Part shown: positions 1 to 64,000 of the stretch, in pieces
Numbering within the stretch: the first letter of the stretch is position 1
Layout of the letters: each line of letters begins with the position of its first letter
The notes under the pieces: model-generated
The model's input: only the letters and a program-made list of their open reading frames with translations
What the model was told of the DNA's origin: nothing
Database searches by the model: none
Position numbers and translations under genes: made by a program
Origin: a bacterium
GTDB taxonomy: Bacteria; Patescibacteriota; Doudnabacteria; UBA920
Assembly: GCA_021825655.1 (NCBI GenBank)
Contig: JAKAGU010000004.1
Location: 11,599 to 75,598 of the forward strand
Length of the DNA: 64,000 bases
Reading direction: 5' to 3'

Positions 1-385
1 GCCCCGTAAAGCCCGGGACCAGCAAATGCGTCAGCGGTTTGGAGAACAGCAGGAGCAGCAGGCAAAAGAGCGTCATGAAGCCAGCAGAAAAGTTGAGCAC
101 GGTGTTGGCGTTTTTTATGGCCCGCTGCTTGTCTTTAATCAGCAGGGAGGTAAACACGGGAATGAAAGCCACGGACAGCGTGCCCAAAACCAGCAGATTG
201 AAAATTAAATCCGGGATGCGGAAAGCGGCATAGTATGCGTCCAATATATCCCCCGCCCCGAACTTGGAAGCAAACAAGCGGTCGCGCAGCAGGCCCACCA
301 AGCGCGAGGCCAGCGTTAAAAAGCCCACGATGAGCGCGGCTTTGGAACTGTTAAAATTGGTTTCCAAATTTTTTAGGCCAAGCAT
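1..385 (-). CDS. murJ: Lipid II flippase MurJ (MviN), N-terminal part; gene runs off the window start
   Basis: Minus-strand translation from ATG at 383-385 reads MLGLKNLETNFNSSKAALIVGFLTLASRLVGLLRDRLFASKFGAGDILDAYYAAFRIPDLIFNLLVLGTLSVAFIPVF. This matches the conserved MurJ N-terminus (SRL.G..RD...FGAG...DAF..AFRIP...FIPV). It is absent from the ORF track because there is no stop inside the window. Confidence 0.8.
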   Translation of the reverse strand, partial: MLGLKNLETNFNSSKAALIVGFLTLASRLVGLLRDRLFASKFGAGDILDAYYAAFRIPDLIFNLLVLGTLSVAFIPVFTSLLIKDKQRAIKNANTVLNFSAGFMTLFCLLLLLFSKPLTHLLVPGFTG

Positions 386-392
386 AATTGGG

Positions 393-2564
393 TTAGCGCC
401 TTACGAACACGGCGCCCAGAACCTGGTCGCGGTTTAATTCCAAAGTTTGGGAGTACGAATCCGCAGTCAAGTCCTGCGGCTGGAAATTGGACCATTCCAA
501 ACGGCGGTTGTCGAAGTGCACTTCCTGGGTGAAATTCTGGTTCTGCGCGCCCGGCTGCTTTTGCAGCAGCAGGCTGTAACGGTCAATGTCTTTCAGTTTA
601 AACGGCAGCTGGTAGACCAAGTTTATGTCGCGCGTCTGCCCCCCGTCCAGCTTTTGCCAGTTCCCAAAGAACGTTTTCCCGCTTTCCGAGCCAATGGTCG
701 TGCCGCTGACCAGGTCGCGCACCGCGCCTTTTTCCCAAGCCATGACCTCGTCGTCGGTTTTTTGGTCCAAAGGTTTTTGCATATCCAATACTTTGTAATC
801 AAAACCCTGGTTTTCCAACAGCTTGGAGCCGGCGGGCACAAGCACGCGGATAAAGCTGTTGTTGAAAGTCTGGTCCAAAAGCGGCAGCTTGTTGTGCCGG
901 GTAATGGTCAGGTGGTTGGTTATCGTGCCGTCAGGCGCGATGTCCGTAACCAGCTTCATGCTTTGGTCCACGTAAAGGTCGCTTTTGGTGGCGCCTAAAT
1001 TAGCGCCCACAACCGACAAGTAGTCGCGGTCCGTGTCCAGGATGTGGCCGGACCAGTTAAAGCTCTGGTATAAATTCTGCAGCGGCTCGTTCCGGGAGTA
1101 TAGCAAAATTTGCTTCTCGTTCAAATTTTTCTGCAAGGCTTCCAAAAATTGCGGTTTTTGTTCGGGTTGGAGCTTGGCCAAACGGTCGAAAAGCACAGGC
1201 ACCAGGTCGGCCAAAATTTGTTTGGGTTTATTTTCCGGCATGGTGGCGTATTCCGAGCTGACCACCTGGGTCAGTTCCACAAAATTATCCGGCGTGAGGG
1301 TTACGTTGTACTTGGGCATATCCACGGGTCCGGTCAGGCGCAGCAAATCGATAATCAGGTTGGGCGTAAGGGCAATAATTATATCCGGCGTCTCCCCGCC
1401 TTCCTTTTCGTAAAAAGCGGACAGCTTGCGCGCGGAATCCGGAAAATCGGCAAACCAGTTGGCGTCGCGCATGTACCAGCGGTTGTTGACGTTGAGTACG
1501 GGCTGGGGCGGCGCAATGTTGTCCTGCAGCTGGCCGTCTAACGCGTAAATGCTGTCGACTTTCAGCGTGCTAATGTTGCCGTCCTTCACGTTCAGGCTAG
1601 CAAAGCTGCCGACAAACCCGCCGGTAGGCCTAAGTTCGTTGTTGTTTTCCAAGACGACCAGGATGCGGTTCTGGCCCGAAAAAGTCAGGCGGAAAAGCTC
1701 GAACAGGCTTTTCAGATTCTGGAAATTTTTTGCCAGTTCGGCAAAGCTGCCGGCTTTCTCCACATAACTTTCGCGGTAGCCTGCAGGCAGGCTGTTCGGG
1801 TCAATGTTCTGCAGGTTGTTTTCAATTAACGAAATCCCACGGCTGATTTTTGCCACCGAGGCTTCCATGCGGTCCATAAGCTCCGGGAACTGGGCATTGC
1901 CGGTGACAGCAAACCCCGCAGGCGTAATTTGCAGCTGGTTCATCTGCTCGGCGAATGCCGAAAACTCCGAGCCCACGCTGGCCGCCTGCTGAGCCGTTTG
2001 CACCAGCAAGTCCGCCTGGTGCTTGACCGGCGCCAAATTGACCAGGCCGCCCAGCATGCTGCCCATTTGTGTAAGTTCGTCCCGGCCTGTGTTAAAGCTG
2101 CGTTCCGCCAGGGCAAAACTGTTGCCCGCGGCCGTAAAGTTTTGCTCGCCTAAATCGGTTTTGGCTTTTTGGAACTGCTCCAGGCCCGCGGCCGTAAACT
2201 GCAAAACTTTGTTTTGGGTATCCACGGCCTTGGCGGCCAGGCGGAAACCCTCGATCAGGCCGAGGGGCAAAAGCAAGACAATAACGAACACGGTAAAGTT
2301 CATGGCCGGCCGCGCCTGGCTAAACTTGCGGAAGCGTTGCCTGAGCGACTTGCCCGTGCGCCGCCAGTCTGTGACGGAAAAAGCTTTTACGAGCCGGGAA
2401 AACTCGTACAGGACATAGCCCACCCAGTAAGCCACTTCGTATAACCCCCGGCCCAGCCAGAATAAAAACTTTTTGCCCGAAGGGTATTTGCGCTTTGGGC
2501 CATCGCTCAAGCGTAAAAAAGCCTGCTGGTGGTAGTAAAATTTAAATTTTTTGCGCTTGAGCAT
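393..2564 (-). CDS. DUF4012-family membrane-anchored protein (cell-envelope associated, function unknown)
   Basis: 723-aa ORF with an N-terminal TM segment (MNFTVFVIVLLLPLGLI) and a large extracytoplasmic domain. It resembles DUF4012 proteins seen in Gram-positive/CPR cell-wall clusters. It sits between ftsW and murJ. Confidence 0.5.
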   Translation of the reverse strand: MLKRKKFKFYYHQQAFLRLSDGPKRKYPSGKKFLFWLGRGLYEVAYWVGYVLYEFSRLVKAFSVTDWRRTGKSLRQRFRKFSQARPAMNFTVFVIVLLLPLGLIEGFRLAAKAVDTQNKVLQFTAAGLEQFQKAKTDLGEQNFTAAGNSFALAERSFNTGRDELTQMGSMLGGLVNLAPVKHQADLLVQTAQQAASVGSEFSAFAEQMNQLQITPAGFAVTGNAQFPELMDRMEASVAKISRGISLIENNLQNIDPNSLPAGYRESYVEKAGSFAELAKNFQNLKSLFELFRLTFSGQNRILVVLENNNELRPTGGFVGSFASLNVKDGNISTLKVDSIYALDGQLQDNIAPPQPVLNVNNRWYMRDANWFADFPDSARKLSAFYEKEGGETPDIIIALTPNLIIDLLRLTGPVDMPKYNVTLTPDNFVELTQVVSSEYATMPENKPKQILADLVPVLFDRLAKLQPEQKPQFLEALQKNLNEKQILLYSRNEPLQNLYQSFNWSGHILDTDRDYLSVVGANLGATKSDLYVDQSMKLVTDIAPDGTITNHLTITRHNKLPLLDQTFNNSFIRVLVPAGSKLLENQGFDYKVLDMQKPLDQKTDDEVMAWEKGAVRDLVSGTTIGSESGKTFFGNWQKLDGGQTRDINLVYQLPFKLKDIDRYSLLLQKQPGAQNQNFTQEVHFDNRRLEWSNFQPQDLTADSYSQTLELNRDQVLGAVFVRR

Positions 2565-2568
2565 GGCT

Positions 2569-3672
2569 TTAAGTTTTGGCTTGCCTGGAAATATTCAGCA
2601 AAACGCCTACGGCAGACAGGTTAATCAGCATGGCAGAGCTGCCATAGCTGAAAAAAGGCAGCGGAATGCCGGTTAAAGGCAGTAGTTTAACCATGGCCCC
2701 GATGTTGATAATGGCCTGCAAAGCAATCCAGGCCGTAATTCCAAAAGCGGTGAGGCGGCCAAATTCGTCGGGCGCTTTTTTGGCCAGAGCAATGCCGCGG
2801 ATTAAAAAGGCGACAAATAGAGCGAGAATGGCGGTAATCCGGATAAAGCCCAATTCTTCGGCCGTGACCGCAAAAATGGAATCGCCCATGACTTCGGGCA
2901 GGTAGCTGTGTTTTTGGCGCGAAAGGCCGTAGCCATAACCCCACAGCCCGCCGGAACCCACGGCCAAAAGCGCTTGGTTGACATGATAGCTAATGCCTTG
3001 CGGATCGGAGGCGGGATTAAGGAAAGCGGTAATGCGCTTTAAGCGGTAGGGCTCGAAGTGGACAATGGCGTAAGTCAGCAGGAATCCGGATACTGCGGCC
3101 CAGAACAAATATTTCCAGTTAACGCCTCCGACAATCAGCATAAAAAAAGACACGCCCACGAGCACGGACATGGTGCCAAAATCAGGCTGCCACAAAATCA
3201 TGCCCGCAAATAAGGCCACAATTATCAGCGACGGCAGGAGGCCTAAGGTAAAATCGTTAATGGCCTTGCCTTTTTTTCCAATCCAGGCGGCAATATAAAA
3301 AACCAGGACGATTTTGGCCAGCTCTGCGGGCTGAAAAGTGGTGAAGCCCAAATTCAGCCAGCGGCTCGCCCCGCCCGCGGACACGCCCAGAGGCGTAAGC
3401 TTGGTGGCCGCCAATAAGCCCAAGGAGATTACCACCAGCAAGGGTAAATTTTTCTGCCAAAAATGGTAATCGATCCGGGAAGCAACGTACATGCCGATAA
3501 GCCCGAACACCACCCCGCTCAGCAGCTGCTTTTGTATGTAGTATGTGGAATTGCCCGAATGCTTGAAAGACTCCACGGCTGAAGCTGAGTAAAGGGAAAC
3601 TAAACCCACGGCCAAAAGGGCCAGAGTGATGCCCAGCAAAGCATAATCGAAGTTGGCGCTTTTTTTGACCAT
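2569..3672 (-). CDS. ftsW: SEDS-family peptidoglycan glycosyltransferase FtsW/RodA
   Basis: 367-aa polytopic membrane protein with FtsW/RodA/SpoVE-like sequence throughout. It lies immediately downstream of murD, as in dcw clusters. Confidence 0.85.
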   Translation of the reverse strand: MVKKSANFDYALLGITLALLAVGLVSLYSASAVESFKHSGNSTYYIQKQLLSGVVFGLIGMYVASRIDYHFWQKNLPLLVVISLGLLAATKLTPLGVSAGGASRWLNLGFTTFQPAELAKIVLVFYIAAWIGKKGKAINDFTLGLLPSLIIVALFAGMILWQPDFGTMSVLVGVSFFMLIVGGVNWKYLFWAAVSGFLLTYAIVHFEPYRLKRITAFLNPASDPQGISYHVNQALLAVGSGGLWGYGYGLSRQKHSYLPEVMGDSIFAVTAEELGFIRITAILALFVAFLIRGIALAKKAPDEFGRLTAFGITAWIALQAIINIGAMVKLLPLTGIPLPFFSYGSSAMLINLSAVGVLLNISRQAKT

Positions 3673-3678
3673 AGAAAA

Positions 3679-5040
3679 TTATTTAACGAGGCGCTTAAAA
3701 GTTTCGCCGCGCTGTTTGTAGTTTTTAAACATATCAAAGGAGGCGCAGGCCGGACTGAGCAGCACCACATCGCCTTTTTTGGCCGCAGACCGGGCCTGCT
3801 GGAACACGGCGGAAAAAGTATTGCGGCCTGCGGTGATTTTTTCCGCGGGCACGCGGGCACGCTTCAGTGCAGCCAGAATGCGCGGCGCTTCGCTGCCGTA
3901 GACGACGGCCTTGCGCAGGTTTTTCTGTTCGGCCAGCATTTTAGCTAACGGCCGAAAATCGGAATTTTTACCCGAACCTCCGAGCAGCAGCACAACGGGC
4001 TTCCTAAAGGCCCGGACTGCCGCCATGGTGGTTTCCGGAATAGTGGAAAAGGAGTCGTTGTAGAACTTAACCCCGGCTTTTTGCCCCGCAAACTCCAATC
4101 GGTGTTCCAGACCGCGGAATCGGCGCAAAACTTTTCTGATTGGTCCCAAGCCGCAGCCGGCCAGATGGGCCGCTTCGCTCGCGGCGCAGGCGTTTTCCCA
4201 GTTGTGCTCGCCAATCAGCGCCAGTTCGGATACGGGGATAATTGGTAAAACCTGTTTGCCTTTTTTGAGTACAATCTTCCCGTTTAACACGCAGCAGCCC
4301 TGGGACACGCTTCCAAAACGGCTGACATAACTTTTTTGCCCCCGGCCCAGCCGGCCCACGGCTTTGGAACCCGGGTAATCCCGGTTAAGGACAGTAAAAT
4401 CTTTTTTTTGCTGAAACCGGGTAATCCCGGTTTTGCTTTGCCAGTAGTCCCTGCGATTTTTGTGCCAGTTCAAATGTTCGCTAGTGGTCATCAGTACCAC
4501 GGCAATGTGCGGGCTGGCCTGGACGTCGCGCAACTGGAAACTGGAAAGTTCAAAGACTACCCAGTCGGCCGGCTTAAGCTTATCGTAAATTTCGAAAGCT
4601 TGAAGTTTGCCGATATTGCCCGTAAGGTAAGCGGGGCGGCCGGCCGCTTTCAGCATTTCGTAGACAAGCGTGCTGGTTGTGCCCTTGCCTTTGGTGCCGG
4701 TTACCCCGATTGTGCGCCGGCTGTGGGCTTTTAAAAATTCCGCGGTTTGGCTGGTCACCTTTGCTGTTTTAGGCAGCCGTTTTAGCTCTCTCGGCGGAAT
4801 TCCCGGACTTTTAAAAATAATCTCAAAGCCCTGGAGCTTGGAAAAGGCCAGCTTGCCGAATACCGCGGCCGTGCAGTGCCGCTTTATGAATTGGCGGTCT
4901 GTCACGGAAAAGCCATTTGCCGGACTTTGATCAAAGAGCACGGGTTTTATGCCGTGCCTTGAGAGGTAGCCTATGACTGTTTTGCCTTCCACGCCGAAAC
5001 CCAAAACAGCAATTTTTTTCTGGCGCAACTCGCTTAGCAT
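3679..5040 (-). CDS. murD: UDP-N-acetylmuramoyl-L-alanine--D-glutamate ligase MurD
   Basis: N-terminal Rossmann (KKIAVLGFGVEGK) and Mur-ligase P-loop GVTGTKGKGTTSTL. The position between mraY and ftsW fits MurD. Confidence 0.85.
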   Translation of the reverse strand: MLSELRQKKIAVLGFGVEGKTVIGYLSRHGIKPVLFDQSPANGFSVTDRQFIKRHCTAAVFGKLAFSKLQGFEIIFKSPGIPPRELKRLPKTAKVTSQTAEFLKAHSRRTIGVTGTKGKGTTSTLVYEMLKAAGRPAYLTGNIGKLQAFEIYDKLKPADWVVFELSSFQLRDVQASPHIAVVLMTTSEHLNWHKNRRDYWQSKTGITRFQQKKDFTVLNRDYPGSKAVGRLGRGQKSYVSRFGSVSQGCCVLNGKIVLKKGKQVLPIIPVSELALIGEHNWENACAASEAAHLAGCGLGPIRKVLRRFRGLEHRLEFAGQKAGVKFYNDSFSTIPETTMAAVRAFRKPVVLLLGGSGKNSDFRPLAKMLAEQKNLRKAVVYGSEAPRILAALKRARVPAEKITAGRNTFSAVFQQARSAAKKGDVVLLSPACASFDMFKNYKQRGETFKRLVK

Positions 5041-5042
5041 GT

Positions 5043-6608
5043 CTAGCTTTTCCTTAATACATAGCCGGGCAGCTGGCTGGTGAGCTTGCCTTCAGCCAGC
5101 GCGGGTTTGCCGTTAACGAATACGTAATCGATCCCTTGGCTGAACTGGTAAGGGTTTTGGTAGCTGGCTTGGGAGCTAATTTTAGCCGGATCGAAAATGA
5201 CCAAATCCGCAAAATTGCCAATTTTAATTTCACCCCGCTTTTTGAGGCCAATCTTGGCTGCTGGCCCCGAGGTCAGTTTCTTAATGGCTTTTTCCAAAGG
5301 CATGGCATTTTCAGCCAGTGCCATGTGCAAAAACTTCGGGGCGCTGCCGAAGCAGCGCGGGTGTACCAGCTTGTCTTTGACGGTTTCCGGAAAACCGCCG
5401 CCATCCGTAGCCACAAACGAGAGCGGATGGAAAATAGCCTGTTTAACCTGGTCGGGATTGAGGCTTTCCTCAAAGACCAGAACCTCGCTGCCGCCGTTCT
5501 GGATAATATGCAAAACCGCCTGTTCGCTGGAGACCTCCATGTTTTTGGCAATCTGCCCGATGGTCTTGCCCATGAAATTCAGCTTATTGGCCGTGGAGGC
5601 CACCAGCATGGAAGGAAATTTGACGTTGAGGTTGTTGAGATAGGCCAAAATTTTATTTTTCTGGGTGGGGTTTTCAAAATGCTTGAGCATTACCTGGCGC
5701 CCGCCCTCAATCGCCCAGCGCGGCAGATAGGCGTACAGCGGCTGCCAGATAGCAGTGTAAGGGTAGGCGTCAAAATGCACGTTATAGCCTTTGTGGTAGG
5801 CGTTTTCGATTTTCTGGATGACTTCCTCGAATTTCTGCCAGTTGTTTTCGTTGCGGACTTTGAAATGGGAGATTTTCAAGTTGACTTCCGTGCTGCGCGC
5901 AATGTCCAGGGATTCTTCCACAGCCTCGGAAACCTCCGAACCTTCACTGCGCAAATGGATGGAAAACAGGGCTTTTTTCTGAGTCAGAATTTTTGCCAGC
6001 TCGTACAGTTCGATTTCGGAAATAATAATCTCGTGCGAGTAGGACAGGCCGCTGGACATGCCAAAGGCGCCGGCATCAATGCTTTCGGACAAGAATTTCT
6101 TTAAGGCCGCCAGCTCTTCTTTTTCCAGGCTGCGCACCTGGTCGCCGACGATGCCTCGCCTCAAAGTGGAATACCCCACCAGGCTGGCCACGTTGCAGGC
6201 AAAACGGTGACGGGAAAGCTCCTCGATGTACTCGCTAAACGATTGCCAGTTGATGTTTGTGCCTTCCAGGTTGTGCCATTTCTGCACGGACAAAAGCGCA
6301 TCGTGCGACAAAAGCGGCGCTAAACTGGCTCCGCAGTTGCCAATGACGATGCTGGTAAAGCCCTGGGTAATTAGGCTGTCAAACCGCGGATTGTCAAAAA
6401 CCTGCCAATAGCTGTCGCTGTGGTTCTGCAAATCAACAAAGCCCGGAGCCAGCACTTTGCCGCCCGCATCAATAACACTTTCCGCCTCAATGTTGATACT
6501 CTGGTCAATATTGACAATCTTGTCGCCCTGAATGGCCACGTCGGCCTTGCGGGGCGGCTCGCCGGTGCCGTCCACCAGCTGGCAATTTTTGATTAACAGC
6601 GAATACAT
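5043..6608 (-). CDS. N-acyl-D-amino-acid deacylase (D-aminoacylase), amidohydrolase superfamily
   Basis: 521 aa. N-terminus LIKNCQLVDGTGEPPRKADVAIQGDKIVNI and metal-binding HxH region (VDLQNHSDSY) are typical of D-aminoacylases. It is embedded between mraY and murD. Confidence 0.7.
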   Translation of the reverse strand: MYSLLIKNCQLVDGTGEPPRKADVAIQGDKIVNIDQSINIEAESVIDAGGKVLAPGFVDLQNHSDSYWQVFDNPRFDSLITQGFTSIVIGNCGASLAPLLSHDALLSVQKWHNLEGTNINWQSFSEYIEELSRHRFACNVASLVGYSTLRRGIVGDQVRSLEKEELAALKKFLSESIDAGAFGMSSGLSYSHEIIISEIELYELAKILTQKKALFSIHLRSEGSEVSEAVEESLDIARSTEVNLKISHFKVRNENNWQKFEEVIQKIENAYHKGYNVHFDAYPYTAIWQPLYAYLPRWAIEGGRQVMLKHFENPTQKNKILAYLNNLNVKFPSMLVASTANKLNFMGKTIGQIAKNMEVSSEQAVLHIIQNGGSEVLVFEESLNPDQVKQAIFHPLSFVATDGGGFPETVKDKLVHPRCFGSAPKFLHMALAENAMPLEKAIKKLTSGPAAKIGLKKRGEIKIGNFADLVIFDPAKISSQASYQNPYQFSQGIDYVFVNGKPALAEGKLTSQLPGYVLRKS

Positions 6609-6612
6609 AAGG

Positions 6613-7650
6613 TTAAGTTATGAAATAAATGATAACGCCGACAATGCTCATGACCGCGGAAATAATCCAAAAGCGCATGGTGATTTTTGTTTCCGGCCAG
6701 CCAATCGCCTGAAAATGGTTGTGCAAAGGCGAGGAAAGGAAAACCTTCCGGCCCAGAAATTTTTTGGAAAAAATTTGGATAATCGTGGAAAGCGCTTCCA
6801 GTAAAAAAATTACGCCGATAATCGGAATAAGCAGCACGGAGTTGGTGAGGAAAGCAACCACGGCGAGGAGCACGCCCAGCCCCATGGAGCCCGTATCGCC
6901 CATAAAGAACCGGGCGGGATGGACATTAAACCACAGAAAAGCCAGAAGCGAACCGCATACCACGCCAAGCAGGCTGGCTAAGTCGTTTTTGCCCTGAATG
7001 TAGGCAATCAGCGCGAAACCGAAGAAGGCCAAAGAAAGTATTCCGCCGGCCAAGCCGTCCAGACCGTCCGTCTGGTTGACCGAAAAGCTGGTTGCCACCA
7101 CCGTGAAGATAAAAAACGGAATGTACCACCAGCCCAGATCGATAGAGCCGTAGAACGGCACGTGGATGGAGGAAAAATCCAGTTTGAAGTAAAACCACCA
7201 AGCGCCAATGGCCGCCACCAGCACGTAAAGCCAGAGTTTGGAACGGAATCTCAGCCCCCGGCCGTTGTGGCCAAGGCGCCGGGCATCCAGCCAATCATCA
7301 ACCAAACCCACCAGCGAAGCCCCCAAAAAAGCGCCTAAAGGCAGCAGGGTTTCTTTGCGCGTCAAAAAATTCAAATGTGCGGCCCAGGACCAGTCCGTAA
7401 AAGTTTTTAGCAGCCAGAGTAAACCGGCCAAGGCGCAGGTCGTGCCCCAAACCAGAACGCCGCCCATTGTTGGCGTGCCTGCCTTGCTGGCATGAAGCTT
7501 GGAAAAGAGCGGCGTGCTGCCGTCGTTGCGGATCTGCTTACCCAGCTTGTTGCGGTAAAGAAAGGCGGTTAAAAGCGGGGTTGCCAGGAAAGCGGCAATA
7601 AAAGAAAGCGAGGATAACGTGAAAATCTTGTTGAGGATTGAGTCAACCAT
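6613..7650 (-). CDS. mraY: Phospho-N-acetylmuramoyl-pentapeptide transferase MraY
   Basis: 345-aa membrane protein with the MraY signature FFMGDTGSMGLG and conserved NxxNxxDGxDGL-like region (VNQTDGLDGLAGG). Confidence 0.9.
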   Translation of the reverse strand: MVDSILNKIFTLSSLSFIAAFLATPLLTAFLYRNKLGKQIRNDGSTPLFSKLHASKAGTPTMGGVLVWGTTCALAGLLWLLKTFTDWSWAAHLNFLTRKETLLPLGAFLGASLVGLVDDWLDARRLGHNGRGLRFRSKLWLYVLVAAIGAWWFYFKLDFSSIHVPFYGSIDLGWWYIPFFIFTVVATSFSVNQTDGLDGLAGGILSLAFFGFALIAYIQGKNDLASLLGVVCGSLLAFLWFNVHPARFFMGDTGSMGLGVLLAVVAFLTNSVLLIPIIGVIFLLEALSTIIQIFSKKFLGRKVFLSSPLHNHFQAIGWPETKITMRFWIISAVMSIVGVIIYFIT

Positions 7651-7692
7651 ATTGGCTTTATTTTACCACAAAACGCGTCTTTTCCCAAATAA

Positions 7693-8691
7693 CTACTTAG
7701 CCAAATGGAAATTCTTCGTTACTTCATCTATCAGCTTTAAGGCATCCGCTTCCCTGTTCAGGCTGCCCAGGACAATCACCACCACGGGACGCCCTTCAAA
7801 GTAGGTTTTCAGGGCAATGGAGCCCAAGGTGGTTTCGGTGTAGCCTGTCTTAATCGCATAAATGTTTTTTCTGCTGCCCACCAGCTTATTGGTGGCGCGC
7901 GCCCGGTAGGTTTCATTAAAACTGCCTTTAAACGAATACCCGGTTTTAGATTCCAGAGCGGTAAATGCCCGCAGCTGCTGGGTTTGGTTAACCAGTTTTT
8001 TTAAATCATTGGCCGTAGAATAATTGTTTCCGTAGTCAAACCCGAACGGATTGCCAAAATGAGAATTGTTCATACCCAAGCCTTGGGCTGCTTGGTTCAT
8101 CAAGGTTACTGTGCTTTGCCCGGTCTGGGTTTTTACGACAAAAGCCAATACGCCGGCAGCGTCATTTTCCGAGCCCACCAGCATTGCATTGAAAATATCC
8201 AGGGTTTTAATCCGGTCGCCGGGCCTAAGTTTCAGGCTTGGGCTAATGCTGGAATCTGTGCTGGAAGGCACGGTAATCTCCCCTGCCATGTTTAACTGCT
8301 GGTAAGCCGTGTAAGCCGTAAGCAGCTTAGTCAGGCTGGCAATACCCAAACGCTGGTCCGGGTCGCGGGCCAGCAAATCCTGTCCGGTCTCGGCGTCATA
8401 GACTAAAAAACTCTTGGCAGACACGCCATCCAGCTGCAATTGCCCGGTTTCCTCAAACAGGCTGGGTAAAATGGGCTGCTCCGGCCCACGGAGCGGAGCG
8501 GAAATGGCTCCCAGAACCTGGGGCGCGGGATTCTGGGCCGCAAACCCGCGCGGAGCAGATCCGGGTTTAAAAAAAATCCACAACCCGAGCCCGGCCATGG
8601 CTGCAAAATTAAAAAAAACCGCGCCCCAGAACACCCTTTTTAAAAGTTTTTGTTTTTGTGCCTGCTCCATGTAAAATGTGTATATTCTCAT
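7693..8691 (-). CDS. Serine-type D-Ala-D-Ala carboxypeptidase (peptidase S11, PBP5-like)
   Basis: SxxK (ASLTKLL), SxN (GSEND) and KTG (AIKTGYT) motifs with an N-terminal signal/TM. An alternative start at M8 (8670) is possible. Confidence 0.8.
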   Translation of the reverse strand: MRIYTFYMEQAQKQKLLKRVFWGAVFFNFAAMAGLGLWIFFKPGSAPRGFAAQNPAPQVLGAISAPLRGPEQPILPSLFEETGQLQLDGVSAKSFLVYDAETGQDLLARDPDQRLGIASLTKLLTAYTAYQQLNMAGEITVPSSTDSSISPSLKLRPGDRIKTLDIFNAMLVGSENDAAGVLAFVVKTQTGQSTVTLMNQAAQGLGMNNSHFGNPFGFDYGNNYSTANDLKKLVNQTQQLRAFTALESKTGYSFKGSFNETYRARATNKLVGSRKNIYAIKTGYTETTLGSIALKTYFEGRPVVVIVLGSLNREADALKLIDEVTKNFHLAK

Positions 8692-8703
8692 TATAAAGCA
8701 TGG

Positions 8704-8732
8704 TTGACAAAAGAAAAAATTGTGGATAAGAT
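8704..8732 (+). promoter_or_regulatory. Sigma-70-like promoter for trxA
   Basis: TTGACA (8704-8709), 17-nt spacer, TAAGAT (8727-8732), about 33 nt upstream of the trxA ATG. Confidence 0.45.
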
Positions 8733-8764
8733 GAATTGCAGATTAAAAAATATCCCAACAAAAT

Positions 8765-9085
8765 ATGAGTGAAATCACTTTAAACAGCGGCAATTTTGAA
8801 AAAGAAGTCTTAAACTCGCCCATTCCGGTACTCGTGGACTTTTGGGCCGTATGGTGCGGGCCTTGCCGGGCCGTGGCCCCGGTAATTGAAGAACTGGCCA
8901 AGGAATACGAAGGCAAAATCAAGGTAGGCAAGGTGAACGTGGATGAAAATAACGAACTGGCTTCGCGTTACGGCGTAATGAGCATCCCAACTATGAAATA
9001 TTTCAAAGACGGCAAGATAGTCAACGAGATAATCGGCGCAGCACCCAAAGCCCAATTTGAAGAAGCCATTAAAAAGCTTGTATAA
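8765..9085 (+). CDS. trxA: Thioredoxin
   Basis: 106 aa with the WCGPC active site. It is the only plus-strand gene in the window. Confidence 0.95.
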   Translation: MSEITLNSGNFEKEVLNSPIPVLVDFWAVWCGPCRAVAPVIEELAKEYEGKIKVGKVNVDENNELASRYGVMSIPTMKYFKDGKIVNEIIGAAPKAQFEEAIKKLV

Positions 9086-9097
9086 AGTTGTCTGAAT

Positions 9098-9130
9098 TTA
9101 AAAAAACCTCCCTTTCGGGAGGTTTTTTGT
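9098..9130. terminator. Bidirectional rho-independent terminator between convergent trxA and the coupling-ATPase gene
   Basis: aaaaaaCCTCCCtttcGGGAGGttttttg: a perfect 7-bp GC-rich stem with a 4-nt loop, flanked by an A-run and a T-run. Confidence 0.75.
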
Positions 9131-10861
9131 TTAGAACTTGTGCGGTTGGTTGGGTAAAATTACGGTTTTGGCTTGCGCAGATTCAGGCTGAGGCAGGTCG
9201 GATCCCGCAGCCTCAGGAGCCGGGGCGGGAAATACTTGTTTATCTTTTTGCAGGGCGGCTACCGTATCCCAAATGGGATTTTCTTTTTTAGGTTTAAGCG
9301 GACTTTTATGGGCTAACGGGTTATGCCTTTTGGGCGGCCTGGGTTGCTGACTTTGCTGAGCATACCGGTTTTGCTGTTTTTGCGGCTCTTGCCTGGGCGC
9401 ACTTTTAGGCTTAGGCTGAGCCGGCAGCGGCTGCACGGTTATTGTGGGGCTGGGAATTTCCTCAGGCGCTTGCATGGGCGGCAATTCTTCTTCAGCGTTT
9501 GTTTTCTCCTCTTCCTCGTCCTCTTCCGCAGGCTCTTTGCCAATCAGCAGCGCCGCGCCTTGATGGTAGTCCGCGCCCATCCAGCGGGTAATCCTTTCTT
9601 CCACTTCGGCCACGGGGTTGCTGTAGCGCTCCCTGGAAACCTTCAGCACTTTTTCAAAGTTGCCCGTAAAATAGTCGGGGCTGGCGGGGATGGTAACGGC
9701 CGAAAACGGCTCGCTGGCAACGCCGTTGATCATCAGTTTTAAAATAACGTGGTACTTGGGCAAATTTACCATGTCGGTGGGGGTGAATGTCGGTGCAAAC
9801 TCCGTTTCCAAAAATTCCGCGTCAGCTGCGCCTATGCGGAAAATGACCATGGTCCCCACGTTGCCGAAGATGGCATCCCTCACCTTGGTGCTCTTGTCAT
9901 TTTCCAACTGGGCAATGTATTGGTGGCCAACAATCAGGTTTAAGCGGTATTTCCGGGCTTCGCTCAAAATGGTGGCAAAGCTGTCCGTGGCAAAATTTTG
10001 GAATTCATCCACATACAAATAAAAGTCGGAACGCTCGTTTTCGGGGATGTCAGTGCGGGACATGGCGGCGAGCTGCAGCTTGGTCACCAGCATGGAGCCG
10101 AGCAAGGCCGAATTATTTTCCCCAACGCGGCCTTTGGACAAATCCATAATCAAGATTTTCTTTTTGTCCATAATTTCCCTTAAATCAATGGTGCTTTTGG
10201 GCTGCCCCACAATGTTGCGGACAATCGCGGATGACAAAAATTGCCCCACCTTGTTCTGAATCGGCGCAATGGCCTCGGTGCGGTATTTTTCGTTGTAGTT
10301 GGCGTATTCGTCGGTCCAAAAGGCCCTGACCACGGGATCCTTAATGTTATCCACGATGCGCTTGCGGTATTTTTTGTCCACATACATGCGGGTAATGCCG
10401 AGCAGCGTGTTGCCCGGGCTTTCCAAAAGGGCCAGTACGGTGTTGTTCAGGATGTACTCCATGCGGGCTGACCAGACATTGGCCCAGATTTTGGTGAAGA
10501 CCCCCATCAAGCCGGAAGCCACCAAATGCTTGTAGCGGCTTTCTACGGATTCCAGAATGTTGAAGGCAATCGGATTTTCCAAATCCGCAGGGTTGAAGTA
10601 CACCACGTCGTTAACGCGGCTGGGCGGCACGCAGTCCAAAATCCGCTGGATGGAATCGCCGTGCGGGTCCAAAAATGCCAGGCCGTGCCCGTTACGGATA
10701 TCCTGAATGGCCATATTCTCCATGACAGTGGTTTTACCCATGCCCGTTTTGCCGATTAGGTACATGTGGCGGCGGCGGTCATCGGTCTTAATGCCAAAAG
10801 GCACTTCGCGGTTCCGGAAGTTGGTTTTCGCAAATAAAGTGATTGTGTCTGGAGTTTCCAT
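9131..10861 (-). CDS. VirD4/TraG/TrwB-like type IV coupling-protein ATPase (soluble, no TM) with a disordered C-terminal tail
   Basis: Walker A LIGKTGMGKTT, then the T4CP-like FLDPHGD motif and Walker B LYVDEFQNF. No hydrophobic segments. The last ~140 aa are P/E/Q/K-rich low complexity (EEDEEEEK...PQKQQNRYAQQSQQPRPP). Confidence 0.6.
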   Translation of the reverse strand: METPDTITLFAKTNFRNREVPFGIKTDDRRRHMYLIGKTGMGKTTVMENMAIQDIRNGHGLAFLDPHGDSIQRILDCVPPSRVNDVVYFNPADLENPIAFNILESVESRYKHLVASGLMGVFTKIWANVWSARMEYILNNTVLALLESPGNTLLGITRMYVDKKYRKRIVDNIKDPVVRAFWTDEYANYNEKYRTEAIAPIQNKVGQFLSSAIVRNIVGQPKSTIDLREIMDKKKILIMDLSKGRVGENNSALLGSMLVTKLQLAAMSRTDIPENERSDFYLYVDEFQNFATDSFATILSEARKYRLNLIVGHQYIAQLENDKSTKVRDAIFGNVGTMVIFRIGAADAEFLETEFAPTFTPTDMVNLPKYHVILKLMINGVASEPFSAVTIPASPDYFTGNFEKVLKVSRERYSNPVAEVEERITRWMGADYHQGAALLIGKEPAEEDEEEEKTNAEEELPPMQAPEEIPSPTITVQPLPAQPKPKSAPRQEPQKQQNRYAQQSQQPRPPKRHNPLAHKSPLKPKKENPIWDTVAALQKDKQVFPAPAPEAAGSDLPQPESAQAKTVILPNQPHKF

Positions 10862-10866
10862 GAAAA

Positions 10867-12210
10867 TTAGCTTAGCTCTTCAAGAATGGGCAAATTTGCC
10901 GGCGGCTGGGATTTCTTGCTCATGGTTTTTTCAATGCTGGACGCCACAGAAGTCTCCTTGGTGGTAATCGGGAAATGATAGATGGTGGCGATCTCTTCCA
11001 CGTTCAGTACGTACATGGGCAGCCCGATATGGATGTCCCGGTTTTTGTAACCTTTAAAAATATGCCGTTTTTTCTTCCGGAGCAAATAATCCATATAAGG
11101 CTTTTCCAGCGTGGGAGAAATATAATAATCCGCCCCGACCCAGGTATTGCTGACATCGGGCTTGAACTTGTTGGAATTAGCCGTGCCTAGTGGCCGGTAC
11201 GCGCCGATAATTAAACCCTTTTTGGTGGGATCAAACTTGTCTTTTGGGGCAATATATAAATGCCGAATTTTAGCCTTGTAGCCCGGCTTGCCGATTTTCC
11301 GTTCCACCAAATTGACCCGCTCTTTTTGTGTTTCCGTCATGCTCATCCAGTTGTTTTTCGGCCCCTTCTCCTCCGCGCCGTGCGCCCCATGGGCTCCGTG
11401 CCCGCCGCCAAACAGCAAATTTTTCAGGCTGAATTGTGCGAACTTGTTGAACGGCGTCATGGCCACATCTTTCAGCTTCACGTCATGCTCGGCCTCTTCG
11501 CCGATAAGTTCCTTAACCATAGCTTCGCCGTGCGGCTTCCATTCGTCGTCGGCCAAAGGCTGAAGAATAACCTGGATGCCGTAAAATTCGTAAGGCTGCA
11601 TTTTATTGAGCGCCTCAAAAAGGTTGGCTAATGGGTCGATAATTTTCTCCTCTGCGGACAAATGTTCAAAATCCCGGTAGGTTTTAATAGGAAAAACAAA
11701 ATCCTCGGTCAGCTTGAATTCCGTACCCCAAATATCGTACTGGCTGTTTTCATAATTGGGGTCAAAATGGAAATTCTCCATGTAATCATCGGCCTCGGTA
11801 ATCTCCACGTCCGGGTAGTGCGAATAAAACGCCGACTCCACCAGGCCCCGGCTATCTTTGGGCACGCGCACGATAAAGGAAATTTTGCCGCCCATGCTGA
11901 TCAGCTCCAGCGAATACCATTTCTGGATGCGCCCCTCGATATAGATCTGCGGAAAAGTCAGACCGCTGTGAAGCGCGTGCATCTGGGAAAAAATGGTCTC
12001 CACGGCCAAAGTGCTGGCCAGGTTGTCCTTAGGCACTTTGATGTTAAGCAGCACCCAGTCAATGCTGTGCACAAACTGGTGCTCAATTTCTTTGCGGTAG
12101 CTTTTATAGAGGATATACAGCAGCGCGCCGATAACTGAAAATATCAAAAGACCTCCCGTTGCTTTCAGTATATCCAGTGGGTTAGGCAGAATTCCCTGAA
12201 AAATGTCCAT
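10867..12210 (-). CDS. Single-pass membrane protein of unknown function, co-operonic partner of the coupling ATPase
   Basis: 447 aa with one N-terminal TM (LLIFSVIGALLYILY), then a soluble domain carrying a Gly/His low-complexity stretch (GGGHGAHGAHGAEEKG). There is a 5-nt gap to the ATPase gene. No recognisable family. Confidence 0.4.
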   Translation of the reverse strand: MDIFQGILPNPLDILKATGGLLIFSVIGALLYILYKSYRKEIEHQFVHSIDWVLLNIKVPKDNLASTLAVETIFSQMHALHSGLTFPQIYIEGRIQKWYSLELISMGGKISFIVRVPKDSRGLVESAFYSHYPDVEITEADDYMENFHFDPNYENSQYDIWGTEFKLTEDFVFPIKTYRDFEHLSAEEKIIDPLANLFEALNKMQPYEFYGIQVILQPLADDEWKPHGEAMVKELIGEEAEHDVKLKDVAMTPFNKFAQFSLKNLLFGGGHGAHGAHGAEEKGPKNNWMSMTETQKERVNLVERKIGKPGYKAKIRHLYIAPKDKFDPTKKGLIIGAYRPLGTANSNKFKPDVSNTWVGADYYISPTLEKPYMDYLLRKKKRHIFKGYKNRDIHIGLPMYVLNVEEIATIYHFPITTKETSVASSIEKTMSKKSQPPANLPILEELS

Positions 12211-12235
12211 TTTGTTTTATCTTCCGTTTTTATGT

Positions 12236-13318
12236 CTAGGCCAGCGCGTAAAGGTTCTTGCCGACTTTCTTGAATAATTTTTTATTGGAAAGACTGACTA
12301 AAATCGTATTTTTCTTGACCTGCCTGACTTTCATCACCTCTTCAATGATTTTTTCTTTCGGCATAGGCTGGCCGTATTTTTTGAGGATTTCCGAAATAAC
12401 ATCCGACACCACCCCGGGCTTAAAACCCCATTCGGCGAGGGCATAAATGCCTCGGCCAATCAGTACAAACCTTTGGTCCTTAATCAGTTCGTTGTGCACG
12501 GTCTCTTTGTAGGCGGTTTTGCTGTCGAATTTGGCCTTGTTGATCATTTCGGTAATGGCCGAATAGTGCTCCGGCTTCTTGTGGTATTTCATGACCAGAT
12601 ACGCCTTGTCGCCGACGTCTTTGGGGACAATCTCCTTCCAATGGCTGAGGCCGAATTCACCGAACACATTCTTTTCAATCTCTACGGCAAGTTCCAAAAA
12701 GTTGATAATGGTTTTGTCGTTCAGTTCTATTTGGTTTTCCTGATAAAATTGGGTCTGTTTAAAATGCTGCAAAAATTCCTCAGCTTGGAGGGGTTTTTGC
12801 TTCTCGGCAATGATTTTTTTGCCCTGGTCCACGAACCCGTGGAGCAAATCTTCCTTAAACAGGACCATAACCCAGTTCTTTTTGTAGTTATCGTGGATGA
12901 AGTTATCCAGTTCTTCAATAAGGTTCAGCAAAAAAATCACCGCGTTTTTTTCCTGCTCGTCCTTGATGTTAAGGTTCAAAAGCAGGTTTTCTTCCGCAAT
13001 AATGCGGCCGTGTTCTGAGATAATATTAAGGATGAATTCTTTGGTCGCGTTGAAGCTGGAGTACTTGGAGCTGGTTTTTTTCAGGTGCTTCATCAAATCC
13101 TTCTCGATTTGCCGGACGCGCTCCCTGGTAAGATTTTGCTCCTGCCCAATAGCAGCCAAAGTTTTAACTCCCCGGCCTTCCAGCCCGTAGCGGTGCGCCA
13201 AAATCTGCCTGTCGCGTTCTTTCAGGTTCTGCAAAATCTCTTTTACGATGTCCACCGGGTGCATCTGCTGGATGGTCTCGTTCTGTTTGGTTGTAATGAT
13301 GGTGTCGAGAATTCCCAT
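12236..13318 (-). CDS. Sigma-70 region-4-type HTH protein (N-terminal HTH plus ~270-aa domain of unknown function)
   Basis: The N-terminus ILAHRYGLEGRGVKTLAAIGQEQNLTRERVRQIEKDLMKHL matches the sigma-70 region 4 HTH. There is no region-2-like segment and the rest is an unassigned alpha-rich domain. It is the first gene of a three-gene operon. Confidence 0.55.
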   Translation of the reverse strand: MGILDTIITTKQNETIQQMHPVDIVKEILQNLKERDRQILAHRYGLEGRGVKTLAAIGQEQNLTRERVRQIEKDLMKHLKKTSSKYSSFNATKEFILNIISEHGRIIAEENLLLNLNIKDEQEKNAVIFLLNLIEELDNFIHDNYKKNWVMVLFKEDLLHGFVDQGKKIIAEKQKPLQAEEFLQHFKQTQFYQENQIELNDKTIINFLELAVEIEKNVFGEFGLSHWKEIVPKDVGDKAYLVMKYHKKPEHYSAITEMINKAKFDSKTAYKETVHNELIKDQRFVLIGRGIYALAEWGFKPGVVSDVISEILKKYGQPMPKEKIIEEVMKVRQVKKNTILVSLSNKKLFKKVGKNLYALA

Positions 13319-13341
13319 AGAGGAGTTTTAATATCGACCTC

Positions 13342-13370
13342 AGTATAGCACAAAGCATAAGGTTTGTCAA
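13342..13370 (-). promoter_or_regulatory. Sigma-70 consensus promoter driving the HTH/membrane/ATPase operon
   Basis: The minus strand reads TTGACA (13365-13370), 17-nt spacer, TATACT (13342-13347), about 25 nt upstream of the ATG at 13318. Confidence 0.55.
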
Positions 13371-13392
13371 ATATACCTCCTGGAGTCTTGCT

Positions 13393-13426
13393 GAAAACAA
13401 AAGCACCCGCTTTTATACGGGTGCTA
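13393..13426 (-). terminator. Rho-independent terminator after secF
   Basis: The minus strand reads AGCACCCG-tataaaag-CGGGTGCT followed by TTTGTTTTC. It isolates secDF from the downstream operon. Confidence 0.65.
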
Positions 13427-13461
13427 AATTTGTGATTTTTGGCATTTTATTGCCTAATTAT

Positions 13462-14352
13462 CTACTTTTTCGCCTTCCAGTTTTGCCAAACAACCAGGAT
13501 AGGGCTGGCGATAAAAATGGAAGAGTAGGTTCCTACAAAAATGCCGATAAACAAGGCGAGGACAAAATATCTAATGGTGTCACCGCCGAAAAGCAACAGA
13601 GTCAGCAAAACAAACAGTACCGTCAGGCTGGTGTTTAAGGACCTGACGATTGTCTGGCCGATGCTTTTATTCACCACGTATTCAATGGATTGGCCGGAAT
13701 AGACCTTCAGGTTTTCACGGATCCGGTCGAACACCACAATCGTGTCATGTACGGAAAAGCCTAAGACGGTGAGCAGGGCGGTAACAAACATCCCGTCAAT
13801 CTCCACCCCTTTAAAATGGCCGAGGATGGAAAAAAAGCCAAGCACAAACAACAAGTCATGGAGCAGGGCAATAACCGCTGACCAGCCGAAACGCCACGAA
13901 GTAATGGGTTTGGGCACCCGGCGGAATGCATAGGCAATGTAAGCCACAATGCCCAGAGAAACCATCACCAGCTGTAAAACCGCGTTGCGCCGCAGCTCGT
14001 TTCCAATAACCGGGCCAATGGAGTCGAACTTCGCTTCCTTAAACTCCCCTATCTGCTGCTTTAAGTCGGACAGCATTTTATCGTGGACCGCTTTGTCTAC
14101 GCTTTCGGTCTTGATAATCAAACCGTTTTCTTCCGAAGTCTGCAGCTGATAATTGCCGATTTTTTCCGTGGCCAGGACATCCTTAACCTTCTGCAAATCG
14201 TATTTCTGGTCAAACTTTAGCTCGGTCAGGGTACCACCTTTAAAATCTATACCCAGCCGGAGGCCGAACATAGAAAGCGAAATTATGCCGAAAGCCAGGA
14301 TAAGCCCGGAGACCGTAAACCAAAATTTGTAGTACTTGAGGGTATTAAACAT
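13462..14352 (-). CDS. secF: Protein-export membrane protein SecF
   Basis: SecF hallmark HDTIVVFDRIREN with 6 TM helices. Start taken at MFNTLKYY (ATG 14352), overlapping the secD stop by 8 nt. The ORF-track version begins 69 nt upstream. Confidence 0.9.
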   Translation of the reverse strand: MFNTLKYYKFWFTVSGLILAFGIISLSMFGLRLGIDFKGGTLTELKFDQKYDLQKVKDVLATEKIGNYQLQTSEENGLIIKTESVDKAVHDKMLSDLKQQIGEFKEAKFDSIGPVIGNELRRNAVLQLVMVSLGIVAYIAYAFRRVPKPITSWRFGWSAVIALLHDLLFVLGFFSILGHFKGVEIDGMFVTALLTVLGFSVHDTIVVFDRIRENLKVYSGQSIEYVVNKSIGQTIVRSLNTSLTVLFVLLTLLLFGGDTIRYFVLALFIGIFVGTYSSIFIASPILVVWQNWKAKK

Positions 14353-15838
14353 TGTCTTTTGTTGCCTTAATTTTGCTGACCCCGAAGAGCCAGGGGTGTG
14401 TAAGGATGTTGTTGCCGACAAACAGTTTTAAGAAAGTCCGGGTAACGGTAATTGCGGTAAACATGGAAATAAGAATGCCGATGCTTAAAGTCACGGCAAA
14501 ACCCTTGATGCTCGGGGTGCCGAACATGTAGAGGATTAACGTGGTTATCAAGCTGGACACGTTGGAATCGCGGATGGAAAGCCAGGCACGGTCAAAACCG
14601 TCGTCTACGGCCTTGGCAATATCCTTGCCTGCCCGGATTTCTTCCTTCAGGCGCTCAAAGATTAGAATGTTGGCGTCAACCGCCATGCCAATGGACAAGA
14701 TAAAGCCCGCAATACCCGCCAAAGTCAGGGTAACCGGAGAAAGCGCACCTGCGAGCATTAAAACAATATAGCTAAGTAAGGCCAAAAAACCGAACCATGC
14801 ATTCACTGTTAGGCCCAAAAAGAAAAACAGGCCCACAAGCACCACAGCCACAGGCGAAATGCCGATTTTAAAAACTGACAGCGAGACTACGGCATACACC
14901 ATAAGTGCGCAAACAGCTAAAAAGCCGGGGAAACGGTAGTAGCTGATCATAAACAGGGCAATCATGAGTATGCCCAAGATTCCGGCAATTAAGGACTTCT
15001 GGATAGACTCCTTGCCCAGGGTTGCCCCGACATTCTGCTGGGAAACCAGCTGGATTGGCACGGGCAAAGCGCCGCTGTTGAGGTTGGTGGCAAGATTTTT
15101 GGCTTCCTGCACTGAGAAATTTCCGCTGATAACGGCAACGCCGTCGGTAATGGCGGTTTGCACGGTGGGGGCGCTGATCAGCTGCTTGTCCAGAAAAATA
15201 GCCACGGGCTTGCCAATGTTGGCCGAGGTAATTTGACCGAAAAGTTTTTTGCCTTCGTCATTAAACTCCAGCCTGACAACGGGCTGGTTAGAAAGCCCGC
15301 CGCTGGTCTGAAAATCAACCGAGGCTTTTTGCAACTGCTTGCCGGAAAGCCCGGTCGGCTTCCAGCCTGCCATGGCATCCACGCTGACCTCGCCCTTGCT
15401 GTTGGGCTGGACTTGCGGAGTCGTGCCATCCTGGATCCGAAAATCCAAATAGGGCGTTTTACCGATTTGGTCAATGGCTTCGTTGACATCCTTGATGCCG
15501 GGCAGTTCAATGATTATCCGGTCCTGGCCGGAGACTGCCACCTGGGGTTCGGCCAAACCAAAGCTGTTAACACGGCGTTCAATTACGTCCCGGATGGCAT
15601 TTAAGGCATCGGCGCGATCTTGGGGCTTGATATCCTTAAAGTCCGCCTGGTAAACCAGGTGGGCACCGCCCTGCAGGTCCAGGCCCAAACGGGTCTTGAA
15701 GACCCGGCTGTATTTGATTTTAAGGCTGTTTAAGTCAATTTTACTGCCCTTGGGGTAGGCAATCCAGGCTGCGCCTGCAAATAGTACCAAAATTGCGAAC
15801 AAAGAAAGGTATAGCTTAAGTTTAGGTTTCATTGGCAT
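14345..15838 (-). CDS. secD: Protein-export membrane protein SecD
   Basis: Large periplasmic domain and a C-terminal 6-TM bundle homologous to SecD, immediately upstream of secF. Start chosen at MPMKPKLKL. Confidence 0.9.
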   Translation of the reverse strand: MPMKPKLKLYLSLFAILVLFAGAAWIAYPKGSKIDLNSLKIKYSRVFKTRLGLDLQGGAHLVYQADFKDIKPQDRADALNAIRDVIERRVNSFGLAEPQVAVSGQDRIIIELPGIKDVNEAIDQIGKTPYLDFRIQDGTTPQVQPNSKGEVSVDAMAGWKPTGLSGKQLQKASVDFQTSGGLSNQPVVRLEFNDEGKKLFGQITSANIGKPVAIFLDKQLISAPTVQTAITDGVAVISGNFSVQEAKNLATNLNSGALPVPIQLVSQQNVGATLGKESIQKSLIAGILGILMIALFMISYYRFPGFLAVCALMVYAVVSLSVFKIGISPVAVVLVGLFFFLGLTVNAWFGFLALLSYIVLMLAGALSPVTLTLAGIAGFILSIGMAVDANILIFERLKEEIRAGKDIAKAVDDGFDRAWLSIRDSNVSSLITTLILYMFGTPSIKGFAVTLSIGILISMFTAITVTRTFLKLFVGNNILTHPWLFGVSKIKATKDNV

Positions 15839-15951
15839 TAAAAAATACCGGTTAAGGCTTGAGGCTTCATGCTTTGGGTGTTTGACCTGAAAACATCCGT
15901 TAAAGCGCAAAGTTTAGGGGTATTATACTCTCTAATCACTTGGTTTGCAAA

Positions 15952-16542
15952 TTATTTTATTACCACTTTTGTGCCGTCATCAGTCCAGTTATAAAGGCTT
16001 TCCATGTCCTGATAAGACACATTCACGCAGCCGTGACTCATGCGCTGGCCGAATTTATTGTGCCAATAGGCGCCGTGGATGTACAAGTTGCCCAAAGAAC
16101 CGCGCTTAAACATCATGTTCCAACGCGTGTTGGGAAAGAAGTAGTTGGCGCCTTTATAGGTAACCAAAGGCTTTTTTAGAATAATCGAATATTCCCCAGC
16201 CGGGGTCGGGTGCAGGCGATCGCCAGTGGAAACTTTGATGGTTTTCAGCAGGTATGGCCCCAGGCTGTAAGTCAGGCTTTGGGTTTTAAGATTGACATCA
16301 ATATGTTTTTCCAATTTATCGTCTTGCGGGCTGTTGGGATCGTAATTGTATTTTACCTCCTCGCCGTCCGCATAGCCGTCATTGTCCGTATCTGCCCTGC
16401 TGGGATCAGTATGATAAATTTCCAGTTCCTGGACATCGGTCAGGCCATCATGATCGGAGTCCCCGTTCAAATCCAGGGCCTTGGCCCGCACAGGCAAGAG
16501 CAGTACCGCGCAGATTACAAAAAGCAAAAACCTGGGTTTCAT
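15952..16542 (-). CDS. L,D-transpeptidase (YkuD domain) with thrombospondin type-3-like Ca-binding repeats
   Basis: Catalytic motif HGAYWHNKFGQRMSHGCVNV, N-terminal signal peptide, and D-x-D-x-DG repeats (DSDHDGLTD, DTDNDGYADGEE). Start ATG 16542 overlaps the pepN stop as ATGA. Confidence 0.8.
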   Translation of the reverse strand: MKPRFLLFVICAVLLLPVRAKALDLNGDSDHDGLTDVQELEIYHTDPSRADTDNDGYADGEEVKYNYDPNSPQDDKLEKHIDVNLKTQSLTYSLGPYLLKTIKVSTGDRLHPTPAGEYSIILKKPLVTYKGANYFFPNTRWNMMFKRGSLGNLYIHGAYWHNKFGQRMSHGCVNVSYQDMESLYNWTDDGTKVVIK

Positions 16543-19076
16543 ATGCGGTTTTGCAGCCAAATGTAAATGTTTTTTTCTTCGCGCTCAAGCCAGTCGGCGT
16601 TTGAAAGCACTTTTTCCAAAACCTGCCGGACTGTCCTTTGGGCGCCTAAAATTTTGTGTTGTTTAAAGAACTTTTCCAGCTCAACGGCTTTTTTACGGCT
16701 GGTAAACACTCCGGCCGCCTTAAGCAGGCGGCCCAGAAGGCCAAGCCCGTCGCCATACCTTTTAACCAGTTCCTGCCAATTCTGGCTGATAAACTTCCAA
16801 GCCAAATCCCGGCCAGCCGGGTTCTGAAGCACGGCAGCAATAATAAACGGCGCATCTTGGGCTCTTACCTGCCTGGATAAGGCAAAATCCAAAGTCAATT
16901 TTAACAAGCGAGCGTCGGTAAACTGGGCCAGAGATCTGCCTAAGCGGTCCTGTTCCTCATGGGAAGTGGCCGCCTTATATTTAGCCAGCAGGGTTGCGTG
17001 TACTTTCTTGCCGCCCATCCGGGCTGCCAGGCCATAAACCGCGCCTTTCAGGTTGGCGGGCAAAGGCCGCGAAGAATATAATTTGCTTTTCGCTTGGCTT
17101 AAGACTTTTTGGTCGCCGCTGGCGCCCAGCTGCGTCAGTACCAGACTGCGGAGCATGTGGCGGTGGTGGGTTTCGTTTTTGCCAGCGCTCCAGCCAAGCT
17201 TCTTGCCGATACCCGAAAACAGGCTCCGGCAAAACGCCAAATAACTTTCATAAGCCGCTGTGCCATACAGCAAGCTGCGCAGCCGCATTAAGCCGTCCGC
17301 CAGCTCCTCCCAGACAATCAGCTCTTCCTCGTTTTTATAAGCAAGTGCCAGTTCCAAAACTTTTGTTGCGGGCAGTTGGCCGCTTTCTGATAAGGCAAAG
17401 GCGTCCCGTATCAGGCCCAGCCGGTCAATCGCCGAAAGCCTTTTGGCGCTCACCAGGCGGCCTAGGGATTGAAGATAATCCGCCGGATAACTGACCCGGA
17501 GCAGAGACGTCTCGCCTAAATTAAACTTCAGCGGGGCCTTGGGTTTTGAAAAATTTTGGCTGCGTCTGGTTAACAGAACTTTGCTGCTGCCGTAAGCCAC
17601 AGGAACCTGCCAGAGCTGGGAATTTTTGGCAGCTTGCCTGGATAGCCGGCTAGAATAGAAACGCGCCTGGTCTAAGCGCAAATTTTTCGGCTGTTCTGTC
17701 AGTCGAAGCAGCGGATAACCCGGCTGTTTTGTCCAGGTGGCCATAATTTGCCGCACAGGCTTTTTAGAAGCTGCTTGCAGGGCCTGCCATAAATCCTCGG
17801 TACGGGTGTTTTTATAGGCGTGCTTTTTTAAATACCGCCTCAACCCTTCCCGAAAAGTCTTCTCCCCCAGATACTCGGCCAGCATGCGGATAACCGCCGA
17901 ACCTTTTGCGTAGGAAACTTCGTCGAAAATTTCGCTTATTTCCCCCGGGTGGCCCACCTCCACTTCCACGGGATGCGTATTTTCCAAAGCGTCCAAGCGT
18001 AGCGCCGCTGACATGCGGCCCGATACGTACTGCTCCCACATCCGCCATTCAGGAAACAGCGCATCCACGCATTTATACTCCATATAGCTCGCGAAACCTT
18101 CGTTGAGCCAAAGATGCGTCCACCAGTGCATGGTCACCAGGTTGCCAAACCACATATGGGCAATTTCATGCGCCACCACAATGGCGACCCACTGCCGCGT
18201 GGCCGCAGACGAACCGGCCTCGTCCACCAGTAACGCCGACTCCCGGTAAATGATGGCTCCCCAGTTTTCCATGGCCGCGGAAGCAAAATCCGGTATGGCA
18301 ATCATGTCCAAAACCGGCAGCGGGTAAGCAATGTCGAAATATTTTTCGTAAAAATCCAAGGCGCGGGTGGCGCAACCCAGCGCAAATTTTGCTTGGTGCT
18401 TTTTTTCGGGCGTGGTAAACACCCTGACCAGCACTCCCCGCTTGCTCCGCGCTTCAATATACTCCAGATTGCCAACCACAAACGCCAAAAGATAGGTGGA
18501 CATTTTTGGCGTAGGAGCGAACTCCACCACTTTGTAGCCGGCATCATGCTCGGCGATTTTTGCGGGCACGGTATTGGAGACAGCCATCAGTTGCTTGGGA
18601 ACAATCAGGGTGACGTCAAACACGGCCTTAGAAGCGGGCTCGTCAAAACAGGGAAAAGCTCGGCGCGCATCTGTGGCTTCGAACTGGGTTGTGGCTAAAT
18701 ATTTTTCTTTGCCTTCATGCAAGTAGCGACTGCGGTAAAAACCACGCATCTTATCGTTCAGCACCCCTTTAAACTTTATAGACAGTTCTGCTTTGCCCTT
18801 AGGCAAAGCGGCGCTAAACCGCAAGGCAACCGTTTCGTTCTTCTCGTTATACGCAATGTTTTTAGCTGTAAACCGGCGCTTACCGGAAACAAGCTGTGCG
18901 CTTAAAATATCCAGTTCTTTCGCGTGTAGGATTATTTGCTTGTCACTTTTTTTGAGCTTGAGGTAAATTGTTTCCTCACCCTGAAAGACAAACCCTTCCA
19001 AATCGGGCTTAAGCATAAGCCTGTAGCGTTCCGGGACAACATGGCCGGGCAAGCGGTGCTGGTTTTGCATATACAA
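16539..19076 (-). CDS. pepN: Aminopeptidase N (M1 family)
   Basis: GAMEN-type exopeptidase motif (SAAMENWG) and zinc motif HEIAHMWFGNLVT...WLNEGFA. 845 aa. Confidence 0.9.
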   Translation of the reverse strand: MYMQNQHRLPGHVVPERYRLMLKPDLEGFVFQGEETIYLKLKKSDKQIILHAKELDILSAQLVSGKRRFTAKNIAYNEKNETVALRFSAALPKGKAELSIKFKGVLNDKMRGFYRSRYLHEGKEKYLATTQFEATDARRAFPCFDEPASKAVFDVTLIVPKQLMAVSNTVPAKIAEHDAGYKVVEFAPTPKMSTYLLAFVVGNLEYIEARSKRGVLVRVFTTPEKKHQAKFALGCATRALDFYEKYFDIAYPLPVLDMIAIPDFASAAMENWGAIIYRESALLVDEAGSSAATRQWVAIVVAHEIAHMWFGNLVTMHWWTHLWLNEGFASYMEYKCVDALFPEWRMWEQYVSGRMSAALRLDALENTHPVEVEVGHPGEISEIFDEVSYAKGSAVIRMLAEYLGEKTFREGLRRYLKKHAYKNTRTEDLWQALQAASKKPVRQIMATWTKQPGYPLLRLTEQPKNLRLDQARFYSSRLSRQAAKNSQLWQVPVAYGSSKVLLTRRSQNFSKPKAPLKFNLGETSLLRVSYPADYLQSLGRLVSAKRLSAIDRLGLIRDAFALSESGQLPATKVLELALAYKNEEELIVWEELADGLMRLRSLLYGTAAYESYLAFCRSLFSGIGKKLGWSAGKNETHHRHMLRSLVLTQLGASGDQKVLSQAKSKLYSSRPLPANLKGAVYGLAARMGGKKVHATLLAKYKAATSHEEQDRLGRSLAQFTDARLLKLTLDFALSRQVRAQDAPFIIAAVLQNPAGRDLAWKFISQNWQELVKRYGDGLGLLGRLLKAAGVFTSRKKAVELEKFFKQHKILGAQRTVRQVLEKVLSNADWLEREEKNIYIWLQNRI

Positions 19077-19077
19077 T

Positions 19078-19872
19078 TTAAAAAAGTAAGTTTTTAGTTT
19101 CAGCCTCGGACAACCCCCCGGTTTTCATTAAAAATTTCTTGTCCGAGCCTTTGAAAAAATGGCTCTTATCAAACCCCAAAAGCTTAGCGGCCACTTCTAT
19201 GTCGGGCAGGTCCTTGCCTTCAATTTCCAGCCAAAACGGGACATTGTGGGTTTCAAAGGCCGGGCTTTCATTAAGCTCAACCAGCTGCCCGGTCTTTAGG
19301 CGGTAACTGGTCCGGAGTTTTTGGCGATGACTGTCCAGCTCTAAGCCCAATTCATTTTCTAAAAATTGGCGCAGCATAGTAGGGTCCTTAAGCTCTACTT
19401 CCACTTCGGGTTTTTCTTCAATGTACCCGTTTTCATCCAGCTTTTCCAAGCGGCGCTTGGCCGTAAAAATCCAGGTTCCGCCGTCATTGCGGATCCTGAC
19501 CGTGGTGTTGTCCATGTCAGGCGGAGAAACCAGCTCCAATTTATCCGCATTTTCGCTCACGCTGAAACCCAGCAAGGTGAAGGCGCTTATAACTGTGGGG
19601 TCTTTGGCTCCGCTGTCCGGACCTGAAAAAGCCTCCATGGCAACGGCGGTTTTCTTGCCTGGTTTAAAATTCTCCCCGGCCGTAAAACGCAAATCATCAA
19701 TCATCCGGGTTTTCTCCGCCAACTCCGCTTTTACTGCCTGCATCTGCGCGATAAAGTCGTCCCGGCTGCCTATGTACTTTATTTTGGTTTCCCGCTCGAC
19801 CGGAAAACCGCCTTCTTTTTCAAAAGACGGAAAACTTTTTTCCAAATGGTGCCCATGGATAAAATTTTGCAA
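19078..19872 (-). CDS. Hypothetical protein, possible CYTH-like (triphosphate tunnel metalloenzyme) domain
   Basis: ExExK-like motif near the N-terminus (VERETKIK) and later ExExE-like strands (EVEVELKD, WLEIEGKD). The assignment is weak. Confidence 0.3.
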   Translation of the reverse strand: MQNFIHGHHLEKSFPSFEKEGGFPVERETKIKYIGSRDDFIAQMQAVKAELAEKTRMIDDLRFTAGENFKPGKKTAVAMEAFSGPDSGAKDPTVISAFTLLGFSVSENADKLELVSPPDMDNTTVRIRNDGGTWIFTAKRRLEKLDENGYIEEKPEVEVELKDPTMLRQFLENELGLELDSHRQKLRTSYRLKTGQLVELNESPAFETHNVPFWLEIEGKDLPDIEVAAKLLGFDKSHFFKGSDKKFLMKTGGLSEAETKNLLF

Positions 19873-19877
19873 AACCT

Positions 19878-20207
19878 TTATTCCTTTTTTACTGCTTCCG
19901 GCGCAGCGCTTTCATGGGGATGCTCGTGCCCCTCATGGCTATGGTCATGAGGATGGGCGGCCTGGCGCTCTTTCTCCAGCTTGTCTATTGCCTGGTTAAT
20001 CTGTGTGCCGTATTCTTTAATTTTTTCCTGGCCGTTAACCAAAAATTCAGCAATCTGTTCGGGCTTGATGCTCAAAAGCATACCAAGGCCTATTACGTGG
20101 GCGCTGGTTGTCCAAAGGTTGCGGTCAGTAACTTCCTGGCGCATCATTAATTCGTAAAGCACTTTTTCTGTTTTGGTGGGTTCCTTTTTTTTGAAGTCGT
20201 TTGCCAT
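19878..20207 (-). CDS. Small hypothetical protein with a His-rich C-terminus
   Basis: 109 aa ending HPHDHSHEGHEHPHE, which suggests metal binding. No family recognised. Confidence 0.35.
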   Translation of the reverse strand: MANDFKKKEPTKTEKVLYELMMRQEVTDRNLWTTSAHVIGLGMLLSIKPEQIAEFLVNGQEKIKEYGTQINQAIDKLEKERQAAHPHDHSHEGHEHPHESAAPEAVKKE

Positions 20208-20225
20208 AATAGTCTGCTTTGTTAA

Positions 20226-20663
20226 TTATTCTTTATATTCGTCATAATGCCGTCCTTGTTTGATATTCCTAAGCGCCAGCCTAACTGGTGCAAACAGCGG
20301 CTCCGGGAGATCGTCCAGAGAAAACCAGCCGACTGCCTCAACTTTATCGGGTTCCATTGGCCGCGGGTCTCCGGAAAGGATATCGGCCAAAAATATAATG
20401 TCGACGTATTGTTTGCCGTTTTTCCACTGTTCATCCAAACAAGTCAAAAATTTCAAGTTTCCGACTTCAATCCCGAGTTCTTCCCGGGTTTCGCGCACAG
20501 CTGCCTGGGCCGGCGTTTCGCCAACTTCCACGTGCCCGCCCGCAGACCCCCACTGGCCGTCGCCTAACGCCTTTTTCTTCCTTTTTGCCAGCAGGGTCTT
20601 GCCGTCCTTGATTATAATAACGCCTGCACCCAAGCGGATTTGTTGCAAAGATTCCTTCCCCAT
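20226..20663 (-). CDS. NUDIX hydrolase
   Basis: Nudix box GGHVEVGETPAQAAVRETREELGIEV. Start taken at MGKESLQ (20663), 2 nt after the secA stop. The ORF-track GTG start at 20687 would overlap secA. Confidence 0.8.
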   Translation of the reverse strand: MGKESLQQIRLGAGVIIIKDGKTLLAKRKKKALGDGQWGSAGGHVEVGETPAQAAVRETREELGIEVGNLKFLTCLDEQWKNGKQYVDIIFLADILSGDPRPMEPDKVEAVGWFSLDDLPEPLFAPVRLALRNIKQGRHYDEYKE

Positions 20664-20665
20664 TT

Positions 20666-23350
20666 TTATGAGTTTACTCCGTGGCACTTCTTAAACTTTT
20701 TGCCGCTGCCGCATGGACAAGGGTCGTTCCGGCCGACATTTTCAAACAAAGCCGGGTCGATTGCGGCTTTACTGCCTGGACCGACGGGTTCCGCTTTTGG
20801 AGTTTGCGGCGCCGCGCTCACCTGGACCGAAACTTTAAAGATACTGTAAACAACCTGCTTGTTAATCTCCGCCGTCATGCGCTGGAACATGGAAAAGCCT
20901 TCCTTTTTGTATTCCACCAAAGGATCCCTTTGCCCGTAGCCTCTCAGCCGTACGCTATCCCGCAGATGGTCCATAGTATCCAAGTGCTCCATCCATAAAG
21001 TATCCAGTGCCTGCAAGGCCACGTATCTCTGGGCGCCTTCGAAAACTTCCTTGCCCATCTCCTTTTCTTTTACCTCCCAGTATTGTTCCGCGGCTTTGGC
21101 CAGGACGTCTGCGATTGCAAATTCAGCATTTGCGGCGTTTTCCCTGGCCTGTTTGACCTCGGCCACGATTTCTTTAGTCACAGGCAGAATCGTATTGGCC
21201 GCTTTGAGAATTTCATCAACCGGATCGCGTTTGTCACTGGTCTCTTCTTCGGGCAAATTCAGGTGAAAAGTCACTAGCTCGCCAAGTTCCTGCTTTACCA
21301 TTTCCAAAAATTCAGCTTTCAGGTCCACGCCCTGGCTTTCAGGCGTGCCTGCCAAATAGCGCCGCCGCCGCTTGTAGATAATATTCCGCTGGTGGTTAAG
21401 CACGTCATCGAACTCCAGCACATGCTTGCGGGTGTCGAAATTCAGGCCTTCAATTTTTTTCTGCGCCTGTTCAATGGATTTAGAAACCATACCGGCCGCT
21501 ATCGGCTGGTCGTCCGGCAAACCCAGCGTATTCATGAGGTTTTTCATGCGTTCGCCGCCGAATAGCCTCATGAGGTCGTCTTCCATGGAAACAAAAAACT
21601 GAGAGGAACCGGGGTCGCCCTGGCGCCCGGCACGGCCTCTGAGCTGGTTATCAATACGGCGGGATTCATGGCGCTCGGTACCCAAAATATGCAGGCCGCC
21701 CGCCTCCCGTACGGCTTTTGCCTCCTCCGGGTCAATGGGGTTGCCGCCCAGCAAAATATCCACGCCGCGGCCGGCAATGTTGGTTGCCAGCGTTATCGCC
21801 TTAAAGCGTCCGGCTTGCGAAATAATCTGGGCTTCGCGTTCATGGTTTTTTGCGTTTAAGATTTCAAACTGCAGGCCTTCTTTTTTCAATGACTCGGCCA
21901 ATAGTTCGTTTTTAGCGATGCTAACCGTGCCCACAAGCACGGGCTGTCCCTTTTTGTTGCGTTCCTTGACCTCAAGCGCAATGGCCCTGAATTTGGCCTC
22001 TTCGGTCTTATACACCATATCCGGCAAATCCTGCCTGACCATGGGCTTGTTGGTGGGAATTTGCTCGACTGTCAGCTTGTATATCTTAAAAAATTCTTCT
22101 TCTTCGGTCTTGGCCGTACCCGTCATGCCCGAAAGAAATGCGTACAAACGAAAAAGGTTCTGGAAAGTAATGGTGGCCAGAGTTTTGCTTTCTTGCTGGA
22201 TTTTTACGCTTTCTTTGGCTTCGATAGCCTGGTGTAGGCCTTCCGAATACCTGCGGCCAAACATCAGCCGGCCCGTAAACTCGTCGACAATCACAATCTC
22301 TCCTTCCCGCACCACGTAATCGCGGTCTTTTTTGAACAGCGTTTTGGCCCTCAGCGCCTGCTCAATATGGTGGATTGTTGTCACGCCTTTTGACGTGTCG
22401 TAAATATTGGGCACTTTCAGGATTTTTTCGATTTTGGTAATACCTTCGTCGCTCAGGCTCACCGCTTTGTGTTTTTCGTCGATTACGTAATCCTTTTCGT
22501 CTTCCAGCTGTTCCACCATGCGGGCAAATTCAGTATACTTTTCCGTTGGATCCATGTCCGGACTGGAAATAATCAAAGGCGTGCGGGCCTCGTCAATCAG
22601 AATGCTGTCCACTTCGTCCACAATGGCAAAGAACAAATCGCGCTGAACCATTTGGCTGGCGTGCTGCACCATGTTATCGCGCAAAAAATCAAAGCCAAAT
22701 TCGTTGTTCGTCCCATAAGTAATGTCAGCGGCGTACGCCTGGCGCCGGGAAATGGGGCGCATGTGTTTTACATCCATAACCAGGCCTTGAGTGGCGCCTT
22801 CCAGCTGTTCAATTTCGGAAGCTTCGGGCTGGTACGAGGAATCATACAAAAACGACTGTTCGTGCTGAATGGAAGCCACGGACAAGCCTAAATAATGGAA
22901 GATTGGGCCCATCAAGGAGGCCTGCCACCGGGCCAAGTAATCGTTGACCGTTACCAAGTGCGAACCTTTGCCCGCCAAGGCGTACAGCACCAAAGGCAGG
23001 GTAGCAGTCAAGGTTTTGCCCTCGCCGGTGCGCATTTCCGCAATATGGTTTTCGGCCAGCGCAAAACCGCCGGCAACCTGGACATCGTAATGGAACTGTC
23101 CGATAGCTCTTTTGGCGGCCTCCCGGGTAAGCGCAAAAACCCTCGGCGCAATTCGGCGCAATTCGGTCCGAATTTCATCGCGCTCGGTTTTTCCCGCGAA
23201 CTCGGAAATAAAATCCTGGATTTCTTTTTTAATGTCCTGTTCGCTCAAAAGCGAAACAGCGTCCTTAAACCCGTTAACTTCTTCCAATTCTTTTGACCAT
23301 CTGACCAGCGCAGACTTTTCACCGCTGAAAATTCTTGAAAGTATTGACAT
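20666..23350 (-). CDS. secA: Preprotein translocase ATPase SecA
   Basis: 894 aa, SecA motifs throughout (DEAD-like NBDs, preprotein cross-linking domain), and a C-terminal zinc finger CPCGSGKKFKKCHG. Confidence 0.95.
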   Translation of the reverse strand: MSILSRIFSGEKSALVRWSKELEEVNGFKDAVSLLSEQDIKKEIQDFISEFAGKTERDEIRTELRRIAPRVFALTREAAKRAIGQFHYDVQVAGGFALAENHIAEMRTGEGKTLTATLPLVLYALAGKGSHLVTVNDYLARWQASLMGPIFHYLGLSVASIQHEQSFLYDSSYQPEASEIEQLEGATQGLVMDVKHMRPISRRQAYAADITYGTNNEFGFDFLRDNMVQHASQMVQRDLFFAIVDEVDSILIDEARTPLIISSPDMDPTEKYTEFARMVEQLEDEKDYVIDEKHKAVSLSDEGITKIEKILKVPNIYDTSKGVTTIHHIEQALRAKTLFKKDRDYVVREGEIVIVDEFTGRLMFGRRYSEGLHQAIEAKESVKIQQESKTLATITFQNLFRLYAFLSGMTGTAKTEEEEFFKIYKLTVEQIPTNKPMVRQDLPDMVYKTEEAKFRAIALEVKERNKKGQPVLVGTVSIAKNELLAESLKKEGLQFEILNAKNHEREAQIISQAGRFKAITLATNIAGRGVDILLGGNPIDPEEAKAVREAGGLHILGTERHESRRIDNQLRGRAGRQGDPGSSQFFVSMEDDLMRLFGGERMKNLMNTLGLPDDQPIAAGMVSKSIEQAQKKIEGLNFDTRKHVLEFDDVLNHQRNIIYKRRRRYLAGTPESQGVDLKAEFLEMVKQELGELVTFHLNLPEEETSDKRDPVDEILKAANTILPVTKEIVAEVKQARENAANAEFAIADVLAKAAEQYWEVKEKEMGKEVFEGAQRYVALQALDTLWMEHLDTMDHLRDSVRLRGYGQRDPLVEYKKEGFSMFQRMTAEINKQVVYSIFKVSVQVSAAPQTPKAEPVGPGSKAAIDPALFENVGRNDPCPCGSGKKFKKCHGVNS

Positions 23351-23410
23351 GCTTATATTTATACAATTTTTCTGCTAATTTATGACACTTTATTATACCA
23401 GAACTTCGCA

Positions 23411-23450
23411 TAAAAACAAAGGCCGCCGGACACCTGCTGCCCGAGCGGCC
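23411..23450 (-). terminator. Rho-independent terminator after hpf
   Basis: The minus strand reads GGCCGCTCGGGCAGCAGGTGTCCGGCGGCC (GC-rich hairpin) followed by TTTGTTTTTAT. Confidence 0.55.
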
Positions 23451-23468
23451 GAAAGTTAAAATTTTTGA

Positions 23469-23810
23469 TTACATGCCCCGCTTCAGCCTGGAAGCGCTGC
23501 GGGCGGCGACTTTGCGCCTCGTCAGCTGTTTGTCCTTGGCTTTCATCAGCTGCTCTTTAATTTTTGGCAAAGCGATGTCGAAAGCGGCGTAAAAATCCGG
23601 GGCAAAACCTTCAGCATAAAATTTGCTGGGCAGGATATTTATTTCTGTGCGGAAAACATCCCCGGTTTTATGCTTTTTATCGATTTCCAGCTCAACATGA
23701 AGCTTGTACTCGGGCTTTAAAAACTTTTCCAAAGAACTTAGCTTTTCCTCTATAAAATTCTTAATGGAGGGGGTAAGCGTAGTATTTGTGGCTTTGATGT
23801 TGATTTTCAT
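23469..23810 (-). CDS. hpf: Ribosome hibernation promoting factor (short HPF/RaiA/YfiA form)
   Basis: 113 aa starting MKINIKATNTTLTPSIKNFIEEKLSSLEKF, typical of sigma-54 modulation / ribosomal S30AE family proteins. Confidence 0.8.
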   Translation of the reverse strand: MKINIKATNTTLTPSIKNFIEEKLSSLEKFLKPEYKLHVELEIDKKHKTGDVFRTEINILPSKFYAEGFAPDFYAAFDIALPKIKEQLMKAKDKQLTRRKVAARSASRLKRGM

Positions 23811-23874
23811 AAAAATTCCGTCTAAGTTTTAAATTATACTGGTAAAGCGTATATGCAGTTTAACATTTTCCGCT

Positions 23875-24963
23875 TCAAATTTCAACGCTTTTTAATTCTT
23901 CGGCCGTAAACCCCAGCAGGATGGGTTCTAAGTTAAGGTTCAGGCCCAATTTTTGCCTAACAACAGAAACCACTTCTCCCGCCAAATGCAGCACATCCGA
24001 AGCAGTGGCCAGGCCGGTTTCGTTAACTATCACCAAAGGCTGCGCATGGTTTATTTTTGCTCCGCCGTACTTTAAGTCCTTTAAACCGCAAAGCTCTATT
24101 AAAGCCGCGGCGGGCAGTTTTACCCTCCCCTCCCCGTCCGCAAACTTTTTTTTGTCTAAGCCTACGGCCTGGCCGGCCCCGAAAGCAGCCTCAACCTTAC
24201 TTAGCAACTCGGCATATTCCGTCTGGTTGAGCGACAAGTTTTTAAAAAACGAGCCGGCATTGCCATTTTTGGCCGCTTGGGGAAACGGGTATTTGGAATT
24301 CCGGATCTTTATTACAGCCTCACGGACTTCCTCCAAGCCTGGCAAGCGGCCCTTAAACCTTTCTTTTAAATCCCGATATTCTAAAATTGGCGCCGGCAGC
24401 AGGCTTAAGCGCAGGGTTAGATACAAAATTATGTAACGGCCTTTTTGGGAACTGTTGAAAATACTGCGCCGGTAAGCAAAGCCGCAGGAGGCGTTTTCAA
24501 TCTCTACAAGCGACTGGCTGGACGTGTCGTAAACAGCAACGGATTCCACCAGGCGCGATGCTTCCTGTCCGTATGCGCCGACGTTCTGCACTGCAATTGC
24601 GCCGCAGCTGCCCGGTATGTGGGAAAGATTTTCCGCTCCCCACCAGCCGCGCCCAACGGCCCAGCTTACCACCTGGTCCCAGTTTTCGCCCGAAGCCACC
24701 TTCAGCCACACTCCTGACTCGTCCTGTTTTATTTTTTCCTTGCCGAGCAGATTGATTTTTAAAACCAGCCCCTCAAAGCCCCGGTCGCTGACCAGTAAAT
24801 TACTGCCGCCGCCCAGCACAAAAACGGGCAACTGTCGAAGCTGGGCAAAATTTAAAGCTGTTTTTATTTCTTCCAAGCTGGAAGCTTCGCAAAACCAGCG
24901 GGACGGGCCGCCGATTTTAAACGTCGTATAAGGGGCTAAAGGTACGTTTTCAAGTATGTCCAT
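23875..24963 (-). CDS. murB: UDP-N-acetylenolpyruvoylglucosamine reductase MurB
   Basis: FAD-binding N-terminus FKIGGPSRWF...VLGGGSNLLVSD and C-terminal MurB domain. 362 aa. Confidence 0.85.
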   Translation of the reverse strand: MDILENVPLAPYTTFKIGGPSRWFCEASSLEEIKTALNFAQLRQLPVFVLGGGSNLLVSDRGFEGLVLKINLLGKEKIKQDESGVWLKVASGENWDQVVSWAVGRGWWGAENLSHIPGSCGAIAVQNVGAYGQEASRLVESVAVYDTSSQSLVEIENASCGFAYRRSIFNSSQKGRYIILYLTLRLSLLPAPILEYRDLKERFKGRLPGLEEVREAVIKIRNSKYPFPQAAKNGNAGSFFKNLSLNQTEYAELLSKVEAAFGAGQAVGLDKKKFADGEGRVKLPAAALIELCGLKDLKYGGAKINHAQPLVIVNETGLATASDVLHLAGEVVSVVRQKLGLNLNLEPILLGFTAEELKSVEI

Positions 24964-25110
24964 TTGATAAAAAATTACTGGAAAACCCCGGGAGCAGCAT
25001 TACCCGGCCGGACCGGTGTGCTCCCACGGCCCTTTAGCCAGCCAAAACCCCAGTAAAACAAGGCCGAAGCAACTATAAAAATTATCACTGCATAAACCCA
25101 AGTCCTGGCG

Positions 25111-26559
25111 TTAGACTGCATTTTTTGTCTCCTTTAGCTCGTAAGCCAGGCGGTTAAAATTACCGACGGCCATAACCACCACAACGTCGCCGGGCCGGAG
25201 CTCTGCTTTCAGAATTTTCAGCGCCTCGTCCTTATCCTTAACGAGCCGAATGGCTTCGGCCTTCTGTTCCATATGTTTTTTAATGGCACCAAGAACTTCC
25301 TCGGAAGTCACGCTGGCGTCTTTCACGCTTTCGCGAGCCGGGTATATCTCGGAAATCAGGACGCGGTCGGCCTCGTCAAAACTGCCAGCCAATTCTGGCA
25401 GCGTGGCTTTGGTTCGCGAAAAAGTGTGGGGTTCAAAAATTGCCCAAACCCGGCTGCCTGGGTACTTCAGCCGCGCGGCCGCCAGGGTTTCTTTTACAGC
25501 CGTTGGGTGATGGGCATAATCATCGATTAAAACCGCGCCATGACTGCTGCCCACCAGTTCAAACCGGCGCTTAATGCCGGCATATGAAAGCAGGTCCAGG
25601 GCAAAAGATTCGGGCTGAAAACCCAGCGCCCTCAGGCAGGCAACGCAGGCCAAGGCGTTATAGACATTCAGCTGGCCGGGAAGCTGGATCTGGTAGTCTT
25701 CAGTCAGGCCCAAAAGCTTGGCGGTTGCGTCCTTGCTTAGGCTGTTTTTAACTTTAAATTTCGTATACTCGGCGTACTCCACGGATTCAACCTGCAAGTC
25801 AGCGGAGTTTTCAATGCCAAAGCTGACGCTGGCCAAATCGGTTTCGTGCACCAACCTCGTAAGCCGCGCGTCATCGGCGTTATACACAACCAGGCCATCT
25901 TCAGGCAGGCCTGCCATTAACTGCCGGAACTCGTCCTCCAGCTCCTCCACGCTTGAAAAAACGTCCGGGTGGTCCAGCTCTAAATTGGTCAACACTAAAA
26001 TATCCGGCTTGTAGTACTGGAATTTAGGCGTTGGGTCGTCGAATTGCGCCTTATACTCATCACCCTCGAACACGGCGTAATGGCCATCACCTGCATAAAA
26101 ATTGCTTTGGTAATTCTGGAGCACGCCGCCCACAATATACGAGCTGTTGTCCTGATGCCTCAGCAGGTGGCCGAGAAGTCCTGCTGTAGTGCTTTTGCCA
26201 TGCGTGCCGGCCACAACAATGCGCAAGCTGTCTTTAAACATCTCATGCAGCAGCTCCGCAAAGCCGCAGCGCGCCAAACCCTGGCTCAAAATTTCTTTAA
26301 CTTCAGGATTGGCTTCGCTCTCGCCTGCTGAGAGCACATACAAGTCCGCTGCCGCAGCGCTGACATGAGCGGCGTCATAACCCAGATGATAGTTGATTTT
26401 AAGCTTGTCCAGCACGCTTTTTGCCGGGTCATAAACCGCCTGACTGTCGCTGCCGGAAACCTCATAACCCCTCTCTTTAGCCAGGCAGGCCACGGCAGAC
26501 ATGGCAATTCCGCCAATGCCTACGAAATATATGCTTTTTACGTCTTCTAAATTCTTCAT
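25111..26559 (-). CDS. murC: UDP-N-acetylmuramate--L-alanine ligase MurC
   Basis: N-terminal IYFVGIGGIAMSAVA and Mur-ligase P-loop GTHGKSTT. Confidence 0.85.
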   Translation of the reverse strand: MKNLEDVKSIYFVGIGGIAMSAVACLAKERGYEVSGSDSQAVYDPAKSVLDKLKINYHLGYDAAHVSAAAADLYVLSAGESEANPEVKEILSQGLARCGFAELLHEMFKDSLRIVVAGTHGKSTTAGLLGHLLRHQDNSSYIVGGVLQNYQSNFYAGDGHYAVFEGDEYKAQFDDPTPKFQYYKPDILVLTNLELDHPDVFSSVEELEDEFRQLMAGLPEDGLVVYNADDARLTRLVHETDLASVSFGIENSADLQVESVEYAEYTKFKVKNSLSKDATAKLLGLTEDYQIQLPGQLNVYNALACVACLRALGFQPESFALDLLSYAGIKRRFELVGSSHGAVLIDDYAHHPTAVKETLAAARLKYPGSRVWAIFEPHTFSRTKATLPELAGSFDEADRVLISEIYPARESVKDASVTSEEVLGAIKKHMEQKAEAIRLVKDKDEALKILKAELRPGDVVVVMAVGNFNRLAYELKETKNAV

Positions 26560-26560
26560 A

Positions 26561-27487
26561 TTATTGTTCCAAAAGTTCCTTTATTTTACCTGAATTTTCC
26601 AAAGCTGTCTGCCTGCCCAGCTCGTAAAACCTGCGGATGGTCTGGGAGGAAAACTCGCTGCGTTTGTATTTGCCCAGCTTGGGCTGAATTAGCATGTCGC
26701 AGGGCGGCTCTTGTAGATCCAGCTTTTGGGCGGCTAAAGCAATGTCCAGGCTTTTGCCTAACACGGAAAAAGTGCGGGGTCTTTTTTCTTCCTCTTCGGT
26801 TTCCGGAATCAGGCTGATTATCCAGTCCAGCATCTCGTTGATTTCTTCAACAAAAAATATTTTTTTCATCAAGTTGTACATTTTTTTCACGGTCAGCTGT
26901 TTGGAGGTAAAAATGTGCTTAGTGCCGCGCAAAGTAACGCCCACCACCACGTCAACGCTGGCCTGTTTCAGGCTTTCGGTGGGTACAATGGTTAAAAGCC
27001 CGCCGTCCACCAAGGTCCGTCCGCCCCAGACCACAGGCTCAAAAATCCCCGGGAGGGTGCAGGAAATCCTGGCCGCGCGGGCAATGTCGCCCATTTGCAT
27101 CAAAACTTTTTCCCCGGTCTCCACGTCCACGCAGGAAAAAGACATAAGAGGGCGGACATCTTCGAATCTCAAACCTTTGGTATATTTGCGGATTTCTTCT
27201 TCCACTAAATCCAAAGAATAATAGCCGCCTCCGTTACCCTTAAGCACCAGCTGTTTTATCTGGGCTGTGTCCAAATTTAAAACCCGCTCCTTGAATTCAG
27301 GCAAAGACCCGCAGGCATAGGCTGCCGCCACCAGGCTGCCGCCACTGCAGACTGAAATATAGTCCGGCCGCAAGCCCTGCTCGTCCAGAACTTCCAAAAA
27401 ACCGATATAGAAACTGCTTCGGTTGCCGCTGCCGCTTAAAGCCAGCCCGAATGTTCTTCTCTTTTTGTCATCTGGGTTACTTTGCAT
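26561..27487 (-). CDS. Patatin-like phospholipase
   Basis: Oxyanion GLALSGSGNRSSF, nucleophile elbow CSGGS (GxSxG) and a catalytic DGG (LVDGGLL). It is inserted between murG and murC. Start at M19 overlaps the murG stop by 11 nt; the ORF-track start at 27541 overlaps more. Confidence 0.8.
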   Translation of the reverse strand: MQSNPDDKKRRTFGLALSGSGNRSSFYIGFLEVLDEQGLRPDYISVCSGGSLVAAAYACGSLPEFKERVLNLDTAQIKQLVLKGNGGGYYSLDLVEEEIRKYTKGLRFEDVRPLMSFSCVDVETGEKVLMQMGDIARAARISCTLPGIFEPVVWGGRTLVDGGLLTIVPTESLKQASVDVVVGVTLRGTKHIFTSKQLTVKKMYNLMKKIFFVEEINEMLDWIISLIPETEEEEKRPRTFSVLGKSLDIALAAQKLDLQEPPCDMLIQPKLGKYKRSEFSSQTIRRFYELGRQTALENSGKIKELLEQ

Positions 27488-28589
27488 GGTGTTTTTCGGC
27501 CAAGAGGGCGACTTCGCCGGCAATTTTTTCCGCCGCATCATGCGGCATAATCTTGTGTATGTTTTTCAGCATGGATTTTTGCATGTCGTATTTAAACAAC
27601 AACTTCCTGACCACGTAAGCCAGCGCATCGGCCGAAAGATGTTCCTGCGGCAAAACTAAAGCGGCTTGGGTGCGGTCTAGATAATAACCGTTGAGTTCCT
27701 GGTGAGTGTCCGGCATGGGTACCACAATCGCCAACTTGCTTAGAAAGGACAATTCGCTAATGGTGGACAAACCGGCCCGGCACAGCACAATATCCGCTGC
27801 CGCGTACGCCAGGTCCACGCGGTCAATAAAATCAAACACGCGATAATGGGCCTGATCATTCAGCCCTTCGCGGCCCCGGCCCTGGGATCCGGCTGAGTGG
27901 ATTATCTGCACAGTTTTCTTCAGCTTGGGCAAGGCCTCTTGGATTAGCCGGTTCAGGAAGACTGAACCGGTGCCGCCGCCCATAACGTAGAGCACGGGCA
28001 GGTCAGAGGACAGGTTAAAATATTTCAAGGCCTCAGCTTTGTCTGCGCTGGCCAAATTGGGCCTGACAGGATTGCCGGTGACCTGAATCTTGTCAGCCCC
28101 GGGTCTGCGGTAAAAAAAGCCCACGCCCGACAAAAAATGCTTGGCAGTCGCCTCGAAAGTTACGGTAATTTTTTTGGCCGGAAACTGGCAAAGCGTGTTT
28201 GCTAAACTGGGGAGAACATCTTGTTGGTGAATGACACTGGGTATGCCCAAAAGCCAGCCAGCCCAGACCAGCGGGACCTGCACATATCCGCCGGCACAAA
28301 AAATACAGTCAATCTTCTTACGTTTTAATAAAAACAGGGCTTGCACGAAACCGAGCAGCAACGCAAAAGGCGTCAGCAGGTTTTTCCAGGAAAAATACCT
28401 CCTCAGCTTGCCCGAAGCGATGCTGGTAAATTCCAGCCCCGCCGCCTCAGCCATTCTATGCTCCGGGCCGCGGCGGGTTCCGACAAACAATAGTCGGGCT
28501 TTAGGGTGCTGAAATTTTAAATTTTGGGCAACGGCCAAAACGGGTGCGACTGGGCCGCCGGTGCCGCCGCCGGCAAATAAAATATTCAT
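27477..28589 (-). CDS. murG: Undecaprenyldiphospho-muramoylpentapeptide beta-N-acetylglucosaminyltransferase MurG
   Basis: N-terminus MNILFAGGGTGGPVAPVLAV and GT28 C-terminal domain. Confidence 0.9.
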   Translation of the reverse strand: MNILFAGGGTGGPVAPVLAVAQNLKFQHPKARLLFVGTRRGPEHRMAEAAGLEFTSIASGKLRRYFSWKNLLTPFALLLGFVQALFLLKRKKIDCIFCAGGYVQVPLVWAGWLLGIPSVIHQQDVLPSLANTLCQFPAKKITVTFEATAKHFLSGVGFFYRRPGADKIQVTGNPVRPNLASADKAEALKYFNLSSDLPVLYVMGGGTGSVFLNRLIQEALPKLKKTVQIIHSAGSQGRGREGLNDQAHYRVFDFIDRVDLAYAAADIVLCRAGLSTISELSFLSKLAIVVPMPDTHQELNGYYLDRTQAALVLPQEHLSADALAYVVRKLLFKYDMQKSMLKNIHKIMPHDAAEKIAGEVALLAEKHHAK

Positions 28590-29731
28590 GGCTGGATGGC
28601 TTTATTTGCTAAAACTCGCTCATAAACTTCACGGGTTGCCGCAGCAGTTGCAGCCCAAGAAAAATTACCCGCGCGCTGCAAACTGTTATCCGCAATCTTG
28701 CCGCGGAACTCCCGATCCCGGGCCAAAAGCTGGAGTTTTTCAGCAATATCCTCGGGATCTAAAGGGTTAAAATAGATGGCTGCGTTATCGTAAATCTCGT
28801 TGAATACTTCTGTATTGGAAACCGCAAGCGGCAGGCCGTAATGCATGGCCTCCACCCCGGGCAAGCCGAATCCTTCGTGCAGCGAGGCTGAAGTAAAAGC
28901 ATAAGCCCCCGCGTACAGGGCAGCCAAGTCAACGTCTGACACATAGTCCGTCAATACCAGGCGGTCGCGGTTCTTGATATCTAACACCTTGTGGCGGATT
29001 TCCGGGTAATGGGAATCGGCCTTGCCGGCAATCACCAAATCCATGTCCTGATGGTATTTTTTAATAAAGACGTCAAACCCCCGGGCCAGGCTGACCAGAT
29101 TTTTTTTACGCTCCATGACACCCACAAACAAAAAGTAGGGGCGGTTCAAAAAATACTTTTGTTTGACTGCCTCAACCCGGTCGGGACTGGCGCTGGCAAA
29201 AAAAGATACGCCTTCGTAGATTACCTTAACTTTATCCGCGGGAACGTTCAACAAACGGGTTATGTCGCGCTTGGAATATTCCGATACCGTAATGATTTCT
29301 GCCGCAGCCTTGGCGGCATGCTCAATCACCTTTTTATAGGCCCAAAAATGCGGTAGGCGGGTTTTTTTCGCCCCGCTGATTTTATGATGCACCATATCAT
29401 GAATAGTGACAACAAACGGCGTATTAAACGCCAGCGGTACGTTAAAATTCGGAAAGTGCATAAGGTCCAAGCCTGCTTTCTTCAGCTGGCGGTAAAACTG
29501 CCACTGTTCCCTGAGAGAATAGTGCCGGACATTGGACTCAACCAGCCTGACGCGGGTATGCCGGGCCAGCACGTCAAACACTGCATCGTTTTTTAAATCA
29601 CGATTATAAAATAGGGCAAACTCGTGCGGCAAATCCAATTGCAACAACCCCAAAACCAGCTCTTTCACATAGCGTCCAATGCCGCCATGGGCGGTTCCCA
29701 TCATTCTGATATCAATGCCGATTTTCGCCAT
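28586..29731 (-). CDS. Glycosyltransferase family 4
   Basis: GT-B fold GT4-like sequence, with E..E motif region (SLHEGFGLPGVEAM). 4-nt overlap with murG. Confidence 0.75.
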   Translation of the reverse strand: MAKIGIDIRMMGTAHGGIGRYVKELVLGLLQLDLPHEFALFYNRDLKNDAVFDVLARHTRVRLVESNVRHYSLREQWQFYRQLKKAGLDLMHFPNFNVPLAFNTPFVVTIHDMVHHKISGAKKTRLPHFWAYKKVIEHAAKAAAEIITVSEYSKRDITRLLNVPADKVKVIYEGVSFFASASPDRVEAVKQKYFLNRPYFLFVGVMERKKNLVSLARGFDVFIKKYHQDMDLVIAGKADSHYPEIRHKVLDIKNRDRLVLTDYVSDVDLAALYAGAYAFTSASLHEGFGLPGVEAMHYGLPLAVSNTEVFNEIYDNAAIYFNPLDPEDIAEKLQLLARDREFRGKIADNSLQRAGNFSWAATAAATREVYERVLANKAIQP

Positions 29732-29732
29732 T

Positions 29733-30851
29733 TTAACGTCCTGTAATTAAGGCTAAAGTCTCCCGGGCTGTTTTTTCCCAAGCATAAGTCCTGGCTTTTG
29801 CCTGGGCTTTTTCCCCCAAAGTTTTAGCCAAACCCGGCTCATCCAGCAGCAGATTAAAGGCGGCAAGCAAACTCTGCGGATCATGCGGGTTGACCAACAG
29901 CGAGGCTGAACCCAAAACTTCGGGCAAAGAAGTGACGCTGCTGACCACAGCGGGACGGCCGCAGGCCCCAGCTTCAAGTGGCTGGAAGCCGAAGCCCTCG
30001 TAAAAACTTGGGTAAACCAAAAATTTGGCCATGCGCATAAGCGCTGGCTTATGGTCTTCCTGGACATAGCCTAAAAACTTAATCCGGTGGGCTTTCGCGC
30101 TCCGTTTTATTTGCTTAAGCAGGCCGCGGTATTTCCAGCCGGGTTTGCCCGCTACAACCAAAAAAATGTCCTTATCCAAGCGCTCAAAAGCCTTGATTAG
30201 GTTGCCTAAATTTTTTCGCGGTTCCAGGGTATTTAAAAACAGCATGTAGTCACCCGGCAAACCATACAGGTTCCGCACCAGGCGGAGCGCACTTTCCGGC
30301 AAGTCCGGCTTAAACAGGTTAGCGTTGACTCCGGGATAGACGGTTTTAATTTTTGACTCGTTGATGCCCAACAGCCTGATTAAATCCTGGCGCGTATAAT
30401 CGGAAACCGCCGCGATGGCATCGGCCCGTTCAAAAATTTTACGGTAATTCAAAAACTTATGCCACAATCTTCTCTTAACGTCATAAAATTCTGGAGTCAC
30501 CAGCGGCGACAGGTCGTGAGCAGTCACCACCAAGCGAGCCTGGCTTTTTAGGCAAAACTGGTTTGGGTTGGGCATAAACAGAACATCAAACTCCCCAATA
30601 AGTTTTTCAAAATTCAAGGCGCCGGTCTTGAGGCCCAGGTTCAAAAATTTGTTGGGGTAGCGGGAATTCACCAATTGGGAATTTACAAAATGAAAATCGC
30701 TCAAAGCTTTCCGCTGGAACGCGTTATAGAATAAAATATAGGTGTTGGACTTGTCCAGTTTTAACATATGGTCCAAGAGGTTTAAAATATAGTTTTCCAC
30801 TCCGGACACATAACCGCTGGACAAGCTCCTTAAGTCAATGGCGATTTTCAT
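29733..30851 (-). CDS. Glycosyltransferase family 4
   Basis: GT4-like (YEGFGFQPLEAGACG). Start taken at MKIAIDLRSL (ATG 30851), not the upstream ORF-track start. Confidence 0.75.
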   Translation of the reverse strand: MKIAIDLRSLSSGYVSGVENYILNLLDHMLKLDKSNTYILFYNAFQRKALSDFHFVNSQLVNSRYPNKFLNLGLKTGALNFEKLIGEFDVLFMPNPNQFCLKSQARLVVTAHDLSPLVTPEFYDVKRRLWHKFLNYRKIFERADAIAAVSDYTRQDLIRLLGINESKIKTVYPGVNANLFKPDLPESALRLVRNLYGLPGDYMLFLNTLEPRKNLGNLIKAFERLDKDIFLVVAGKPGWKYRGLLKQIKRSAKAHRIKFLGYVQEDHKPALMRMAKFLVYPSFYEGFGFQPLEAGACGRPAVVSSVTSLPEVLGSASLLVNPHDPQSLLAAFNLLLDEPGLAKTLGEKAQAKARTYAWEKTARETLALITGR

Positions 30852-31953
30852 GATTGGGGCGATTAGCCGAAACAAAAATATTTTCAACAGCCTTTTTAAA
30901 ACCGGCTTGAAATTGCGCCAGACTGAATCGCTCAGCATGGTGGCGCAGCTCTTCCGGCCGGTATTTCTCCTGCTGCCATCTGCGAACAAGCTGACCAAGC
31001 TGCTCAAAATCGCCTTGGTCAAACAGCTCGCCGGTTCTCCCAGGGATAATGGTTTCCAGGCTACCGCCTTCGCTTACGCCCAGACTGGCAGTTCCGCAGG
31101 CCGCGGCCTCCAGGGGCATGAGGCCGAAGTCTTCGACTTGGGGATAAATGAAAGCCCGGGCTCCGCTGTATTCATTCCTGAGAGCATCATCACTGACTCT
31201 GCCCAAAAATTTTATATTAGGCTTGGCCAGCTTCTTGAGTAAAGCTTCCTGGCGCCCTGTGCCGGCCACATGCAAGGGCAAGCCCGACTCGTTAAACAGC
31301 TTTATAACCGCGTCGTTGTTTTTGTGCGCCTGCAACCGGCCGGCGATTAAAAAATAATCCTGCTTATCACCCGTTTTGTGCCAAAAATCCGTATCCACCG
31401 GCGGATAAACAATCCCCGCCTCACGGCCGTAAAACTTTTTTATCCGGGCCTGTACTTCGCGCGAATTAGCAAAAAAAGCCGTCACTTGCTGAGCCCGTTT
31501 ATAGTCCCAGCGACGCAGCCATTTAAGAAGCAATCCAATGACCGGCCTAAAGACCTTCAAAAACCAAGGCAGCTCCTGAGTCAGATAATCGTGATCCAGC
31601 CACAAAAAACGCGTTGGCGTGTGGCAATAATCGATATGAACGGTATTTTTTGGCACGTGAATGTTTTTTGCAAAGCTGGAACTGGAAGAAATCACCAGGT
31701 CATAACCCTTAAAACTCCAAGTTTTCAACGCCGTAGGAATCAAGGGGAAAAAATACTGGAACTTGGGAAAAATTTGATACAAACGCTGCAGCCAAGACAC
31801 GCGGATATCCCAGGTGGAATACTTTTCCCAAAGTTTTTTGCTAGCCACAAGAACAAAAACCGGCGCTTCGGGATAGAGTCCGTGAAGTGCCTGCAAAACC
31901 CGCTCCGCTCCGCCTTCCTGCGTCAAACTGTCGTGAACTAAGGCAATTTTCAT
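30835..31953 (-). CDS. Glycosyltransferase family 4
   Basis: MKIALVHDSLTQEGGAERV N-terminus and GT4 C-terminal domain (EDFGLMPLEAAACG). Confidence 0.75.
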   Translation of the reverse strand: MKIALVHDSLTQEGGAERVLQALHGLYPEAPVFVLVASKKLWEKYSTWDIRVSWLQRLYQIFPKFQYFFPLIPTALKTWSFKGYDLVISSSSSFAKNIHVPKNTVHIDYCHTPTRFLWLDHDYLTQELPWFLKVFRPVIGLLLKWLRRWDYKRAQQVTAFFANSREVQARIKKFYGREAGIVYPPVDTDFWHKTGDKQDYFLIAGRLQAHKNNDAVIKLFNESGLPLHVAGTGRQEALLKKLAKPNIKFLGRVSDDALRNEYSGARAFIYPQVEDFGLMPLEAAACGTASLGVSEGGSLETIIPGRTGELFDQGDFEQLGQLVRRWQQEKYRPEELRHHAERFSLAQFQAGFKKAVENIFVSANRPNHENRH

Positions 31954-33390
31954 CTAGTAGTCTTCCTTGGGTTTTTTCGAAAAAAACAGCAACCAAAATG
32001 ACTTAATCAAAATTTTTAGGTCCAACCAAAGCGACCAGTTTTCTATATAAAAAGTATTAAGCTTGATTTCTTCCTCGAAAGGCAAATCAGGCCAAGAAAC
32101 CTGGGCGATTTGAGAAAGGCCAAAAATCCCCGGCTTGATGGAAAACATTCGGCGGTAGCGGCTCCTGTACCTTTCAACTTCGTCCAGGACGTGAGCCCGG
32201 GGGCCGACCATGCTCATGTCGCCAATCAGCACATTCCAAAACTGGGGAATTTCGTCCAGCTTGGTGCGCCTTAAAAACCTGCCTACTCGCGTCACCCTGG
32301 GGTCGTGTTTTATCTTCAAAAATGGCGCGTCTTTGCCGCCGCGGTCATTTTTTTGCCACAATTCCTGCCTCACCTTTTCCGCTTCGTCGCCGCCGTATTT
32401 TTCCCCCACGCTTAAATGGCTGTACATGCTGCGAAACTTAAAAAATCTGAAGTCCCTGCCGCGCCCTCCCCGCATGGCTGCGTAAATGATTCGCCCGGGA
32501 CTGTCCAGTTTTATGGCAATGGCAATCAGCAGAAAAAACGGCGAAGTGAGAGCCAGACAAATGGCAGCCACCACGACATCAAGCATTCTTTTAACAACCT
32601 TGCCCCAGCCGTCAAGCGGAGTATTTTTTAAAACGATAACGGGGAAACCGCCGAGATTTGCTGTTTCAATGGCATTTTTTTGCACTTCGAATAAATTGGG
32701 AACAAAAGCAAAAGCCAATCCTTTATTGCGCGCGAACTGGACCAGCTTCAGGTTTTCCTCCTCGCTTAAACCCGGATTGGCCTGCAAAATTTCATCTATG
32801 CCGGCCTGGCTGTACACATCATCCAGCCGCTCAGCCAATCCGGATCCGCTGGGCAACTCTTTGACCACGCGAAAACCCAGAGATTTGTCCGAGTAAATTT
32901 TTTCAATCACCGCTGCCGTGCCCGAATCGCCATTGATAATTACCAAACGGTGCAAACCGAACCCTTTGGCAAAAGTCCATTTTTGCAATAGCTTGATAAG
33001 CACCCGGCCGAAGACTACAAACAAAATACCCAGAGCCCAGCTGGCCAAAATAATAAAACGGGAAGGAAAAATGCTCTGATCGAAAAAGAACAGCAAAATA
33101 ATGACCAATAGCCCCAGGGAAATCCCCACGGTGACACGGCTGATTTCCTGCCACAGCCGGCGTGCACCTTTAAGGTTATATAGCCCCAAAAAGGCAAAAA
33201 CCAAAAGCAAAATGGGGATAATATACCCTGCAAAGCCCAAAAATTGTCCGAAAGACAGCTGGTAAATAATGGGTTTGGAAATTATACTGGGTTGCAAACG
33301 CAGATAAAAAGAGGCAACCTCTGCCAGGAGAAGCATCAGGGCGTCGACAGGGATTGAAAGTAGGTTAAAAGCGAGTTCGGATTTCTTCAT
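31954..33390 (-). CDS. Polyprenyl-phosphate hexose-1-phosphate transferase (WbaP/CpsE-type bacterial sugar transferase)
   Basis: N-terminal TM bundle and a C-terminal sugar-transferase domain with DEIPQFWNVLIGDMSMVGPR. Confidence 0.85.
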   Translation of the reverse strand: MKKSELAFNLLSIPVDALMLLLAEVASFYLRLQPSIISKPIIYQLSFGQFLGFAGYIIPILLLVFAFLGLYNLKGARRLWQEISRVTVGISLGLLVIILLFFFDQSIFPSRFIILASWALGILFVVFGRVLIKLLQKWTFAKGFGLHRLVIINGDSGTAAVIEKIYSDKSLGFRVVKELPSGSGLAERLDDVYSQAGIDEILQANPGLSEEENLKLVQFARNKGLAFAFVPNLFEVQKNAIETANLGGFPVIVLKNTPLDGWGKVVKRMLDVVVAAICLALTSPFFLLIAIAIKLDSPGRIIYAAMRGGRGRDFRFFKFRSMYSHLSVGEKYGGDEAEKVRQELWQKNDRGGKDAPFLKIKHDPRVTRVGRFLRRTKLDEIPQFWNVLIGDMSMVGPRAHVLDEVERYRSRYRRMFSIKPGIFGLSQIAQVSWPDLPFEEEIKLNTFYIENWSLWLDLKILIKSFWLLFFSKKPKEDY

Positions 33391-33455
33391 ATTCAGGTGT
33401 TATTATACCATTTTTGGCCATTAAATCAAAAAATAGTACTTGCAAGTCTATATCA

Positions 33456-33487
33456 AATAACACCATCCAACGTTGGATGGTGTTATT
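33456..33487 (-). terminator. Perfect 32-nt palindrome directly 3' of rnpB (candidate terminator / structured element)
   Basis: aataacaccatccaacgttggatggtgttatt is exactly self-complementary. It starts about 1 nt after the predicted rnpB 3' end, with T-rich sequence further downstream on the minus strand. Confidence 0.5.
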
Positions 33488-33488
33488 T

Positions 33489-33825
33489 GGCTTTAAGCAA
33501 ACTCGTAAGCCGAATTCTGTTTCTAAATAATCATCTATCTGGTTCTGCCGTTGCCGGCAAAATCAAGCAGCCTACCAAACTTGGCCTTGCACCCAGGTAA
33601 GGATTTAGCCGTTTCACTCCCCGCGTTACCGCTGGGATTCAGCCAGCCTTGCGGCTGGCTGGTTGCTTTTTTTCAAAAACAACCGTCACTGTTCGCACCT
33701 CTAAGGTTACCCTCGGCGGGCGTTACCCGCTACCCCGTTGATAACTCTTAAGTGGTTATCAACCAAGTGTTCGGACTTTCCTCCCCGTGAAATTCACAGG
33801 GCGATTATTCGATTTGCTTAAAGCC
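33489..33825 (-). ncRNA. rnpB: RNase P RNA, bacterial type A
   Basis: The minus strand contains GGAGGAAAGTCCG (P4 5' strand), GGTAACGCCCG, GTGAAACGGC, GGTAGGCTGCTTGA and ACAGAATTCGGCTTA (P4 3' strand), in the order of E. coli M1 RNA. The P1 halves GGCTTTAAGCAAA / TTTGCTTAAAGCC pair. Confidence 0.9.
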
Positions 33826-33831
33826 GTAGAC

Positions 33832-33860
33832 ATTGTAGCATGTTCTGCGTAAAAAGTCAA
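33832..33860 (-). promoter_or_regulatory. Sigma-70 consensus promoter for rnpB
   Basis: The minus strand reads TTGACT, 17-nt spacer, TACAAT. The predicted TSS coincides with the RNase P RNA 5' end. Confidence 0.55.
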
Positions 33861-33869
33861 CGGGGCGTT

Positions 33870-34646
33870 TTATTTTACTTCGAAAGTCAGAGTCATGCTT
33901 TCTGTCACATCCTGGCTGCCCGGTTCGATATTCGGTGAAATTGATTTTGCAACAGAATCAGAGCCACCCCCGCCCATTCCGTATCCCCCGTAATAAGGCA
34001 CCGCGCCCGAATCGCCCGCACCCGTTTGAGAAACACTAACCACTCTGCCTAACGATAATCCGGAAACTTTGGCCAACTCCTCTGCCCTTACTTTCGCTTT
34101 TTCTATGGCTTGTTCCCTTGCGATTTGCTTTAAATTGTCCGGATCATCAAAGCCTAAAGAAACGCCGCTGATTTCGTTGGCACCCGCTTGTGTGGAATCG
34201 GCTAAAATTTTCGCCAAAACTTGCGTTGACTTGTCCACGCCTTTGACCTGCACCACGATGGTCTGCCTGGCTTCATAGCCTACAATGTCATTCTTGCCGT
34301 CTTTATAATTATACTGGGGATATATGTTAAACTGCGAGGTGGAAATATCATCTTTAGACACACCCTGCTGTTTTACAAAGTCGATGATCTTATTTACCTT
34401 CTTGCTGCTTTCGTCCTGGACAGCCGCCGAACTCGGGCCCTGGGTTACCACGCCCAGGTTAATAGTTGCCATGTCGGGCACGGCCTTAACTTTGCCTTCA
34501 GCCGTTACTGTCATGGTATTTTTCGGCACACGGCCGCTGTACCTGTCTGCTAAATCCTGGTACTTTGCCACGGCGGCAAGCGCCAAAAAAAGCATTAGCA
34601 GCACGGACACTCCAGCCACTGACCATTTTGGGAAAACGTTTTCCAT
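33870..34646 (-). CDS. SIMPL/DUF541 (YggE-like) periplasmic protein
   Basis: Signal peptide, then AVPDMATINLGVVTQ...YEARQTIVVQVKGVDKSTQVL...ISGVSLGFDDPDNLKQIAREQAIEKAK, collinear with E. coli YggE. Confidence 0.7.
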   Translation of the reverse strand: MENVFPKWSVAGVSVLLMLFLALAAVAKYQDLADRYSGRVPKNTMTVTAEGKVKAVPDMATINLGVVTQGPSSAAVQDESSKKVNKIIDFVKQQGVSKDDISTSQFNIYPQYNYKDGKNDIVGYEARQTIVVQVKGVDKSTQVLAKILADSTQAGANEISGVSLGFDDPDNLKQIAREQAIEKAKVRAEELAKVSGLSLGRVVSVSQTGAGDSGAVPYYGGYGMGGGGSDSVAKSISPNIEPGSQDVTESMTLTFEVK

Positions 34647-34691
34647 ATGTTTTGTGCACTTAATTGTATATAAATATTATACGGTAAATGT

Positions 34692-34728
34692 AAAAAAAGT
34701 AACAAAAAGCCTCCGGAATACCGGAGGC
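34692..34728 (-). terminator. Rho-independent terminator after rpsI
   Basis: The minus strand reads GCCTCCGG-tatt-CCGGAGGC followed by TTTTTGTTACTTTTTTT. Confidence 0.75.
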
Positions 34729-34746
34729 TTGTAAGAAATACGGGGA

Positions 34747-35334
34747 TTAACGCTTGGCCCACTGCGGGGAACGGCGGGCTCTTTTCAAACCCGGCTTCTT
34801 TCTTTCTTTTTTGCGGTCATCGCGGGTCAAAAGTCCGTTCTTTTTTAACACTTTCCTGACTTCTTCGGACACCTTGGATAAAGCAATCGAAATGCCATGC
34901 TGCACAGCCTGGGCCTGGGAATGCGGCCCGCCGCCTGTAACATTCGCCGTAAAATGGTATTCAGAGCCCAAGCCGGTTAGCTCAAAAGGCCTAAGCACGT
35001 CTTGCTGGTAGTATTCGTAGGAAAAAAAGTTTTTAAACGGCTTCTTATTTACCTGGCTGTCCCCTTCGCCGGCAAAAAGCCGGACGTTGGCAATGGAAGT
35101 TTTGCGCCTGCCCGTTGAAAAAACATACTTGCCCGCTGCCGGAGGCTGGTGGGCCAAGGCTGGCTTTTTAACAACTTCGGCTTCCTTAGCATGAGTAACA
35201 GCCTCTGCTTTAAGGGGTGCCTTTTTAACCGCGGGTTTGGCGACCGAAGCCTTCTTGGCAACCGTGCTTGTAGCGCGGGGCTTTCTGGCAGGCTTGTCTG
35301 CGGTGCTCTTGGAAGCTGTGCTTTTAGTAGTCAT
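34747..35334 (-). CDS. rpsI: 30S ribosomal protein S9 with a ~65-aa Lys/Ala-rich N-terminal extension
   Basis: C-terminal S9 core ending ...KKPGLKRARRSPQWAKR. The N-terminal 65 aa are K/A/T-rich low complexity. Confidence 0.9.
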   Translation of the reverse strand: MTTKSTASKSTADKPARKPRATSTVAKKASVAKPAVKKAPLKAEAVTHAKEAEVVKKPALAHQPPAAGKYVFSTGRRKTSIANVRLFAGEGDSQVNKKPFKNFFSYEYYQQDVLRPFELTGLGSEYHFTANVTGGGPHSQAQAVQHGISIALSKVSEEVRKVLKKNGLLTRDDRKKERKKPGLKRARRSPQWAKR

Positions 35335-35351
35335 ATCTGGTATTTAAAAAA

Positions 35352-35771
35352 TTATTTAACCTTGTCGATTTTATAGTCATGTGCCGCCCCCTTAACCAGC
35401 TTCAGTCTGGCCATCATGGCTTTGCGAAACTTTACATCGTCCAGCATGCTAAAAACTGCCTTGCGGAGAACCTCGGTCGGGTTCTTCTGCATCACGGTTT
35501 TTATAGCCGTCTTTCTAAGCCCGCCCAAATACCCCGAATGGTGATAATAGACTTTCTGGTCAAGCTTTCTGCCGGTCAGTTTCAGCTTGTCGGCGTTAAT
35601 TGCCACCACGTAATCGCCCATATCTAAATTAGGAGTGAAGTCGCGCTTGTGCTTGCCTCTTAAAAAGTTGGCGATTGCTGAGGCTACGCGACCCATCGAC
35701 TGCTTGGAAGCGTCGACCTGGATCCACTGCCTGGGGGTAATTTTAGCTCTGCTGATTTTATGTGGTTTCAT
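35352..35771 (-). CDS. rplM: 50S ribosomal protein L13
   Basis: WIQVDASKQSMGRVASAIANFLRGKHKRDFTPNLDMGDYVVAINADK. Confidence 0.95.
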   Translation of the reverse strand: MKPHKISRAKITPRQWIQVDASKQSMGRVASAIANFLRGKHKRDFTPNLDMGDYVVAINADKLKLTGRKLDQKVYYHHSGYLGGLRKTAIKTVMQKNPTEVLRKAVFSMLDDVKFRKAMMARLKLVKGAAHDYKIDKVK

Positions 35772-35799
35772 ACTTCTGACTTAACTGCTGATTAATTGA

Positions 35800-36144
35800 T
35801 TACTCAACCAGTTCCAAAAGGGCTTTAGAGGCACCGGCTTTGGGATTGTTTAGTTTGGTCAAACGGGTGTAGCCGCCTTTTCTTTCCTTGTACTTGGGCC
35901 CGAGAACTTCCATAAGTTTTTTTACAGCCATTGGCTGCAGCTTGCCAAGCAGCAGGCGGCGGGCATGCAAACTGCCCTCTTTGGATTTTGTCAGGCACTT
36001 TTCAGCGTAAGATTTCACGCCTCTGGCATTGGCATAGCTCGTGACAATTTTCTCATACAAAAACAATGAAGACGCCAGACTCTTTAACAATTTTCTCCTG
36101 TGGTCATTGCCCTTACCGAGTTTTTTCTTCTTTTGATGCCTCAT
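35800..36144 (-). CDS. rplQ: 50S ribosomal protein L17
   Basis: MRHQKKKKLGKGNDHRRKLLKSLASSLFLYEKIVTSYANA. Confidence 0.95.
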   Translation of the reverse strand: MRHQKKKKLGKGNDHRRKLLKSLASSLFLYEKIVTSYANARGVKSYAEKCLTKSKEGSLHARRLLLGKLQPMAVKKLMEVLGPKYKERKGGYTRLTKLNNPKAGASKALLELVE

Positions 36145-36145
36145 A

Positions 36146-37081
36146 TTACCTGCCTAAAAATTCCAAAATTTCTTTAATTGTCTTATCGCCCAGGCCGCTC
36201 AGCTTGCCAATCTCTTCATTGGAAAGAGCCTGCAGGGCCGCCAGAGTAGTGATACCGTTTTTAACCAAAGCGTTTTTTGCGCGGGTAGAAAAGGTGGAGT
36301 TAGTGATTTCATTTTCCGCTGTTTCTTCAACGGGCAAATCCGCAACTGTCTCGTTACCCTGAATTTCGGCAACCGCAGCAGCCTCAACTTTAGCGAAATC
36401 ACCCGAAAACATCATGGTAAAATGATCAACTAGGATATGAGCGGCAATATCGCCGGCTTCCTGGCCGGTAAGCGTACCGTCGGTTTCCATAACCAATTCC
36501 AGTTTGTCGTAGTTGGTCAGCTGGCCCACGCGGACATTGGAAACATCGAAATGCACAGACTTAATCGGCGTAAAAATGGCGTCCACGGCAATCATGCCGA
36601 TTTCGGGCTTGTAGTTCTCACGGGCTTCCACCGGCAAATAGCCCCTGCCCTGCTCCACGACTATCTCCATTTCTAAATCTGAGCTCTTGTTATCCAAGGT
36701 GGCAATGTGCAGGTCTTTATTGATAATCTGAACCTGGTCAGTTTCCTTGAAGCTGGCGGCGGTAACAACCTTTTCACCCTTCTCTTTCAATAAAAGGCGC
36801 ACGGGCTCGCTGGAAAAACTCCTCACCCTAAGCTGTTTCAGATTGAGGATGATCTGGATAACGTCTTCTTTGACGTTGGGGATGGTGGAAAATTCGTGGT
36901 CTGCGAACTTAATCTTAACCGCAGTAACAGCTGCACCCGGCATGGAAGATAACAAAACCCGGCGCATGGTGTTGCCAATAGTAACACCATAACCCGGATA
37001 CAAAGGTTCCAGGGTCAGGCTATACTTGTTATTTCCCAAATCAGCGACCTGGGCGTGGTTTGGAAGAGGGAGTGCCTCCAT
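36146..37081 (-). CDS. rpoA: DNA-directed RNA polymerase subunit alpha
   Basis: 311 aa with N-terminal dimerisation domain and C-terminal alpha-CTD. Position between rpsD and rplQ. Confidence 0.95.
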   Translation of the reverse strand: MEALPLPNHAQVADLGNNKYSLTLEPLYPGYGVTIGNTMRRVLLSSMPGAAVTAVKIKFADHEFSTIPNVKEDVIQIILNLKQLRVRSFSSEPVRLLLKEKGEKVVTAASFKETDQVQIINKDLHIATLDNKSSDLEMEIVVEQGRGYLPVEARENYKPEIGMIAVDAIFTPIKSVHFDVSNVRVGQLTNYDKLELVMETDGTLTGQEAGDIAAHILVDHFTMMFSGDFAKVEAAAVAEIQGNETVADLPVEETAENEITNSTFSTRAKNALVKNGITTLAALQALSNEEIGKLSGLGDKTIKEILEFLGR

Positions 37082-37131
37082 AATAAACCTCCGAGGTTTA
37101 AGGATTTATTAAATAAAACTAAAATTATAAA

Positions 37132-37740
37132 CTAGGTGCGGCTGTAGTGCTCGACAATCAGCTGGGTGTTGATGGTGTTGGCAATCATCTCCGGGGTCGG
37201 CTGTGCCAACAACTTGGCGGAAAAGCTGGCGGGATTCATTTCCAGCCATTCCTGAGTTTTGAAATTCTTCAATTTCTCTTTGGCGCGTTCCATGTATTTA
37301 CCGGACTGCTTGGTCTTTTTCACAGCCACGGTATCGCCGACTTTCAGCGCGTATGAAGGAATATCGGCTCTCTTGCCATTAACTTCAAAAAAACCATGGT
37401 TGACGAGCTGCCGGGCCTGGGCGCGGCTATCCGCAAAACCAGCACGGAAGACAAAATTATCCAAGCGGGTTTCCAGCATGCGGAGCAGAATATCTCCGGT
37501 TACGCCGGGCTGGCGCAGGGCTTTCTTAAAATAGTTGGAAAACTGCTTTTCCATTACGCCGTACTGAATTTTTGCCTTCTGCTTCTCGCGGAGCTGCATG
37601 CCGTATTCGGAAAGGCGGCTGCGGGACTGGCCGTGCTGACCGGGCGCATAGCTCCTTTTTTGAAGGATCTTTGCATCTTTGGCCGTAAAGGCCATGCCCA
37701 GGCGGCGGGCTTTTTTAGCTTTTGGTCCTGTGTAACGCAT
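37132..37740 (-). CDS. rpsD: 30S ribosomal protein S4
   Basis: MRYTGPKAKKARRLG... with S4 domain. Confidence 0.95.
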   Translation of the reverse strand: MRYTGPKAKKARRLGMAFTAKDAKILQKRSYAPGQHGQSRSRLSEYGMQLREKQKAKIQYGVMEKQFSNYFKKALRQPGVTGDILLRMLETRLDNFVFRAGFADSRAQARQLVNHGFFEVNGKRADIPSYALKVGDTVAVKKTKQSGKYMERAKEKLKNFKTQEWLEMNPASFSAKLLAQPTPEMIANTINTQLIVEHYSRT

Positions 37741-37752
37741 AAGTGTAAAAAA

Positions 37753-38205
37753 TTATACTCTTCTGGGCTTCTTCGGCCTGACTCCGCCGTGCGGAATGGG
37801 AGTCTGATCCTTAATGGTCAACACCGTCAGGGAACTGCCTTGCAAGGCGCGGACCGCCGATTCCCGTCCGGAACCGATTCCCTTTATAAAAACGTCAACT
37901 TCGGAGAGGCCACGCTCTTTGGCCCGGGCTAAAACATCTTCCATGGTTTTCTGGCCGGCATACGGAGTGGACTTTTTGGAACCCTTAAAACCAATTTTGC
38001 CTGCACTGCCCCAAACCACCACGTTGCCAGAGAGATCGGTTACGGCAATGATTGTGTTATTGTAAGTGGAATTGATATAAATCTTGCCCTTAACCACTTT
38101 TGCCTTGACCTTTTTTTTCTTGCTGCCTTTTATCTTGGAGGCAACATCGGTCTGAGGCACCGCGGCTTCGGCGGGGCTGGTGACTTTATTGTTTTCGTCT
38201 GCCAT
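37753..38205 (-). CDS. rpsK: 30S ribosomal protein S11
   Basis: S11 core ...AYINSTYNNTIIAVTD...GSAGKIGFKGSKKSTPYA... The ORF includes an N-terminal K-rich extension. Confidence 0.95.
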   Translation of the reverse strand: MADENNKVTSPAEAAVPQTDVASKIKGSKKKKVKAKVVKGKIYINSTYNNTIIAVTDLSGNVVVWGSAGKIGFKGSKKSTPYAGQKTMEDVLARAKERGLSEVDVFIKGIGSGRESAVRALQGSSLTVLTIKDQTPIPHGGVRPKKPRRV

Positions 38206-38228
38206 ATAATATCGTTCTTAAAATTAGT

Positions 38229-38618
38229 TTAGGTCTTTTCCGCTGACTTTGCCCGGCCGCTACCCGCGGTCTTTCTGACGTTGCCCCGGCGGGTGCGGGA
38301 GTTGGTCTTCGTCCTCTGGCCCCGGACCGGCAGGCCCCGGATATGCCGGATGCCCCGATACGCGCCGATTTCTTTGAGACGCTTGATGTTTAAAAGTACT
38401 TGCTGCCTCAGGTTGCCTTCAACTTTGTAATTTTTTTCAATAAAATCGCGAATGCGGTTCAGTTCTTCTTCGGTCAGGTCCTTGGTCCGCTTGTTCGGGT
38501 CAACCTTGGCCGCACTTAAAATTTTACGGGACAGGGCCAAACCAATACCGTAAAGATAAGGCAGCGAAGCCTCAATTCTTTTTTCGTTGGGAATGTTGAT
38601 GCCTGCAATTCTAGCCAT
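38229..38618 (-). CDS. rpsM: 30S ribosomal protein S13
   Basis: [34 protein letters not shown]. Confidence 0.95.
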
Positions 38619-38629
38619 ATTCGTATTCT

Positions 38630-38743
38630 TTAACCTTGTCTTTGTTTGTGCTTAGGGTTTTCACACACAATATAAACCCTGCCAAATCTTTTAATGATTT
38701 TGCATTTCTTGCACCGGGGTTTTACGCTTGCGCTAACTTTCAT
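38630..38743 (-). CDS. rpmJ: 50S ribosomal protein L36
   Basis: 37-codon minus-strand [40 protein letters not shown], below the 60-aa cutoff of the ORF track. The frame was cross-checked against the overlapping plus-strand ORF 38636-38839. Confidence 0.85.
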
Positions 38744-38753
38744 AGAATTTATG

Positions 38754-39005
38754 TTATCTTAACCTTCTGGTTATCCTGCCCTTGGTCAGATCATAGGGTG
38801 TCATTTCAATCACCACGCGATCGCCGGGCAGAACCTTAATCTTGTTGACTCTCATTTTGCCGGATAAGTGGCCTAAAACCGCCTGCCCGGAATCCAACTG
38901 GACACGAAAAACAGCATTAGGCAAGTTCTCAACGACCTTGCCCTCAAGTTCGATTAGGTCTTTACTTGTGCCTGACTTCCCCAAGTCGTGTGTGCTGGAA
39001 TTCAA
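38754..39005 (-). CDS. infA: Translation initiation factor IF-1
   Basis: ...[68 protein letters not shown]. The ORF-track start is a TTG at 39005. The true start may be the internal TTG at 38984. Confidence 0.9.
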
Positions 39006-39046
39006 AATACAAATCTTTCAAAGATAATTTTCACCTAATTAGGCTT

Positions 39047-39074
39047 ATTTTATCACAAAACAAAAAAAAGTCAA
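39047..39074 (-). promoter_or_regulatory. Sigma-70-like promoter upstream of infA-rpmJ-rpsM-rpsK-rpsD-rpoA-rplQ
   Basis: The minus strand reads TTGACT, 16-nt spacer, TAAAAT. Confidence 0.45.
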
Positions 39075-39142
39075 ATCAAAACTACGTTTTGACTATTATC
39101 TCATAAAACCCTTGTAAATAAGCCAAAAATAAGATTTGACAG

Positions 39143-40900
39143 CTAAGGCTGCACTTTTATTTTAATATTGTTTGCCAAGAACGGCAGGCGTTTTTGCCAA
39201 GTAGGCGACAACACAACGTCAATTCTGTCAATTTCATTGTTTTGGGACAAAATGGCGTTTGCCTCCTCGGGGGTCTTGTTGACCAGCTCTTTGGCCATAT
39301 CCTCAACGCTGGTGGATAAATTATACCACACCCGGCCCTGAAAATGAACTGAGAGTATACCCAACTGGCTGTCGGCCTGGAGCTCTTTGGTTTTATAAAC
39401 CAGCTGGTAGGCGCCGTCCTTGGTATCCAGGGTTTTATTGCCGGAGAGTGTCTGGTCAATCCGGTCAAAAATCAATTTTTCCAAATCAGTTTCACTGATT
39501 GCCAAACCCGCGACTTTGAGTTTGATGTATGCATCAAAGTTGGGACTCTCTGTGCCTGCTGCTTTGTCTGAATTGAACTGTTCAACCTGCAAGGTATACG
39601 CATCGTCCGGCAGGGTTAACCCTTGGCCCTTAAGCTTGTCCTGAACCTTGGCCAGGCCCGCGGCTTTCAGCTGATCCTGGGCAGCGGCCACATCCTGGTC
39701 GGAAACAACCGACAGATACCGGGATGTCCCGCCGCTAATCGGCGAATCCGTCTTGGCGTAAAGCACCAGAGGCTTGCTGCCGAAAACCTTATTGGTTATT
39801 TCCAACCGCGTGCCTGCAGGTAGGTTGTAGCTATCCCCGCCTTCGGCCGCAATCACTTCGACCGGATCTGCCAATGTGGCGGGGTCAACCTCTTTTGTCC
39901 GGACATTTTTGTAACCAGTGGGCTTAAGCTGCGACACATCATTAACCAAGCTGTAATTTTTCCCATTCAGTGACAGTGTGGTGGTTTCGGCCTTCAAATT
40001 TAAAGGCAGGCGTGTAAAATTATAAATCCGGACAAAACCGGTGGCGCGATTGCCCACTTCCTTTTTACCCTGGCTTTCAAAAGTCTTATTCAACTCCAAT
40101 TCCTCGGCAACCTGCGTAGCAGGCAAGACTAATTTCGTAGAGTCAGCCGCCTTCACCGTAGTCCCAAAACTAATTTCCAAATCCCTGACCAGGACATCGT
40201 TTTTGGGCACCAAGGCCACTTCGGCTTTCGGCAGAACAACAAAAACCAAGGACGCCGCCAACAAAACAGCCACCGCCAAAAAACCAACAATCCATTTCCA
40301 GGCGCTCCCTCGGACATCTTGTTCTTTATAATGCTCTTCGATTTCGAAAGGGAAAACATTTTCCTGAACGCTGACCTTAGGCGCGGCCATCTCAGACAAA
40401 ACCGGCTCTTTTTCTTTCGGTTCCTCCGCTTTAATCGGCTCAACCTTGCTTAATTTTTTGGCTGTCTGCTTGATTTCTTCCAGTCCCAAAGGCACCACGG
40501 GTTCCTGGGCCACAAATTTCTCAATTTGTTTTGCCGCCGTTTTTTTTGCAGGCGTTGCAGGCGCTTCAGTGGCCAAATCTTGAATAACTGCCGCTTTTGC
40601 CGGCTTAACGCCGATGCCTATATCCGACATAGTCTTGTTTTTGGGGCTCTTGGGCAAAAATCGCAGGCCAAAACCGGCCTCTTTGGCGTACATTTGCCCG
40701 CGCTCATCCATTGTCAAAATCGAAACAGTCTTTTTGAGCAGGTCCGCCTGTTTTTTTAATAGCCTTAAATTGATGCTGTCATTAAAAAGAAAGCATCTTT
40801 TGGGACAAACCAGCACCACCTCCGGTACAGCCTCTTTTTTTAGCCTTTCGACAATCTTGGAGACGTCGTCTTCCAGGTTTATGTAAATGCTGGGGATCAT
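39143..40900 (-). CDS. Hypothetical single-pass membrane protein (585 aa) occupying the slot where secY-adk-map normally precede infA
   Basis: ~70-aa N-terminal cytoplasmic domain, K/A/P/E-rich linker, one TM (WKWIVGFLAVAVLLAASLVFVVL) and a ~370-aa extracytoplasmic domain. No family recognised. Confidence 0.4.
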   Translation of the reverse strand: MIPSIYINLEDDVSKIVERLKKEAVPEVVLVCPKRCFLFNDSINLRLLKKQADLLKKTVSILTMDERGQMYAKEAGFGLRFLPKSPKNKTMSDIGIGVKPAKAAVIQDLATEAPATPAKKTAAKQIEKFVAQEPVVPLGLEEIKQTAKKLSKVEPIKAEEPKEKEPVLSEMAAPKVSVQENVFPFEIEEHYKEQDVRGSAWKWIVGFLAVAVLLAASLVFVVLPKAEVALVPKNDVLVRDLEISFGTTVKAADSTKLVLPATQVAEELELNKTFESQGKKEVGNRATGFVRIYNFTRLPLNLKAETTTLSLNGKNYSLVNDVSQLKPTGYKNVRTKEVDPATLADPVEVIAAEGGDSYNLPAGTRLEITNKVFGSKPLVLYAKTDSPISGGTSRYLSVVSDQDVAAAQDQLKAAGLAKVQDKLKGQGLTLPDDAYTLQVEQFNSDKAAGTESPNFDAYIKLKVAGLAISETDLEKLIFDRIDQTLSGNKTLDTKDGAYQLVYKTKELQADSQLGILSVHFQGRVWYNLSTSVEDMAKELVNKTPEEANAILSQNNEIDRIDVVLSPTWQKRLPFLANNIKIKVQP

Positions 40901-40963
40901 TTTTCAAGCGCAAACATTAATACCTATATACACTATAGCCTTTTTTGCGGGCTTAATCAAACC

Positions 40964-42130
40964 TTAGGCCAACCCTTTATAAGCTAAGCGCTTAGAGAAA
41001 CTCAAGTTCTTGCTGTTCTCCACCTGGGGCTGGTCAAAAGGGTTAACTTGCCTAAGTACTGAGGCGTAAACCGCATAGAGCTGCCAAAAAGCGACAAAGG
41101 CGCCCAACTCCTCCGGACTAAACCCCGCAATGGCCATATGGGCCACCGGGATGCTGTTAATCCGGGCGTCTTCCAGAGTACCCAATAATTCGTACTCTAG
41201 GGATTTTTCCAGAGGAATTTTATCAATGTCGAACATGGCATGGTTTTTAATAGCCACGCTGTGCACTGCCGCCGGATAACTGTTAACCGTAGGATGCAGC
41301 GGCGCTTCACTGGAAAAGAACAGCCCGGCAATATTTTTACGTCCGCCAAAAAACCTCTGGTTGGTATGGTGCTGCGATTCCGGCGCCTCGTGGGCGAAAT
41401 AAGTCTGCCCCTTGCCGTTTTTGCCGAACGATTCATGGCACAGCTGAACGATCAGCGCGCTCATGGGAAAAAGGTTATGGGAATAAAAAGGCATGAACAC
41501 ATCCACGTAACCCTGCTGCTCCAATTGCCAAAATACGGAAGCGGCGCGCCAGGGCAGATTGTCCTGCGCATACAGGCCGTAAAACTTTTTCGCGCCCGCG
41601 TACAGGCTGGCCACATCCAGGCCGACCAGCCCGGCGGGAAACAAAGCCACTTCGGTAAGCCCCGTATAACGGCCGCCAATTGGCGGATGTTCGACTACCG
41701 AAATATTAAGCTTGCGGGCAACTTCGGCCAGCGGACTATTTTTACCGGCCACCGCAACCATCGGATACTCCGCAAACTGCATGGTCATTTCCAGCTGGGT
41801 GGTGTTTTCCCCGGATTTGCTGATAGAAAGCACCAAGGTATCTTCGGGTTTCAATTGCTGCTTCAGCTCATAGATATAATCGGGATCAACAGTATTCAAA
41901 AAAAACACTTCTTTTTTTGCCTGATATTTTAAAGCCGCATAATAGCCATAAAAAGTAGTCAAGCTCCCGCCGTGGGCCAGAATCAGCAGCTTGGGATATT
42001 TTTCGTATTGCGCAGAATATTTTTTTATCAGCTCAAAGTCCGGCTGGTAGGATACGAACTCAGGCGCCGCTGGCAAGCGCGCCGGATCCAACACTTCAGG
42101 CTGGGGGCAATTATAGAAATCAATTTTCAT
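40964..42130 (-). CDS. pgi: Glucose-6-phosphate isomerase (short SIS-domain form)
   Basis: SISKSGENTTQLEM (SKSGTT.ET-like) and the PGI signature GGRYTGLTEVALFPAGLVG (GGRYSLWS-like). 388 aa. Confidence 0.75.
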   Translation of the reverse strand: MKIDFYNCPQPEVLDPARLPAAPEFVSYQPDFELIKKYSAQYEKYPKLLILAHGGSLTTFYGYYAALKYQAKKEVFFLNTVDPDYIYELKQQLKPEDTLVLSISKSGENTTQLEMTMQFAEYPMVAVAGKNSPLAEVARKLNISVVEHPPIGGRYTGLTEVALFPAGLVGLDVASLYAGAKKFYGLYAQDNLPWRAASVFWQLEQQGYVDVFMPFYSHNLFPMSALIVQLCHESFGKNGKGQTYFAHEAPESQHHTNQRFFGGRKNIAGLFFSSEAPLHPTVNSYPAAVHSVAIKNHAMFDIDKIPLEKSLEYELLGTLEDARINSIPVAHMAIAGFSPEELGAFVAFWQLYAVYASVLRQVNPFDQPQVENSKNLSFSKRLAYKGLA

Positions 42131-42161
42131 AAATTTTTATTTTAATTCTCGCAAATTTAAC

Positions 42162-43964
42162 CTACGAAACCGATGCCTTAATCCTTCTCACGCCCGCGCT
42201 GGAAGCTTCTTCCTTTAAAATTTTAAACTGGCCGATGGCCCCCGTATGCTCCACGTGCGGGCCGCCGCAGAACTCGCGCGACACCACTTCCTGGGTCTTA
42301 GGGTCGAACACGGTGTACACGGACACAATATCCGGGTATTTTTCGCCGAACACGCCAATGGCACCCAACTTTCTGGCCTCTGCCAAAGGCAAGGTTTCTT
42401 TTTTTACGCTCAGGTCTCGGGCAATCCAGTCGTTGACAATTGCTTGCACGGATTCAATTTCTTCGATCGTCATTTTCTGGCCGTGAGTAAAATCAAAACG
42501 CGTGCGCTCCTCGGTAATATTGCTTCCTTTTTGCCAAACCTCGTCGCCTAAAACCTGCCGCAGTGCGGCGTTCATCAAATGCGTGGCCGTATGCAGCCTC
42601 ACAATCTTGTCACTATGGCTGGCCAGCCCCCCTTTAAACTGGCCGGCCGAAGCTGTACGCGAAAGTTCTTGGTGTTTTTTAAACTCAATTTCAAATTCTT
42701 TTTTATCTACAACAAAACCGCTTTCCTCAGCCAATTCGGCTGTCACTTCCCAGGGGATGCCGTAAGTTTGGTATACATCAAAAGCTTCCTTGCCTGTAAT
42801 TTTGGAGTTGGCGGCAACGTTTTCCGACTTTTTGATAATCTTTCCCAGTTCTTTCAAACCCCGCTCCAGGGTATTTTCAAACTTTTTCTGCTCTCCCTCA
42901 ATCACGGCAAAAACATTCTCGGACTTTTCCACCAAGTATGGATAGGCCTGAGCATACGCCGTAATAACCTGGCCGACCAAAGCCTTCAGCCAAGTGCCCT
43001 GAAGGTTCAATAGCCTGGCCATAACCATGCTCCGCCTCAACAACCGACGGAGCACGTAGCCCCGGTCTTTATTGGATGGCTCTACGCCGTCTCCCACAAT
43101 CATCACGCTGGCCCGCACATGGTCCAGAATAACCCTTGCTTTGCGAACCTCCTCGTTGGACAGAATTTCGTTACCCAAGCCAACAACCTCAAACATGGGC
43201 TTAAAAATCTCCGTATCATACACCGAACGCTGGCCGTTTAAGACAGCCAAAGTGCGATCAAGACCCATGCCAGTATCTACATTCTGCTTTTTCAGCGGAA
43301 CCAGCCGGCCGTCAGCCTGTTTTTCAAATTGCATGAACACGTCATTCCAGATTTCCACCCAGCGCTTGTCCTCGCTCGTTTTCTGAAAATTTTCCGGCGC
43401 GGGCGTGCCATCGTCAATCCAGTAAAACATTTCGGTGTCTGGCCCGCACGGCCCGGTCGTACCGGCAATCCACCAGTTGTTTTCCTTGGGCAAATAAGCA
43501 ATGCGCTTGGGGTTTACGCCCAGGCTTTCCCATTTTTCGGCGGCTTCGGTATCGCGAGGGGCATCTGCGTCCCCCGCAAAAACTGAAACTGCCAAACGCT
43601 CCAGAGGGATGCCCAAATACTCTTTCGAAGTTAAAAATTCAAAACTCCATTCAATGGCTTCCTGTTTGAAATAGTCGCCCAAACTCCAGTTCCCGAGCAT
43701 CTCAAAAAAAGTCAGGTGGGTATCATCCCCCACTTCCTCAATGTCTCCGGTGCGGATGCATTTCTGGAAATTGACCAGCCGCGTGCCCTTGGGATGCTCC
43801 TGGCCCAGCAGATACGGAACCAAGGGGTGCATGCCCGCGGTTGTAAACAGCACGGAAGCGTCATTTTCGGGCACCAAAGAAGCCGAAGGAATAACGGAAT
43901 GCCCTTTGGATTGAAAAAAGTTGAGATATTTTTGCCGCAGTTCTTGCGCGGTAATTTTCTGCAT
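42162..43964 (-). CDS. alaS: Alanine--tRNA ligase, truncated form lacking the C-terminal C-Ala domain
   Basis: Class II catalytic core (FTTAGMHPLVPYLLG) and editing-domain zinc motifs HTATHLMNAAL...CGGPHVEHTG. 600 aa versus ~870 in typical bacteria. Confidence 0.9.
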   Translation of the reverse strand: MQKITAQELRQKYLNFFQSKGHSVIPSASLVPENDASVLFTTAGMHPLVPYLLGQEHPKGTRLVNFQKCIRTGDIEEVGDDTHLTFFEMLGNWSLGDYFKQEAIEWSFEFLTSKEYLGIPLERLAVSVFAGDADAPRDTEAAEKWESLGVNPKRIAYLPKENNWWIAGTTGPCGPDTEMFYWIDDGTPAPENFQKTSEDKRWVEIWNDVFMQFEKQADGRLVPLKKQNVDTGMGLDRTLAVLNGQRSVYDTEIFKPMFEVVGLGNEILSNEEVRKARVILDHVRASVMIVGDGVEPSNKDRGYVLRRLLRRSMVMARLLNLQGTWLKALVGQVITAYAQAYPYLVEKSENVFAVIEGEQKKFENTLERGLKELGKIIKKSENVAANSKITGKEAFDVYQTYGIPWEVTAELAEESGFVVDKKEFEIEFKKHQELSRTASAGQFKGGLASHSDKIVRLHTATHLMNAALRQVLGDEVWQKGSNITEERTRFDFTHGQKMTIEEIESVQAIVNDWIARDLSVKKETLPLAEARKLGAIGVFGEKYPDIVSVYTVFDPKTQEVVSREFCGGPHVEHTGAIGQFKILKEEASSAGVRRIKASVS

Positions 43965-43981
43965 GATATTGGGCCTAATTA

Positions 43982-44245
43982 TCAGGACGGGATAAGGTCG
44001 TCAAATTCCGCAAGGCGCACAAACCTCTTGCCATCGGCAGTCTTAAATGACAGCTTGGCTTTCTGTCCCTGGTCCGTGGCTACCATACCCTCGAACACAT
44101 ACTGGGTGTGCTCGGTGGGGTCATTTCGCCTGTTTGTGGATACGCGCACCAGACTTCCTGGCTGGATCTCCTTTGCGCCCCCACTCTTCTCGTGTTCGCC
44201 CTCAGCCTTGGGCAAGGGGCGTCCGATGTCGTTGTATTCTGACAT
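43982..44245 (-). CDS. Small hypothetical protein (87 aa), possibly a small beta-barrel fold
   Basis: No motifs recognised. Conserved-looking GSLVRVS...YVFEGMVATDQGQKAKLSFKTADGKRFVRLAEF. Confidence 0.3.
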   Translation of the reverse strand: MSEYNDIGRPLPKAEGEHEKSGGAKEIQPGSLVRVSTNRRNDPTEHTQYVFEGMVATDQGQKAKLSFKTADGKRFVRLAEFDDLIPS

Positions 44246-44247
44246 GT

Positions 44248-45507
44248 TTATTTGGTTATTTCTTCCAATGCCTTATCCATTTGGGGATCTTTGTTTGCTT
44301 TGGCGTCATCCTCTGTCAATTTTACCGGAATATCCGGGTTCAGTCCGTCTTTGTCCAAATTTTTTCCGCCGGGCGTAATCCACTTCGCCACCGTAACCTT
44401 TACCGCTCCGCCTTCGGGCAAGTTCACCAACTCCTGGACGCTGCCTTTGCCGAAAGATTTTTCACCCAGTAACGTCGCTTTGCCATGGTCATGCAATGCG
44501 CCGGCTAAAATCTCTGCCGCCGAAGCGCTGCCGCCGTTTATGAGAACAATTGTTTTCATCCCTCCCAGGCGGTTTAGCCCCGAAGCCGTATACACCTGTT
44601 CGCTTCCCTGGCTTTTGGCTTCTTTTACCACCACATCACCACTCTTCACCCACTGTGAAGCCACATCCACAGCTGACTGCAAATAACCACCCGGGTTATT
44701 GCGCAAATCCACAATCAAACCGTCGGCCGATTTGGTAATCACGTCATTGACTGCGTTTTGGAAAAGCGGCACTGTGTCTTCGCCAAAACGGCTTATGGTA
44801 ATAACCGCAATTCGCTTGCTTCCAACCTGTTTAAAATCCCATTTGACGCTCTTAATCACAATCTGGTCCCGGACAATTTCCAAGTCGAAAGGCTGCAGGC
44901 GGCCTTCACGGGCAATCGTCAAAACAACTTTCGTGCCCCGCTGGCCGCGGATATGATCCACAGCCTCATCGGTGGTCCAGTCTGCCGTAGAAGCCCCGTC
45001 AACTTTCATGATAATGTCTTTGGGTCTTAACCCTGCGCGGCTGGCCGGGGTTCCGTCCAGAGGTGCAATAATCACAATGTTGCCGTTCTGCTTGCCAATT
45101 TCAGCGCCAATGCCGTCAAAGTTGCCCTTGAGGTCCGTATTAAAAATTTCCAGTTCTTTTGGTTCAAAAAAGGCGGTATACGGGTCGCCAGCCGCGGCCA
45201 CCGCGCCTTTGACTGCTCCGTACAAATATTGCTCGGGCGTGGGCGCTTTACCTATAAACTTGGAGTCCACAACCTTCATGGCGTCCCACAGCAGGTTATA
45301 ATCCACATTTTTGGGCACGCTGGACTGATTAACTACCTGATAAGTGCTGCCGTTCCACACATAACCCTTATGGCCGGTCTGGTAGCCAGCGCTAAAGGAA
45401 ATTACCGCTAAAAGCACGGCCGCTGCCCAAACTCGCCAAGCCAAGCCTTTTTTGGGCACAGGCGGTTGGGTCTGGGCCGATTCTCCAGAAATTTGATTAT
45501 TTTCCAT
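44248..45507 (-). CDS. ctpA: Carboxyl-terminal processing protease (S41) with PDZ domain
   Basis: PDZ (GIGAEIGKQNGNIVIIAPLDGTPASRAGLRPKDII) and the S41 catalytic region VLINGGSASAAEILAGAL with a downstream K. Confidence 0.85.
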   Translation of the reverse strand: MENNQISGESAQTQPPVPKKGLAWRVWAAAVLLAVISFSAGYQTGHKGYVWNGSTYQVVNQSSVPKNVDYNLLWDAMKVVDSKFIGKAPTPEQYLYGAVKGAVAAAGDPYTAFFEPKELEIFNTDLKGNFDGIGAEIGKQNGNIVIIAPLDGTPASRAGLRPKDIIMKVDGASTADWTTDEAVDHIRGQRGTKVVLTIAREGRLQPFDLEIVRDQIVIKSVKWDFKQVGSKRIAVITISRFGEDTVPLFQNAVNDVITKSADGLIVDLRNNPGGYLQSAVDVASQWVKSGDVVVKEAKSQGSEQVYTASGLNRLGGMKTIVLINGGSASAAEILAGALHDHGKATLLGEKSFGKGSVQELVNLPEGGAVKVTVAKWITPGGKNLDKDGLNPDIPVKLTEDDAKANKDPQMDKALEEITK

Positions 45508-45541
45508 AATAAAATGAATTATTTTAATACTATAACTATAT

Positions 45542-45570
45542 CAAAAAACGTTGCCAACTCAAAGTTGGCG
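45542..45570 (-). terminator. Rho-independent terminator at the end of the glycan locus (after the GT2 gene)
   Basis: The minus strand reads GCCAACT-ttga-AGTTGGC followed by AACGTTTTTTGAT. Confidence 0.65.
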
Positions 45571-45579
45571 GGCATAAGC

Positions 45580-46449
45580 TTATTTGCTTACCAGTTTTTC
45601 TTTTTTAAGGGCGTTTAAAATAACCAAAGCTGCCAGCCGGCCGTAGATACCCAACCACACCAGCCAATTCAGCACAAAGGGGTACTGGCCGGCGTAATGC
45701 TTGCGATAGAAAATCCACATGGCATCATGGAACCATTTCAGCGCGCGAAACGGGACCTTCTTTGAAGACGAACCTTTAAAGTGGGTGATGCTGGTTTTGG
45801 GGTAATACCACACCTGATACCCGGCAGCCTTGCACCGCCAGCACCAGTCCAAATCCTCGCCATACATAAAAAAACTTTCGTCCAAGAGGCCGATTTTCTC
45901 CATAACCGATTTTCTTACTAGCAAAAAAGCGCCCATCACTGAATCCACCTGCTGCGGCAGATTCTCGTCGAGGTCCAACAAGTTATAATTTTTCCGGGAA
46001 AGTAAAAATAACCGGGCAAACGCGTTCCAGGGATTTGGGAATTTCCGACGGCAGGCCAAATCCAGACTGCCATCTGGTTTTTGCACCCGACAGCCGCTAA
46101 TTCCAATCTCGGGCCGTTCTTCCATAAAACCAACCATTGTCTCCAGCGTATCCGGCTTTATTTGCGTATCCGGGTTAAGCAGCAAGACATATTTGCCGGC
46201 AGCCTGCCTTATCCCAAGATTGTTGCCATGGGCAAAACCGGTATTCTGGTTTTTTATAAGCTTTAACAGCGGATATTTGGCTTCAACTATCTGGCTTTCC
46301 ACCCATTCCGCGGTGCCGTCGTTGGAGCCGTTATCTACGACCAAGGTTTCAAAGCTGTAGCGGGTTTGGGAAGCGAAAACCGAAGGCAGCAGGCGCTGAA
46401 GGTCGGCTTTGGACTTGTACGATAAAATAATAATGGACAAATCGGGCAT
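45580..46449 (-). CDS. Glycosyltransferase family 2
   Basis: LSIIILSYKSKADLQRLL, DNGSNDGT (DxD-like) and a GT-A fold. Start taken at MPDLSII (46449). The ORF-track start at 46488 would overlap the upstream GT2 by 34 nt. Confidence 0.8.
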   Translation of the reverse strand: MPDLSIIILSYKSKADLQRLLPSVFASQTRYSFETLVVDNGSNDGTAEWVESQIVEAKYPLLKLIKNQNTGFAHGNNLGIRQAAGKYVLLLNPDTQIKPDTLETMVGFMEERPEIGISGCRVQKPDGSLDLACRRKFPNPWNAFARLFLLSRKNYNLLDLDENLPQQVDSVMGAFLLVRKSVMEKIGLLDESFFMYGEDLDWCWRCKAAGYQVWYYPKTSITHFKGSSSKKVPFRALKWFHDAMWIFYRKHYAGQYPFVLNWLVWLGIYGRLAALVILNALKKEKLVSK

Positions 46450-46454
46450 AAATT

Positions 46455-47432
46455 CTACAGGCTCTTTAACATTTTTCTTTTGCGCCACATCCGGGGAAGT
46501 TGTTGAAAAAATTCAGGTAAAATTTTCAGCGTGCCGGCTTCGAACAGCAGAATGTAAGCAAACATGAAAAACTCGCGGGCAAAAAATTGCGGGTAAAAAA
46601 CTCGCGAGTTCTTTATGTACATAAAAATATGGTTTTTATAATTGAGCTGCCTGATCCGCGGGCTCAGAGTTTTGTGGTGCTTAATAAAAGCCGGCACATG
46701 GGCATAGCCATGCTTCGAAGAGCCGGCCCCCCGGCCATGGTAGGCTACCGCTTGAGGCGCAAACACGCAGCGCCAGCCCGCGTTCTTCATGCGCCAGGCC
46801 AAATCCACATCTTCCCAATACGAATGAAAGTCCTCGTCAAAATACTCAAAACCCGAACCGGCCGCTCTTGGTGTTTTTACCTTATCCAAAGCCGCGCCAC
46901 GGTACATGGCCCCGGCCGCGCTCACAGCCTGCACGTCGGTTTTTCGGTCGTACTGGCCGCAATCAGCTTCGTGTTGGCCGCGGTCACGCGCCCGGCCGGA
47001 TTTGTAAATCAAGACTCCGGTCGTGTCCAAAATTTTATTATTCCGGAAATCTTCAATTTTAAATTTTAAATCTTTAAATTGGTACAGCTTGCCCGTAACC
47101 GCTCCCGCTTGCTCATTCTTAAAAGCCAACAACATTTTTTCCATGTAATCCGGCTCCATTATCAAGTCCGGATTCACAAGCTGAAAAAACTCGCTGGGAT
47201 ATTTCTCAAACACCAGATTGTGGCCTTTGGCAAAACCGATATTGTAGCCGGGATCGATTATCTCGACTTGGGGGAACTTTTCTGCCAGCAGCTCTTTGCC
47301 GTTATCCGTATTGCCGGCGATTACGGCCACAGCGCGGTAGTCCTGAAACGTCTGGTTGAAAATCGCATTGAATACCGGCTCGATAAAGCGGCGGTTATTG
47401 TATACGACCTGGACCACTGTAACTTTAGGCAT
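46455..47432 (-). CDS. Glycosyltransferase family 2
   Basis: MPKVTVVQVVYNNRRFIEPVFNAIFNQTF and a GT-A fold. Confidence 0.8.
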   Translation of the reverse strand: MPKVTVVQVVYNNRRFIEPVFNAIFNQTFQDYRAVAVIAGNTDNGKELLAEKFPQVEIIDPGYNIGFAKGHNLVFEKYPSEFFQLVNPDLIMEPDYMEKMLLAFKNEQAGAVTGKLYQFKDLKFKIEDFRNNKILDTTGVLIYKSGRARDRGQHEADCGQYDRKTDVQAVSAAGAMYRGAALDKVKTPRAAGSGFEYFDEDFHSYWEDVDLAWRMKNAGWRCVFAPQAVAYHGRGAGSSKHGYAHVPAFIKHHKTLSPRIRQLNYKNHIFMYIKNSRVFYPQFFAREFFMFAYILLFEAGTLKILPEFFQQLPRMWRKRKMLKSL

Positions 47433-49005
47433 GGTCGTTTTTCTCCCAAGTGTGGTAACGCTTCACAATGACCCCGGACAGCCCCAAAGCCAGAAAGAAA
47501 AACATCATAACTTTGTCATTGAACAAGGTAATGTCGAACACACCCGCGGCCAGTATCCACATAAAAACCAAGGCAGCCTGAAAGACGAAAAAAACCAAAA
47601 AATTATTATCATGCTTATGCGTTACCAAAAAATTTCGGAAAACTTCCAGCACCCGGTACCAGAAATACAAAAACACGGCCAGGCCGGCCAGGCCGGTTTC
47701 CACCAGCACCTGCAAATACAAGCTATGGGCGCTGACATAGCCCTGCGGCAGGTTATAGCGCTGGTTGTGCCGGTTAGCCAAGTCATCATAGCTGGAAAGC
47801 CCCAGCGTGTTCTTTTCCTGGCTAACAATGAAATTTTTCAAACCCACGCCCCAGGGATGAAAGGCGGCATACCTAAGGCTGTCTTTCCAAATGGCAATCC
47901 GGCCGGCATTGGAAGTTTCATTCAGGTCATAAATGCTGCGCGCGCGGTCCACAAAATTTTCCTGGAATTTCCCGCCCACCCTCAAATATTCCAACCCCTT
48001 GTTAAAAAGCGGGGAAACGGTGAACAGAACCAGCACCATCAAAAAAGACCAAAAAAACTTTTTAGCCACGGGTTTGAGAAAATTGCGGTACCACGCCAGG
48101 CAGATGGCAAAAAACGGCACAAGCATGCCCACCCATACGGCGCGGGTTCCGGACAGCATAACCGCCAGTCCGGCAAAACGGATACCTGACCATAACCAGC
48201 TTTTAAGCCTTTTGCCTACGGCATAAGTTACCGCCGTGCCAAAACCCAGGCCAAAGGCCGACAAATAAGCAAACGACTGGGAGTCCGGCATAATGCTAAA
48301 CATGCGCAAATCCCGGCCGCCGCCGGAAAAGGAAAACCAGGAGTTGGAATATAAGCTGACAGAAGCAAAGTAGGTGCCGTAATACAATTTCGAAATATAG
48401 CTGGCCCAATACACCCAGAATACGTCCATGGTGGCAAAAAATGTTACAAACAACTGGGTATAACCGAGCACAATTATGGCAGTCAGCGCCACAACCGCCG
48501 CCTTTACCAAAGACATCACCTGCTCTTTGGTTCTAACGGAATTTACGAGCACTATATAAAACAGCCAAAGGTTCAGCAAAAAAATCAGCTGCCGCAAGCC
48601 TACCGCCTTAAAGTGGCCGAACAGCAGGGTTACCGCCAGGGTGATAACAGCAAAGACGCCCAGCGTTTTGTCCCAAGGCAGAAATTCCGGGCGTTGCTTT
48701 AAAAGCCAAATGTCTTTCCACAGCCATTTTAAAGCCAATCCAATGAACAAAAGGCGCCAGGTAGCAAGTCCGTCGAAACCGCCCAAGGGCAGCCCCACAT
48801 AGAAAGGAATGGACAGGACCAAAAAAAACAGACTTTCAAAAATGGGGCTGAAAATGACAAACAGCAGGCCCAGAACCAGATTCACCCAAACCAGGACAGC
48901 GGGCCAGCTACCCACAGAAATCATTAACACCGAAATGAACTGCCAGACCGCCAGCAGCCATTTTAAGTTTTTCAGGGACCAAAATTTAACCAGGTAAGTA
49001 CTCAT
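47425..49005 (-). CDS. O-antigen ligase / Wzy-like polymerase family membrane protein
   Basis: ~12 TM helices with a large periplasmic loop typical of Wzy_C/O-antigen ligase proteins. Start taken at MSTYLVKF (ATG 49005 overlaps the upstream stop as ATGA). Confidence 0.6.
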   Translation of the reverse strand: MSTYLVKFWSLKNLKWLLAVWQFISVLMISVGSWPAVLVWVNLVLGLLFVIFSPIFESLFFLVLSIPFYVGLPLGGFDGLATWRLLFIGLALKWLWKDIWLLKQRPEFLPWDKTLGVFAVITLAVTLLFGHFKAVGLRQLIFLLNLWLFYIVLVNSVRTKEQVMSLVKAAVVALTAIIVLGYTQLFVTFFATMDVFWVYWASYISKLYYGTYFASVSLYSNSWFSFSGGGRDLRMFSIMPDSQSFAYLSAFGLGFGTAVTYAVGKRLKSWLWSGIRFAGLAVMLSGTRAVWVGMLVPFFAICLAWYRNFLKPVAKKFFWSFLMVLVLFTVSPLFNKGLEYLRVGGKFQENFVDRARSIYDLNETSNAGRIAIWKDSLRYAAFHPWGVGLKNFIVSQEKNTLGLSSYDDLANRHNQRYNLPQGYVSAHSLYLQVLVETGLAGLAVFLYFWYRVLEVFRNFLVTHKHDNNFLVFFVFQAALVFMWILAAGVFDITLFNDKVMMFFFLALGLSGVIVKRYHTWEKNDHA

Positions 49006-50081
49006 GAAGTCAGCACCTCCAGGGTTTCCTGTGCGCATTTTGCCCAGGAGAATTGCGATAGCCGGGCAGCCCCTGCAGCGACAAGCTGCTTGGCGCGTTC
49101 CGGATTTTTTAACACCTTCAGCATGGCATGCTTTATTGATTCTAAATCGTGAGGGTTAAAATACTCGGCAGCCTCCCCTGCCACCTCTGGCATGCTGGAA
49201 AGGTTGCCGGTGGCAACCGGCGTGCCGGCCGCAAAAGCCTCCAAAATAGTCATGCCAAACCCTTCGTAAAACGACGGCAGCACCATCAGCTTAGCTTTTT
49301 TTAGAACCGCGTTCCTTTGGGCATTAGGCAAGTGGTTCAGATAGACCACGGACTCGCTGTGGTTTTTAATTTTCTCCAGAATCGATCCGTATTTCCAGCC
49401 CAGCCTGCCTACCATCACCAGCTTATGCTTTAAACCTGGATTTGCCGCTTTCATTTCCGTGAATGCGTCAATCAGGCCTTGCGGATTTTTTCTCGGCTGC
49501 AGCGTGGACAAATAGAGTATAAATTCTTCCGGCAAACCGGGTGGCAGGCTTCCAGCTTCGCTTTCCAGCACCGACGTGTCGAAGCCATGATGAATAACTT
49601 TTACTTTATCGCCCCGAACGCCGTAAAATCTTACCAAGTCTTTTTTTGTAGCCTCCGAAACCGCAATTACCGTCTGGGCCCTTTTGGCCGCAAACCCCGT
49701 TGACCAGTCCAAAAACCAGCGAGTGGACGCATTAAAAGTTTCCGGATAATATTTCCACGCCAGGTCATGCACGGTCACCACGGTTTTTTTCGGATGTATA
49801 AAAGGCAGGGCGGAGGCAGGGATAAGCAAAACCTCCGGCGGATGCACAAGCATTTCCCAGCTGAGGCGCAACTGGGTCCAAAAAAGCGGGAAAGGCATAA
49901 CCTTGACTGTAAAATTTTCTGGCAGCTTTAAAAACCAGTCCTGGGGGGCGGACCGGAGATATAACACGTACTGATTCACGGCGTCTATCTTCGCCAAATG
50001 GACAATAAGCTGTTGGGCGTAATTTTCCACGCCGGTTTTCTGCGCGGCGTTTGCCCGTTCAGCCTCAATGCCTATAACCAT
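49002..50081 (-). CDS. Glycosyltransferase family 4
   Basis: MVIGIEAERANAAQKTGVENY N-terminus and GT4 C-terminal domain (YEGFGMTILEAFAAG). Confidence 0.75.
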   Translation of the reverse strand: MVIGIEAERANAAQKTGVENYAQQLIVHLAKIDAVNQYVLYLRSAPQDWFLKLPENFTVKVMPFPLFWTQLRLSWEMLVHPPEVLLIPASALPFIHPKKTVVTVHDLAWKYYPETFNASTRWFLDWSTGFAAKRAQTVIAVSEATKKDLVRFYGVRGDKVKVIHHGFDTSVLESEAGSLPPGLPEEFILYLSTLQPRKNPQGLIDAFTEMKAANPGLKHKLVMVGRLGWKYGSILEKIKNHSESVVYLNHLPNAQRNAVLKKAKLMVLPSFYEGFGMTILEAFAAGTPVATGNLSSMPEVAGEAAEYFNPHDLESIKHAMLKVLKNPERAKQLVAAGAARLSQFSWAKCAQETLEVLTS

Positions 50082-50083
50082 AC

Positions 50084-50317
50084 TTATTTTTGCCCGGGCA
50101 GCACTCGCCCGGCGGGCATGGGTCTTTCCGTCATTCTGGTTTTTATCAGGGCAGAGGCGCTGATTTCTTCATCCAGGTTGTAATTGTACACTTGCCAAAT
50201 CACGAAACCTCCGACAAGAAAAGCCAGCGTACCCAAGGTAACGTATAACCAGAAACTTTTAATGTGTTTTTTCACAACAGGAACCGTTTGCGTGGCCGCA
50301 TTTTGTGCGTCTTGCAT
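50084..50317 (-). CDS. Small single-TM hypothetical protein
   Basis: 77 aa with one hydrophobic helix (FWLYVTLGTLAFLVGGFVIW), 2 nt upstream of the GT4 gene. Confidence 0.35.
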   Translation of the reverse strand: MQDAQNAATQTVPVVKKHIKSFWLYVTLGTLAFLVGGFVIWQVYNYNLDEEISASALIKTRMTERPMPAGRVLPGQK

Positions 50318-50350
50318 ATTGCTTGTGTTTTAATTTTTACCCGAAGGTAT

Positions 50351-50767
50351 TTATTTTAAATATTTTACCACATTTTGCCGCAAAAGCGAAGTTTTGTATA
50401 CATTCGGGCGAAATGGCCGCAGGCGCACTACCCGAGTCCTCATGCCCGCCTGCTTAAGGTCCCGGCGCAATTCCCGTACGTAATCCCGCTGGTCATAACC
50501 CAAAGCAATAACATCCGGCCGCTGCTGCCTGATGTGGAAAAAGTAAGCCCGCTTGCCCCCGAGCACGGCCTTATCCACTCCGGGAATTTTTTTTATTTGT
50601 TTCAGCCTGTAGGACTCGCTGTGACTGGGCAAGCGGCCTTTTATCCTCAAAACGTTGGCATCCCTGGCCAAAGAGACGATTAAAAACACGTGCTTTGCCA
50701 GGGCCCTGGCTTGCCTGAAAAAGTCCAGATGTCCTGCGTGCACCAAATCAAAAGTTCCGAAGGCCAT
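50351..50767 (-). CDS. Cytidylyltransferase-like nucleotidyltransferase (HxGH family; TagD / archaeal RibL-like)
   Basis: GTFDLVHAGHLDFF (HIGH-type motif), then ...SLARDANVLRIKGRLPSHSESYRLKQIKKIPGVDKAVLG, resembling RibL/TagD. Start uncertain: M37 at 50767, alternatively M18 at 50824 or the ORF-track start at 50875. Confidence 0.6.
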   Translation of the reverse strand: MAFGTFDLVHAGHLDFFRQARALAKHVFLIVSLARDANVLRIKGRLPSHSESYRLKQIKKIPGVDKAVLGGKRAYFFHIRQQRPDVIALGYDQRDYVRELRRDLKQAGMRTRVVRLRPFRPNVYKTSLLRQNVVKYLK

Positions 50768-50813
50768 TACGCGCAGCAGCTTGTCCGCGGGCGTGTTTTT
50801 TTTGCGCAGCGGT

Positions 50814-52256
50814 TTATGCGGCATCTTTTTTAAAAAATAATTTTTTGACCGTTCGGATGTCTTCTTTGCTGGCAAAACCCGTTGCCAAAAGCGCCAGGCT
50901 GTAAACCCCGGCTCCCAGCGGCAAAGTCAGCGCCAGGCTGTGGGTGCGCAGCGGCCAAAGCACTAGGCCCATGGCCAGGGCGGCGGCGGCGGGTTTAAAA
51001 AAATTAGAAACAAAACGGAAGTCGGTTATTTTGCGGCGCACAAAATAAAAGTAAAACAAGCCCTGCAGGCTTTCCGAAACCACGGTCATGGCCGCAGCCG
51101 CTTGGATGCCGAAACGCGGAATCAGCAGCAGATTGCCGGCAATATTCACAACAACATTGGCTCCGGTTATTACCACCGCTTTTTTGGTCAGCTGTGAAAT
51201 CACCAGGGAATTAACCGGGATATACATAAATAAAATCGCCGGCGCCCAAATGAGCACGGAAAGGACGGGAGCCGCAGGCGCGTATTCGGGACCCGCCACC
51301 AGGGCAATAAGTTTTGCCGACAGCACCATACCGCCCGCCGCCATGGGCAAAGCCGCCGCCATCATAAGGCGCAGATATTTTTCCAAATTTTCCCTGACTT
51401 CGCTTAGCGCGCTTTTTGCCATTAACCCCGCAAAAAACGGAAACAGGGTATAAGACACAACCGAAGGGAAAAAACCCAGCAAATCAAAAATCTTATAGGC
51501 GGCAGTATAGTAGCCGGTCTGGACATAGCCTTTCATGAGAGAAATCAGCACCACGTCAACCCGGTTGTAAATAGCGCTGAACCCCACCAACAAAGCAAAA
51601 GGCCAGCCTTGTTTAATCACATTTTTAATCAGGTGAAAATCCAGCAGCTTAAGGCCGCCCAAAATTTTTAGCCTTGGCAGGTGTTTGGCCGCATAAATGC
51701 GGTACAGTACCAAATCCAAAAGCCCAAAGCACAGCTGCACGCTCGCCAAAAAAACAATATGCCGGTGCAGGAAAATGGCCGCAAAGATAATGCTTACATT
51801 TACACACGAATTCAAAAAATTTATCCAGGCCACTTTGCGCAAATCCTGGAACGCGGCCATAACCGCCAAATACGGATAAGTCAGGGCATTGGCCACCATG
51901 CCCAAACCCGCCAGGCAAATACCGTAAAACACGGCCGGATCGGGATAGCGCAAAAAAGCGATCAAAACCAGCAAGACATACAGCAGCAAGGCTACCACCA
52001 CTTCAAAGGAAAAAAACTCGTAAAAATATTCCTGGGTTTCCCCCGGATTTTCGCTCATTTTCTTGGTAATGAACTGCTGGATGCCAAAGTCTACAACGGT
52101 TGAAAACAGCAGGACATAGGACAGGATAAGCTGATACTGGCCGCTTGCGTACGGACCTAAGTAGCGGAAAAGCTGGGTGTACGCCACAAATAGCAAAACC
52201 AGGGCCAAGACCCTGGAAATGCTAAGCCAGAAAATATTTTTGGAGACCTGGGACAT
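50814..52256 (-). CDS. Wzx-like oligosaccharide flippase (MOP superfamily polysaccharide biosynthesis protein)
   Basis: 480 aa with ~14 TM helices and the polysaccharide-biosynthesis-protein family architecture. Confidence 0.7.
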   Translation of the reverse strand: MSQVSKNIFWLSISRVLALVLLFVAYTQLFRYLGPYASGQYQLILSYVLLFSTVVDFGIQQFITKKMSENPGETQEYFYEFFSFEVVVALLLYVLLVLIAFLRYPDPAVFYGICLAGLGMVANALTYPYLAVMAAFQDLRKVAWINFLNSCVNVSIIFAAIFLHRHIVFLASVQLCFGLLDLVLYRIYAAKHLPRLKILGGLKLLDFHLIKNVIKQGWPFALLVGFSAIYNRVDVVLISLMKGYVQTGYYTAAYKIFDLLGFFPSVVSYTLFPFFAGLMAKSALSEVRENLEKYLRLMMAAALPMAAGGMVLSAKLIALVAGPEYAPAAPVLSVLIWAPAILFMYIPVNSLVISQLTKKAVVITGANVVVNIAGNLLLIPRFGIQAAAAMTVVSESLQGLFYFYFVRRKITDFRFVSNFFKPAAAALAMGLVLWPLRTHSLALTLPLGAGVYSLALLATGFASKEDIRTVKKLFFKKDAA

Positions 52257-52275
52257 GACAGCCGGCTAAAAACCG

Positions 52276-54129
52276 CTACTTAAGTATGGCATCACCTTTG
52301 GCATAAGCGTCGACCTCATCCTGAGACAAAGTGCTAACCCTGGAGAATTTATAGCCCCGGGCTTTGAAGGCTTTGGCGGACAACGGCCGAAGCTGGCTCT
52401 TGCTGACAAGGAAAATGGTTCCGGAAGACGAACCCTTTACCAGCGTGCCGTCCCGCGGCGGAATCGGAATGCCATCAAACCATTCCAGCGCCATATTGGA
52501 AGTAAACACGTAGTCAGGCGTAATGCCGCGCTGTTTGGCTACAAAAGCTGAAATTGGATGTTTGGTACCGTCTTTGAAAATATAAAGCGGCCCGGTTTTG
52601 CTGTCAGCGGAGAAGAAGGTGCGGTCTTTCGGGGTGGCAAAAGCGCCAATGGGCAACGCGCCGACTTCCTCGGAGCTTAAAGAGGCCACGTTCTTAAAGC
52701 TCAAACCCCGGTTTTTGAACAACTCGCCGGTAAGCGGACGCTTAAAGCCAGCTTCCATGAGGAAAACCGTGCCAGACTCAGCGGCTTTAACCAGAGTTCC
52801 GTCCAGCGGCGGAACAAAACCTTGCTGGGTGTATGTAGGGATTTCCGTATCAGGCACTATCACAATCTGTTTCGGGGTAACTTTGCGCTGTTTGAATGTA
52901 AATTCGGAAAACAGCTTAATCATTCCATTGTCAACCAAATATACTGCCGGGTTCTGGGCACCGCGAATTATTGTACCGTCATTGGGCGGCAGTACCGCAC
53001 CTGAGTCAAACAGCGCTCCATCCGAACTGGAAATAGTGAGGGCGGAAGCAAGGTCCAAACCCCGCTGTTTGATTACGAAGTCAGAAGCAGGATGCTTGAC
53101 ACCGGCAATAAATACATAGGTCTTGCCGTCGTCGGCCATCTTCACTACGGTATTGTCTGCTGGGGCAAAAATTTTATCCGTGGGGTAACTTTCAAATTCG
53201 TTCGGCGAAATGGTAATTTTTTTGGTTAGGTCCAAACCCCTTTGTTTTGCCACAAAGTCCGGCACTAGCTGCTTGGTGCCGTTCTGGATAATATAGGTCT
53301 TAATGTCGTTGGCCAGTGACAAAAGCGTGCCATTGGGATATCTAAACCAGCTGTTAAAAAATTTCCAGAAGTTGTAATTGCCATTAAAAACATGGGGGGT
53401 ATAGCGGTAAAGGGCCGCTGTGGCCAAATTACTCAAAGTAACAAATTGGCTCGGCGCCGCTTCGGCATAGCCCCCGGTTGTGTTGTCCAAAAGCACGCTC
53501 TCCCCCACTTTCGCCACCCTGCCATCCACTTGCGGGCCGCGGCCGCCGGGCGTGCTGTAAGACTTCATCAGGGATTTGGCCGCACCCAAATACCGGTTGC
53601 CGTCGGCGTCATAGTTGCCGAAGAGTTGGTAATAAAATCCAGGGAACAGATTGCCGCACCCGGAAGCATCGGGACAATCAAAACCCATGGCATGATCCAA
53701 GGCTCTTTGCAGGTGGTCAGGGTCATAGTCGTTAGCCGAGGTCACCAACCCCTGCTCTTTATTCAGTGTAACCAAAATAACCTGCGGGTTAAGGCCGCTT
53801 TGCAAGGAGGCGTCCCAGATTAATTCGGCCGCGGTCCTCAGGCGCCCCAGATTCGGCCGCGGGTCTTCCAGTCCGGTTTTTAAAAGCGAATTATCAGGTT
53901 CCTTGAGTTTAACCAAAAAGCTCGCAGAAGTATCGGCCAATACGGAATTTTTCGCTTCCAAAAATTTTTGTACGCCCTCGGGTCCGCCGAAAGTCTGAGT
54001 ATCGGCAAAAACTTTGTCGTCAATCAGCTTATTGGGGTCAAAGCCGGGGTCAATTTGGGCCAAAGCCTGCAGCGGAAAAACCAGCAACAAAAGTAGGCCG
54101 AGTATTTTTTTGAACTTTTGATTTCTCAT
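52276..54129 (-). CDS. Secreted protein with six tandem ~60-aa repeats of an unassigned module
   Basis: Signal peptide (LLLLLVFPLQALA), a ~280-aa N-terminal domain, then six repeats with consensus P.DGTLVK....VYL...G.K.PI....F..RG..F..V...S..E. The same repeats occur in the adjacent subtilisin. Confidence 0.45.
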   Translation of the reverse strand: MRNQKFKKILGLLLLLVFPLQALAQIDPGFDPNKLIDDKVFADTQTFGGPEGVQKFLEAKNSVLADTSASFLVKLKEPDNSLLKTGLEDPRPNLGRLRTAAELIWDASLQSGLNPQVILVTLNKEQGLVTSANDYDPDHLQRALDHAMGFDCPDASGCGNLFPGFYYQLFGNYDADGNRYLGAAKSLMKSYSTPGGRGPQVDGRVAKVGESVLLDNTTGGYAEAAPSQFVTLSNLATAALYRYTPHVFNGNYNFWKFFNSWFRYPNGTLLSLANDIKTYIIQNGTKQLVPDFVAKQRGLDLTKKITISPNEFESYPTDKIFAPADNTVVKMADDGKTYVFIAGVKHPASDFVIKQRGLDLASALTISSSDGALFDSGAVLPPNDGTIIRGAQNPAVYLVDNGMIKLFSEFTFKQRKVTPKQIVIVPDTEIPTYTQQGFVPPLDGTLVKAAESGTVFLMEAGFKRPLTGELFKNRGLSFKNVASLSSEEVGALPIGAFATPKDRTFFSADSKTGPLYIFKDGTKHPISAFVAKQRGITPDYVFTSNMALEWFDGIPIPPRDGTLVKGSSSGTIFLVSKSQLRPLSAKAFKARGYKFSRVSTLSQDEVDAYAKGDAILK

Positions 54130-54206
54130 GAATCTTTTAAATATGCGTATTAATTATTTTATGGAAAGTCACCTGCATAGTAATAGACGGTTAAACCAAA
54201 ACTTTG

Positions 54207-56069
54207 TTACCTGATATACGGGTCGCCCTGGGACATGTTTTCCAAATCCTTGTCAGGAATGCTAAAAATCGAAAAAACGTTCAAGCCTTTTTCCGTGAAA
54301 AAGCCGTAGTTCATGGGATGCAAAACACCCGCCACTGTCCAATACACAGTCCGGTTTTTATACCCCCTGACGATAGTCCCGTCGGTCGGCGGCAAAAAAG
54401 AGCTGGTCACCCAGGAATTAAACTCGGGATAATCCACGGTATTAACCGCCTGAAAACTAAAACCCCTCTGTTTAAACACGTCATAGGTTATAGGCATCTT
54501 CTGCCCTGCATTAATAAGGTAAACCGCAGGCTGGCTGGACAGCTTAATTAGCGTGCCGTCGTCCGGTGTCACATAGGGCCCTTCGGGAAAATTATCAAGC
54601 AATTGCGCGCTCACGGTTTTTACCGGCGTGCCTGAAAACCGGCGGTTCATCACAAACGGAGACACGGGTCGCTTCTTCCCGCCGGAAATTTGGTAAACCA
54701 GGCCGGCGTCCGCCAGCTTGACCAAATCCCCTTCCTTCAACTCGTTAATTGCCAAAGAACCGGACAGGCTGCGGGGCACATTAATCCGGCCGGCCCCCAA
54801 AAGTCCGCGGCAGGAAAGTCCGCCGCACTGGGAAAGATTTTGGCTGTCTACGGAATCGGCAGTGGTGATTATTTTATCACGGATCTGGATATTGGTGGCA
54901 TTTGGAAAAACGGTTTTTATCAAAGCCGCCTGGCCGACAACGAACGGAACAGCCAGAGAGGTGCCGGAAGCATAGGCGTAAGAGTTAGGCGCATATTTTT
55001 TTGAAATGGGGTCGTGGTTAATAGTGGACAGTATGCGTTTGCCCGGGGCCACAACATCAATGCAATTTTTGCCGTAATTGGAAAAGCTTGGCTTAATATC
55101 ATTCTGGTCAACGGCGGCCACGCCGATAATCATATTCTGGTTGTTGTCGTCACAAATCGGAAATACGGGTTCAGTATCCAGGCTATGGCCTTCGGTGGCC
55201 ACGTCATTGCCCGCCGCAGCCACAATTACCAGGCCTTTTTTAAAGGCGTAATCGATGGAGTTCGCCAGAACCGTGTCATGCGCAAAGCCAATGCCCCCGA
55301 TGCTTAAGTTGATAAAACCCGCGCCGTGGTCTGCGGCCCAGACAATCGCCTCTGAGATCGTGGCCGCATCGCCCTTGCCCGACCCATCCAGGGCTTTTAA
55401 GGGCATAATGCTGATCTGCCAATTGGTGCCCGCTATCCCCAAATTATTATTAACTGCGGCGCCCAAAATTCCCGCCACCAGAGTGCCGTGGCCATTGTCA
55501 TCGGAATTGACCCGTCCCGAAATATCCTGGCGCGCCAAAAAATCAAAGCCCTTTACAAAAGTTATGGCCTGCAAATCTTCATGCGTCGCATCCACGCCCG
55601 TATCCACCACAGCCACGACATTGTCGCGGCTTCCGGTTACCACATTCCACACCTCGGGAAAGCCGGCTTTTTCCAAACCCCACTGCTTGTCAATGTCGGA
55701 AGTGTTGAGGGTAAAGCCCGGGTCGTTTACCGATACGGCTTGTTCGTCAAACGGGCTGACCGGTTCCAAATAATCGTATTGCCCGGAAAAATCCTGGCGC
55801 AGCTCCTTTGTTTCGCAGGCGCATTTAAAAGAATAGATATTCTGAAAATCCGCTGAGTTCGTGCCCGTAAAGCGCTGCTGGTAATTTTTATCCAGGCTTC
55901 CTAGCATTCCGGCAGCGGCTGCAGAGGCTTTAAATTTTACCAAAAACTCGCGGTTTTGCGGCAACGGGGCATATGCAAAAGCCGCGCTCGCGGGGAAAAC
56001 CGCCGCCACAAGCGCCGCCAACAGGCTGAGTGAAATGAATAAAAATTTTATTCCGCCCTTTAACTGCAT
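54207..56069 (-). CDS. Subtilisin-like serine peptidase (S8) with three C-terminal copies of the ~60-aa repeat module
   Basis: Catalytic triad regions VAVVDTGVDATHEDL / HGTLVAGILGA / GTSLAVPFVVGQAALI. Signal peptide present. The C-terminal 180 aa carry the repeats (e.g. PDDGTLIKLSSQPAVYLINAGQKMPITYDVFKQRGFSFQAV). Confidence 0.85.
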   Translation of the reverse strand: MQLKGGIKFLFISLSLLAALVAAVFPASAAFAYAPLPQNREFLVKFKASAAAAGMLGSLDKNYQQRFTGTNSADFQNIYSFKCACETKELRQDFSGQYDYLEPVSPFDEQAVSVNDPGFTLNTSDIDKQWGLEKAGFPEVWNVVTGSRDNVVAVVDTGVDATHEDLQAITFVKGFDFLARQDISGRVNSDDNGHGTLVAGILGAAVNNNLGIAGTNWQISIMPLKALDGSGKGDAATISEAIVWAADHGAGFINLSIGGIGFAHDTVLANSIDYAFKKGLVIVAAAGNDVATEGHSLDTEPVFPICDDNNQNMIIGVAAVDQNDIKPSFSNYGKNCIDVVAPGKRILSTINHDPISKKYAPNSYAYASGTSLAVPFVVGQAALIKTVFPNATNIQIRDKIITTADSVDSQNLSQCGGLSCRGLLGAGRINVPRSLSGSLAINELKEGDLVKLADAGLVYQISGGKKRPVSPFVMNRRFSGTPVKTVSAQLLDNFPEGPYVTPDDGTLIKLSSQPAVYLINAGQKMPITYDVFKQRGFSFQAVNTVDYPEFNSWVTSSFLPPTDGTIVRGYKNRTVYWTVAGVLHPMNYGFFTEKGLNVFSIFSIPDKDLENMSQGDPYIR

Positions 56070-56085
56070 CAGTCTATTTAAAGAT

Positions 56086-56805
56086 TTACTTATATTTGCC
56101 TGTCCAGAGATTCAACCGCACCTGTACAACCTCCAGCAGCATGCTGACCATTCCGCCAAACTTAACATGGCTTTCCGCATCGTTAACCCAGCGCACAGGC
56201 ACTTCCTTAATTTTGTATTTTCGCCTGCGGGCCAGAGCCAAAATTTCCACGTCAAAAGCCCAACGGTAAATACTCTGTTTGGGGAAAATTGTTTCCGCCG
56301 CCTGCCTACTGAATGCCTTAAAGCCGCATTGTGAATCCGTCACGCCAACGGGCACCAAGGTATGGACGATAAGACGGAAAACCCCGCCCAAAAAATCCCT
56401 AATCCATGGCTGCTTTACGGCAATATCCGAACCGGCAATCCTTCTGGAACCCACCACCAAGTCAAAACCCTGTTCAAAAAATGGCAGCATTTTTACCACC
56501 TCTTCCACGCGGGTGGAATTATCCGCATCCATAAAAAGCCTAATGTCCCCGGTCGCTTTCAGCATCCCTTGTTTGGTTACCCAGCCTTTGCCGTGGTTTT
56601 CCTGGTTATCCACCAAGGTTAAATTGGGGATTTTCTTCTCGTATTCAGCCACGACCGCAGCCGTGCGGTCTTTGGAACCGTCGTTCACCACCAAAATTTC
56701 GGTTGGGTAGGTTTGCTTCTGCAAAAACTCGCTTACAGCAGCCAAAGTTTTGCCGATTCTGTGCTCCTCGTTATAAGCGGGAATGACGACGGATAATTTT
56801 TTCAT
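56086..56805 (-). CDS. GT2 polyprenol-phosphate glycosyltransferase (dolichol-phosphate mannose synthase-like)
   Basis: MKKLSVVIPAYNEEHRIGKTL, DGSKD and DAD motifs. 239-aa soluble GT-A. Confidence 0.8.
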   Translation of the reverse strand: MKKLSVVIPAYNEEHRIGKTLAAVSEFLQKQTYPTEILVVNDGSKDRTAAVVAEYEKKIPNLTLVDNQENHGKGWVTKQGMLKATGDIRLFMDADNSTRVEEVVKMLPFFEQGFDLVVGSRRIAGSDIAVKQPWIRDFLGGVFRLIVHTLVPVGVTDSQCGFKAFSRQAAETIFPKQSIYRWAFDVEILALARRRKYKIKEVPVRWVNDAESHVKFGGMVSMLLEVVQVRLNLWTGKYK

Positions 56806-56893
56806 ATTTTTTTATTAATTAAGTCTAATTATAACACAAAAGCCAGCCAAATAAAAATCCGCCCAAAATCTTTTTTTGAGCGGAAAATCTTTC

Positions 56894-58144
56894 TTAGTTT
56901 TGTTTAAATTGTTTCCAGGCGGTCTCGATAATTGTTTGCAAATTACTGTGCGTAGGCTCAAACCCCAGAAGCGTTTTGGCCTTGCGCGGGTCGGCAATCA
57001 GCAAATCCGCATCCCCCGCGCGACGAACGCCTATCTCCATAGGAATCATGCGGTTTAACACCTCCGCGGTTGCGTTAATCATCTCAAGTACGCTGTAGCC
57101 CCGGCCGGTGCCTATATTAAAAACCTCAAAACCCGCAGACTGGGACAGAAACTTTAAACCCAGCTCATGCGCCTGGGCAATATCCAAAACGTGTACAAAA
57201 TCGCGCACGCAGGTGCCGTCCGGCGTGGCATAATCGTTGCCGTTAACCTGGATCTGCGCCTTGTCCCCATTGGCAACCTCTAGTATGTTGGGTATCAGAT
57301 GCGAAGCGTGTGTTGGCTTTATCAGCCCGTCAAAATCGCAGCCGCAGGCATTAAAGTACCTGAAAACAATCGCCGCCACACCCGAATACTTAGAGTGATA
57401 CTCGATAATTTTTTCCGCCACAAACTTGCTGTGCCCGTAAGGATTACCGGGGCTGACCGGGGACTCTTCCGAAAGCGGTCTGCCTCCGGCCGGATCATAC
57501 AGCGCGCAAGTGGAGGAAAAAACAATTTTTTTAACCCCGAACTCATGCATCACCGAAAGCAACTTGGAAGTGTTGATGGCATTGTTCTCCAAATACCTTT
57601 CCGGCTGCCTTACGGACTCTTCGACTTCTATGCTGGCTGCCAGATGCATTACGGCTTCAAACTGGTTGGAAGCAAATACGTCCCTGACAAAGTTCATGTC
57701 AGCCAAGTCGCCTTCATAAAAAACTGCGCCTGAGGGCACGTTTTCCCGTTTGCCGGTGGAAAGGTTGTCCAGAACCGCGACTTGGTGGCCGCTGGCCAAA
57801 AGTTTTCTGGCCACATGGGAACCAATATAACCCGCCCCGCCCGTAACCAGAATTTTTTTGCCTTGGGTTGCGGCCGGGCTGGCCGGGGAAATCTGTTCAA
57901 CCTGGGGCGCCGCGGCTTTGGACACGGACTCTTCCGCAGGCAGGCCGCCCACCAAAGCGTTGTACTTATCAATGGTTAAAACCACAACCGCGGGCTTATT
58001 GTCCAGATTCAGAATCAACCCGCCGTCCCGCTGTCTGGCTTCGGAAATTAACTCTTGCAAATATTGGTTATCCATAAATATTGCCTTTGCGCCAACTTTT
58101 AAGGCAAAGCCGGCGCTTAAAGTCCTAACAACAAACCACAGCAC
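56894..58144 (-). CDS. galE: UDP-glucose 4-epimerase GalE with a ~95-aa N-terminal extension
   Basis: Core KKILVTGGAGYIGSHVARKL...YxxxK (PYGHSKFVAEK). The first ~95 aa (from the GTG at 58144, or ATG at 58075: MDNQYLQELISEARQRDGGLILNLDNKPAVVVLTIDKYNAL) precede a P/A-rich linker. Confidence 0.85.
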   Translation of the reverse strand: MLWFVVRTLSAGFALKVGAKAIFMDNQYLQELISEARQRDGGLILNLDNKPAVVVLTIDKYNALVGGLPAEESVSKAAAPQVEQISPASPAATQGKKILVTGGAGYIGSHVARKLLASGHQVAVLDNLSTGKRENVPSGAVFYEGDLADMNFVRDVFASNQFEAVMHLAASIEVEESVRQPERYLENNAINTSKLLSVMHEFGVKKIVFSSTCALYDPAGGRPLSEESPVSPGNPYGHSKFVAEKIIEYHSKYSGVAAIVFRYFNACGCDFDGLIKPTHASHLIPNILEVANGDKAQIQVNGNDYATPDGTCVRDFVHVLDIAQAHELGLKFLSQSAGFEVFNIGTGRGYSVLEMINATAEVLNRMIPMEIGVRRAGDADLLIADPRKAKTLLGFEPTHSNLQTIIETAWKQFKQN

Positions 58145-58261
58145 AAATATATTCGGCTGTGGTTTGTTTTTGATTTATAAATTTATGTTAACACACCCGG
58201 TAAGGATGTCAAATACAGTCTTATGGGGTGGGAAGATATGTTATCCCTGCCTTTTTACCTG

Positions 58262-58299
58262 GCTAACAAATAACCCGCCCCGGAAAACCGGGGCGGGTT
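58262..58299 (-). terminator. Rho-independent terminator after the giant surface-protein gene
   Basis: AACCCGCCCCGG-aaaa-CCGGGGCGGGTT: a perfect 12-bp GC-rich hairpin, with ATTTGTT downstream on the minus strand. Confidence 0.7.
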
Positions 58300-58316
58300 A
58301 TTGTAAAGACAGCGGC

Positions 58317-61300
58317 TTAGCTAAACAGGGCTCTTAGCGCCTTGGCAGCCAAGTCGCGGCGGCGGAAGAGCGCAAAGCTGGCGCTGGACAAACCGCCGAA
58401 AACGAAGGCCAAGGAATCAGCGCCGGTTTTTGGAGCCACAAAGGCGCCTAAAACCTGCTGCTGGGGCTGATTAATTCTGACACTTACGGTATTGCCGTAA
58501 GTATTGGACATCAAATAGGTAACCCCGGAAGAAATAGAATACTTTATCCTCACCCGGAAGCTCTTAGAAACGCTGCCTCCGGCCGGAATGGTCAAACCCT
58601 GGAAGTTGATAGTATTGCCGGATAATTGGCCGCCTCCGTTATCGGAAAGGTCAGCGTAAGGCAACACCTGGGACAAATCGTCGCTGATTACAAAATTGGT
58701 AGCCGGCGTATTGCCATTATTGCTTACTGTCAGGGTGTAAGTGATATAATCTTCGCTGCTGGCAGTGACCAGCGTGGCATCCGAATTCTTGGTATCGTTA
58801 AAGCCGCGCTTGGAATAAGCCAGGTTAACATTACCGCCGGCCACTGAACCGGACACGAATACCCAGGCATCGTCCTGCACCTGGCTGACCGAATCGCCGC
58901 TCACGCTCGCGGTGTTTCTGATGCTGTCTCCCGAATTCCCCGTAACGCGAGCCTGGAAAGTCATAGTGCGGGAATCATTGGCATACAGGGTGCCGATGTA
59001 GTAATCGTTGTTGCCGGTAAAGTTGCCGGAAACCCAAGATAAACCGCTCGGCAGATAATCCGTAACCCGGACATTATTCACGGGCTGATTGCCGGTGTTG
59101 CGCACCACAATCTGGAACTCCACAGTGTCATTATTGTTGGCGGACACGCTCTTCTGGAAGCTGCCGTAGTTGTTCCGCACGGTCTTGCTAATGGACAGCT
59201 GGCGGAATTCGTTGGAAGGCACCGTATTGCCGTTCTGGATGTAATAGAAGTAGTTATTCGTAGTTGTGGTGTTGGTGGTATTGGTTGTATTCGTGGTATT
59301 GGTGGTGTTTGTAGTATTGGTGGTATTAGTGGTGTTGCAGGAATTGTTGACGCAATTATTATAATTGCCCGGGTTCACCGGGGCAGCCGGGATATAGGCC
59401 ACCGCTGACACCAAAATAGTGTTGCAGTCCGCATCAATCATGTAGAAAGAATGCGTGCTGCCAGCAGCCAGGTTGCTTACGGTATAGCTGCCGGTGCTGC
59501 CGCCTGTGGCAATGACGTTGCTGGAGCTGTCCTGGGCAAGTTTAATCTGATGGTTGCCGGTAGAAGTCCAGTTTACCGTCAGAGAATAGGTGTCGTTATT
59601 TTTTACCGGCGTGCCCAGATTCAGCGCATAGTTAGTGTTGCTAATGCACTGTGTCTGCTCGTCTTGCCTGACAATCAGAGTATCCAACAAACCGCCGCAG
59701 GAAGAAATATCATAGAGCCGGAATTCATAAGTTAGGTTGGGCTTAATACCTGTTACATCGCGGCTGCCCGAAGCCATCGCAGAGCTGACCAGTGTATGTT
59801 CCTGGCCGTCTTCCGGGTCCAGGTAAGTCAGCTTAACCGGATTACTGCCGGAGAAGGAATAGAACAACGTACCGCGGTAGGTGCCGTCGCTGTTTTTCAC
59901 CAATGCGCCCCGGGTCAGGTCGGCGCTCTTGTTGATTTCACAAACCGGATTACCCGGATTGACCTGCGTATAACAGCTGGCTGTCTGGCTGCCGCTCTGC
60001 ACGGTCACGGTTTTCTGGCCGGTTGTGCTGTAAACGGTGCTAAAATTGGTTCCGCTGCCGCTGCCCGGATTGCCGCTGCCTGCTGTCCAGGTGTAAAAAC
60101 CCGTACCGCCGGTGGCGGAAAAATAGGCAGTATTGCCTACTGTTACAGGGCTATTTAAAGCCGAACAGGACAACTGGACTACCGGAGGCCTGACGGTCAC
60201 AATCGGACAATAGGCAAACTTGCTGCCGCTTATAACCTTAACCTGTTTGGAACCGGACGAAACATAGCGGGTAACAAAATCCGTCTGGCTGCTCGCGCTC
60301 TGAGTCGCGGGGTTGCCGTCCGGCGCATTAAAGGCAAATGTGCCGTTGCCGCCCGAAGCGCGGAAGGTTACGGGCTGGTTAATATCGACAACAGAGCTGC
60401 CGACAATATCACACTGCACGTCATTGGGCTGCACTTGGTTAACCACCACAGCCGGACAATCCACGGACTGGTTGCCGCTTGTCACCCTCACGGTCTTGGT
60501 GCCAGAAACGGCATAAGAAGTGTTAAAGTTCGCCCCGCTGCCGCTGCCCGGATTACCGTCGTTCGCAATCCAGGAATAAGTGCCGGTGCCGCCAGTGGCC
60601 GAAAACATGGCCGCCTGGTTGGTGTTAACATTCGGCGTCAGGGTCTGACAAACCAAAGTCGGCGTAACGGGCGTACAATCCTTTACAATAAAATTAACGC
60701 TCTTTCTCACGCCATCGATGTTGGCTTCTTTGCGCCAGGAACCAATCTGGTCAGCGCGCCAGGCTGTGCCCAGCTGAGTCCAGTAGCCCTGGTTATTCAA
60801 ATACAGGCCGTAGTCGGTATCGACTTCGCCGGTGGAAGCGCCGTTAAAGAAGGAGCTCCACAAGATTTTTTTGCCGGCCATGGCGGGGCTGGAAGTGATG
60901 GTGTACTGGGTGCCTTCGCCCACGCAGAATTCGGTTTTGTTGATGGTAAAATTGTAGTCAACCGGAGTGCCGCCGCAGGAAAGATCCGGAACCAAAAGCT
61001 GCTTCCGGGCCAATTCAGAGTGCTGGCCGTTCGTGGTGTTGTACATAATGTACAAATAGGTGTGGTTCGGGGTCAGCCAGGGGGTATCGGCATGGCCGTT
61101 GATATCGCGGGCCAAAATCTGGGTGGCCGTATTATCGGTAATATCCTGCACGGTAATTTCCGCATCAGTCACATCGGAAGAGTTGGTCCAGTCCACCGTG
61201 CCGGTCCTAAGACACTGCGAACCAATCTGGCCGCCGGCAGAGGCGGTCAGGGTGTTTTGGCCGGTGGGCGCGGTTTTTACCACGCGGACGGTAAACACGA

Positions 61301-61958
61301 TAAATTTGCTGTATTTAAAACAGCCGTTTAAGTCATTCAAATGGGCTACTACGGCCGGCTCGCCGTTCTGGGTGCTCAGCGAAACGCTGCCCGCGCTGCT
61401 GTCATAGTTGCCGAACCAGTCTTCGAAGTGCTGGCTGCCGGGAACAATCTGGAGTTTTTCGTCGCTGGCCGTGGTAATGTTAATCGCGCCGGTAATGCTG
61501 CCTGCGTTGCTGCTGGTTACAGTCGTACCGATTACGTGGTTAGGCTCGGCATTATCATTTACTGTAATCACCGCGTTTATATTCTGCGCATAACCGTTGC
61601 CTTCGGCAGTGCCGTTATGCACATACGACCAGACGTCAAAAGTCTGCCCGTCAGAAGCGCTGACTTGCTGGGTCCTTTGGCCGTTATATACTGCGAGCAA
61701 GGACGGAAAATCGTGGCAGGGATCCTGGCCGGCATTAAAAGAAGTCGGAAACGGGTTAAGTGTCGGCACAGACGGCGCGTTATCGCACACCACTTCGCCC
61801 TGCGCAGACAGCCGCGGGTCATTTGCCCTGGGCGCCAACGCAAAAACCGCGGCCGTCACAACGAACAAAACCGCGGCCGTGGTGTGGCCGACTTTTTTCA
61901 AACTCATGTTCTTGGCCACAGCTTTGGCTTGGCCAATAATTCCGATTAACTGGTTCAT
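58317..61958 (-). CDS. Giant (1213 aa) cell-surface protein with PKD-like and DUF11 repeats and a C-terminal sortase-type sorting signal
   Basis: Signal peptide; three ~95-aa PKD-like tandem repeats (FSATGGTGTYSW..GNPGSGSG.NF); a (TTN)n tract; two DUF11-like repeats (VEFQIVVRNTGNQPVNNVRVTDYLP; TYTLTVSNNGNTPATNFVISDDL). The C-terminus is VAPKTG, then hydrophobic LAFVFGGLSSASFALF, then RRRD. Confidence 0.7.
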   Translation of the reverse strand: MNQLIGIIGQAKAVAKNMSLKKVGHTTAAVLFVVTAAVFALAPRANDPRLSAQGEVVCDNAPSVPTLNPFPTSFNAGQDPCHDFPSLLAVYNGQRTQQVSASDGQTFDVWSYVHNGTAEGNGYAQNINAVITVNDNAEPNHVIGTTVTSSNAGSITGAINITTASDEKLQIVPGSQHFEDWFGNYDSSAGSVSLSTQNGEPAVVAHLNDLNGCFKYSKFIVFTVRVVKTAPTGQNTLTASAGGQIGSQCLRTGTVDWTNSSDVTDAEITVQDITDNTATQILARDINGHADTPWLTPNHTYLYIMYNTTNGQHSELARKQLLVPDLSCGGTPVDYNFTINKTEFCVGEGTQYTITSSPAMAGKKILWSSFFNGASTGEVDTDYGLYLNNQGYWTQLGTAWRADQIGSWRKEANIDGVRKSVNFIVKDCTPVTPTLVCQTLTPNVNTNQAAMFSATGGTGTYSWIANDGNPGSGSGANFNTSYAVSGTKTVRVTSGNQSVDCPAVVVNQVQPNDVQCDIVGSSVVDINQPVTFRASGGNGTFAFNAPDGNPATQSASSQTDFVTRYVSSGSKQVKVISGSKFAYCPIVTVRPPVVQLSCSALNSPVTVGNTAYFSATGGTGFYTWTAGSGNPGSGSGTNFSTVYSTTGQKTVTVQSGSQTASCYTQVNPGNPVCEINKSADLTRGALVKNSDGTYRGTLFYSFSGSNPVKLTYLDPEDGQEHTLVSSAMASGSRDVTGIKPNLTYEFRLYDISSCGGLLDTLIVRQDEQTQCISNTNYALNLGTPVKNNDTYSLTVNWTSTGNHQIKLAQDSSSNVIATGGSTGSYTVSNLAAGSTHSFYMIDADCNTILVSAVAYIPAAPVNPGNYNNCVNNSCNTTNTTNTTNTTNTTNTTNTTNTTTTNNYFYYIQNGNTVPSNEFRQLSISKTVRNNYGSFQKSVSANNNDTVEFQIVVRNTGNQPVNNVRVTDYLPSGLSWVSGNFTGNNDYYIGTLYANDSRTMTFQARVTGNSGDSIRNTASVSGDSVSQVQDDAWVFVSGSVAGGNVNLAYSKRGFNDTKNSDATLVTASSEDYITYTLTVSNNGNTPATNFVISDDLSQVLPYADLSDNGGGQLSGNTINFQGLTIPAGGSVSKSFRVRIKYSISSGVTYLMSNTYGNTVSVRINQPQQQVLGAFVAPKTGADSLAFVFGGLSSASFALFRRRDLAAKALRALFS
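59261..59336 (-). repeat. Imperfect 9-nt tandem repeat (ACCACCAAT-like) encoding (TTN)8 inside the surface-protein gene
   Basis: The coding strand reads AACACCACTAATACCACCAATACTACAAACACC..., giving NTTNTTNTTNTTNTTNTTNTTNTT. Confidence 0.7.
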
Positions 61959-62044
61959 AAATACCTTTAATGCCTGTTACTTTGCCCGTCTAATGGGAAA
62001 AATAAAAGGGTTTAAACAAATAAGTTTTTACTTATTAACCTCAA

Positions 62045-62073
62045 ACTATACACCAAAAATAGGTTTTTGTCAA
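62045..62073 (-). promoter_or_regulatory. Sigma-70 consensus promoter for the giant surface-protein gene
   Basis: The minus strand reads TTGACA, 17-nt spacer, TATAGT, about 80 nt upstream of the ATG at 61958. Confidence 0.55.
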
Positions 62074-62268
62074 GACTTACTCAAAATTTTTGCCTTGATT
62101 AAGCCAAAAAATAATAACTTTTGGCCTAAATTTAAGTAAAAATTCATATTATTTTAACATTTTGCGCTGTTCCTATCAATTCAATCTTCAATCTGTATTT
62201 TTGGTCTGGTGCGGGGAGGAAAATATGCTTTTGGCAAATCCCCCTCCCCGACCTTTAGCGTTGAATCG

Positions 62269-63210
62269 TTACGGTCTACCGGGCACCCAATACTTGATGT
62301 TGGCTGCCCCGCCACCCGGCAAGGCAAAGTAAATGCCCGCACCGGCAGCCAAACAGCCGACTTTCTCAATGGTGCCGGGAAGGCTCCAATTCTTGATGTC
62401 GACTGTCCACGCGTAGAGGCAGTTCAGTCCCGGCAAGTAAAACAGCCAGAACCGGCCTTTTTTGTCGAGCTTAACCGTACCCACGCAGATGACTTCGTGA
62501 CCCTCGCTATCGTGGGTTTTGAAGGCAATCTGGTGCTCGCCTTTGCCCGCCAGTTTCAGCAGGCGGCTATGCGAGACCAAAATGCTGGAGCCGATACCAA
62601 GCGGTTTGCCGTCAATGCTCCACTCGCCGGAGGCATACCCATCGGTCACTTTGCTGGTGAGCCTAATGATCTTGCTCTTGGGATTGAGCTCGATCACCAT
62701 CTCACACGTCGGGCAAGTGTGCTTGGGCACTTCGGCTGCAGGCGGCGGCACCGGAGCGGGTTCGGGTTCCGGCGGCGGTTGCCTGCGGACCACGGGCGGA
62801 ATTGGGGCGGGCGGCTCAGGCTGCGGCGGCAGAAAGACCTCGAAGATCTCATTGCCGCACCGGCCGTCAGCCACGACCTTACCGCCCTGCGTGAAGAGCG
62901 GCGTGTTGGCAGGCATTCTGATAATACGATGCCCCATGGCAGTTTGTTCCCGAGCGCACACATCAAAGGGGTAGCTTATCACCCCGGCTTCGTGGTTCTC
63001 GAGTCTTTCTTGCCAGGCGCCGAGGCGCGTGGTGTCGCGCGGTTCGTAAACCTTGAACGCCGGGGCCGCAAGGCAGGCCGACCCTTCCGTGAAGAAAGTC
63101 GGCGTGTGAATATCGGCCTGCGGGTCGTACTTGGTATAGGTTTGCTGCCCCCACGCGATTGCGCCGAAGACAACGGAAAAGACCACGAGCATCAAAACGA
63201 TTCTTTTCAT
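62269..63210 (-). CDS. Secreted hypothetical protein with a proline-rich linker, in a GC-rich segment
   Basis: Start at MKRIVLMLVVFSVVFGAIAWGQ (ATG 63210, GGAGG 6 nt upstream). Central PPQPEPPAPIPPVVRRQPPPEPEPAPVPPPAAEVP. C-terminal Cys-containing domain. The ORF-track start at 63264 is probably too long. Confidence 0.5.
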   Translation of the reverse strand: MKRIVLMLVVFSVVFGAIAWGQQTYTKYDPQADIHTPTFFTEGSACLAAPAFKVYEPRDTTRLGAWQERLENHEAGVISYPFDVCAREQTAMGHRIIRMPANTPLFTQGGKVVADGRCGNEIFEVFLPPQPEPPAPIPPVVRRQPPPEPEPAPVPPPAAEVPKHTCPTCEMVIELNPKSKIIRLTSKVTDGYASGEWSIDGKPLGIGSSILVSHSRLLKLAGKGEHQIAFKTHDSEGHEVICVGTVKLDKKGRFWLFYLPGLNCLYAWTVDIKNWSLPGTIEKVGCLAAGAGIYFALPGGGAANIKYWVPGRP

Positions 63211-63352
63211 TGCAACCCTCCTCAGAGTTGACTTGGAACTGGCGTACCTCGCGGCACGCTGCATGGTTTCCCGAAACAGCGTCTGCCGGGTACCACAGCG
63301 CCGCTAAAATTTTACTTTTAGCGGCACAAGGTACTTAGCAAGAAAATCAATC

Positions 63353-64000
63353 TTAATCTTTTTCTATCTGGGTCAGCTCGCCGAACACAACTAAGCGTTT
63401 GGCAGTCGAGCCCACGGGCCAGCAGGTGGAAAGAGCCACCACGGACTTGCCGGTATTGGCAAACTGTTCCTGATCAGTCGGCTTGTATTCTTTGCTGCCG
63501 GTGACCACATAATGCAGGCGGGCGTCCTTGCCGTTCTTTTGTACCACGGTAATCTTAAACGAGGTGTTCGCAGGCAGGTCGCCCAAAGTGGCAAAAATCT
63601 GATTATAGCTGCCCTTGGCCCAAATATAATTACTGGAGTGGCCGGAAATATAGGAGGTGCCGATTTGGCCCGGCAAGGCAGTGCCCGGATAATGCACTAC
63701 GCCGTTTTGCAAGTCGCGGGTGAAATTCTTCGTATCTGTCGTCCAAATCAAAGGCACATTAATGTTCAAGGAAGGGATTTCCAAACGGCCGGGAACGCTG
63801 GTATCCACATCCAAACCGTTAATACCCAAAGTGTCCTGGGCAACCGCGTTGGTGTTTGCGCCCGTGGCTGGAGCCGACAGGGGCTGAATATAATTTGTAG
63901 TGTTATTGTTTTGGGCGGGCAAGCCAAAAGTCGAATTGTTGTTCTGAACTGCACCAGTCTGGCTACCACCAGCTGAACTGTTGTTTAGCTGGAAAAGACT
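63353..64000 (-). CDS. Sortase (transpeptidase), C-terminal catalytic domain; gene continues past the window end
   Basis: Catalytic His (YISGHSSNY), the TLxTC motif (VALSTCWPVGS) and a downstream Arg. The ORF-track TTG start at 63922 is not the true start: the frame stays open to position 64000 through an N/T/Q/S-rich linker. Confidence 0.75.
   Translation of the reverse strand, partial: SLFQLNNSSAGGSQTGAVQNNNSTFGLPAQNNNTTNYIQPLSAPATGANTNAVAQDTLGINGLDVDTSVPGRLEIPSLNINVPLIWTTDTKNFTRDLQNGVVHYPGTALPGQIGTSYISGHSSNYIWAKGSYNQIFATLGDLPANTSFKITVVQKNGKDARLHYVVTGSKEYKPTDQEQFANTGKSVVALSTCWPVGSTAKRLVVFGELTQIEKD

Follow-up and report, generated by a model that had tools for sequence, protein, structure and literature searches.

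The ATPases closest to those considered here belong to type IV secretion, of which VirB4 and VirD4 are the two signature members. In Patescibacteria, ultra-small organisms that represent much of bacterial diversity and whose conserved core genes mostly lack a known function, VirD4-type homologues have been reported from 2,918 of 3,035 genomes (96%), at about two per genome, and VirB4 itself from 2,417 (about 80%). Only 148 of the 5,713 VirD4-type homologues lie near virB4, and they have been termed "orphan T4CP homologues" (T4CP, type IV coupling protein), perhaps "exapted for other functions". A soluble coupling protein may also borrow its anchor: according to a review, TraI of plasmid pIP501 has been proposed to serve in trans as the membrane anchor of the T4CP TraJ. 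In Southlakia epibionticum, the one genetically tractable species, transposon sequencing (Tn-seq) classed the secretion-system genes as essential, and its authors describe the system as having no recognisable coupling protein.

The locus described here lies in a window of 64,000 nucleotides, the whole stretch of Doudnabacteria DNA that was analysed. It was originally put forward as a three-gene module not recognised as any described system. We found no description in the literature of the triad, of the VirB4-like fold of DUF8128, or of the split and fused forms of genes 2 and 3, and only the ATPase part had already been noted, among the orphan T4CP homologues. The features of the locus are the following.

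8765-9085, plus strand: thioredoxin gene, convergent with the operon
9098-9130, both strands: bidirectional intrinsic terminator hairpin (sequence and folding energy), shared with the convergent thioredoxin gene
9131-10861, minus strand: gene 3, 576 aa, soluble P-loop ATPase of the FtsK/HerA superfamily, VirD4/VirB4 clade, with nucleotide-binding and all-alpha domains
9992-10018, minus strand: Walker B of gene 3, LYVDEFQNF, residues 282-290 (translation)
10727-10753, minus strand: Walker A of gene 3, GKTGMGKTT, residues 37-45 (translation)
10867-12210, minus strand: gene 2, 447 aa, DUF8128 (PF26449), one N-terminal transmembrane (TM) helix followed by a cytoplasmic domain with a predicted fold like the VirB4 N-terminal domain
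12106-12162, minus strand: single TM helix of gene 2, residues 17-35 (Kyte-Doolittle 1.99)
12236-13318, minus strand: gene 1, 360 aa, N-terminal sigma-70 region 4 (4.1 and 4.2), then winged-helix domains including HARE-HTH
12428-12607, minus strand: HARE-HTH of gene 1, residues 238-297 (Pfam and conservation profile)
13076-13234, minus strand: sigma-70 region 4 of gene 1, residues 29-81 (Pfam and PDB-chain alignment)
13342-13370, minus strand: operon promoter of sigma-70 type, TTGACA, 17 nt ending in a TG extension, TATACT
13402-13425, minus strand: secF terminator hairpin (-18.4 kcal/mol, z -5.9), which parts the secDF transcript from the operon
13462-15910, minus strand: secD-secF, upstream neighbours, within the syntenic block and outside the transcription unit

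The three genes are co-oriented and separated by 25 and 5 nt, with coordinates in the list of open reading frames exactly as originally predicted, and the signals claimed around them were likewise borne out. The promoter agrees with the consensus at 11 of 12 positions, its TTGACA being perfect; of 68 orthologous loci, 52 have a site ahead of gene 1 that matches at 10 or more of 12 positions, with the extended -10 motif 'tttaTGc TATACT' in common. The region shows no general enrichment in promoter-like sites (8 found against 6.6 expected), and comparison of the orthologous loci revealed no conserved operator upstream of gene 1 beyond the standard promoter elements. The hairpin at 9098-9130 is stable whichever strand is folded (-17.9 and -22.1 kcal/mol, with z of -4.3 and -6.0). 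A simple terminator scan passed over it, probably because its A/U runs are paired within the stem. Sequence and folding both support the secF terminator ahead of the operon promoter. The operon is self-contained in transcription, as had been claimed, but not in its genomic setting, since it belongs to a conserved secD-secF-gene 1-gene 2-gene 3 block. Base composition at the locus is ordinary and no member was flagged as variable.

Both Walker motifs and a DPHGD motif (residues 65-69), all three of them predicted, are present in the translation of gene 3; in a 28-sequence alignment of fused homologues (see below), the G-K-x-G-x-G-K of Walker A and the VDEFQNF of Walker B are invariant. The predicted lack of TM helices also holds, with no hydrophobic segment above 1.3 on the Kyte-Doolittle scale, and the protein ends in a low-complexity tail of about 146 residues rich in Pro, Gln, Ala and Glu. 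Based on Pfam, gene 3 matches TrwB_AAD_bind (54.0 bits, cutoff 20.5) and T4SS-DNA_transf (21.0, cutoff 20.1); its only sequence matches in the PDB are TrwB and DotL, and the motor, made up of the nucleotide-binding domain and the all-alpha domain inserted in it, aligns over 371 of 420 TrwB residues. Scores stayed far below every NCBIfam cutoff for T4CPs (SXT_TraD 56.9 against 366; CD1115-type VirD4 48.4 against 250; TraD_Ftype 23.7 against 521), and the sole VirB4 match in Pfam and NCBIfam was one to VirB4_plasma that covers the P-loop only (E 0.0035). Identity as an FtsK/SpoIIIE translocase was considered and rejected, as the motor profile FtsK_SpoIIIE together with a gamma winged-helix domain was not found. 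Sequence identifies gene 3 as a T4CP, and its fold lies at the same distance from TrwB as from the C-terminal domain of VirB4.

Gene 2 had been described as a single-pass membrane protein of no recognisable family. It is indeed single-pass, with exactly one segment above 1.6, modelled within a long N-terminal helix, but its family is recognisable: PF26449 (DUF8128) is precomputed on most of the listed homologues, which are up to 91% identical. Our local copy of Pfam gave no match to gene 2 itself, presumably because the PF26449 model is missing from it. In a structure search with the predicted model, in agreement with Foldseek, the cytoplasmic domain of about 400 residues showed the fold of the VirB4 N-terminal domain, the second-best match being EccE of the type VII secretion system; a disordered His/Gly loop spans residues 242-283 or thereabouts. 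This assignment is purely structural and comes from models at pLDDT about 73: the gene 2 profile found no match among PDB sequences, no sequence profile ties gene 2 to VirB4, and the VirB4 families of Pfam and NCBIfam did not match it. Judged by its modelled fold, DUF8128 is a VirB4-type N-terminal domain.

That genes 2 and 3 form one machine follows from their fusion in many other Patescibacteria lineages, where they make up, in that order, a single protein of 800-1200 aa. In one such protein (P0379, 956 aa), residues 1-422 align to gene 2 and 423-845 to gene 3, the latter at 60% identity; all 120 of its listed matches are DUF8128 proteins of approximately 800-1200 aa, and nearly all of them also carry TrwB_AAD_bind. 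The break between the two genes here coincides exactly with the inter-domain linker of the fused form. Fused homologues spanning genes 2 and 3 are also known from Bacillus phages, namely SPO1 gp27.4, Bacillus phage G gp156 and phage D6E ORF23 (phrog_5156, a PHROG family that genes 2 and 3 match at successive profile positions); they cover 84% of the fused query at about 21-27% identity and have no strong TM segment. Next to the SPO1 homologue lie genes for a 'partition protein' and for 'replication initiation by nicking'; the D6E homologue likewise has a partition protein gene beside it, along with one for an integrase.

Compared with known structures, the fused model scored 27.9 with TrwB, 27.9 with the VirB4 C-terminal domain, 27.7 with DptH-C, 23.2 with HerA and 17.2 with FtsK; its pTM is 0.51, and the inter-domain geometry is correspondingly uncertain. 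Such a structural comparison had been suggested along with the original prediction of a split coupling-protein module anchored in trans. It placed the motor level with TrwB and VirB4 and further from FtsK, and it changed the part played by gene 2. The T4CP-like ATPase does lack an anchor of its own, and natural fusions indicate that gene 2 supplies one; gene 2 is not an anchor alone, since its large cytoplasmic domain has the predicted VirB4 N-terminal fold, and the pair would therefore rebuild a VirB4-like two-domain ATPase rather than a canonical VirD4 with a TM stalk. Because a VirB4-type fold in gene 2 is joined by a matching motor in gene 3, with fusion elsewhere and a break within the linker, we read the two genes, from the modelled structures, as a gene-split, membrane-anchored ATPase of VirB4 architecture with its catalytic motifs intact.

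Gene 1 had been seen as a sigma-70 region 4 helix-turn-helix (HTH) with an unassigned remainder. Region 4 was recovered (Pfam Sigma70_r4, 1.5e-10), but the remainder also contains a HARE-HTH domain (4.3e-9), the most conserved stretch of the protein in a profile over 70 sequences. Residues 4-85 align to region 4 of RpoS and SigA in PDB chains, including a recognition helix, LTRERVRQI, that matches the one in RpoS; in housekeeping-type sigma factors this helix reads the -35 element. Region 4 alone was matched in Pfam, NCBIfam and PDB chains, with region 2 absent, and the NCBIfam hits to RpoS/RpoD C-terminal parts were far under the cutoffs of all sigma models (e.g. 56.8 against 378.7). Lacking sigma regions 1 to 3, gene 1 therefore cannot be a sigma factor. 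Its HARE-HTH recalls the RNA polymerase delta subunit (RpoE), whose model gave 36.7 bits against a cutoff of 42, but in gene 1 the domain sits in the C-terminal half, no acidic tail follows it and there are extra winged-helix domains. Sigma region 4 and the HARE-HTH of the delta subunit are both RNA-polymerase-binding modules, and gene 1 most likely binds DNA and/or RNA polymerase as a co-inherited partner of the motor. In the Southlakia Tn-seq data, SEML1_0294 (Sigma70_r4 plus HARE-HTH, 349 aa) was essential at all three time points, whereas the adjoining fused ATPase, SEML1_0293, was called non-essential, its normalised reads going from 5817 (T0) to 1372 (T2); these genes are matched to the operon through their domain architecture, length and adjacency rather than through sequence alignment. 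Since the gene 1 counterpart is essential and the ATPase is not, gene 1 is probably more than a private regulator and would have a general transcription- or nucleoid-related role, to which that of adaptor or autoregulator of the motor would at most be secondary.

The triad is not a chance adjacency. Of 79 species-level Patescibacteria loci, 69 hold all three genes, and in every one of these 69 they are colinear and co-oriented, with median gaps of about 35 and 22 nt, which upholds the original view of a functional unit, and gene 1 adjoins the fused gene 2-3 as well. With the gene 2 profile, relatives were found in at least 550 species-level genomes and, at a clustering threshold of 50% identity, in 2,479 clusters. 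Beyond the triad itself, wide conservation of neighbours extends only to secD and secF, which lie directly upstream and co-oriented in 60 of the 79 loci, are adjacent but convergent in a Berkelbacteria genome, and are unlinked in some lineages (locus L083, Southlakia). Median identity in distant loci is 62% for gene 3, 47% for SecD, 43% for SecF, 36% for gene 1 and 32% for gene 2. Across the phylum the module thus belongs to the core genome, inherited vertically and nearly universal, and is not the oddity of one reduced genome that it had seemed. As predicted, neither a relaxase nor a VirB-type channel gene was found among 33 open reading frames of the window scanned with Pfam. Besides the three operon genes these are 30 others of chromosomal, housekeeping character, among them genes for synthesis of the cell wall, for secretion, and for glycosyltransferase, RNA polymerase alpha and tRNA synthetase. 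No relaxase, VirB channel gene, VirB3, VirB6 or VirB8 occurs among the conserved neighbours of the 79 loci or in the window reading frames scanned, and no integrase, nuclease, methylase or repeat boundary was seen at the locus.

The reading we favour, with a little better than even confidence, is that of a membrane motor, phylum-wide and inherited vertically, which the operon encodes along with a partner that binds nucleic acid or RNA polymerase, with DNA as the favoured substrate. By analogy with its superfamily, the motor would use ATP to move a polymer, working as a hexamer on the cytoplasmic side of the membrane. This polymer may well be DNA, in import, export or segregation, as suggested by an obligatory partner built from HTH domains and by phage homologues, distant as they are, beside partition and nicking genes; it would probably not be classical relaxase-led conjugative DNA, and the motor would probably act independently of the VirB4 secretion system of Patescibacteria. 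Proteins and pilins, too, are substrates of T4CPs and VirB4s, and the conserved secDF linkage could point to a role in protein export. A motor acting on proteins at the membrane, either extracting pilins and membrane proteins as VirB4 does or aiding Sec-linked export, would explain that linkage, the only one conserved across the phylum, Berkelbacteria included; it would also suit the VirB4-type fold of gene 2, its EccE match and the implication of VirB4 in pilus biogenesis. We hold it to be unlikely: the link is missing in the L083 lineage and Southlakia, a conserved promoter and terminator part secDF and the triad into separate transcription units, gene 1 consists only of domains that bind nucleic acid or RNA polymerase, and the phage homologues lie among DNA-handling genes. 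Slightly more doubtful is that gene 3, anchored by gene 2, is the true coupling protein of a VirB4-type secretion system encoded elsewhere, recruiting protein effectors or DNA. Sequence profiles do put it in the T4CP family, T4CP genes often lie far from virB4, which most of these genomes possess, and pIP501 offers a proposed precedent for an anchor in trans; yet T4CP homologues are more widespread than VirB4, the module comes with a VirB4-like N-terminal domain and an HTH partner of its own, it is secDF and no VirB gene that is conserved next to it, and in Southlakia the T4CP-like gene is dispensable while the secretion genes are not.

The original prediction had placed the module under a dedicated HTH regulator. 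Gene 1 would then simply control genes 2 and 3 by binding the -35 element of the operon through its region 4 helix, consistent with its co-inheritance, also next to the fused gene, with the RpoS-like helix and with the perfect, conserved TTGACA; we regard this as improbable, given the essential Southlakia counterpart beside a dispensable ATPase, the lack of a conserved operator and the presence of two RNA-polymerase-binding modules. A defence-like function had been raised too, and anti-phage defence or a mobile-element remnant is the reading to which we give hardly any credence: the module is near-universal at a fixed chromosomal place beside secDF, gene 3 is more conserved than SecD and SecF, the locus has no mobile or defence hallmark of the kinds listed above and no variable member, and the gene 1 counterpart is essential. 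Going beyond the favoured membrane motor, we tentatively raise a bolder version of it, possible if not probable, in which a Patescibacteria-specific machine independent of type IV secretion has a membrane-anchored ATPase intermediate between VirB4 and VirD4 that is physically coupled to the essential gene 1 protein and so connects a DNA pump in the membrane with the nucleoid or RNA polymerase. Such a pump might drive DNA import or salvage, the handling of chromosomes or membrane tethering coupled to transcription, in cells unable to make their own nucleotides, and the machine might preserve an ancestral state predating the divergence of VirB4 and VirD4.

An ATPase previously known only as an orphan coupling-protein homologue, and with it an annotation oddity, thus becomes part of a defined three-component system with testable partners. 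New here are the reading of DUF8128, from models, as a VirB4-type N-terminal domain, the recognition that DUF8128 and the ATPase form one machine that is split or fused according to lineage, and its association with a region 4/HARE-HTH protein whose counterpart is essential in Southlakia. The system bears on the kinship of VirB4 and VirD4.

Among known systems, pIP501 TraJ/TraI resembles the module in pairing a soluble T4CP-type ATPase with a separate, adjacent membrane protein as proposed anchor, but TraI is small, with two TM helices and no large cytoplasmic domain, and is part of a conjugative plasmid system that includes a relaxase and a complete channel. T4CPs (VirD4/TrwB/TraD/DotL) are the best sequence match of gene 3 and share its DPHGD and Walker motifs and all-alpha domain; in contrast, the gene 3 polypeptide has no TM domain, the fused forms place the VirB4-like domain of about 400 residues between anchor and motor, no relaxase or channel genes are linked, and the Southlakia counterpart is dispensable although the secretion system is essential. 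VirB4 (TrwK/TraC/CagE) has an N-terminal domain ahead of its ATPase domain, an arrangement that genes 2 and 3 appear to repeat at the level of predicted fold, but sequence-level similarity to that domain and a VirB4 family-model match are both lacking, the domains are here separate genes, VirB3, VirB6 and VirB8 are not nearby, and the module forms a separate, additional family in genomes with a true VirB4. The double-stranded DNA pumps FtsK/SpoIIIE and Streptomyces TraB, finally, are membrane-anchored hexameric motors of the same superfamily that recognise DNA through a winged-helix module; in the present system a separate protein, the product of gene 1, would provide that module, and these pumps may serve as a working analogy for the mechanism.

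The three genes occupy the minus strand between a promoter and a terminator, with the following features:

12236-13318, minus strand: gene 1 ORF (360 aa)
10867-12210, minus strand: gene 2 ORF (447 aa)
9131-10861, minus strand: gene 3 ORF (576 aa)
13370-13342, minus strand: operon promoter TTGACA-17-TATACT (11/12 positions matched, TG extension)
9098-9130, both strands: terminator hairpin (-17.9 kcal/mol on the minus strand, -22.1 kcal/mol on the plus strand)

The layout of three co-oriented ORFs put forward in the original prediction was recovered in coordinates, strand and intergenic gaps (25 nt between genes 1 and 2, 5 nt between genes 2 and 3). Overall, the region shows no enrichment in promoter-like sites (8 found vs 6.6 expected). 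The promoter predicted upstream of gene 1 was supported by its 11/12 match and by its retention: 52 of 68 loci have a match of 10/12 or better 5' of their gene 1 orthologue. An extended -10 motif, 'tttaTGc TATACT', was common to the aligned promoters (n = 51); beyond the -35 and extended -10 elements, the alignment of these 51 regions revealed no operator for gene 1. The hairpin at 9098-9130, missed by a simple terminator scan and assessed by direct folding, folded on both strands as predicted, with no shuffled sequence folding equally well, and the predicted secF terminator just 5' of the operon promoter was likewise evident from sequence and folding. Base composition is unremarkable. Proteins identical to all three products are present in a metagenome-assembled genome at NCBI, where those of genes 1 and 2 are annotated as 'hypothetical'; the closest named relatives belong to Candidatus Doudnabacteria.

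By profile search, at least 550 species-level genomes contain relatives of gene 2, and from these we retrieved 79 loci covering Doudna-, Komeili-, Uhr-, Magasanik-, Morani-, Yanofsky-, Sung- and Harrisonbacteria and Paceibacterota. In 69 of these loci the triad was complete, with its genes colinear and sharing one strand; several of the other loci lie at contig ends or on short contigs. The median intergenic gaps were approximately 35 and 22 nt. The genes are therefore conserved as a unit, their adjacency is not accidental, and the HTH partner has been inherited together with the motor; in another lineage (locus L083) gene 1 directly abuts a gene for a fused ATPase. When all ORFs of the 79 loci were clustered, secD and secF were the sole other widely conserved neighbours and no fourth conserved partner beyond them was found. 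In 60/79 loci, from very divergent Patescibacteria, secF directly precedes the triad on its strand (secD-secF occupies 13462-15910 in the window); in a closed Berkelbacteria genome (L081, CP011213.1) secF/secD are adjacent but convergent. This link could be functional or could reflect a deep inherited gene order. As listed, the secD and secF ORFs of the window overlap by 77 nt (14345-14421), which probably stems from the ORF lister's choice of the most upstream TTG for secF; the true start is likely to lie further downstream. When the 50 most distant loci were compared with the window proteins, the median identity was 62% (gene 3), 47% (SecD), 43% (SecF), 36% (gene 1) and 32% (gene 2), so that the ATPase is under stronger constraint than these core secretion genes.

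The triad is a phylum-wide core feature which has been partly noticed before. VirD4-type homologues, 5,713 in number, were reported from 2,918 of 3,035 Patescibacteria genomes, only 148 of them near virB4, with VirB4 itself present in 2,417 genomes (Quinonero-Coronel et al. 2025, PMC12102498). In the literature we found no prior account of the triad of gene 1, DUF8128 protein and ATPase, nor of the DUF8128 fold or of the split/fused relationship described below.

Genes 2 and 3 are the two halves of a single protein, which the conserved operon encodes in split form. With the gene 2 profile, exhaustive HMMER searching gave 2,479 clusters at 50% identity. In a fused homologue of 956 aa (P0379), residues 1-422 align to gene 2 and residues 423-845 to gene 3, the latter part with 60% identity. 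A search with this protein returned 1,738 matches at E 1e-10 or better; the 120 matches listed were DUF8128 proteins of approximately 800-1200 aa, nearly all of which also carried TrwB_AAD_bind, from Berkelbacteria and other Patescibacteria. The alignment consensus at the fusion junction ('...NLPI - short linker - LTxFAKTNFR...') corresponds to the gene 2 C-terminus '...PPANLPILEELS' and the gene 3 N-terminus 'METPDTITLFAKTNFRN' in the window, and the split therefore falls in the linker between domains. The same two halves were seen in the PHROG profile phrog_5156 (positions 78-289 match gene 2, 397-805 match gene 3), whose members include SPO1 gp27.4, Bacillus phage G gp156 and phage D6E ORF23. 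The closed Berkelbacteria genome carries two tandem fused DUF8128-ATPase paralogues of 831 and 995 aa (3851-9988 of the L081 locus). Small unannotated ORFs (108 and 171 aa) lie directly upstream of them, and the locus yielded no gene resembling gene 1.

Gene 2 belongs to Pfam DUF8128 (PF26449), an assignment which rests on precomputed matches of close homologues, the local Pfam copy having given none for gene 2 itself; we found no paper naming the family. It has exactly one hydrophobic segment (residues 17-35). The AlphaFold2 model (pLDDT 73.6, pTM 0.72) consists of a long N-terminal helix with the transmembrane segment, followed by alpha/beta subdomains, and a second model, from an independent alignment of fused proteins, has the same secondary-structure order in the gene 2 region. 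In a structure comparison of gene 2, 4ag5, a structure of the VirB4 C-terminal domain only, was absent among the 60 matches listed, and the likeness is therefore to the VirB4 N-terminal domain. Independently, Foldseek ranked TrwK chains at the top (E 1e-5 to 1.6e-3, probability 0.98 to 1.0). A relationship between gene 2 and VirB4 at the sequence level was dropped, as the profile search of PDB sequences gave only noise. A recent review describes VirB4 N-terminal domains as embedded in the inner membrane, connecting protomers and touching VirB3 and VirB8. In the fused proteins DUF8128 is followed directly by the ATPase with no further membrane segment between them, which places the DUF8128 domain in the cytoplasm. 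The description of gene 2 as a single-pass membrane protein therefore stands, but the models suggest more than a stalk, namely a VirB4-type N-terminal domain fold. A His/Gly-rich tract, GGGHGAHGAHGA (residues ~242-283, window ~11365-11485), forms a disordered loop (pLDDT <50) and might possibly bind metal; its 'GGGHGH' core is kept in the alignment of close relatives, but the consensus of the fused homologues does not show it.

The translation of gene 3 contains the Walker A, DPHGD and Walker B motifs and no hydrophobic segment, in agreement with the original prediction. It matches TrwB_AAD_bind (54 bits vs a cutoff of 20.5) as well as DUF87, TraG-D_C and T4SS-DNA_transf in Pfam, and its PDB sequence matches were TrwB and DotL only; it scores far under every NCBIfam cutoff for type IV coupling proteins. 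On sequence grounds, gene 3 belongs with the type IV coupling proteins. In fold, the ATPase part, as modelled in the fused homologue, is equally distant from several relatives:

Fold comparison of the ATPase part of the fused homologue (relative, followed by the two values obtained)
TrwB: 27.9, 371
VirB4 C-terminal domain: 27.9, 330
DptH/DndH C-domain: 27.7, 324
DotL: 23.4, 364
HerA (4d2i): 23.2, 336
Cag-beta: 22.1, 385
FtsK: 17.2, 246

The Walker A and B residues and the RKY and QY motifs are invariant in 28 fused homologues, which is consistent with an active enzyme. The last ~146 residues of gene 3 are a low-complexity tail rich in Pro, Gln, Ala and Glu. In domain plan the two proteins together follow VirB4, and in sequence signature VirD4; they join a VirB4-like N-terminal-domain fold and one transmembrane helix to an intact VirD4/VirB4-type motor. 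What had been proposed as a split coupling-protein-like module holds as regards a coupling-protein-like ATPase with a separate anchor, but that anchor carries a VirB4-type N-terminal domain instead of being a mere stalk.

Gene 1 aligns at residues 4-85 with region 4 (4.1 and 4.2) of RpoS/SigA, including the helix LTRERVRQI; the region 4 helix is the reader of the -35 element. Residues 238-297 form a HARE-HTH domain (Pfam, 4.3e-9), which reached 36.7 bits on the RNA polymerase delta-subunit model (cutoff 42). These two parts are the most conserved among 70 orthologues. Region 4 was the only sigma region matched, and a true sigma factor was ruled out because region 2 is absent.

Genetic data are available for a pair of adjacent genes of Southlakia epibionticum, SEML1_0294 and SEML1_0293, which we equate with gene 1 and a fused gene 2-3 by domain architecture, length and adjacency (Wang et al. 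2023 supplement, PMC10633639). SEML1_0294 (349 aa; Sigma70_r4 27-72, HARE-HTH 225-283; annotated 'RpoS') was essential by Tn-seq at P0, P1 and P2, with 1, 1 and 2 insertions at T0-T2 vs 24 in the input DNA. SEML1_0293, immediately downstream (921 aa; TrwB_AAD_bind 402-719), was non-essential at all three passages; its normalised reads fell from 5817 to 2939 and 1372 at T0, T1 and T2 while neighbouring genes stayed flat. Loss of the ATPase may carry a mild fitness cost in co-culture. Both were flagged as core families enriched in Patescibacteria (PMC10633639). If the two genes are orthologous to those of the operon, the HTH protein is essential in its own right and gene 1 is more than the private regulator of a dispensable ATPase; the label of dedicated regulator is doubtful. 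In the Southlakia region SEML1_0293-0298 (Table S1, PMC10633639) the pair is not beside secDF; it lies near topoisomerase I and DprA, with a type II CRISPR-Cas locus directly downstream. Wang et al. (PMC10633639) also state that no coupling or relaxase proteins are recognisable in the Southlakia type IV secretion system.

Thirty other ORFs of the window, scanned with Pfam, are mostly housekeeping genes (FtsW, MurB/C/D/G-type enzymes, SecA, RpoA, AlaRS, glycosyltransferases and peptidases), and none encodes VirB4, VirB6 or a relaxase. The 64 kb yielded neither paralogues of the operon genes nor tRNA genes. Three minus-strand ORFs, 39143-40900 (585 aa), 52276-54129 (617 aa) and 19078-19872 (264 aa), matched no Pfam family at E 1e-5 or better. 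The 1,213-aa product of 58317-61958 (minus) contains DUF11, DUF7507 and PKD-type repeats, which makes it a likely surface or adhesin-like protein of large size. Sharp AT-skew spikes (0.37 at 48001-49000, 0.30 at 51001-52000) sit in a polysaccharide/glycosyltransferase region with O-antigen-ligase-like and flippase-like genes. Nearly all long ORFs are on the minus strand and cumulative GC skew falls near-steadily between ~17 and 58 kb, a pattern that fits a single replication arm whose genes are strongly biased to one strand.

From what is known of the superfamily, the motor would form hexamers at the membrane and use ATP to drive the movement of a polymer. We favour DNA as this polymer because the conserved partner holds only nucleic-acid- or RNA-polymerase-binding domains, because the motor resembles type IV coupling proteins and because distant phage homologues adjoin DNA-handling genes. 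The fused homologue stands beside a 'partition protein' and a 'replication initiation by nicking' gene in SPO1 (L080, 2908-8418), beside a partition protein and an integrase in phage D6E (L084, 2899-7043) and beside a VirB-like ATPase gene in Bacillus phage G (L085, 3249-7391), which points to a DNA-handling module, as yet uncharacterised, in large Bacillus phages.

The pair could also be a distant coupling protein of the VirB4 secretion system. Alternatively, it could be a Sec-linked protein or pilin dislocase, which would account for the synteny with secDF. A role in defence is unlikely: the PADLOC matches to mad8, HerA and DndH, like the fold similarity to DptH, reflect the shared ATPase fold only (literature searches on 'mad8' gave unrelated papers only), and both a defence system and a mobile element are opposed by the fixed chromosomal position and near-universality of the triad. 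The three-piece layout of anchor, motor and HTH protein is analogous to that of FtsK or Streptomyces TraB, a likeness of arrangement and not of membership.

Follow-up and report, generated by a model that had tools for sequence, protein, structure and literature searches.

What does a tandem repeat of about 59 residues do at the C-terminal end of two adjacent exported proteins of a Doudnabacteria genome? The window, a stretch of 64,000 nucleotides, encodes a secreted subtilase (gene B) and, next to it, a protein with an N-terminal domain of its own family (gene A), and both end in copies of the same unit. A preliminary description had left this repeat unassigned and proposed it as an anchor that tethers the two proteins to a wall glycan made by the neighbouring genes.

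Two adjacent exported proteins share a tandem repeat

Nine units were delineated by alignment, six in A and three in B, within the following features of the minus strand (−).

52276–54129 (−): gene A, ORF of 617 aa; signal peptide, conserved N-domain and six EccB-type units
54055–54129 (−): A signal peptide, aa 1–25, MRNQKFKKILGLLLLLVFPLQALAQ
53341–54054 (−): A N-terminal domain, aa 26–263; conserved, mostly helical, invariant K124-E125-Q126
53167–53340 (−): A unit 1, aa 264–321; β-β-β-α-β-α in the AF2 model
52990–53166 (−): A unit 2, aa 322–380; also from the AF2 model
52813–52989 (−): A unit 3, aa 381–439; also from the AF2 model
52636–52812 (−): A unit 4, aa 440–498; modelled also in isolation
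52462–52635 (−): A unit 5, aa 499–556; the most divergent (TPKDRTFF...GITPDY)
52279–52461 (−): A unit 6, aa 557–617; C-terminal
54207–56069 (−): gene B, ORF of 620 aa; secreted thermitase-like S8 protease and three EccB-type units
55974–56069 (−): B signal peptide, aa 1–32, ...AVFPASAAFA
54837–55622 (−): B Peptidase_S8 catalytic domain, aa 150–411 (Pfam PF00082)
54570–54743 (−): B unit 1, aa 443–500
54393–54569 (−): B unit 2, aa 501–559
54210–54392 (−): B unit 3, aa 560–620

BLASTP aligns A with B in several registers (E 5e-22 to 7e-17). When one protein was left out at a time, an HMM built from the six units of A gave B 105.2 bits and one built from the three units of B gave A 184.5 bits, while the best score from 200 composition-preserving shuffles was 6.5 bits. 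No other ORF of the window carries the unit. These cross-protein comparisons bear out the six and three tandem units of the preliminary description, whose repeat consensus is also essentially right. Its array limits have been revised: unit 1 of A starts about 19 residues earlier (53340, not 53283), placing the array (aa 264–617) at 52279–53340, and the B array (aa 443–620) spans 54210–54743, with its limit at 54743 and not 54752. The unit positions are conserved individually across species (54–64%, versus 27% between positions), with a position-specific conservation of 63% for the divergent unit 5 of A.

Both proteins have the Sec-type leaders proposed earlier, as read from their sequences. 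Cleavage would fall between ...LQALAQ and IDP in A and between ...ASAAFA and YAP in B; the peak 11-aa hydropathy of the A leader reaches 2.94, whereas 11 cytoplasmic control proteins of the same window do not exceed 1.74, and the B leader has a hydropathy of 2.73. By the same reading, neither protein has an LPXTG-type signal or a lipobox, and no sorting signal follows unit 6 of A.

The N-terminal domain of A has no family match in Pfam, NCBIfam, PHROG or PDB sequences and forms a family of its own, comprising 2,386 proteins at E ≤ 1e-5; the repeat units follow it in 115 of 117 sampled members. Its sole fold hint is a weak Foldseek match of the AF2 model to the lytic transglycosylase SltB2 (E 0.3), and the domain may be a wall hydrolase. 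A has 698 homologues, with 54–98% identity among the 120 listed, and all those with an organism named by the source belong to Patescibacteria/Doudnabacteria.

Gene B encodes an S8 subtilase (157.6 bits against PF00082, cutoff 21.8) with the triad motifs DTGV (D, from aa 156), HGT (H, from aa 194) and GTS (S, from aa 369), and its closest solved relatives are AK.1 protease, thermitase and subtilisins. Assignment as a mycosin was rejected, as the TIGR03921 score of 172.9 bits lies below the equivalog cutoff of 278.75 and mycosins are absent from the top 60 solved matches. All of the 120 listed homologues of B, out of 1,856, contain Peptidase_S8 and, where the organism is named, come from Patescibacteria/Doudnabacteria.

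The unit is related to the EccB repeat domains

As had been suspected, the repeat is none of the well-known wall-binding modules by profile comparison: the Pfam models of SLH, CWB2, LysM, SH3b/SH3_5, PG_binding_1, choline-binding and GW repeats have no match in whole A or B at E ≤ 1, nor do SLH, CWB2, LysM, SH3b, PG_binding_1, choline-binding and GW in single units at E ≤ 10. The structure prediction and Foldseek search that had been suggested returned EccB repeat domains as the only significant matches among solved structures. In the AF2 model of A (mean pLDDT 85.7; about 90 over the units), each unit is predicted to fold as a three-stranded meander, a helix, a fourth strand and a second helix (β-β-β-α-β-α), and unit 4 modelled alone keeps this topology (pLDDT 75.6). 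The repeats of EccB1, at about 55 aa, consist of a four-stranded sheet and two helices (PMC4769845). With the full A model, the PDB entries found at E ≤ 1e-3 were EccB1, EccB3 and EccB5 only (11 entries, E 7e-8 to 1.5e-4). The top 10 matches of an isolated unit were EccB throughout (TM 0.52–0.68, probability 0.87–1.0), with superpositions of 53–61 columns at an rmsd of 2.6–5.5 Å.

At the sequence level, the EccB model PF05108 (gathering threshold 27 bits) matches neither A nor B at E ≤ 1, nor any of the nine single units. Units of relatives do exceed the threshold (P0301 with 61.4 bits, P0386 and P0315 with 30.7 bits each), and these matches fall exactly on the units, at profile positions 171–247, which correspond to EccB repeat R2. 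Because only the relatives pass PF05108, the sequence link to EccB is transitive, through an hhalign match of 99.3% (E 4.6e-20) between window-type and actinobacterial-type unit profiles. On its modelled fold and these intermediate sequences, the ~59-residue unit is a homologue of the EccB repeat domains R1–R4 and an autonomous small α/β domain. EccB belongs to the periplasmic core of the type VII secretion systems of actinobacteria, mycobacteria among them.

The repeat is therefore no longer unassigned, and it also matches phrog_9616, a profile of 118 positions equal to two units, which hits unit 6 of A (aa 559–615, E 9e-9) and relatives with E-values down to 3e-47. The 59-position profile DUF7454 (PF24253) gives some A orthologues 21.2–27.1 bits (cutoff 27) in a register that straddles the unit boundary, but matches neither the window proteins nor their units; no mention of it was found in the literature. 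Membership in a named repeat family had been expected to count against an anchoring role; it does so in part only, EccB itself being no experimentally established wall binder.

By architecture, A and B were rejected as EccB proteins: A combines a cleavable leader and an unrelated helical N-domain with the units, and B an S8 domain with the units. Among the annotated genes at 36–64 kb there is no EccC, EccD, mycosin or WXG100 gene. The region from 1 to 39 kb has no ORF above 900 aa, its two largest encoding SecA and an M1 aminopeptidase; smaller ORFs at 1–36 kb are partly annotated.

Distribution and partner domains

A search with the unit HMM, as had been proposed, recovered 4,094 clusters at 50% identity from CPR, Actinomycetota and actinophages (Streptomyces and Rhodococcus phages), a wide distribution in which single proteins bear as many as 16 units. 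No curated library models the repeat as a stand-alone domain. On whether all carriers are secreted, the answer is that most are, with a hydrophobic leader in 86 of 112 carriers with an intact N-terminus versus none of 11 cytoplasmic controls. Leaderless carriers are mostly visibly truncated gene calls.

In 65 diverse carriers, the commonest partner domain is Peptidase_S8 (11), and the peptidoglycan hydrolase classes comprise SpoIID (10), Amidase_2 (7), M23 (3), Glucosaminidase (2) and CHAP (1). The arrays of the window are basic (pI 9.25 and 8.14) and their attached domains acidic (pI ~5).

Proposed function and its alternatives

The signal peptides, the lack of a covalent anchor signal in A and B, the hydrolase and S8 fusions, the use of the module by phages and the pairing of basic arrays with acidic partners make wall targeting the best reading, to which the conservation of each unit position and the recurring counts of three and six units add a sign of constraint, and we assign a probability of roughly 0.55 to the array being a non-covalent wall-targeting module on the Sec-exported proteins A and B. 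The anchoring role proposed earlier is thus upheld in the form of non-covalent envelope retention. What follows on wall binding, on its multivalent mode and on the ligand is inferred. A and B would be exported via Sec and their signal peptides removed; the basic array would then bind, non-covalently and multivalently, a repeating polymer of a Gram-positive-type envelope, either the peptidoglycan or a glycan, possibly anionic, that is linked to the wall. The acidic catalytic domains would be held at the wall in the manner of SLH, CWB2, LysM or SH3b cargo.

EccB suggests another use of the units, namely protein–protein assembly, either in homo- or hetero-oligomers (an A–B complex, or the S8 protease docking on the array) or as a rigid stalk. 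In ESX-5, dimerization of EccB5 relies chiefly on R1/R4, and R4 is also where the S8 protease MycP5 docks (PMC8131196). The adjacency of B and A with unit counts of 3 and 6, kept at 57 of 80 loci, is in line with such a complex, as are the individually conserved unit positions, expected of a defined quaternary or tertiary architecture, and the rank of S8 as most frequent single partner. However, the B protease is thermitase/AK.1-like and not specifically mycosin-like, and the whole A array superposes poorly on EccB (TM 0.10–0.16, rmsd 16–34 Å). In addition, a variant of A with eight units has no S8 gene beside it in the A–B arrangement, and fusion to five peptidoglycan hydrolase classes together with basic charge is more typical of wall targeting. 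We consider assembly unlikely.

Envelope glycan genes and the candidate ligand

The surface-glycan setting described earlier was confirmed, the genes running in the order two GT2 genes, Wzy_C, GT4, a cytidylyltransferase-like gene, a Wzx-type flippase gene, A, B, a polyprenyl-phosphate-type GT2 gene (GT2c) and GalE. The immediate neighbours, taken as context only, are:

56086–56805 (−): GT2c, glycosyltransferase of polyprenyl-phosphate type, upstream neighbour (Pfam)
50814–52256 (−): Wzx/MOP-type flippase, downstream neighbour (Pfam Polysacc_synt; weak match to Wzx_EPS)

This setting had led to the proposal that the arrays bind the secondary wall glycan of the flanking GT2/GT4/Wzy/Wzx genes, as a co-evolved pair like SLH–SCWP or CWB2–PSII. 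The order GT2c-B-A-Wzx(-cytidylyltransferase-GT4-Wzy-GT2-GT2) recurs in almost every Doudnabacteria-type locus whose flanks are long enough, over a range of A identities from 81% to 45%. Also in favour are the basic arrays and a nucleotidyltransferase-type gene of the locus, which could supply an anionic polymer. PlyCB (PDB 4F87), the cell-wall-binding subunit of the streptococcal phage lysin PlyC, is a reported distant structural relative and binds a wall polysaccharide backbone. Yet the collinear block also retains unrelated genes (S41 protease, AlaRS and PGI-like), so the shared order may be no more than a sign that the genomes are collinear. Moreover, at 12 loci with the eight-unit A the surrounding ±10 kb contain no homologue of the window's glycan genes, and Pfam annotation of one such locus shows no glycan genes of any kind; the occurrence of this variant outside any glycan locus leaves the glycan link unproven. 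Wall glycans also differ among the groups that have the module, namely Actinomycetota, diverse CPR and Streptomyces/Rhodococcus phages. Finally, the genes are generic: the best NCBIfam matches of GT2c are PgfS, PpgS and ArnC, all under cutoff, and with PgfS first, GT2c and GalE could equally serve protein glycosylation. We regard the glycan of the neighbouring genes as quite an unlikely ligand.

Doudnabacteria are presumed episymbionts, in keeping with the CPR lifestyle, and a host-directed role is conceivable in which A and B attack or remodel the host envelope and the arrays recognize the wall of the host and not their own. Phages, which must recognize a host envelope, also carry the module, and carriers include hydrolases with many units. 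Nevertheless, the two genes lie in the organism's own envelope-biogenesis block, and their near-universal, single-copy and highly conserved presence in the lineage looks more like housekeeping wall remodelling, which makes a weapon very improbable.

Wall targeting, our preferred reading, can be extended to a broader scheme that we put forward as doubtful. In it, EccB repeats and the present units would form one ancient mobile wall-binding family of CPR, Actinomycetota and phages, with the EccB repeats anchoring the ESX machine to the wall; the N-domain of A, with its invariant Glu, would represent a new wall hydrolase class, obligately tied to the units; and B and A would form a protease-controlled autolysin system in a CPR envelope-glycan locus. 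Wall anchorage of ESX through the EccB repeats is a hypothesis that dates from 2016.

Significance

A very common ‘hypothetical’ repeat, found in at least 4,094 clusters and near-universal in Doudnabacteria-type genomes, can now be named and assigned a fold, and a stand-alone domain model would improve the annotation of CPR surface proteomes. The fusions with SpoIID, amidase, M23, glucosaminidase, CHAP and S8 domains provide independent comparative support for the putative wall binding by EccB-type repeats. Arrays that are soluble and easy to express, along with small phage proteins, offer material for studying this idea, which bears on ESX in the mycobacterial envelope. If binding holds true, the module would add a new targeting domain to those available for lysins engineered against actinobacteria.

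Comparison with known systems

Tandem wall-targeting repeats on secreted enzymes are of a well-known kind, and the paradigm is unchanged. The proposed logic would be that of SLH, CWB2, LysM, SH3b, choline-binding, GW and PG_binding_1 modules, in which tandem terminal non-catalytic modules retain secreted hydrolases or proteases non-covalently; the partner domains are alike (amidases, glucosaminidases, M23, CHAP and S8), but there is no sequence or fold kinship. The profiles that do match the repeat family, phrog_9616 and DUF7454, have no described function. Bacillus subtilis WprA is an S8 protease that is secreted and kept at the wall beside autolysins, where it has been proposed to control their turnover. 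Wall subtilases of this type are a plausible functional analogue for B beside A, the likeness being functional only, as WprA has another retention mechanism and no targeting module in common with B.

EccB (PF05108; 4KK7, 3X3M, 5CYU, 6SGY, 7NP7) shares with the units their size (~55–59 aa) and topology, and both are extracytoplasmic with proline-rich linkers between repeats. EccB is, however, a membrane-anchored T7SS subunit with an N-terminal cytoplasmic segment and a single TM helix, and its four repeats (R1/R4, R2/R3) are grouped with quasi-two-fold symmetry around a central core domain. In contrast, A and B are soluble Sec-exported proteins with three or six head-to-tail units and neither TM anchor nor core domain, in which the EccB-type domain serves as a tandem C-terminal array on soluble enzymes instead of as part of a secretion machine.

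Two adjacent secreted proteins share a tandem repeat domain

The open reading frames of A and B lie exactly where the preliminary description had placed them, and the repeat that it reported as common to both is real. BLASTP of A against B gives several off-register alignments (E 5e-22 to 7e-17), and nine units of 58-61 aa each could be delimited by alignment across the two proteins. In leave-one-protein-out searches, B scores 105 bits with an HMM of the A units and A scores 185 bits with an HMM of the B units, compared with a top score of 6.5 bits for 200 shuffles. The positions of the arrays, or runs of units, agree with those first described, except that unit 1 of A begins about 19 residues earlier. 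The features are as follows.

52276-54129, minus strand: protein A, 617 aa
53341-54054, minus strand: N-domain of A, aa 26-263
52279-53340, minus strand: array of A, six units, aa 264-617
54207-56069, minus strand: protein B, 620 aa, with Peptidase_S8 at aa 150-411 (Pfam)
54210-54743, minus strand: array of B, three units, aa 443-620

A search with the unit profile shows that the unit is absent from every other ORF of the window. Both arrays are basic (pI 9.25 in A and 8.14 in B), and the acidic parts are the N-domain of A and the protease portion of B (pI ~5). Inspection of the two protein sequences revealed no sortase, lipoprotein or transmembrane anchor.

The unit is related to the EccB repeat domain

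The repeat had been left unassigned in the preliminary description; predicted structure and transitive sequence similarity identify it as a relative of the EccB repeat domain. The AlphaFold2 model of A, with an alignment of 63 orthologues as input, has a mean pLDDT of 85.7 (about 90 along the array), and every unit is predicted to have a β-β-β-α-β-α topology, which recurs in the model of a lone unit (pLDDT 75.6). All 11 PDB matches of the full model at E<=1e-3 in Foldseek are EccB1, EccB3 or EccB5 (E 7e-8 to 1.5e-4, probability at least 0.98), which are proteins of mycobacterial type VII secretion (T7SS). The global TM-score to EccB is just 0.10-0.16, so the units match EccB while the overall arrangement does not. 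For the isolated unit, the ten best PDB matches are all EccB, with TM-scores of 0.52-0.68 (normalised to the unit) over 53-61 aligned columns and an rmsd of 2.6-5.5 Å; wall-binding domains of enterococcal phage endolysins come next, with low probability.

Scans of A, B and single units against Pfam and NCBIfam found no repeat family, with zero matches for A as a whole, and the window's own units fall below every Pfam threshold; their EccB-type identity therefore rests on structure and transitive similarity. PF05108 (EccB) is reached by relatives: 9 of 65 diverse carriers match it on their units at profile positions 171-247, the region of EccB repeat R2. In the unit-bearing relative P0301, aa 180-244 correspond to positions 183-247, and the protein as a whole reaches 61.4 bits (cutoff 27). 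Profiles of window-type and actinobacterial-type units align with an hhalign probability of 99.3% (E 4.6e-20). The unit also matches phrog_9616 (E 9e-9 for A, up to 3e-47 for relatives), a phage family of 118 positions, or two units, with no described function. Some A orthologues match Pfam DUF7454 at threshold, but we rejected this family as the identity of the repeat because the orthologue matches are borderline and none occurs in the window or among 41 diverse units; no literature on it was found. Searches of PDB sequences with two unit profiles (A1, A7), A, P0301 and the N-domain profile (A5) gave no genuine match: antibody matches were noise, and those to 'Cake' designer propellers reflect a summed 18-residue β-hairpin motif (3.6 bits per copy).

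Distribution and partner domains

A profile built from 43 units identified 4,094 clusters (50% identity, E<=1e-3) in a set of 1.84 billion representatives. The EccB relationship gives this very common hypothetical repeat a name and a fold. Among the 112 top carriers whose N-terminus is intact, 86 have a strongly hydrophobic leader, versus none of 11 cytoplasmic controls from the window, and the leaderless exceptions are mostly visibly truncated gene calls. Pfam partner domains in the 65 diverse carriers include Peptidase_S8 (11), SpoIID (10), Amidase_2 (7), Peptidase_M23 (3), Glucosaminidase (2) and CHAP (1), along with CAP, SNase, LGFP, cohesin and Ig-like domains. One named carrier belongs to Actinomycetota. 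In the literature searched, we found no description of EccB-like modules on hydrolases or in CPR.

The module extends to phages. In BFVD, stand-alone proteins with two units from Rhodococcus and Streptomyces phages match with a TM-score of 0.6 over the whole target, and phage amidases and glucosaminidases bearing units match at lower probability. Using tblastn, units of the relative P0289 detected the module in 116 actinophage genomes, whereas actinobacterial-type units had no phage match. A two-unit 'hypothetical protein' of ~147 aa is found in 114 Streptomyces and 2 Rhodococcus phages. In Streptomyces phage LilMartin, gene 63 (50131-50574; two EccB-type units) directly follows a ~2,000-aa minor tail protein and lies ~1.5 kb ahead of the holin. 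Proteins of this type may, by analogy, be stand-alone wall-binding subunits like PlyCB, or tail accessories.

The N-domain of A and the protease of B

Pfam, PHROGs, PDB sequences and BFVD gave no match to the N-domain of A, in which K124-E125-Q126 is invariant and an 'ATAALYRYTPH' motif occurs. It represents a large, uncurated family of its own, mostly from CPR (2,386 proteins at E<=1e-5), whose members share two conserved Cys and the invariant motifs K-E-Q and N-x-A-T...Y-x-Y-T-P. Among sampled members, 115 of 117 have the N-domain followed by EccB-type units, the two exceptions being short sequences; in a search for fusions of the N-domain to known wall-binding modules, covering the best 120 of the 2,386 members, all of these carried EccB-type units. 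The sole fold hint is the lytic transglycosylase SltB2 at a Foldseek E of 0.3, on which we do not claim a lysozyme-like fold; a putative wall-hydrolase activity is plausible.

The protease of B is thermitase/AK.1-like by its solved relatives. Its top NCBIfam match, 'mycosin', is below cutoff and unspecific, so kinship with T7SS was rejected. No T7SS genes were found in the window (annotated 36-64 kb plus the largest ORFs elsewhere), where we identified ribosomal and RpoA genes, AlaRS, SecA, an M1 aminopeptidase and glycan genes. The conserved collinear block also includes a CtpA-like protease of family S41 that has a PDZ domain (44248-45507, minus). In other bacteria, peptidoglycan hydrolases are controlled by proteases of the CtpA type, so the putative hydrolase A has two envelope proteases in its vicinity, this one and B.

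Conservation of the locus

We found 698 homologues of A and 1,856 of B. The best 120 of each share 54-98% identity with A and 52-95% with B and, where the organism is named, belong to the Patescibacteria group or Candidatus Doudnabacteria. Across 80 loci taken from species-representative genomes, nearly every Doudnabacteria-type locus with sufficient flanking sequence has the order GT2c-B-A-Wzx, with GT2c being the polyprenyl-phosphate-type GT2 adjoining B, and the order persists as the identity of A falls from 81% to 45%. The block usually extends upstream to DUF11 protein-GalE and downstream to cytidylyltransferase-GT4-Wzy-GT2-GT2-S41-AlaRS. Three units in B and six in A occur in 57 of the 80 loci, and 12 loci have an 8-unit A in place of the 6-unit form. 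Between species, units at the same position are 54-64% identical versus 27% for different positions, a sequence comparison indicating that the arrays are old and every unit is individually constrained. Many records of species-representative MAGs with a Doudnabacteria-type locus (among L005-L079) bear the title 'uncultured Candidatus Saccharibacteria' or 'Gammaproteobacteria', probably a taxonomic labelling error introduced by automated submission.

A conserved B-A pair with fixed 3 + 6 units could alternatively be a protein complex, since the sole experimental data on the fold concern protein-protein contacts: in ESX-5, EccB dimerises through its repeats, which also serve as a docking site for an S8 protease (PMC8131196). 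We consider this main rival to envelope targeting unlikely.

The 8-unit A (~730 aa) occurs in other CPR lineages (L049-L058, L062, L064, L073; L082), in records labelled Uhrbacteria, Parcubacteria and, oddly, also 'Gammaproteobacteria'. These loci have neither B in its usual upstream arrangement nor homologues of the glycan genes, and in the one Pfam-annotated locus the gene stands alone between opposite-strand genes. This bears on the earlier suggestion that the array binds a glycan made by the flanking genes. The synteny of A and B with glycan genes is indeed strong, but the same block also keeps unrelated genes, the 8-unit variant stands by itself amid unrelated genes, and the module spans phyla and phages. 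Furthermore, the glycan genes are generic, with only GalE attaining an equivalog score, and the best match of GT2c is PgfS, a protein-glycosylation enzyme. The suggestion is therefore possible, with weak support. An anionic polymer as the product of the locus is likewise no more than a possibility, the cytidylyltransferase-like gene also being generic.

Neighbouring genes in the window

The 1,213-aa DUF11/PKD surface protein (58317-61958, minus) ends in 'APKTG', a hydrophobic stretch and 'RRRD...', a tail that resembles a variant form of a sortase sorting signal. The gene for a sortase (63353-63922, minus) lies ~1.4 kb upstream in transcription order, and in most Doudnabacteria loci both are kept together with the B-A block. 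The GalE ORF (56894-58144, minus; TIGR01179, 371 bits) has a ~95-residue N-terminal extension, in which the segment 'MDNQYLQELISEARQRDGGLILNLDNKPAVVVLTIDKYNALV' resembles, by eye, a Phd/YefM-type antitoxin fold; the extension could be a fusion or may reflect an over-extended GTG start. GT2c (56086-56805, minus), with best NCBIfam matches to PgfS, PpgS and ArnC-type polyprenyl-phosphate sugar synthases, adjoins GalE and the large sortase-substrate-like protein. This group is reminiscent of the streptococcal Pgf set for protein O-glycosylation, so some genes of the 'glycan locus' might, by analogy, serve to glycosylate surface proteins instead of making a wall polymer.

The 845-aa M1 aminopeptidase (16539-19076, minus) matches the eukaryotic puromycin-sensitive aminopeptidase over its full length (742 bits, E 7e-222), and is nearer to it than to any bacterial aminopeptidase N among the PDB matches listed. 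Three minus-strand ORFs had no match in the libraries tried: 393-2564 (723 aa), 39143-40900 (585 aa) and 62269-63264 (331 aa, with a leader-like N-terminus).

Proposed role and comparison with known systems

We propose, with a probability of roughly 0.55, a cell-envelope targeting role for the array, through non-covalent and multivalent binding that would hold exported enzymes on a wall polymer of repeating structure. The analysis shows the fold and homology of the unit, its distribution, and the secretion signals, partner domains, charge and conservation of its carriers; the binding itself and the ligand are inferred. The module offers comparative support and handy reagents for the hypothesis that EccB may bind the wall. 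The proposed mode of working is like that of SLH, CWB2, LysM and SH3b, although the EccB-type module is unrelated to all four. In comparison with EccB proteins, A and B have no direct PF05108 match and lack the transmembrane anchor, core domain and T7SS context, sharing with them a related repeat domain.

What the first reader, a model, noticed from the sequence alone, without database searches (positions are those of the whole stretch)
58317..64000. Sortase with a giant PKD/DUF11 adhesin carrying a non-canonical APKTG sorting signal
At the window end there is a sortase catalytic domain (His in ISGHSS, TLxTC as LSTCWP, and a downstream Arg). Its N-terminal part lies beyond position 64000. Two genes downstream, the 1213-aa surface protein ends with VAPKTG, then a hydrophobic stretch (LAFVFGGLSSASFALF), then a positively charged tail (RRRD). 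This is the tripartite architecture of a sortase cell-wall sorting signal, but the pentapeptide is APKTG rather than LPXTG or LAXTG. The adhesin combines three PKD-like repeats, a (TTN)n spacer and DUF11 repeats. Inference: this is a dedicated sortase-substrate pair producing a covalently wall-anchored giant adhesin. In small-genome epibiotic bacteria such proteins are candidates for host-cell attachment.
Basis: partly seen in the sequence, partly recalled or inferred. Interest (0 to 1): 0.55.

Follow-up and report, generated by a model that had tools for sequence, protein, structure and literature searches.

The report
CPR sortase with linked APKTG-anchored surface protein

Summary

- **Sortase.** Window 63353-64000 (-) is the C-terminal 215 residues of a 467-aa sortase. 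I recovered the full gene from an identical public contig. His, Cys and Arg are invariant in 120 homologs.
- **Substrate.** The 1213-aa protein (58317-61958, -) has a signal peptide, Ig-like/PKD-like/FN3-like modules, a (TTN)n spacer and two DUF11 domains. It ends in APKTG, a hydrophobic stretch and RRR. This tail just passes NCBI's LPXTG-anchor model.
- **Conservation.** In 35 of 39 informative loci from different Doudnabacteria-type species, a large protein ending in AP[KTQRN]TG lies downstream of the sortase on the same strand. A, P, T and G are invariant.
- **Class.** The sortase reaches no class C-F cut-off and gave no hit to any other class model. Class C is the nearest relative.
- **"Dedicated" is unproven.** Smaller unlinked proteins in related CPR contigs carry the same signal.
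- **New finding.** 43 of 120 sortases, including this one (APATG, 63860-63874), carry their own [AS]PxTG motif in the disordered linker before the catalytic domain. About 1 is expected by chance.
- **Literature.** In the library searched, APxTG appears only as the target of engineered sortases.

Verdict: a new variant of a known system, of moderate interest.

The parts
63353..64000 (-). Sortase gene, C-terminal 215 codons plus stop. The full gene is 467 aa and continues beyond the window edge.
   Evidence: Open frame to position 64000. Pfam Sortase E 7e-20. Full gene on L001:6473-7876. AF2 model plus Foldseek hits to solved sortases.
63860..63874 (-). APATG motif inside the sortase's own disordered linker, 24 residues before strand beta1. 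It resembles the substrate's sorting signal.
   Evidence: Coordinates. [AS]P.TG is found in 43 of 120 homologs against 1.0 expected from shuffles, with a maximum of 6 in 1000 shuffles. The linker has pLDDT below 50.
63632..63649 (-). ISGHSS, containing the catalytic His (H373 of the full protein).
   Evidence: Invariant in 120 homologs. Coordinates.
63386..63433 (-). LSTCWP (catalytic Cys445, a variant of TLxTC) through AKRLVV (Arg454).
   Evidence: L442, S443, T444, C445, W446, P447 and R454 are invariant. Coordinates.
62269..63210 (-). 313-aa accessory gene. It has a signal peptide, a Pro-rich stalk, a C-terminal hydrophobic helix and a Gly-rich tail ending VPGRP. It shows no sortase signal and is lineage-specific.
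   Evidence: The start is supported by a GAGGAGGG Shine-Dalgarno sequence. No Pfam or NCBIfam hit. Homologs occur only in L005, L046 and weakly L021. LPGT is not conserved. Analogous genes sit at the same position in other loci.
62045..62073 (-). Promoter-like site TTGACA-17-TATAGT upstream of the adhesin gene.
   Evidence: 11 of 12 consensus matches. This is a consensus match only.
58317..61958 (-). Gene for the 1213-aa surface protein, the sortase substrate.
   Evidence: ORF. Gene call of identical length on L001. Orthologs lie next to the sortase in most loci.
60969..61826 (-). N-terminal conserved region (residues ~45-330), made of two all-beta Ig-like sandwiches. This is the likely distal, ligand-facing part.
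   Evidence: 25-35% identity to orthologs. AF2 pLDDT 80, all beta strands. Foldseek returns only generic Ig/FN3 tandems.
59949..60665 (-). Three ~80-aa Cys-bracketed PKD-like repeats (residues 432-670).
   Evidence: Pfam PKD 34.5 bits and PKD_4 28 bits on the fragment. Sequence shown.
59253..59336 (-). (TTN)n low-complexity spacer, encoded by an imperfect 9-bp tandem array.
58569..59195 (-). Two DUF11 (TIGR01451) domains (residues ~922-1130). This is the most conserved part of the protein family.
   Evidence: Pfam DUF11 E 3e-18 with 2 stretches, and TIGR01451 E 1e-17. 50-60% identity to orthologs.
58320..58436 (-). Cell-wall sorting signal: APKTG (58422-58436), hydrophobic segment LAFVFGGLSSASFALF (58365-58412), RRRD (58353-58364), and an 11-residue tail.
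   Evidence: TIGR01167 LPXTG_anchor 16.5 bits against a cut-off of 15.9. A, P, T and G are invariant in 35 species.

Best explanation
This is a sortase-mediated surface-display system of a Candidatus Doudnabacteria (Patescibacteria/CPR) bacterium.

**Proposed mechanism.**
- The 1213-aa protein is exported through its N-terminal signal peptide.
- It is held in the membrane by its C-terminal hydrophobic segment and RRR stop-transfer tail.
- The membrane-anchored sortase encoded two genes upstream uses Cys445 to cleave between Thr and Gly of APKT|G.
- The resulting thioester is resolved by an amine of the peptidoglycan precursor.
- A stalk of DUF11, FN3-like and PKD-like modules is left covalently attached to the wall. 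It holds a conserved N-terminal Ig-like region away from the cell.

**What is shown.** The enzyme family and an intact catalytic triad. The signal architecture and its conservation. The conserved gene linkage.

**What is inferred.** Cleavage at T|G, the peptidoglycan acceptor, and an adhesive role.

The sortase probably also handles a few smaller APxTG proteins encoded elsewhere in the genome.
For: - **Sortase identity.** Pfam and TIGR01076 cut-offs are passed. H373, C445 and R454 are invariant in 120 homologs. The AF2 catalytic domain has pLDDT above 90 and matches solved sortases at E 1e-12. A TM helix is predicted at residues 78-102.
- **Signal.** The tail passes TIGR01167. Homologs end in AP[KRA]TGA[DN] followed by a TM segment and a basic cluster.
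- **Linkage.** 35 of 39 loci with at least 7 kb downstream carry such a protein 41-5402 bp after the sortase on the same strand.
- **Conservation.** A, P, T and G are invariant in 35 species.
- **Restriction to the C-terminus.** A profile of the signal finds 88 cluster representatives among 1.84 billion proteins. About 70 look genuine, and nearly all match at the extreme C-terminus.
- **Window content.** This is the only protein in the 64-kb window with such a signal.
- **Precedent.** Small residues at motif position 1 are known. C. difficile SrtB cleaves SPKTG and PPKTG between T and G and does not cleave LPETG (PMC4155245).
- **Background.** Sortases are common in CPR (PMC6744442).
Against: - There are no biochemical data for any member of this family.
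- The acceptor is unknown. The peptidoglycan type was not examined.
- The TIGR01167 score is only just above its cut-off.
- The tail after the basic cluster is longer (11 aa) and more conserved (..LLKLIFT) than in textbook signals. It may carry an extra function.
- The adhesive role rests only on Ig-like, PKD-like and DUF11 domain content.
- Four informative loci lacked a detectable substrate.
Confidence: 0.78

Rival explanations
1. The sortase is a general (housekeeping) enzyme for a small set of APxTG proteins, not a dedicated partner of the adjacent protein. The gene linkage reflects only the most conserved substrate.
For: - Proteins with the same APxTG + TM + basic tail but different bodies exist: P0158 (PKD-like, 280 aa) and the P0191/P0201/P0205/P0216 group.
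- Their contigs show no sortase within 10 kb.
- One such contig (L082) is colinear with window 25.7-33.1 kb at 43-60% amino-acid identity, so it comes from a related organism.
Against: - No second substrate lies in the 64-kb window.
- Almost none lies in ~1.3 Mb of sortase-flanking loci.
- Whether the unlinked proteins and this sortase family occur in the same genome was not shown.
Confidence: 0.45
2. The sortase is a class C-like polymerase that joins copies of the large protein, or joins it to the neighbouring 313-aa-type protein, into a fibre rather than attaching it to peptidoglycan.
For: - Class C is the best-scoring class model (55.5 bits).
- Class C enzymes are the best PDB sequence hits and the best structure hits (27-29% identity).
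- A motif-bearing segment sits where class C enzymes carry their lid. The lid position is from my own knowledge.
Against: - The class C cut-off of 160 bits is missed by a wide margin.
- No YPK-type pilin motif is present in the substrate.
- There is no C-terminal membrane helix and no DP[FWY] lid in the linker (sequences).
- There is only one substrate gene per locus.
- Class A and class E structures score almost as well.
Confidence: 0.1
3. The C-terminal segment is only a membrane anchor. APKTG is an unprocessed conserved linker, and the neighbouring sortase acts on other proteins.
For: No cleavage data exist. The conserved tail after the basic cluster is atypical.
Against: - The motif is strictly invariant at A, P, T and G next to variable hydrophobic residues.
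- It is conserved adjacent to the sortase gene.
- The tail matches the curated LPXTG-anchor model.
Confidence: 0.05

Closest known systems
Clostridioides difficile SrtB and its (S/P)PxTG substrates (PMC4155245)
   Same: The motif has a small residue at position 1 and is often xPKTG followed by an acidic residue (SPKTGD, PPKTGD compared with APKTGAD). Cleavage between T and G was demonstrated there. There is a single sortase with a handful of adhesin-like substrates.
   Different: That enzyme is a class B sortase. The window enzyme gives no class B hit at all. Ala at position 1 is invariant here. The organism is a CPR bacterium. The enzyme is 467 aa with an extra ectodomain.
Class C (pilus-assembly) sortases, e.g. 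Actinomyces oris SrtC1 (2xwg), C. diphtheriae SrtA (5k9a), C. perfringens SrtC (7d6p)
   Same: These are the nearest solved relatives by sequence profile (E 3e-7) and by structure (E 1e-12, 27-29% identity). They also carry a regulatory segment just N-terminal of the catalytic barrel.
   Different: NF033745 scores 55 bits against a cut-off of 160. There is no DP[FWY] lid, no C-terminal TM, no pilin-motif substrate and no multi-pilin operon.
Operon-linked accessory sortase-substrate pairs, e.g. streptococcal SrtB-AbpA (PMC4974636) and S. aureus SrtB-IsdC (own knowledge)
   Same: The sortase gene sits beside the gene for a substrate that has a non-LPXTG signal.
   Different: Those are class B enzymes that coexist with a housekeeping SrtA. 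Here no second sortase is seen in the window, and the motif and enzyme clade differ.
Engineered S. aureus SrtA variants F40 and F1-21 that accept APxTG (PMC9126251)
   Same: They have the same target pentapeptide. APKTG was the test peptide for F40, and APATG of histone H3 was the application.
   Different: Those are laboratory mutants of a class A enzyme with low activity. The Doudnabacteria enzymes would be natural APxTG users, but their specificity is untested.

Membership tests
Sortase superfamily (Pfam PF04203 / TIGR01076, cysteine transpeptidase) | Score above the curated family cut-offs | tested here: met
   PF04203 scores 71.5 bits against 26.6. TIGR01076 scores 43.5 against 39.35 on the window fragment, and 41.2 on the full protein.
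Sortase superfamily (Pfam PF04203 / TIGR01076, cysteine transpeptidase) | His / Cys (TLxTC-type) / Arg catalytic residues | tested here: met
   H373, L442-S443-T444-C445 and R454 are invariant in 120 homologs. The motif reads ALSTC rather than TLxTC.
Sortase superfamily (Pfam PF04203 / TIGR01076, cysteine transpeptidase) | Eight-stranded beta-barrel sortase fold | tested here: met
   The AF2 catalytic domain has pLDDT 85-98. Foldseek gives E 1e-12 to many solved sortases.
Sortase superfamily (Pfam PF04203 / TIGR01076, cysteine transpeptidase) | N-terminal membrane anchor with an extracytoplasmic catalytic domain | tested here: met
   A hydrophobic helix at residues 78-102 (LLLPYLALFIFGVFAYYFFF) is predicted as a helix. 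Topology is inferred.
Sortase superfamily (Pfam PF04203 / TIGR01076, cysteine transpeptidase) | Transpeptidase activity on a sorting signal | not testable with these tools
   This needs the enzyme assay described under next steps.
Class C sortase (NF033745) | Curated class cut-off (160 bits) | tested here: not met
   55.5 and 53.8 bits. It is still the best-scoring class.
Class C sortase (NF033745) | Lid with a DP[FWY] motif before beta1, and a C-terminal TM helix | tested here: not met
   The linker sequences show no DP[FWY]. The protein ends 13 residues after Arg454 with no hydrophobic segment. These class features are from my own knowledge.
Class C sortase (NF033745) | Substrates with a pilin (YPKN-type Lys) motif | tested here: not met
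   No YPK or WxxxVxVYPK is found in the 1213-aa protein.
Class D, E and F sortases (NF033746, NF058671, NF033747, NF033748) | Curated class cut-offs (140-166 bits) | tested here: not met
   43.3, 43.6, 40.5 and 23.9 bits. No other class model appeared at E<=0.01, or at E<=10 for the full-length protein.
LPXTG-type cell-wall sorting signal (TIGR01167) | Curated HMM cut-off (15.9 bits) | tested here: met
   16.5 bits for the window tail and 16.6 for an ortholog tail. The margin is small.
LPXTG-type cell-wall sorting signal (TIGR01167) | xPxTG pentapeptide, then a hydrophobic segment, then a basic tail, at the extreme C-terminus | tested here: met
   APKTG, then a 16-aa hydrophobic segment, then RRR, all within the last 39 residues. 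Position 1 is Ala, not Leu. The pattern is conserved in 35 species.
LPXTG-type cell-wall sorting signal (TIGR01167) | N-terminal signal peptide on the same protein | tested here: inconclusive
   By eye there is a basic n-region and a hydrophobic h-region (KKVGHTTAAVLFVVTAAVFALAPR), conserved in orthologs. No signal-peptide predictor was available.
LPXTG-type cell-wall sorting signal (TIGR01167) | Cleavage after Thr and amide linkage to peptidoglycan | not testable with these tools
   This needs biochemistry or mass spectrometry.

The most novel reading that the evidence does not exclude
The Doudnabacteria-type long sortases form a separate class that naturally uses APxTG. The [AS]PxTG[A][D/N] motif in their own pre-catalytic linker is functional. 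It could be a tethered pseudo-substrate that gates the active site, as a literal-substrate version of the class C lid. Or it could be a self-cleavage site that detaches the catalytic domain from its membrane-anchored ectodomain.
Probability: 0.3. Interest if true: 0.65.

Novelty: new variant of a known kind. Interest (0 to 1): 0.47.

Why it matters
**Biology.** CPR bacteria are thought to live attached to other cells, but few of their surface attachment systems are defined. This locus gives a concrete, phylogenetically conserved candidate: one sortase clade, one invariant signal (APxTG), and one conserved large surface protein with a variable middle. It can be searched for in any Doudnabacteria genome and tested with peptides.

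**Biotechnology.** APxTG-accepting sortases had to be engineered to label proteins such as histone H3 at its native APATG (PMC9126251). A natural enzyme family whose substrates all carry APxTG is a plausible source of an orthogonal ligase.

**Regulation.** A substrate-like motif inside the enzyme's own linker, if functional, would be a mode of sortase regulation for which I found no precedent in the library searched.

Tried and rejected
- **Signal-profile word search.** The third homologous-protein search, with a profile of the 45-aa signal (A3), found only one protein. The word index is unsuited to so short a query. The full HMMER scan did the job instead.
- **Is the 313-aa protein a second substrate?** Its LPGTIEK plus hydrophobic tail looked suggestive. 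The motif becomes LVGT in the L046 homolog and there is no basic stop-transfer tail, so I rejected this.
- **Is the sortase linker motif docked like a lid?** AF2 leaves residues 238-303 disordered with pLDDT below 50. There is no structural support for docking, though AF2 would not necessarily show it.
- **Function of the adhesin N-terminal region.** Foldseek against the PDB gave only generic Ig/FN3 tandems with TM about 0.25.
- **Literature on a sortase pseudo-substrate or self-cleavage.** The search returned nothing relevant. No paper combined Doudnabacteria with sortase.
- **A P0201-type unlinked substrate in the window.** I looked at the position syntenic with L082. It is absent and synteny breaks at 33.4 kb.
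- **False positives in the profile search.** Hits with repeated ISIHAPRTGSD (P0175, P0183, P0187 and similar) match internally, not at the C-terminus. I discarded them as spurious.

Full report
**What is in the window**

The last 5.7 kb carry three genes on the minus strand.

- The frame 63353-64000 has no upstream stop and runs off the window. Its 215 residues match the Pfam Sortase domain (E 7e-20).
- A 313-aa gene follows at 62269-63210. Its start is supported by a GAGGAGGG ribosome-binding site.
- After a strong promoter-like site (TTGACA-17-TATAGT, 62073-62045) comes the 1213-aa ORF 58317-61958.

The large protein ends in VAPKTG-ADS-LAFVFGGLSSASFALF-RRRD-LAAKALRALFS. It contains:

- three Cys-bracketed PKD-like repeats (Pfam PKD 34.5 bits on the fragment);
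- an FN3-like segment (weak fn3 match, 21.3 bits against a cut-off of 25);
- an (NTT)n spacer encoded by an imperfect 9-bp array;
- two DUF11/TIGR01451 domains.

**The missing part of the sortase**

An exact-sequence look-up of the 313-aa protein found the same DNA on public contigs, including GCA_021840085.1 JAKBZI010000006.1 (L001). There the sortase is 467 aa. Its parts are:

- a ~80-residue cytoplasmic N-terminus;
- one hydrophobic helix (residues 78-102);
- a conserved, mostly helical ectodomain (~121-232, pLDDT above 90) with no Pfam match;
- a low-complexity linker (238-303, pLDDT below 50);
- the catalytic barrel (323-467).

Upstream of the sortase lie a CAP-domain protein, a polytopic membrane protein and epimerase/dehydratase and nucleotidyl-transferase genes. 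Downstream of the adhesin lie an epimerase, a GT2 glycosyltransferase, an S8 peptidase and a secreted repeat protein. This is an envelope-related neighbourhood.

**Organism**

The sortase has 437 detected homologs, of which the best 120 are listed. These are 366-547 aa long, and most align over nearly their full length at about 50% identity. Where named, they come from Candidatus Doudnabacteria or Patescibacteria MAGs.

**Is the enzyme a real sortase, and of which class?**

- H373, the L-S-T-C445-W-P block and R454 are invariant in 120 sequences.
- The AF2 model of the catalytic domain matches solved sortases at E about 1e-12.
- Only the generic TIGR01076 model passes its NCBI cut-off.
- Class C scores 55 bits against a cut-off of 160. 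Classes D, E and F score 24-44 bits against cut-offs of 140-166. No other class model appears.
- The closest solved proteins are class C enzymes (profile E 3e-7; 27-29% identity). Class A and E structures score almost as well.
- The class C hallmarks (DP[FWY] lid, C-terminal helix, pilin-motif substrates) are absent.

I therefore treat it as an unclassified, CPR-specific clade nearest to class C.

**Is APKTG a real sorting signal?**

Four lines of evidence say yes.

1. The tail passes NCBI's LPXTG_anchor model, though only just (16.5 against 15.9 bits).
2. Homologs of the large protein end in ...PQV.GAF[IVYT]AP[KRA]TGA[DN]T, then a hydrophobic segment, then [RK]KRK..L..LIFT.
3. I fetched 77 loci around relatives of the sortase from one genome per species. 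In 35 of the 39 Doudnabacteria-type loci with at least 7 kb of downstream sequence, a same-strand ORF starts 41-5402 bp after the sortase stop codon and ends in such a signal. Most of these ORFs are 800-2350 aa. Eight shorter loci show the same arrangement. The pentapeptide is APKTG in 36 loci, APTTG or APNTG in 2 each, and APQTG or APRTG in 1 each. In an alignment of 35 tails, A, P, T and G are the only invariant columns.
4. A profile of the signal was searched against 1.84 billion cluster representatives. It found 88 at E<=0.001. About 70 of them are genuine, and nearly all match at the extreme C-terminus.

Ala at position 1 is thus a fixed property of this system, not a local oddity.

More distant sortase relatives were fetched from Paceibacteria-type genomes. 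Proteins encoded 0.5-3 kb upstream of them on the same strand end in SPQTG, SPKTG or SPETG. C. difficile SrtB is known to cleave SPKTG and PPKTG but not LPETG (PMC4155245). A small first residue therefore has precedent.

**Anatomy of the substrate family**

Orthologs share the N-terminal ~330 residues (25-35% identity) and the C-terminal ~300 residues (DUF11 x2 plus the signal, 50-60% identity). The middle varies in repeat content and length.

The N-terminal region models as two beta-sandwiches (pLDDT 80). These resemble only generic Ig/FN3 tandems.

This is the layout of a wall-anchored stalk carrying a distal conserved head. It is compatible with an adhesin but does not prove one.

**Dedicated pair or small regulon?**

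- The window holds no second protein with such a tail. The ~1.3 Mb of flanking loci hold almost none besides the linked one.
- The profile search did recover other bodies with the same tail. P0158 is a 280-aa PKD-like protein. The P0191/P0201/P0205/P0216 group has no Pfam domain.
- Their contigs have no sortase within 10 kb.
- One such contig, L082, is colinear with window 25.7-33.1 kb at 43-60% amino-acid identity, so it comes from a relative. The window lacks that gene at the syntenic place.

I conclude that the linkage is real and ancient, but exclusivity is unproven.

**A motif in the enzyme itself**

Aligning the sortases showed an island of conservation in the otherwise variable linker: T-[AS]-P-x-T-G-A-[ND]-[LI], 20-29 residues before strand beta1.

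- It is present in 43 of 120 homologs. Shuffled linkers give 1.0 on average, and at most 6 in 1000 shuffles.
- The window enzyme has it as APATG-AN at 63860-63874.
- Several sequences without the exact motif keep remnants such as xQTGAD or PPVNTGA[DN]L.
- It closely resembles the substrates' APKTG-AD.
- It lies where class C enzymes carry their lid (own knowledge).

AF2 leaves the segment disordered, so docking is not supported. An exposed flexible site is what a cleavage site or a tethered competitor would look like. Related sequences inflate the count, so the enrichment is indicative rather than a formal probability. I found no precedent in the library.

**The gene in between**

- The 313-aa protein has homologs only in the closest relatives (L005 at 87%, L046, and weakly L021).
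- Its LPGT is not conserved.
- About 26 loci have 1-5 kb between the sortase and the substrate. In about 20 of the 26, that gap holds a gene for a protein of the same general build: signal peptide, often a Pro-rich stalk, a basic patch before a Gly/Ala-rich C-terminal helix, and a short Gly/Pro-rich tail that often ends in ..GRP..GKP or ..RGP.
- These fall into several small BLAST clusters.

The role of these proteins is unknown. I record them as an accessory element, not as a part of the mechanism.

**Comparison with the known, and novelty**

Sortases are known to be frequent in CPR. Family fam000526 occurs in more than half of CPR genomes (PMC6744442). Generic models already label both proteins here.

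In the library searched, I found no description of the following:

- an invariant natural APxTG signal;
- its strict linkage to a distinct long sortase clade across a CPR class;
- the self-motif.

APKTG, APXTG and APATG occur in the held literature only as targets of engineered S. aureus SrtA variants (F40, F1-21), used for example on histone H3 (PMC9126251). No paper combined Doudnabacteria with sortase.

I rate this a new variant of a known kind, of moderate interest. It is solidly supported as a system but mechanistically conventional. It has one unexpected feature worth an experiment, and a possible use as a natural APxTG ligase.

Noticed in passing
window 63860-63874 (-), and sortase homologs P0001-P0120: The sortase carries its own sorting-signal-like motif (APATG-AN here; consensus T-[AS]-P-x-T-G-A-[DN]-[LI]). 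It sits in the disordered linker 20-29 residues before the catalytic domain. It is present in 43 of 120 homologs against about 1 expected by shuffling.
   Followed up: partly
window 62269-63210 (-), and the gaps between sortase and substrate in L006, L010, L012, L014, L016, L021, L024, L026, L027, L043-L045, L048, L051, L053, L058, L066, L067 and L070: In about 20 of the 26 loci with a gap of more than 1 kb, the gene(s) between sortase and substrate encode fast-evolving secreted proteins of one general build. They have a signal peptide, often a Pro-rich stalk, a basic patch, a Gly/Ala-rich C-terminal helix, and a short Gly/Pro-rich tail that often ends in GRP, GKP or RGP. Their function is unknown.
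   Followed up: partly
L082:5237-6454, L083:10001-11395, L085:10001-10843: Smaller proteins with the same APxTG + TM + basic tail are encoded far from any sortase gene in CPR contigs. Examples are a family lying just upstream of DinB and UppS genes, and a 280-aa PKD-like protein near type IV pilus genes. L082 is colinear with window 25.7-33.1 kb.
   Followed up: partly
window 52276-54129 (-) and 54207-56069 (-): The S8 subtilase (620 aa) and the neighbouring 617-aa secreted protein both carry several copies of a similar ~65-aa repeat (..G.K..I....F..RG..) in their C-terminal halves. No Pfam family matched the 617-aa protein. This may be a non-covalent wall- or surface-binding repeat.
   Followed up: no
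window 56894-58144 (-): The NAD-dependent epimerase has a ~95-residue N-terminal extension. It gives a weak, sub-threshold match to the Phd/YefM antitoxin domain (E 0.009, 16 bits against a cut-off of 29.8).
   Followed up: no
window 59253-59346 (-): The (TTN)n spacer of the adhesin is encoded by an imperfect 9-bp/27-bp tandem array. Slippage there would change spacer length in frame, giving length variation rather than phase variation.
   Followed up: no
L001:6473-7876, residues 121-232 of the sortase: There is a confidently modelled (pLDDT above 90), mostly helical ectodomain between the membrane helix and the linker. It has invariant D159-N-S-G-N-G-L-x-N...K170 and N176-P177 residues and no Pfam match. 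The DNSGNGL stretch resembles a degenerate thrombospondin-type-3 or dockerin calcium-binding loop (own recollection, not tested).
   Followed up: no
loci L006-L013 and others: Many GTDB representative MAGs that carry this Doudnabacteria-type sortase and adhesin are titled 'uncultured Candidatus Saccharibacteria bacterium' in their records. This is probably a labelling artefact of that submission batch.
   Followed up: no
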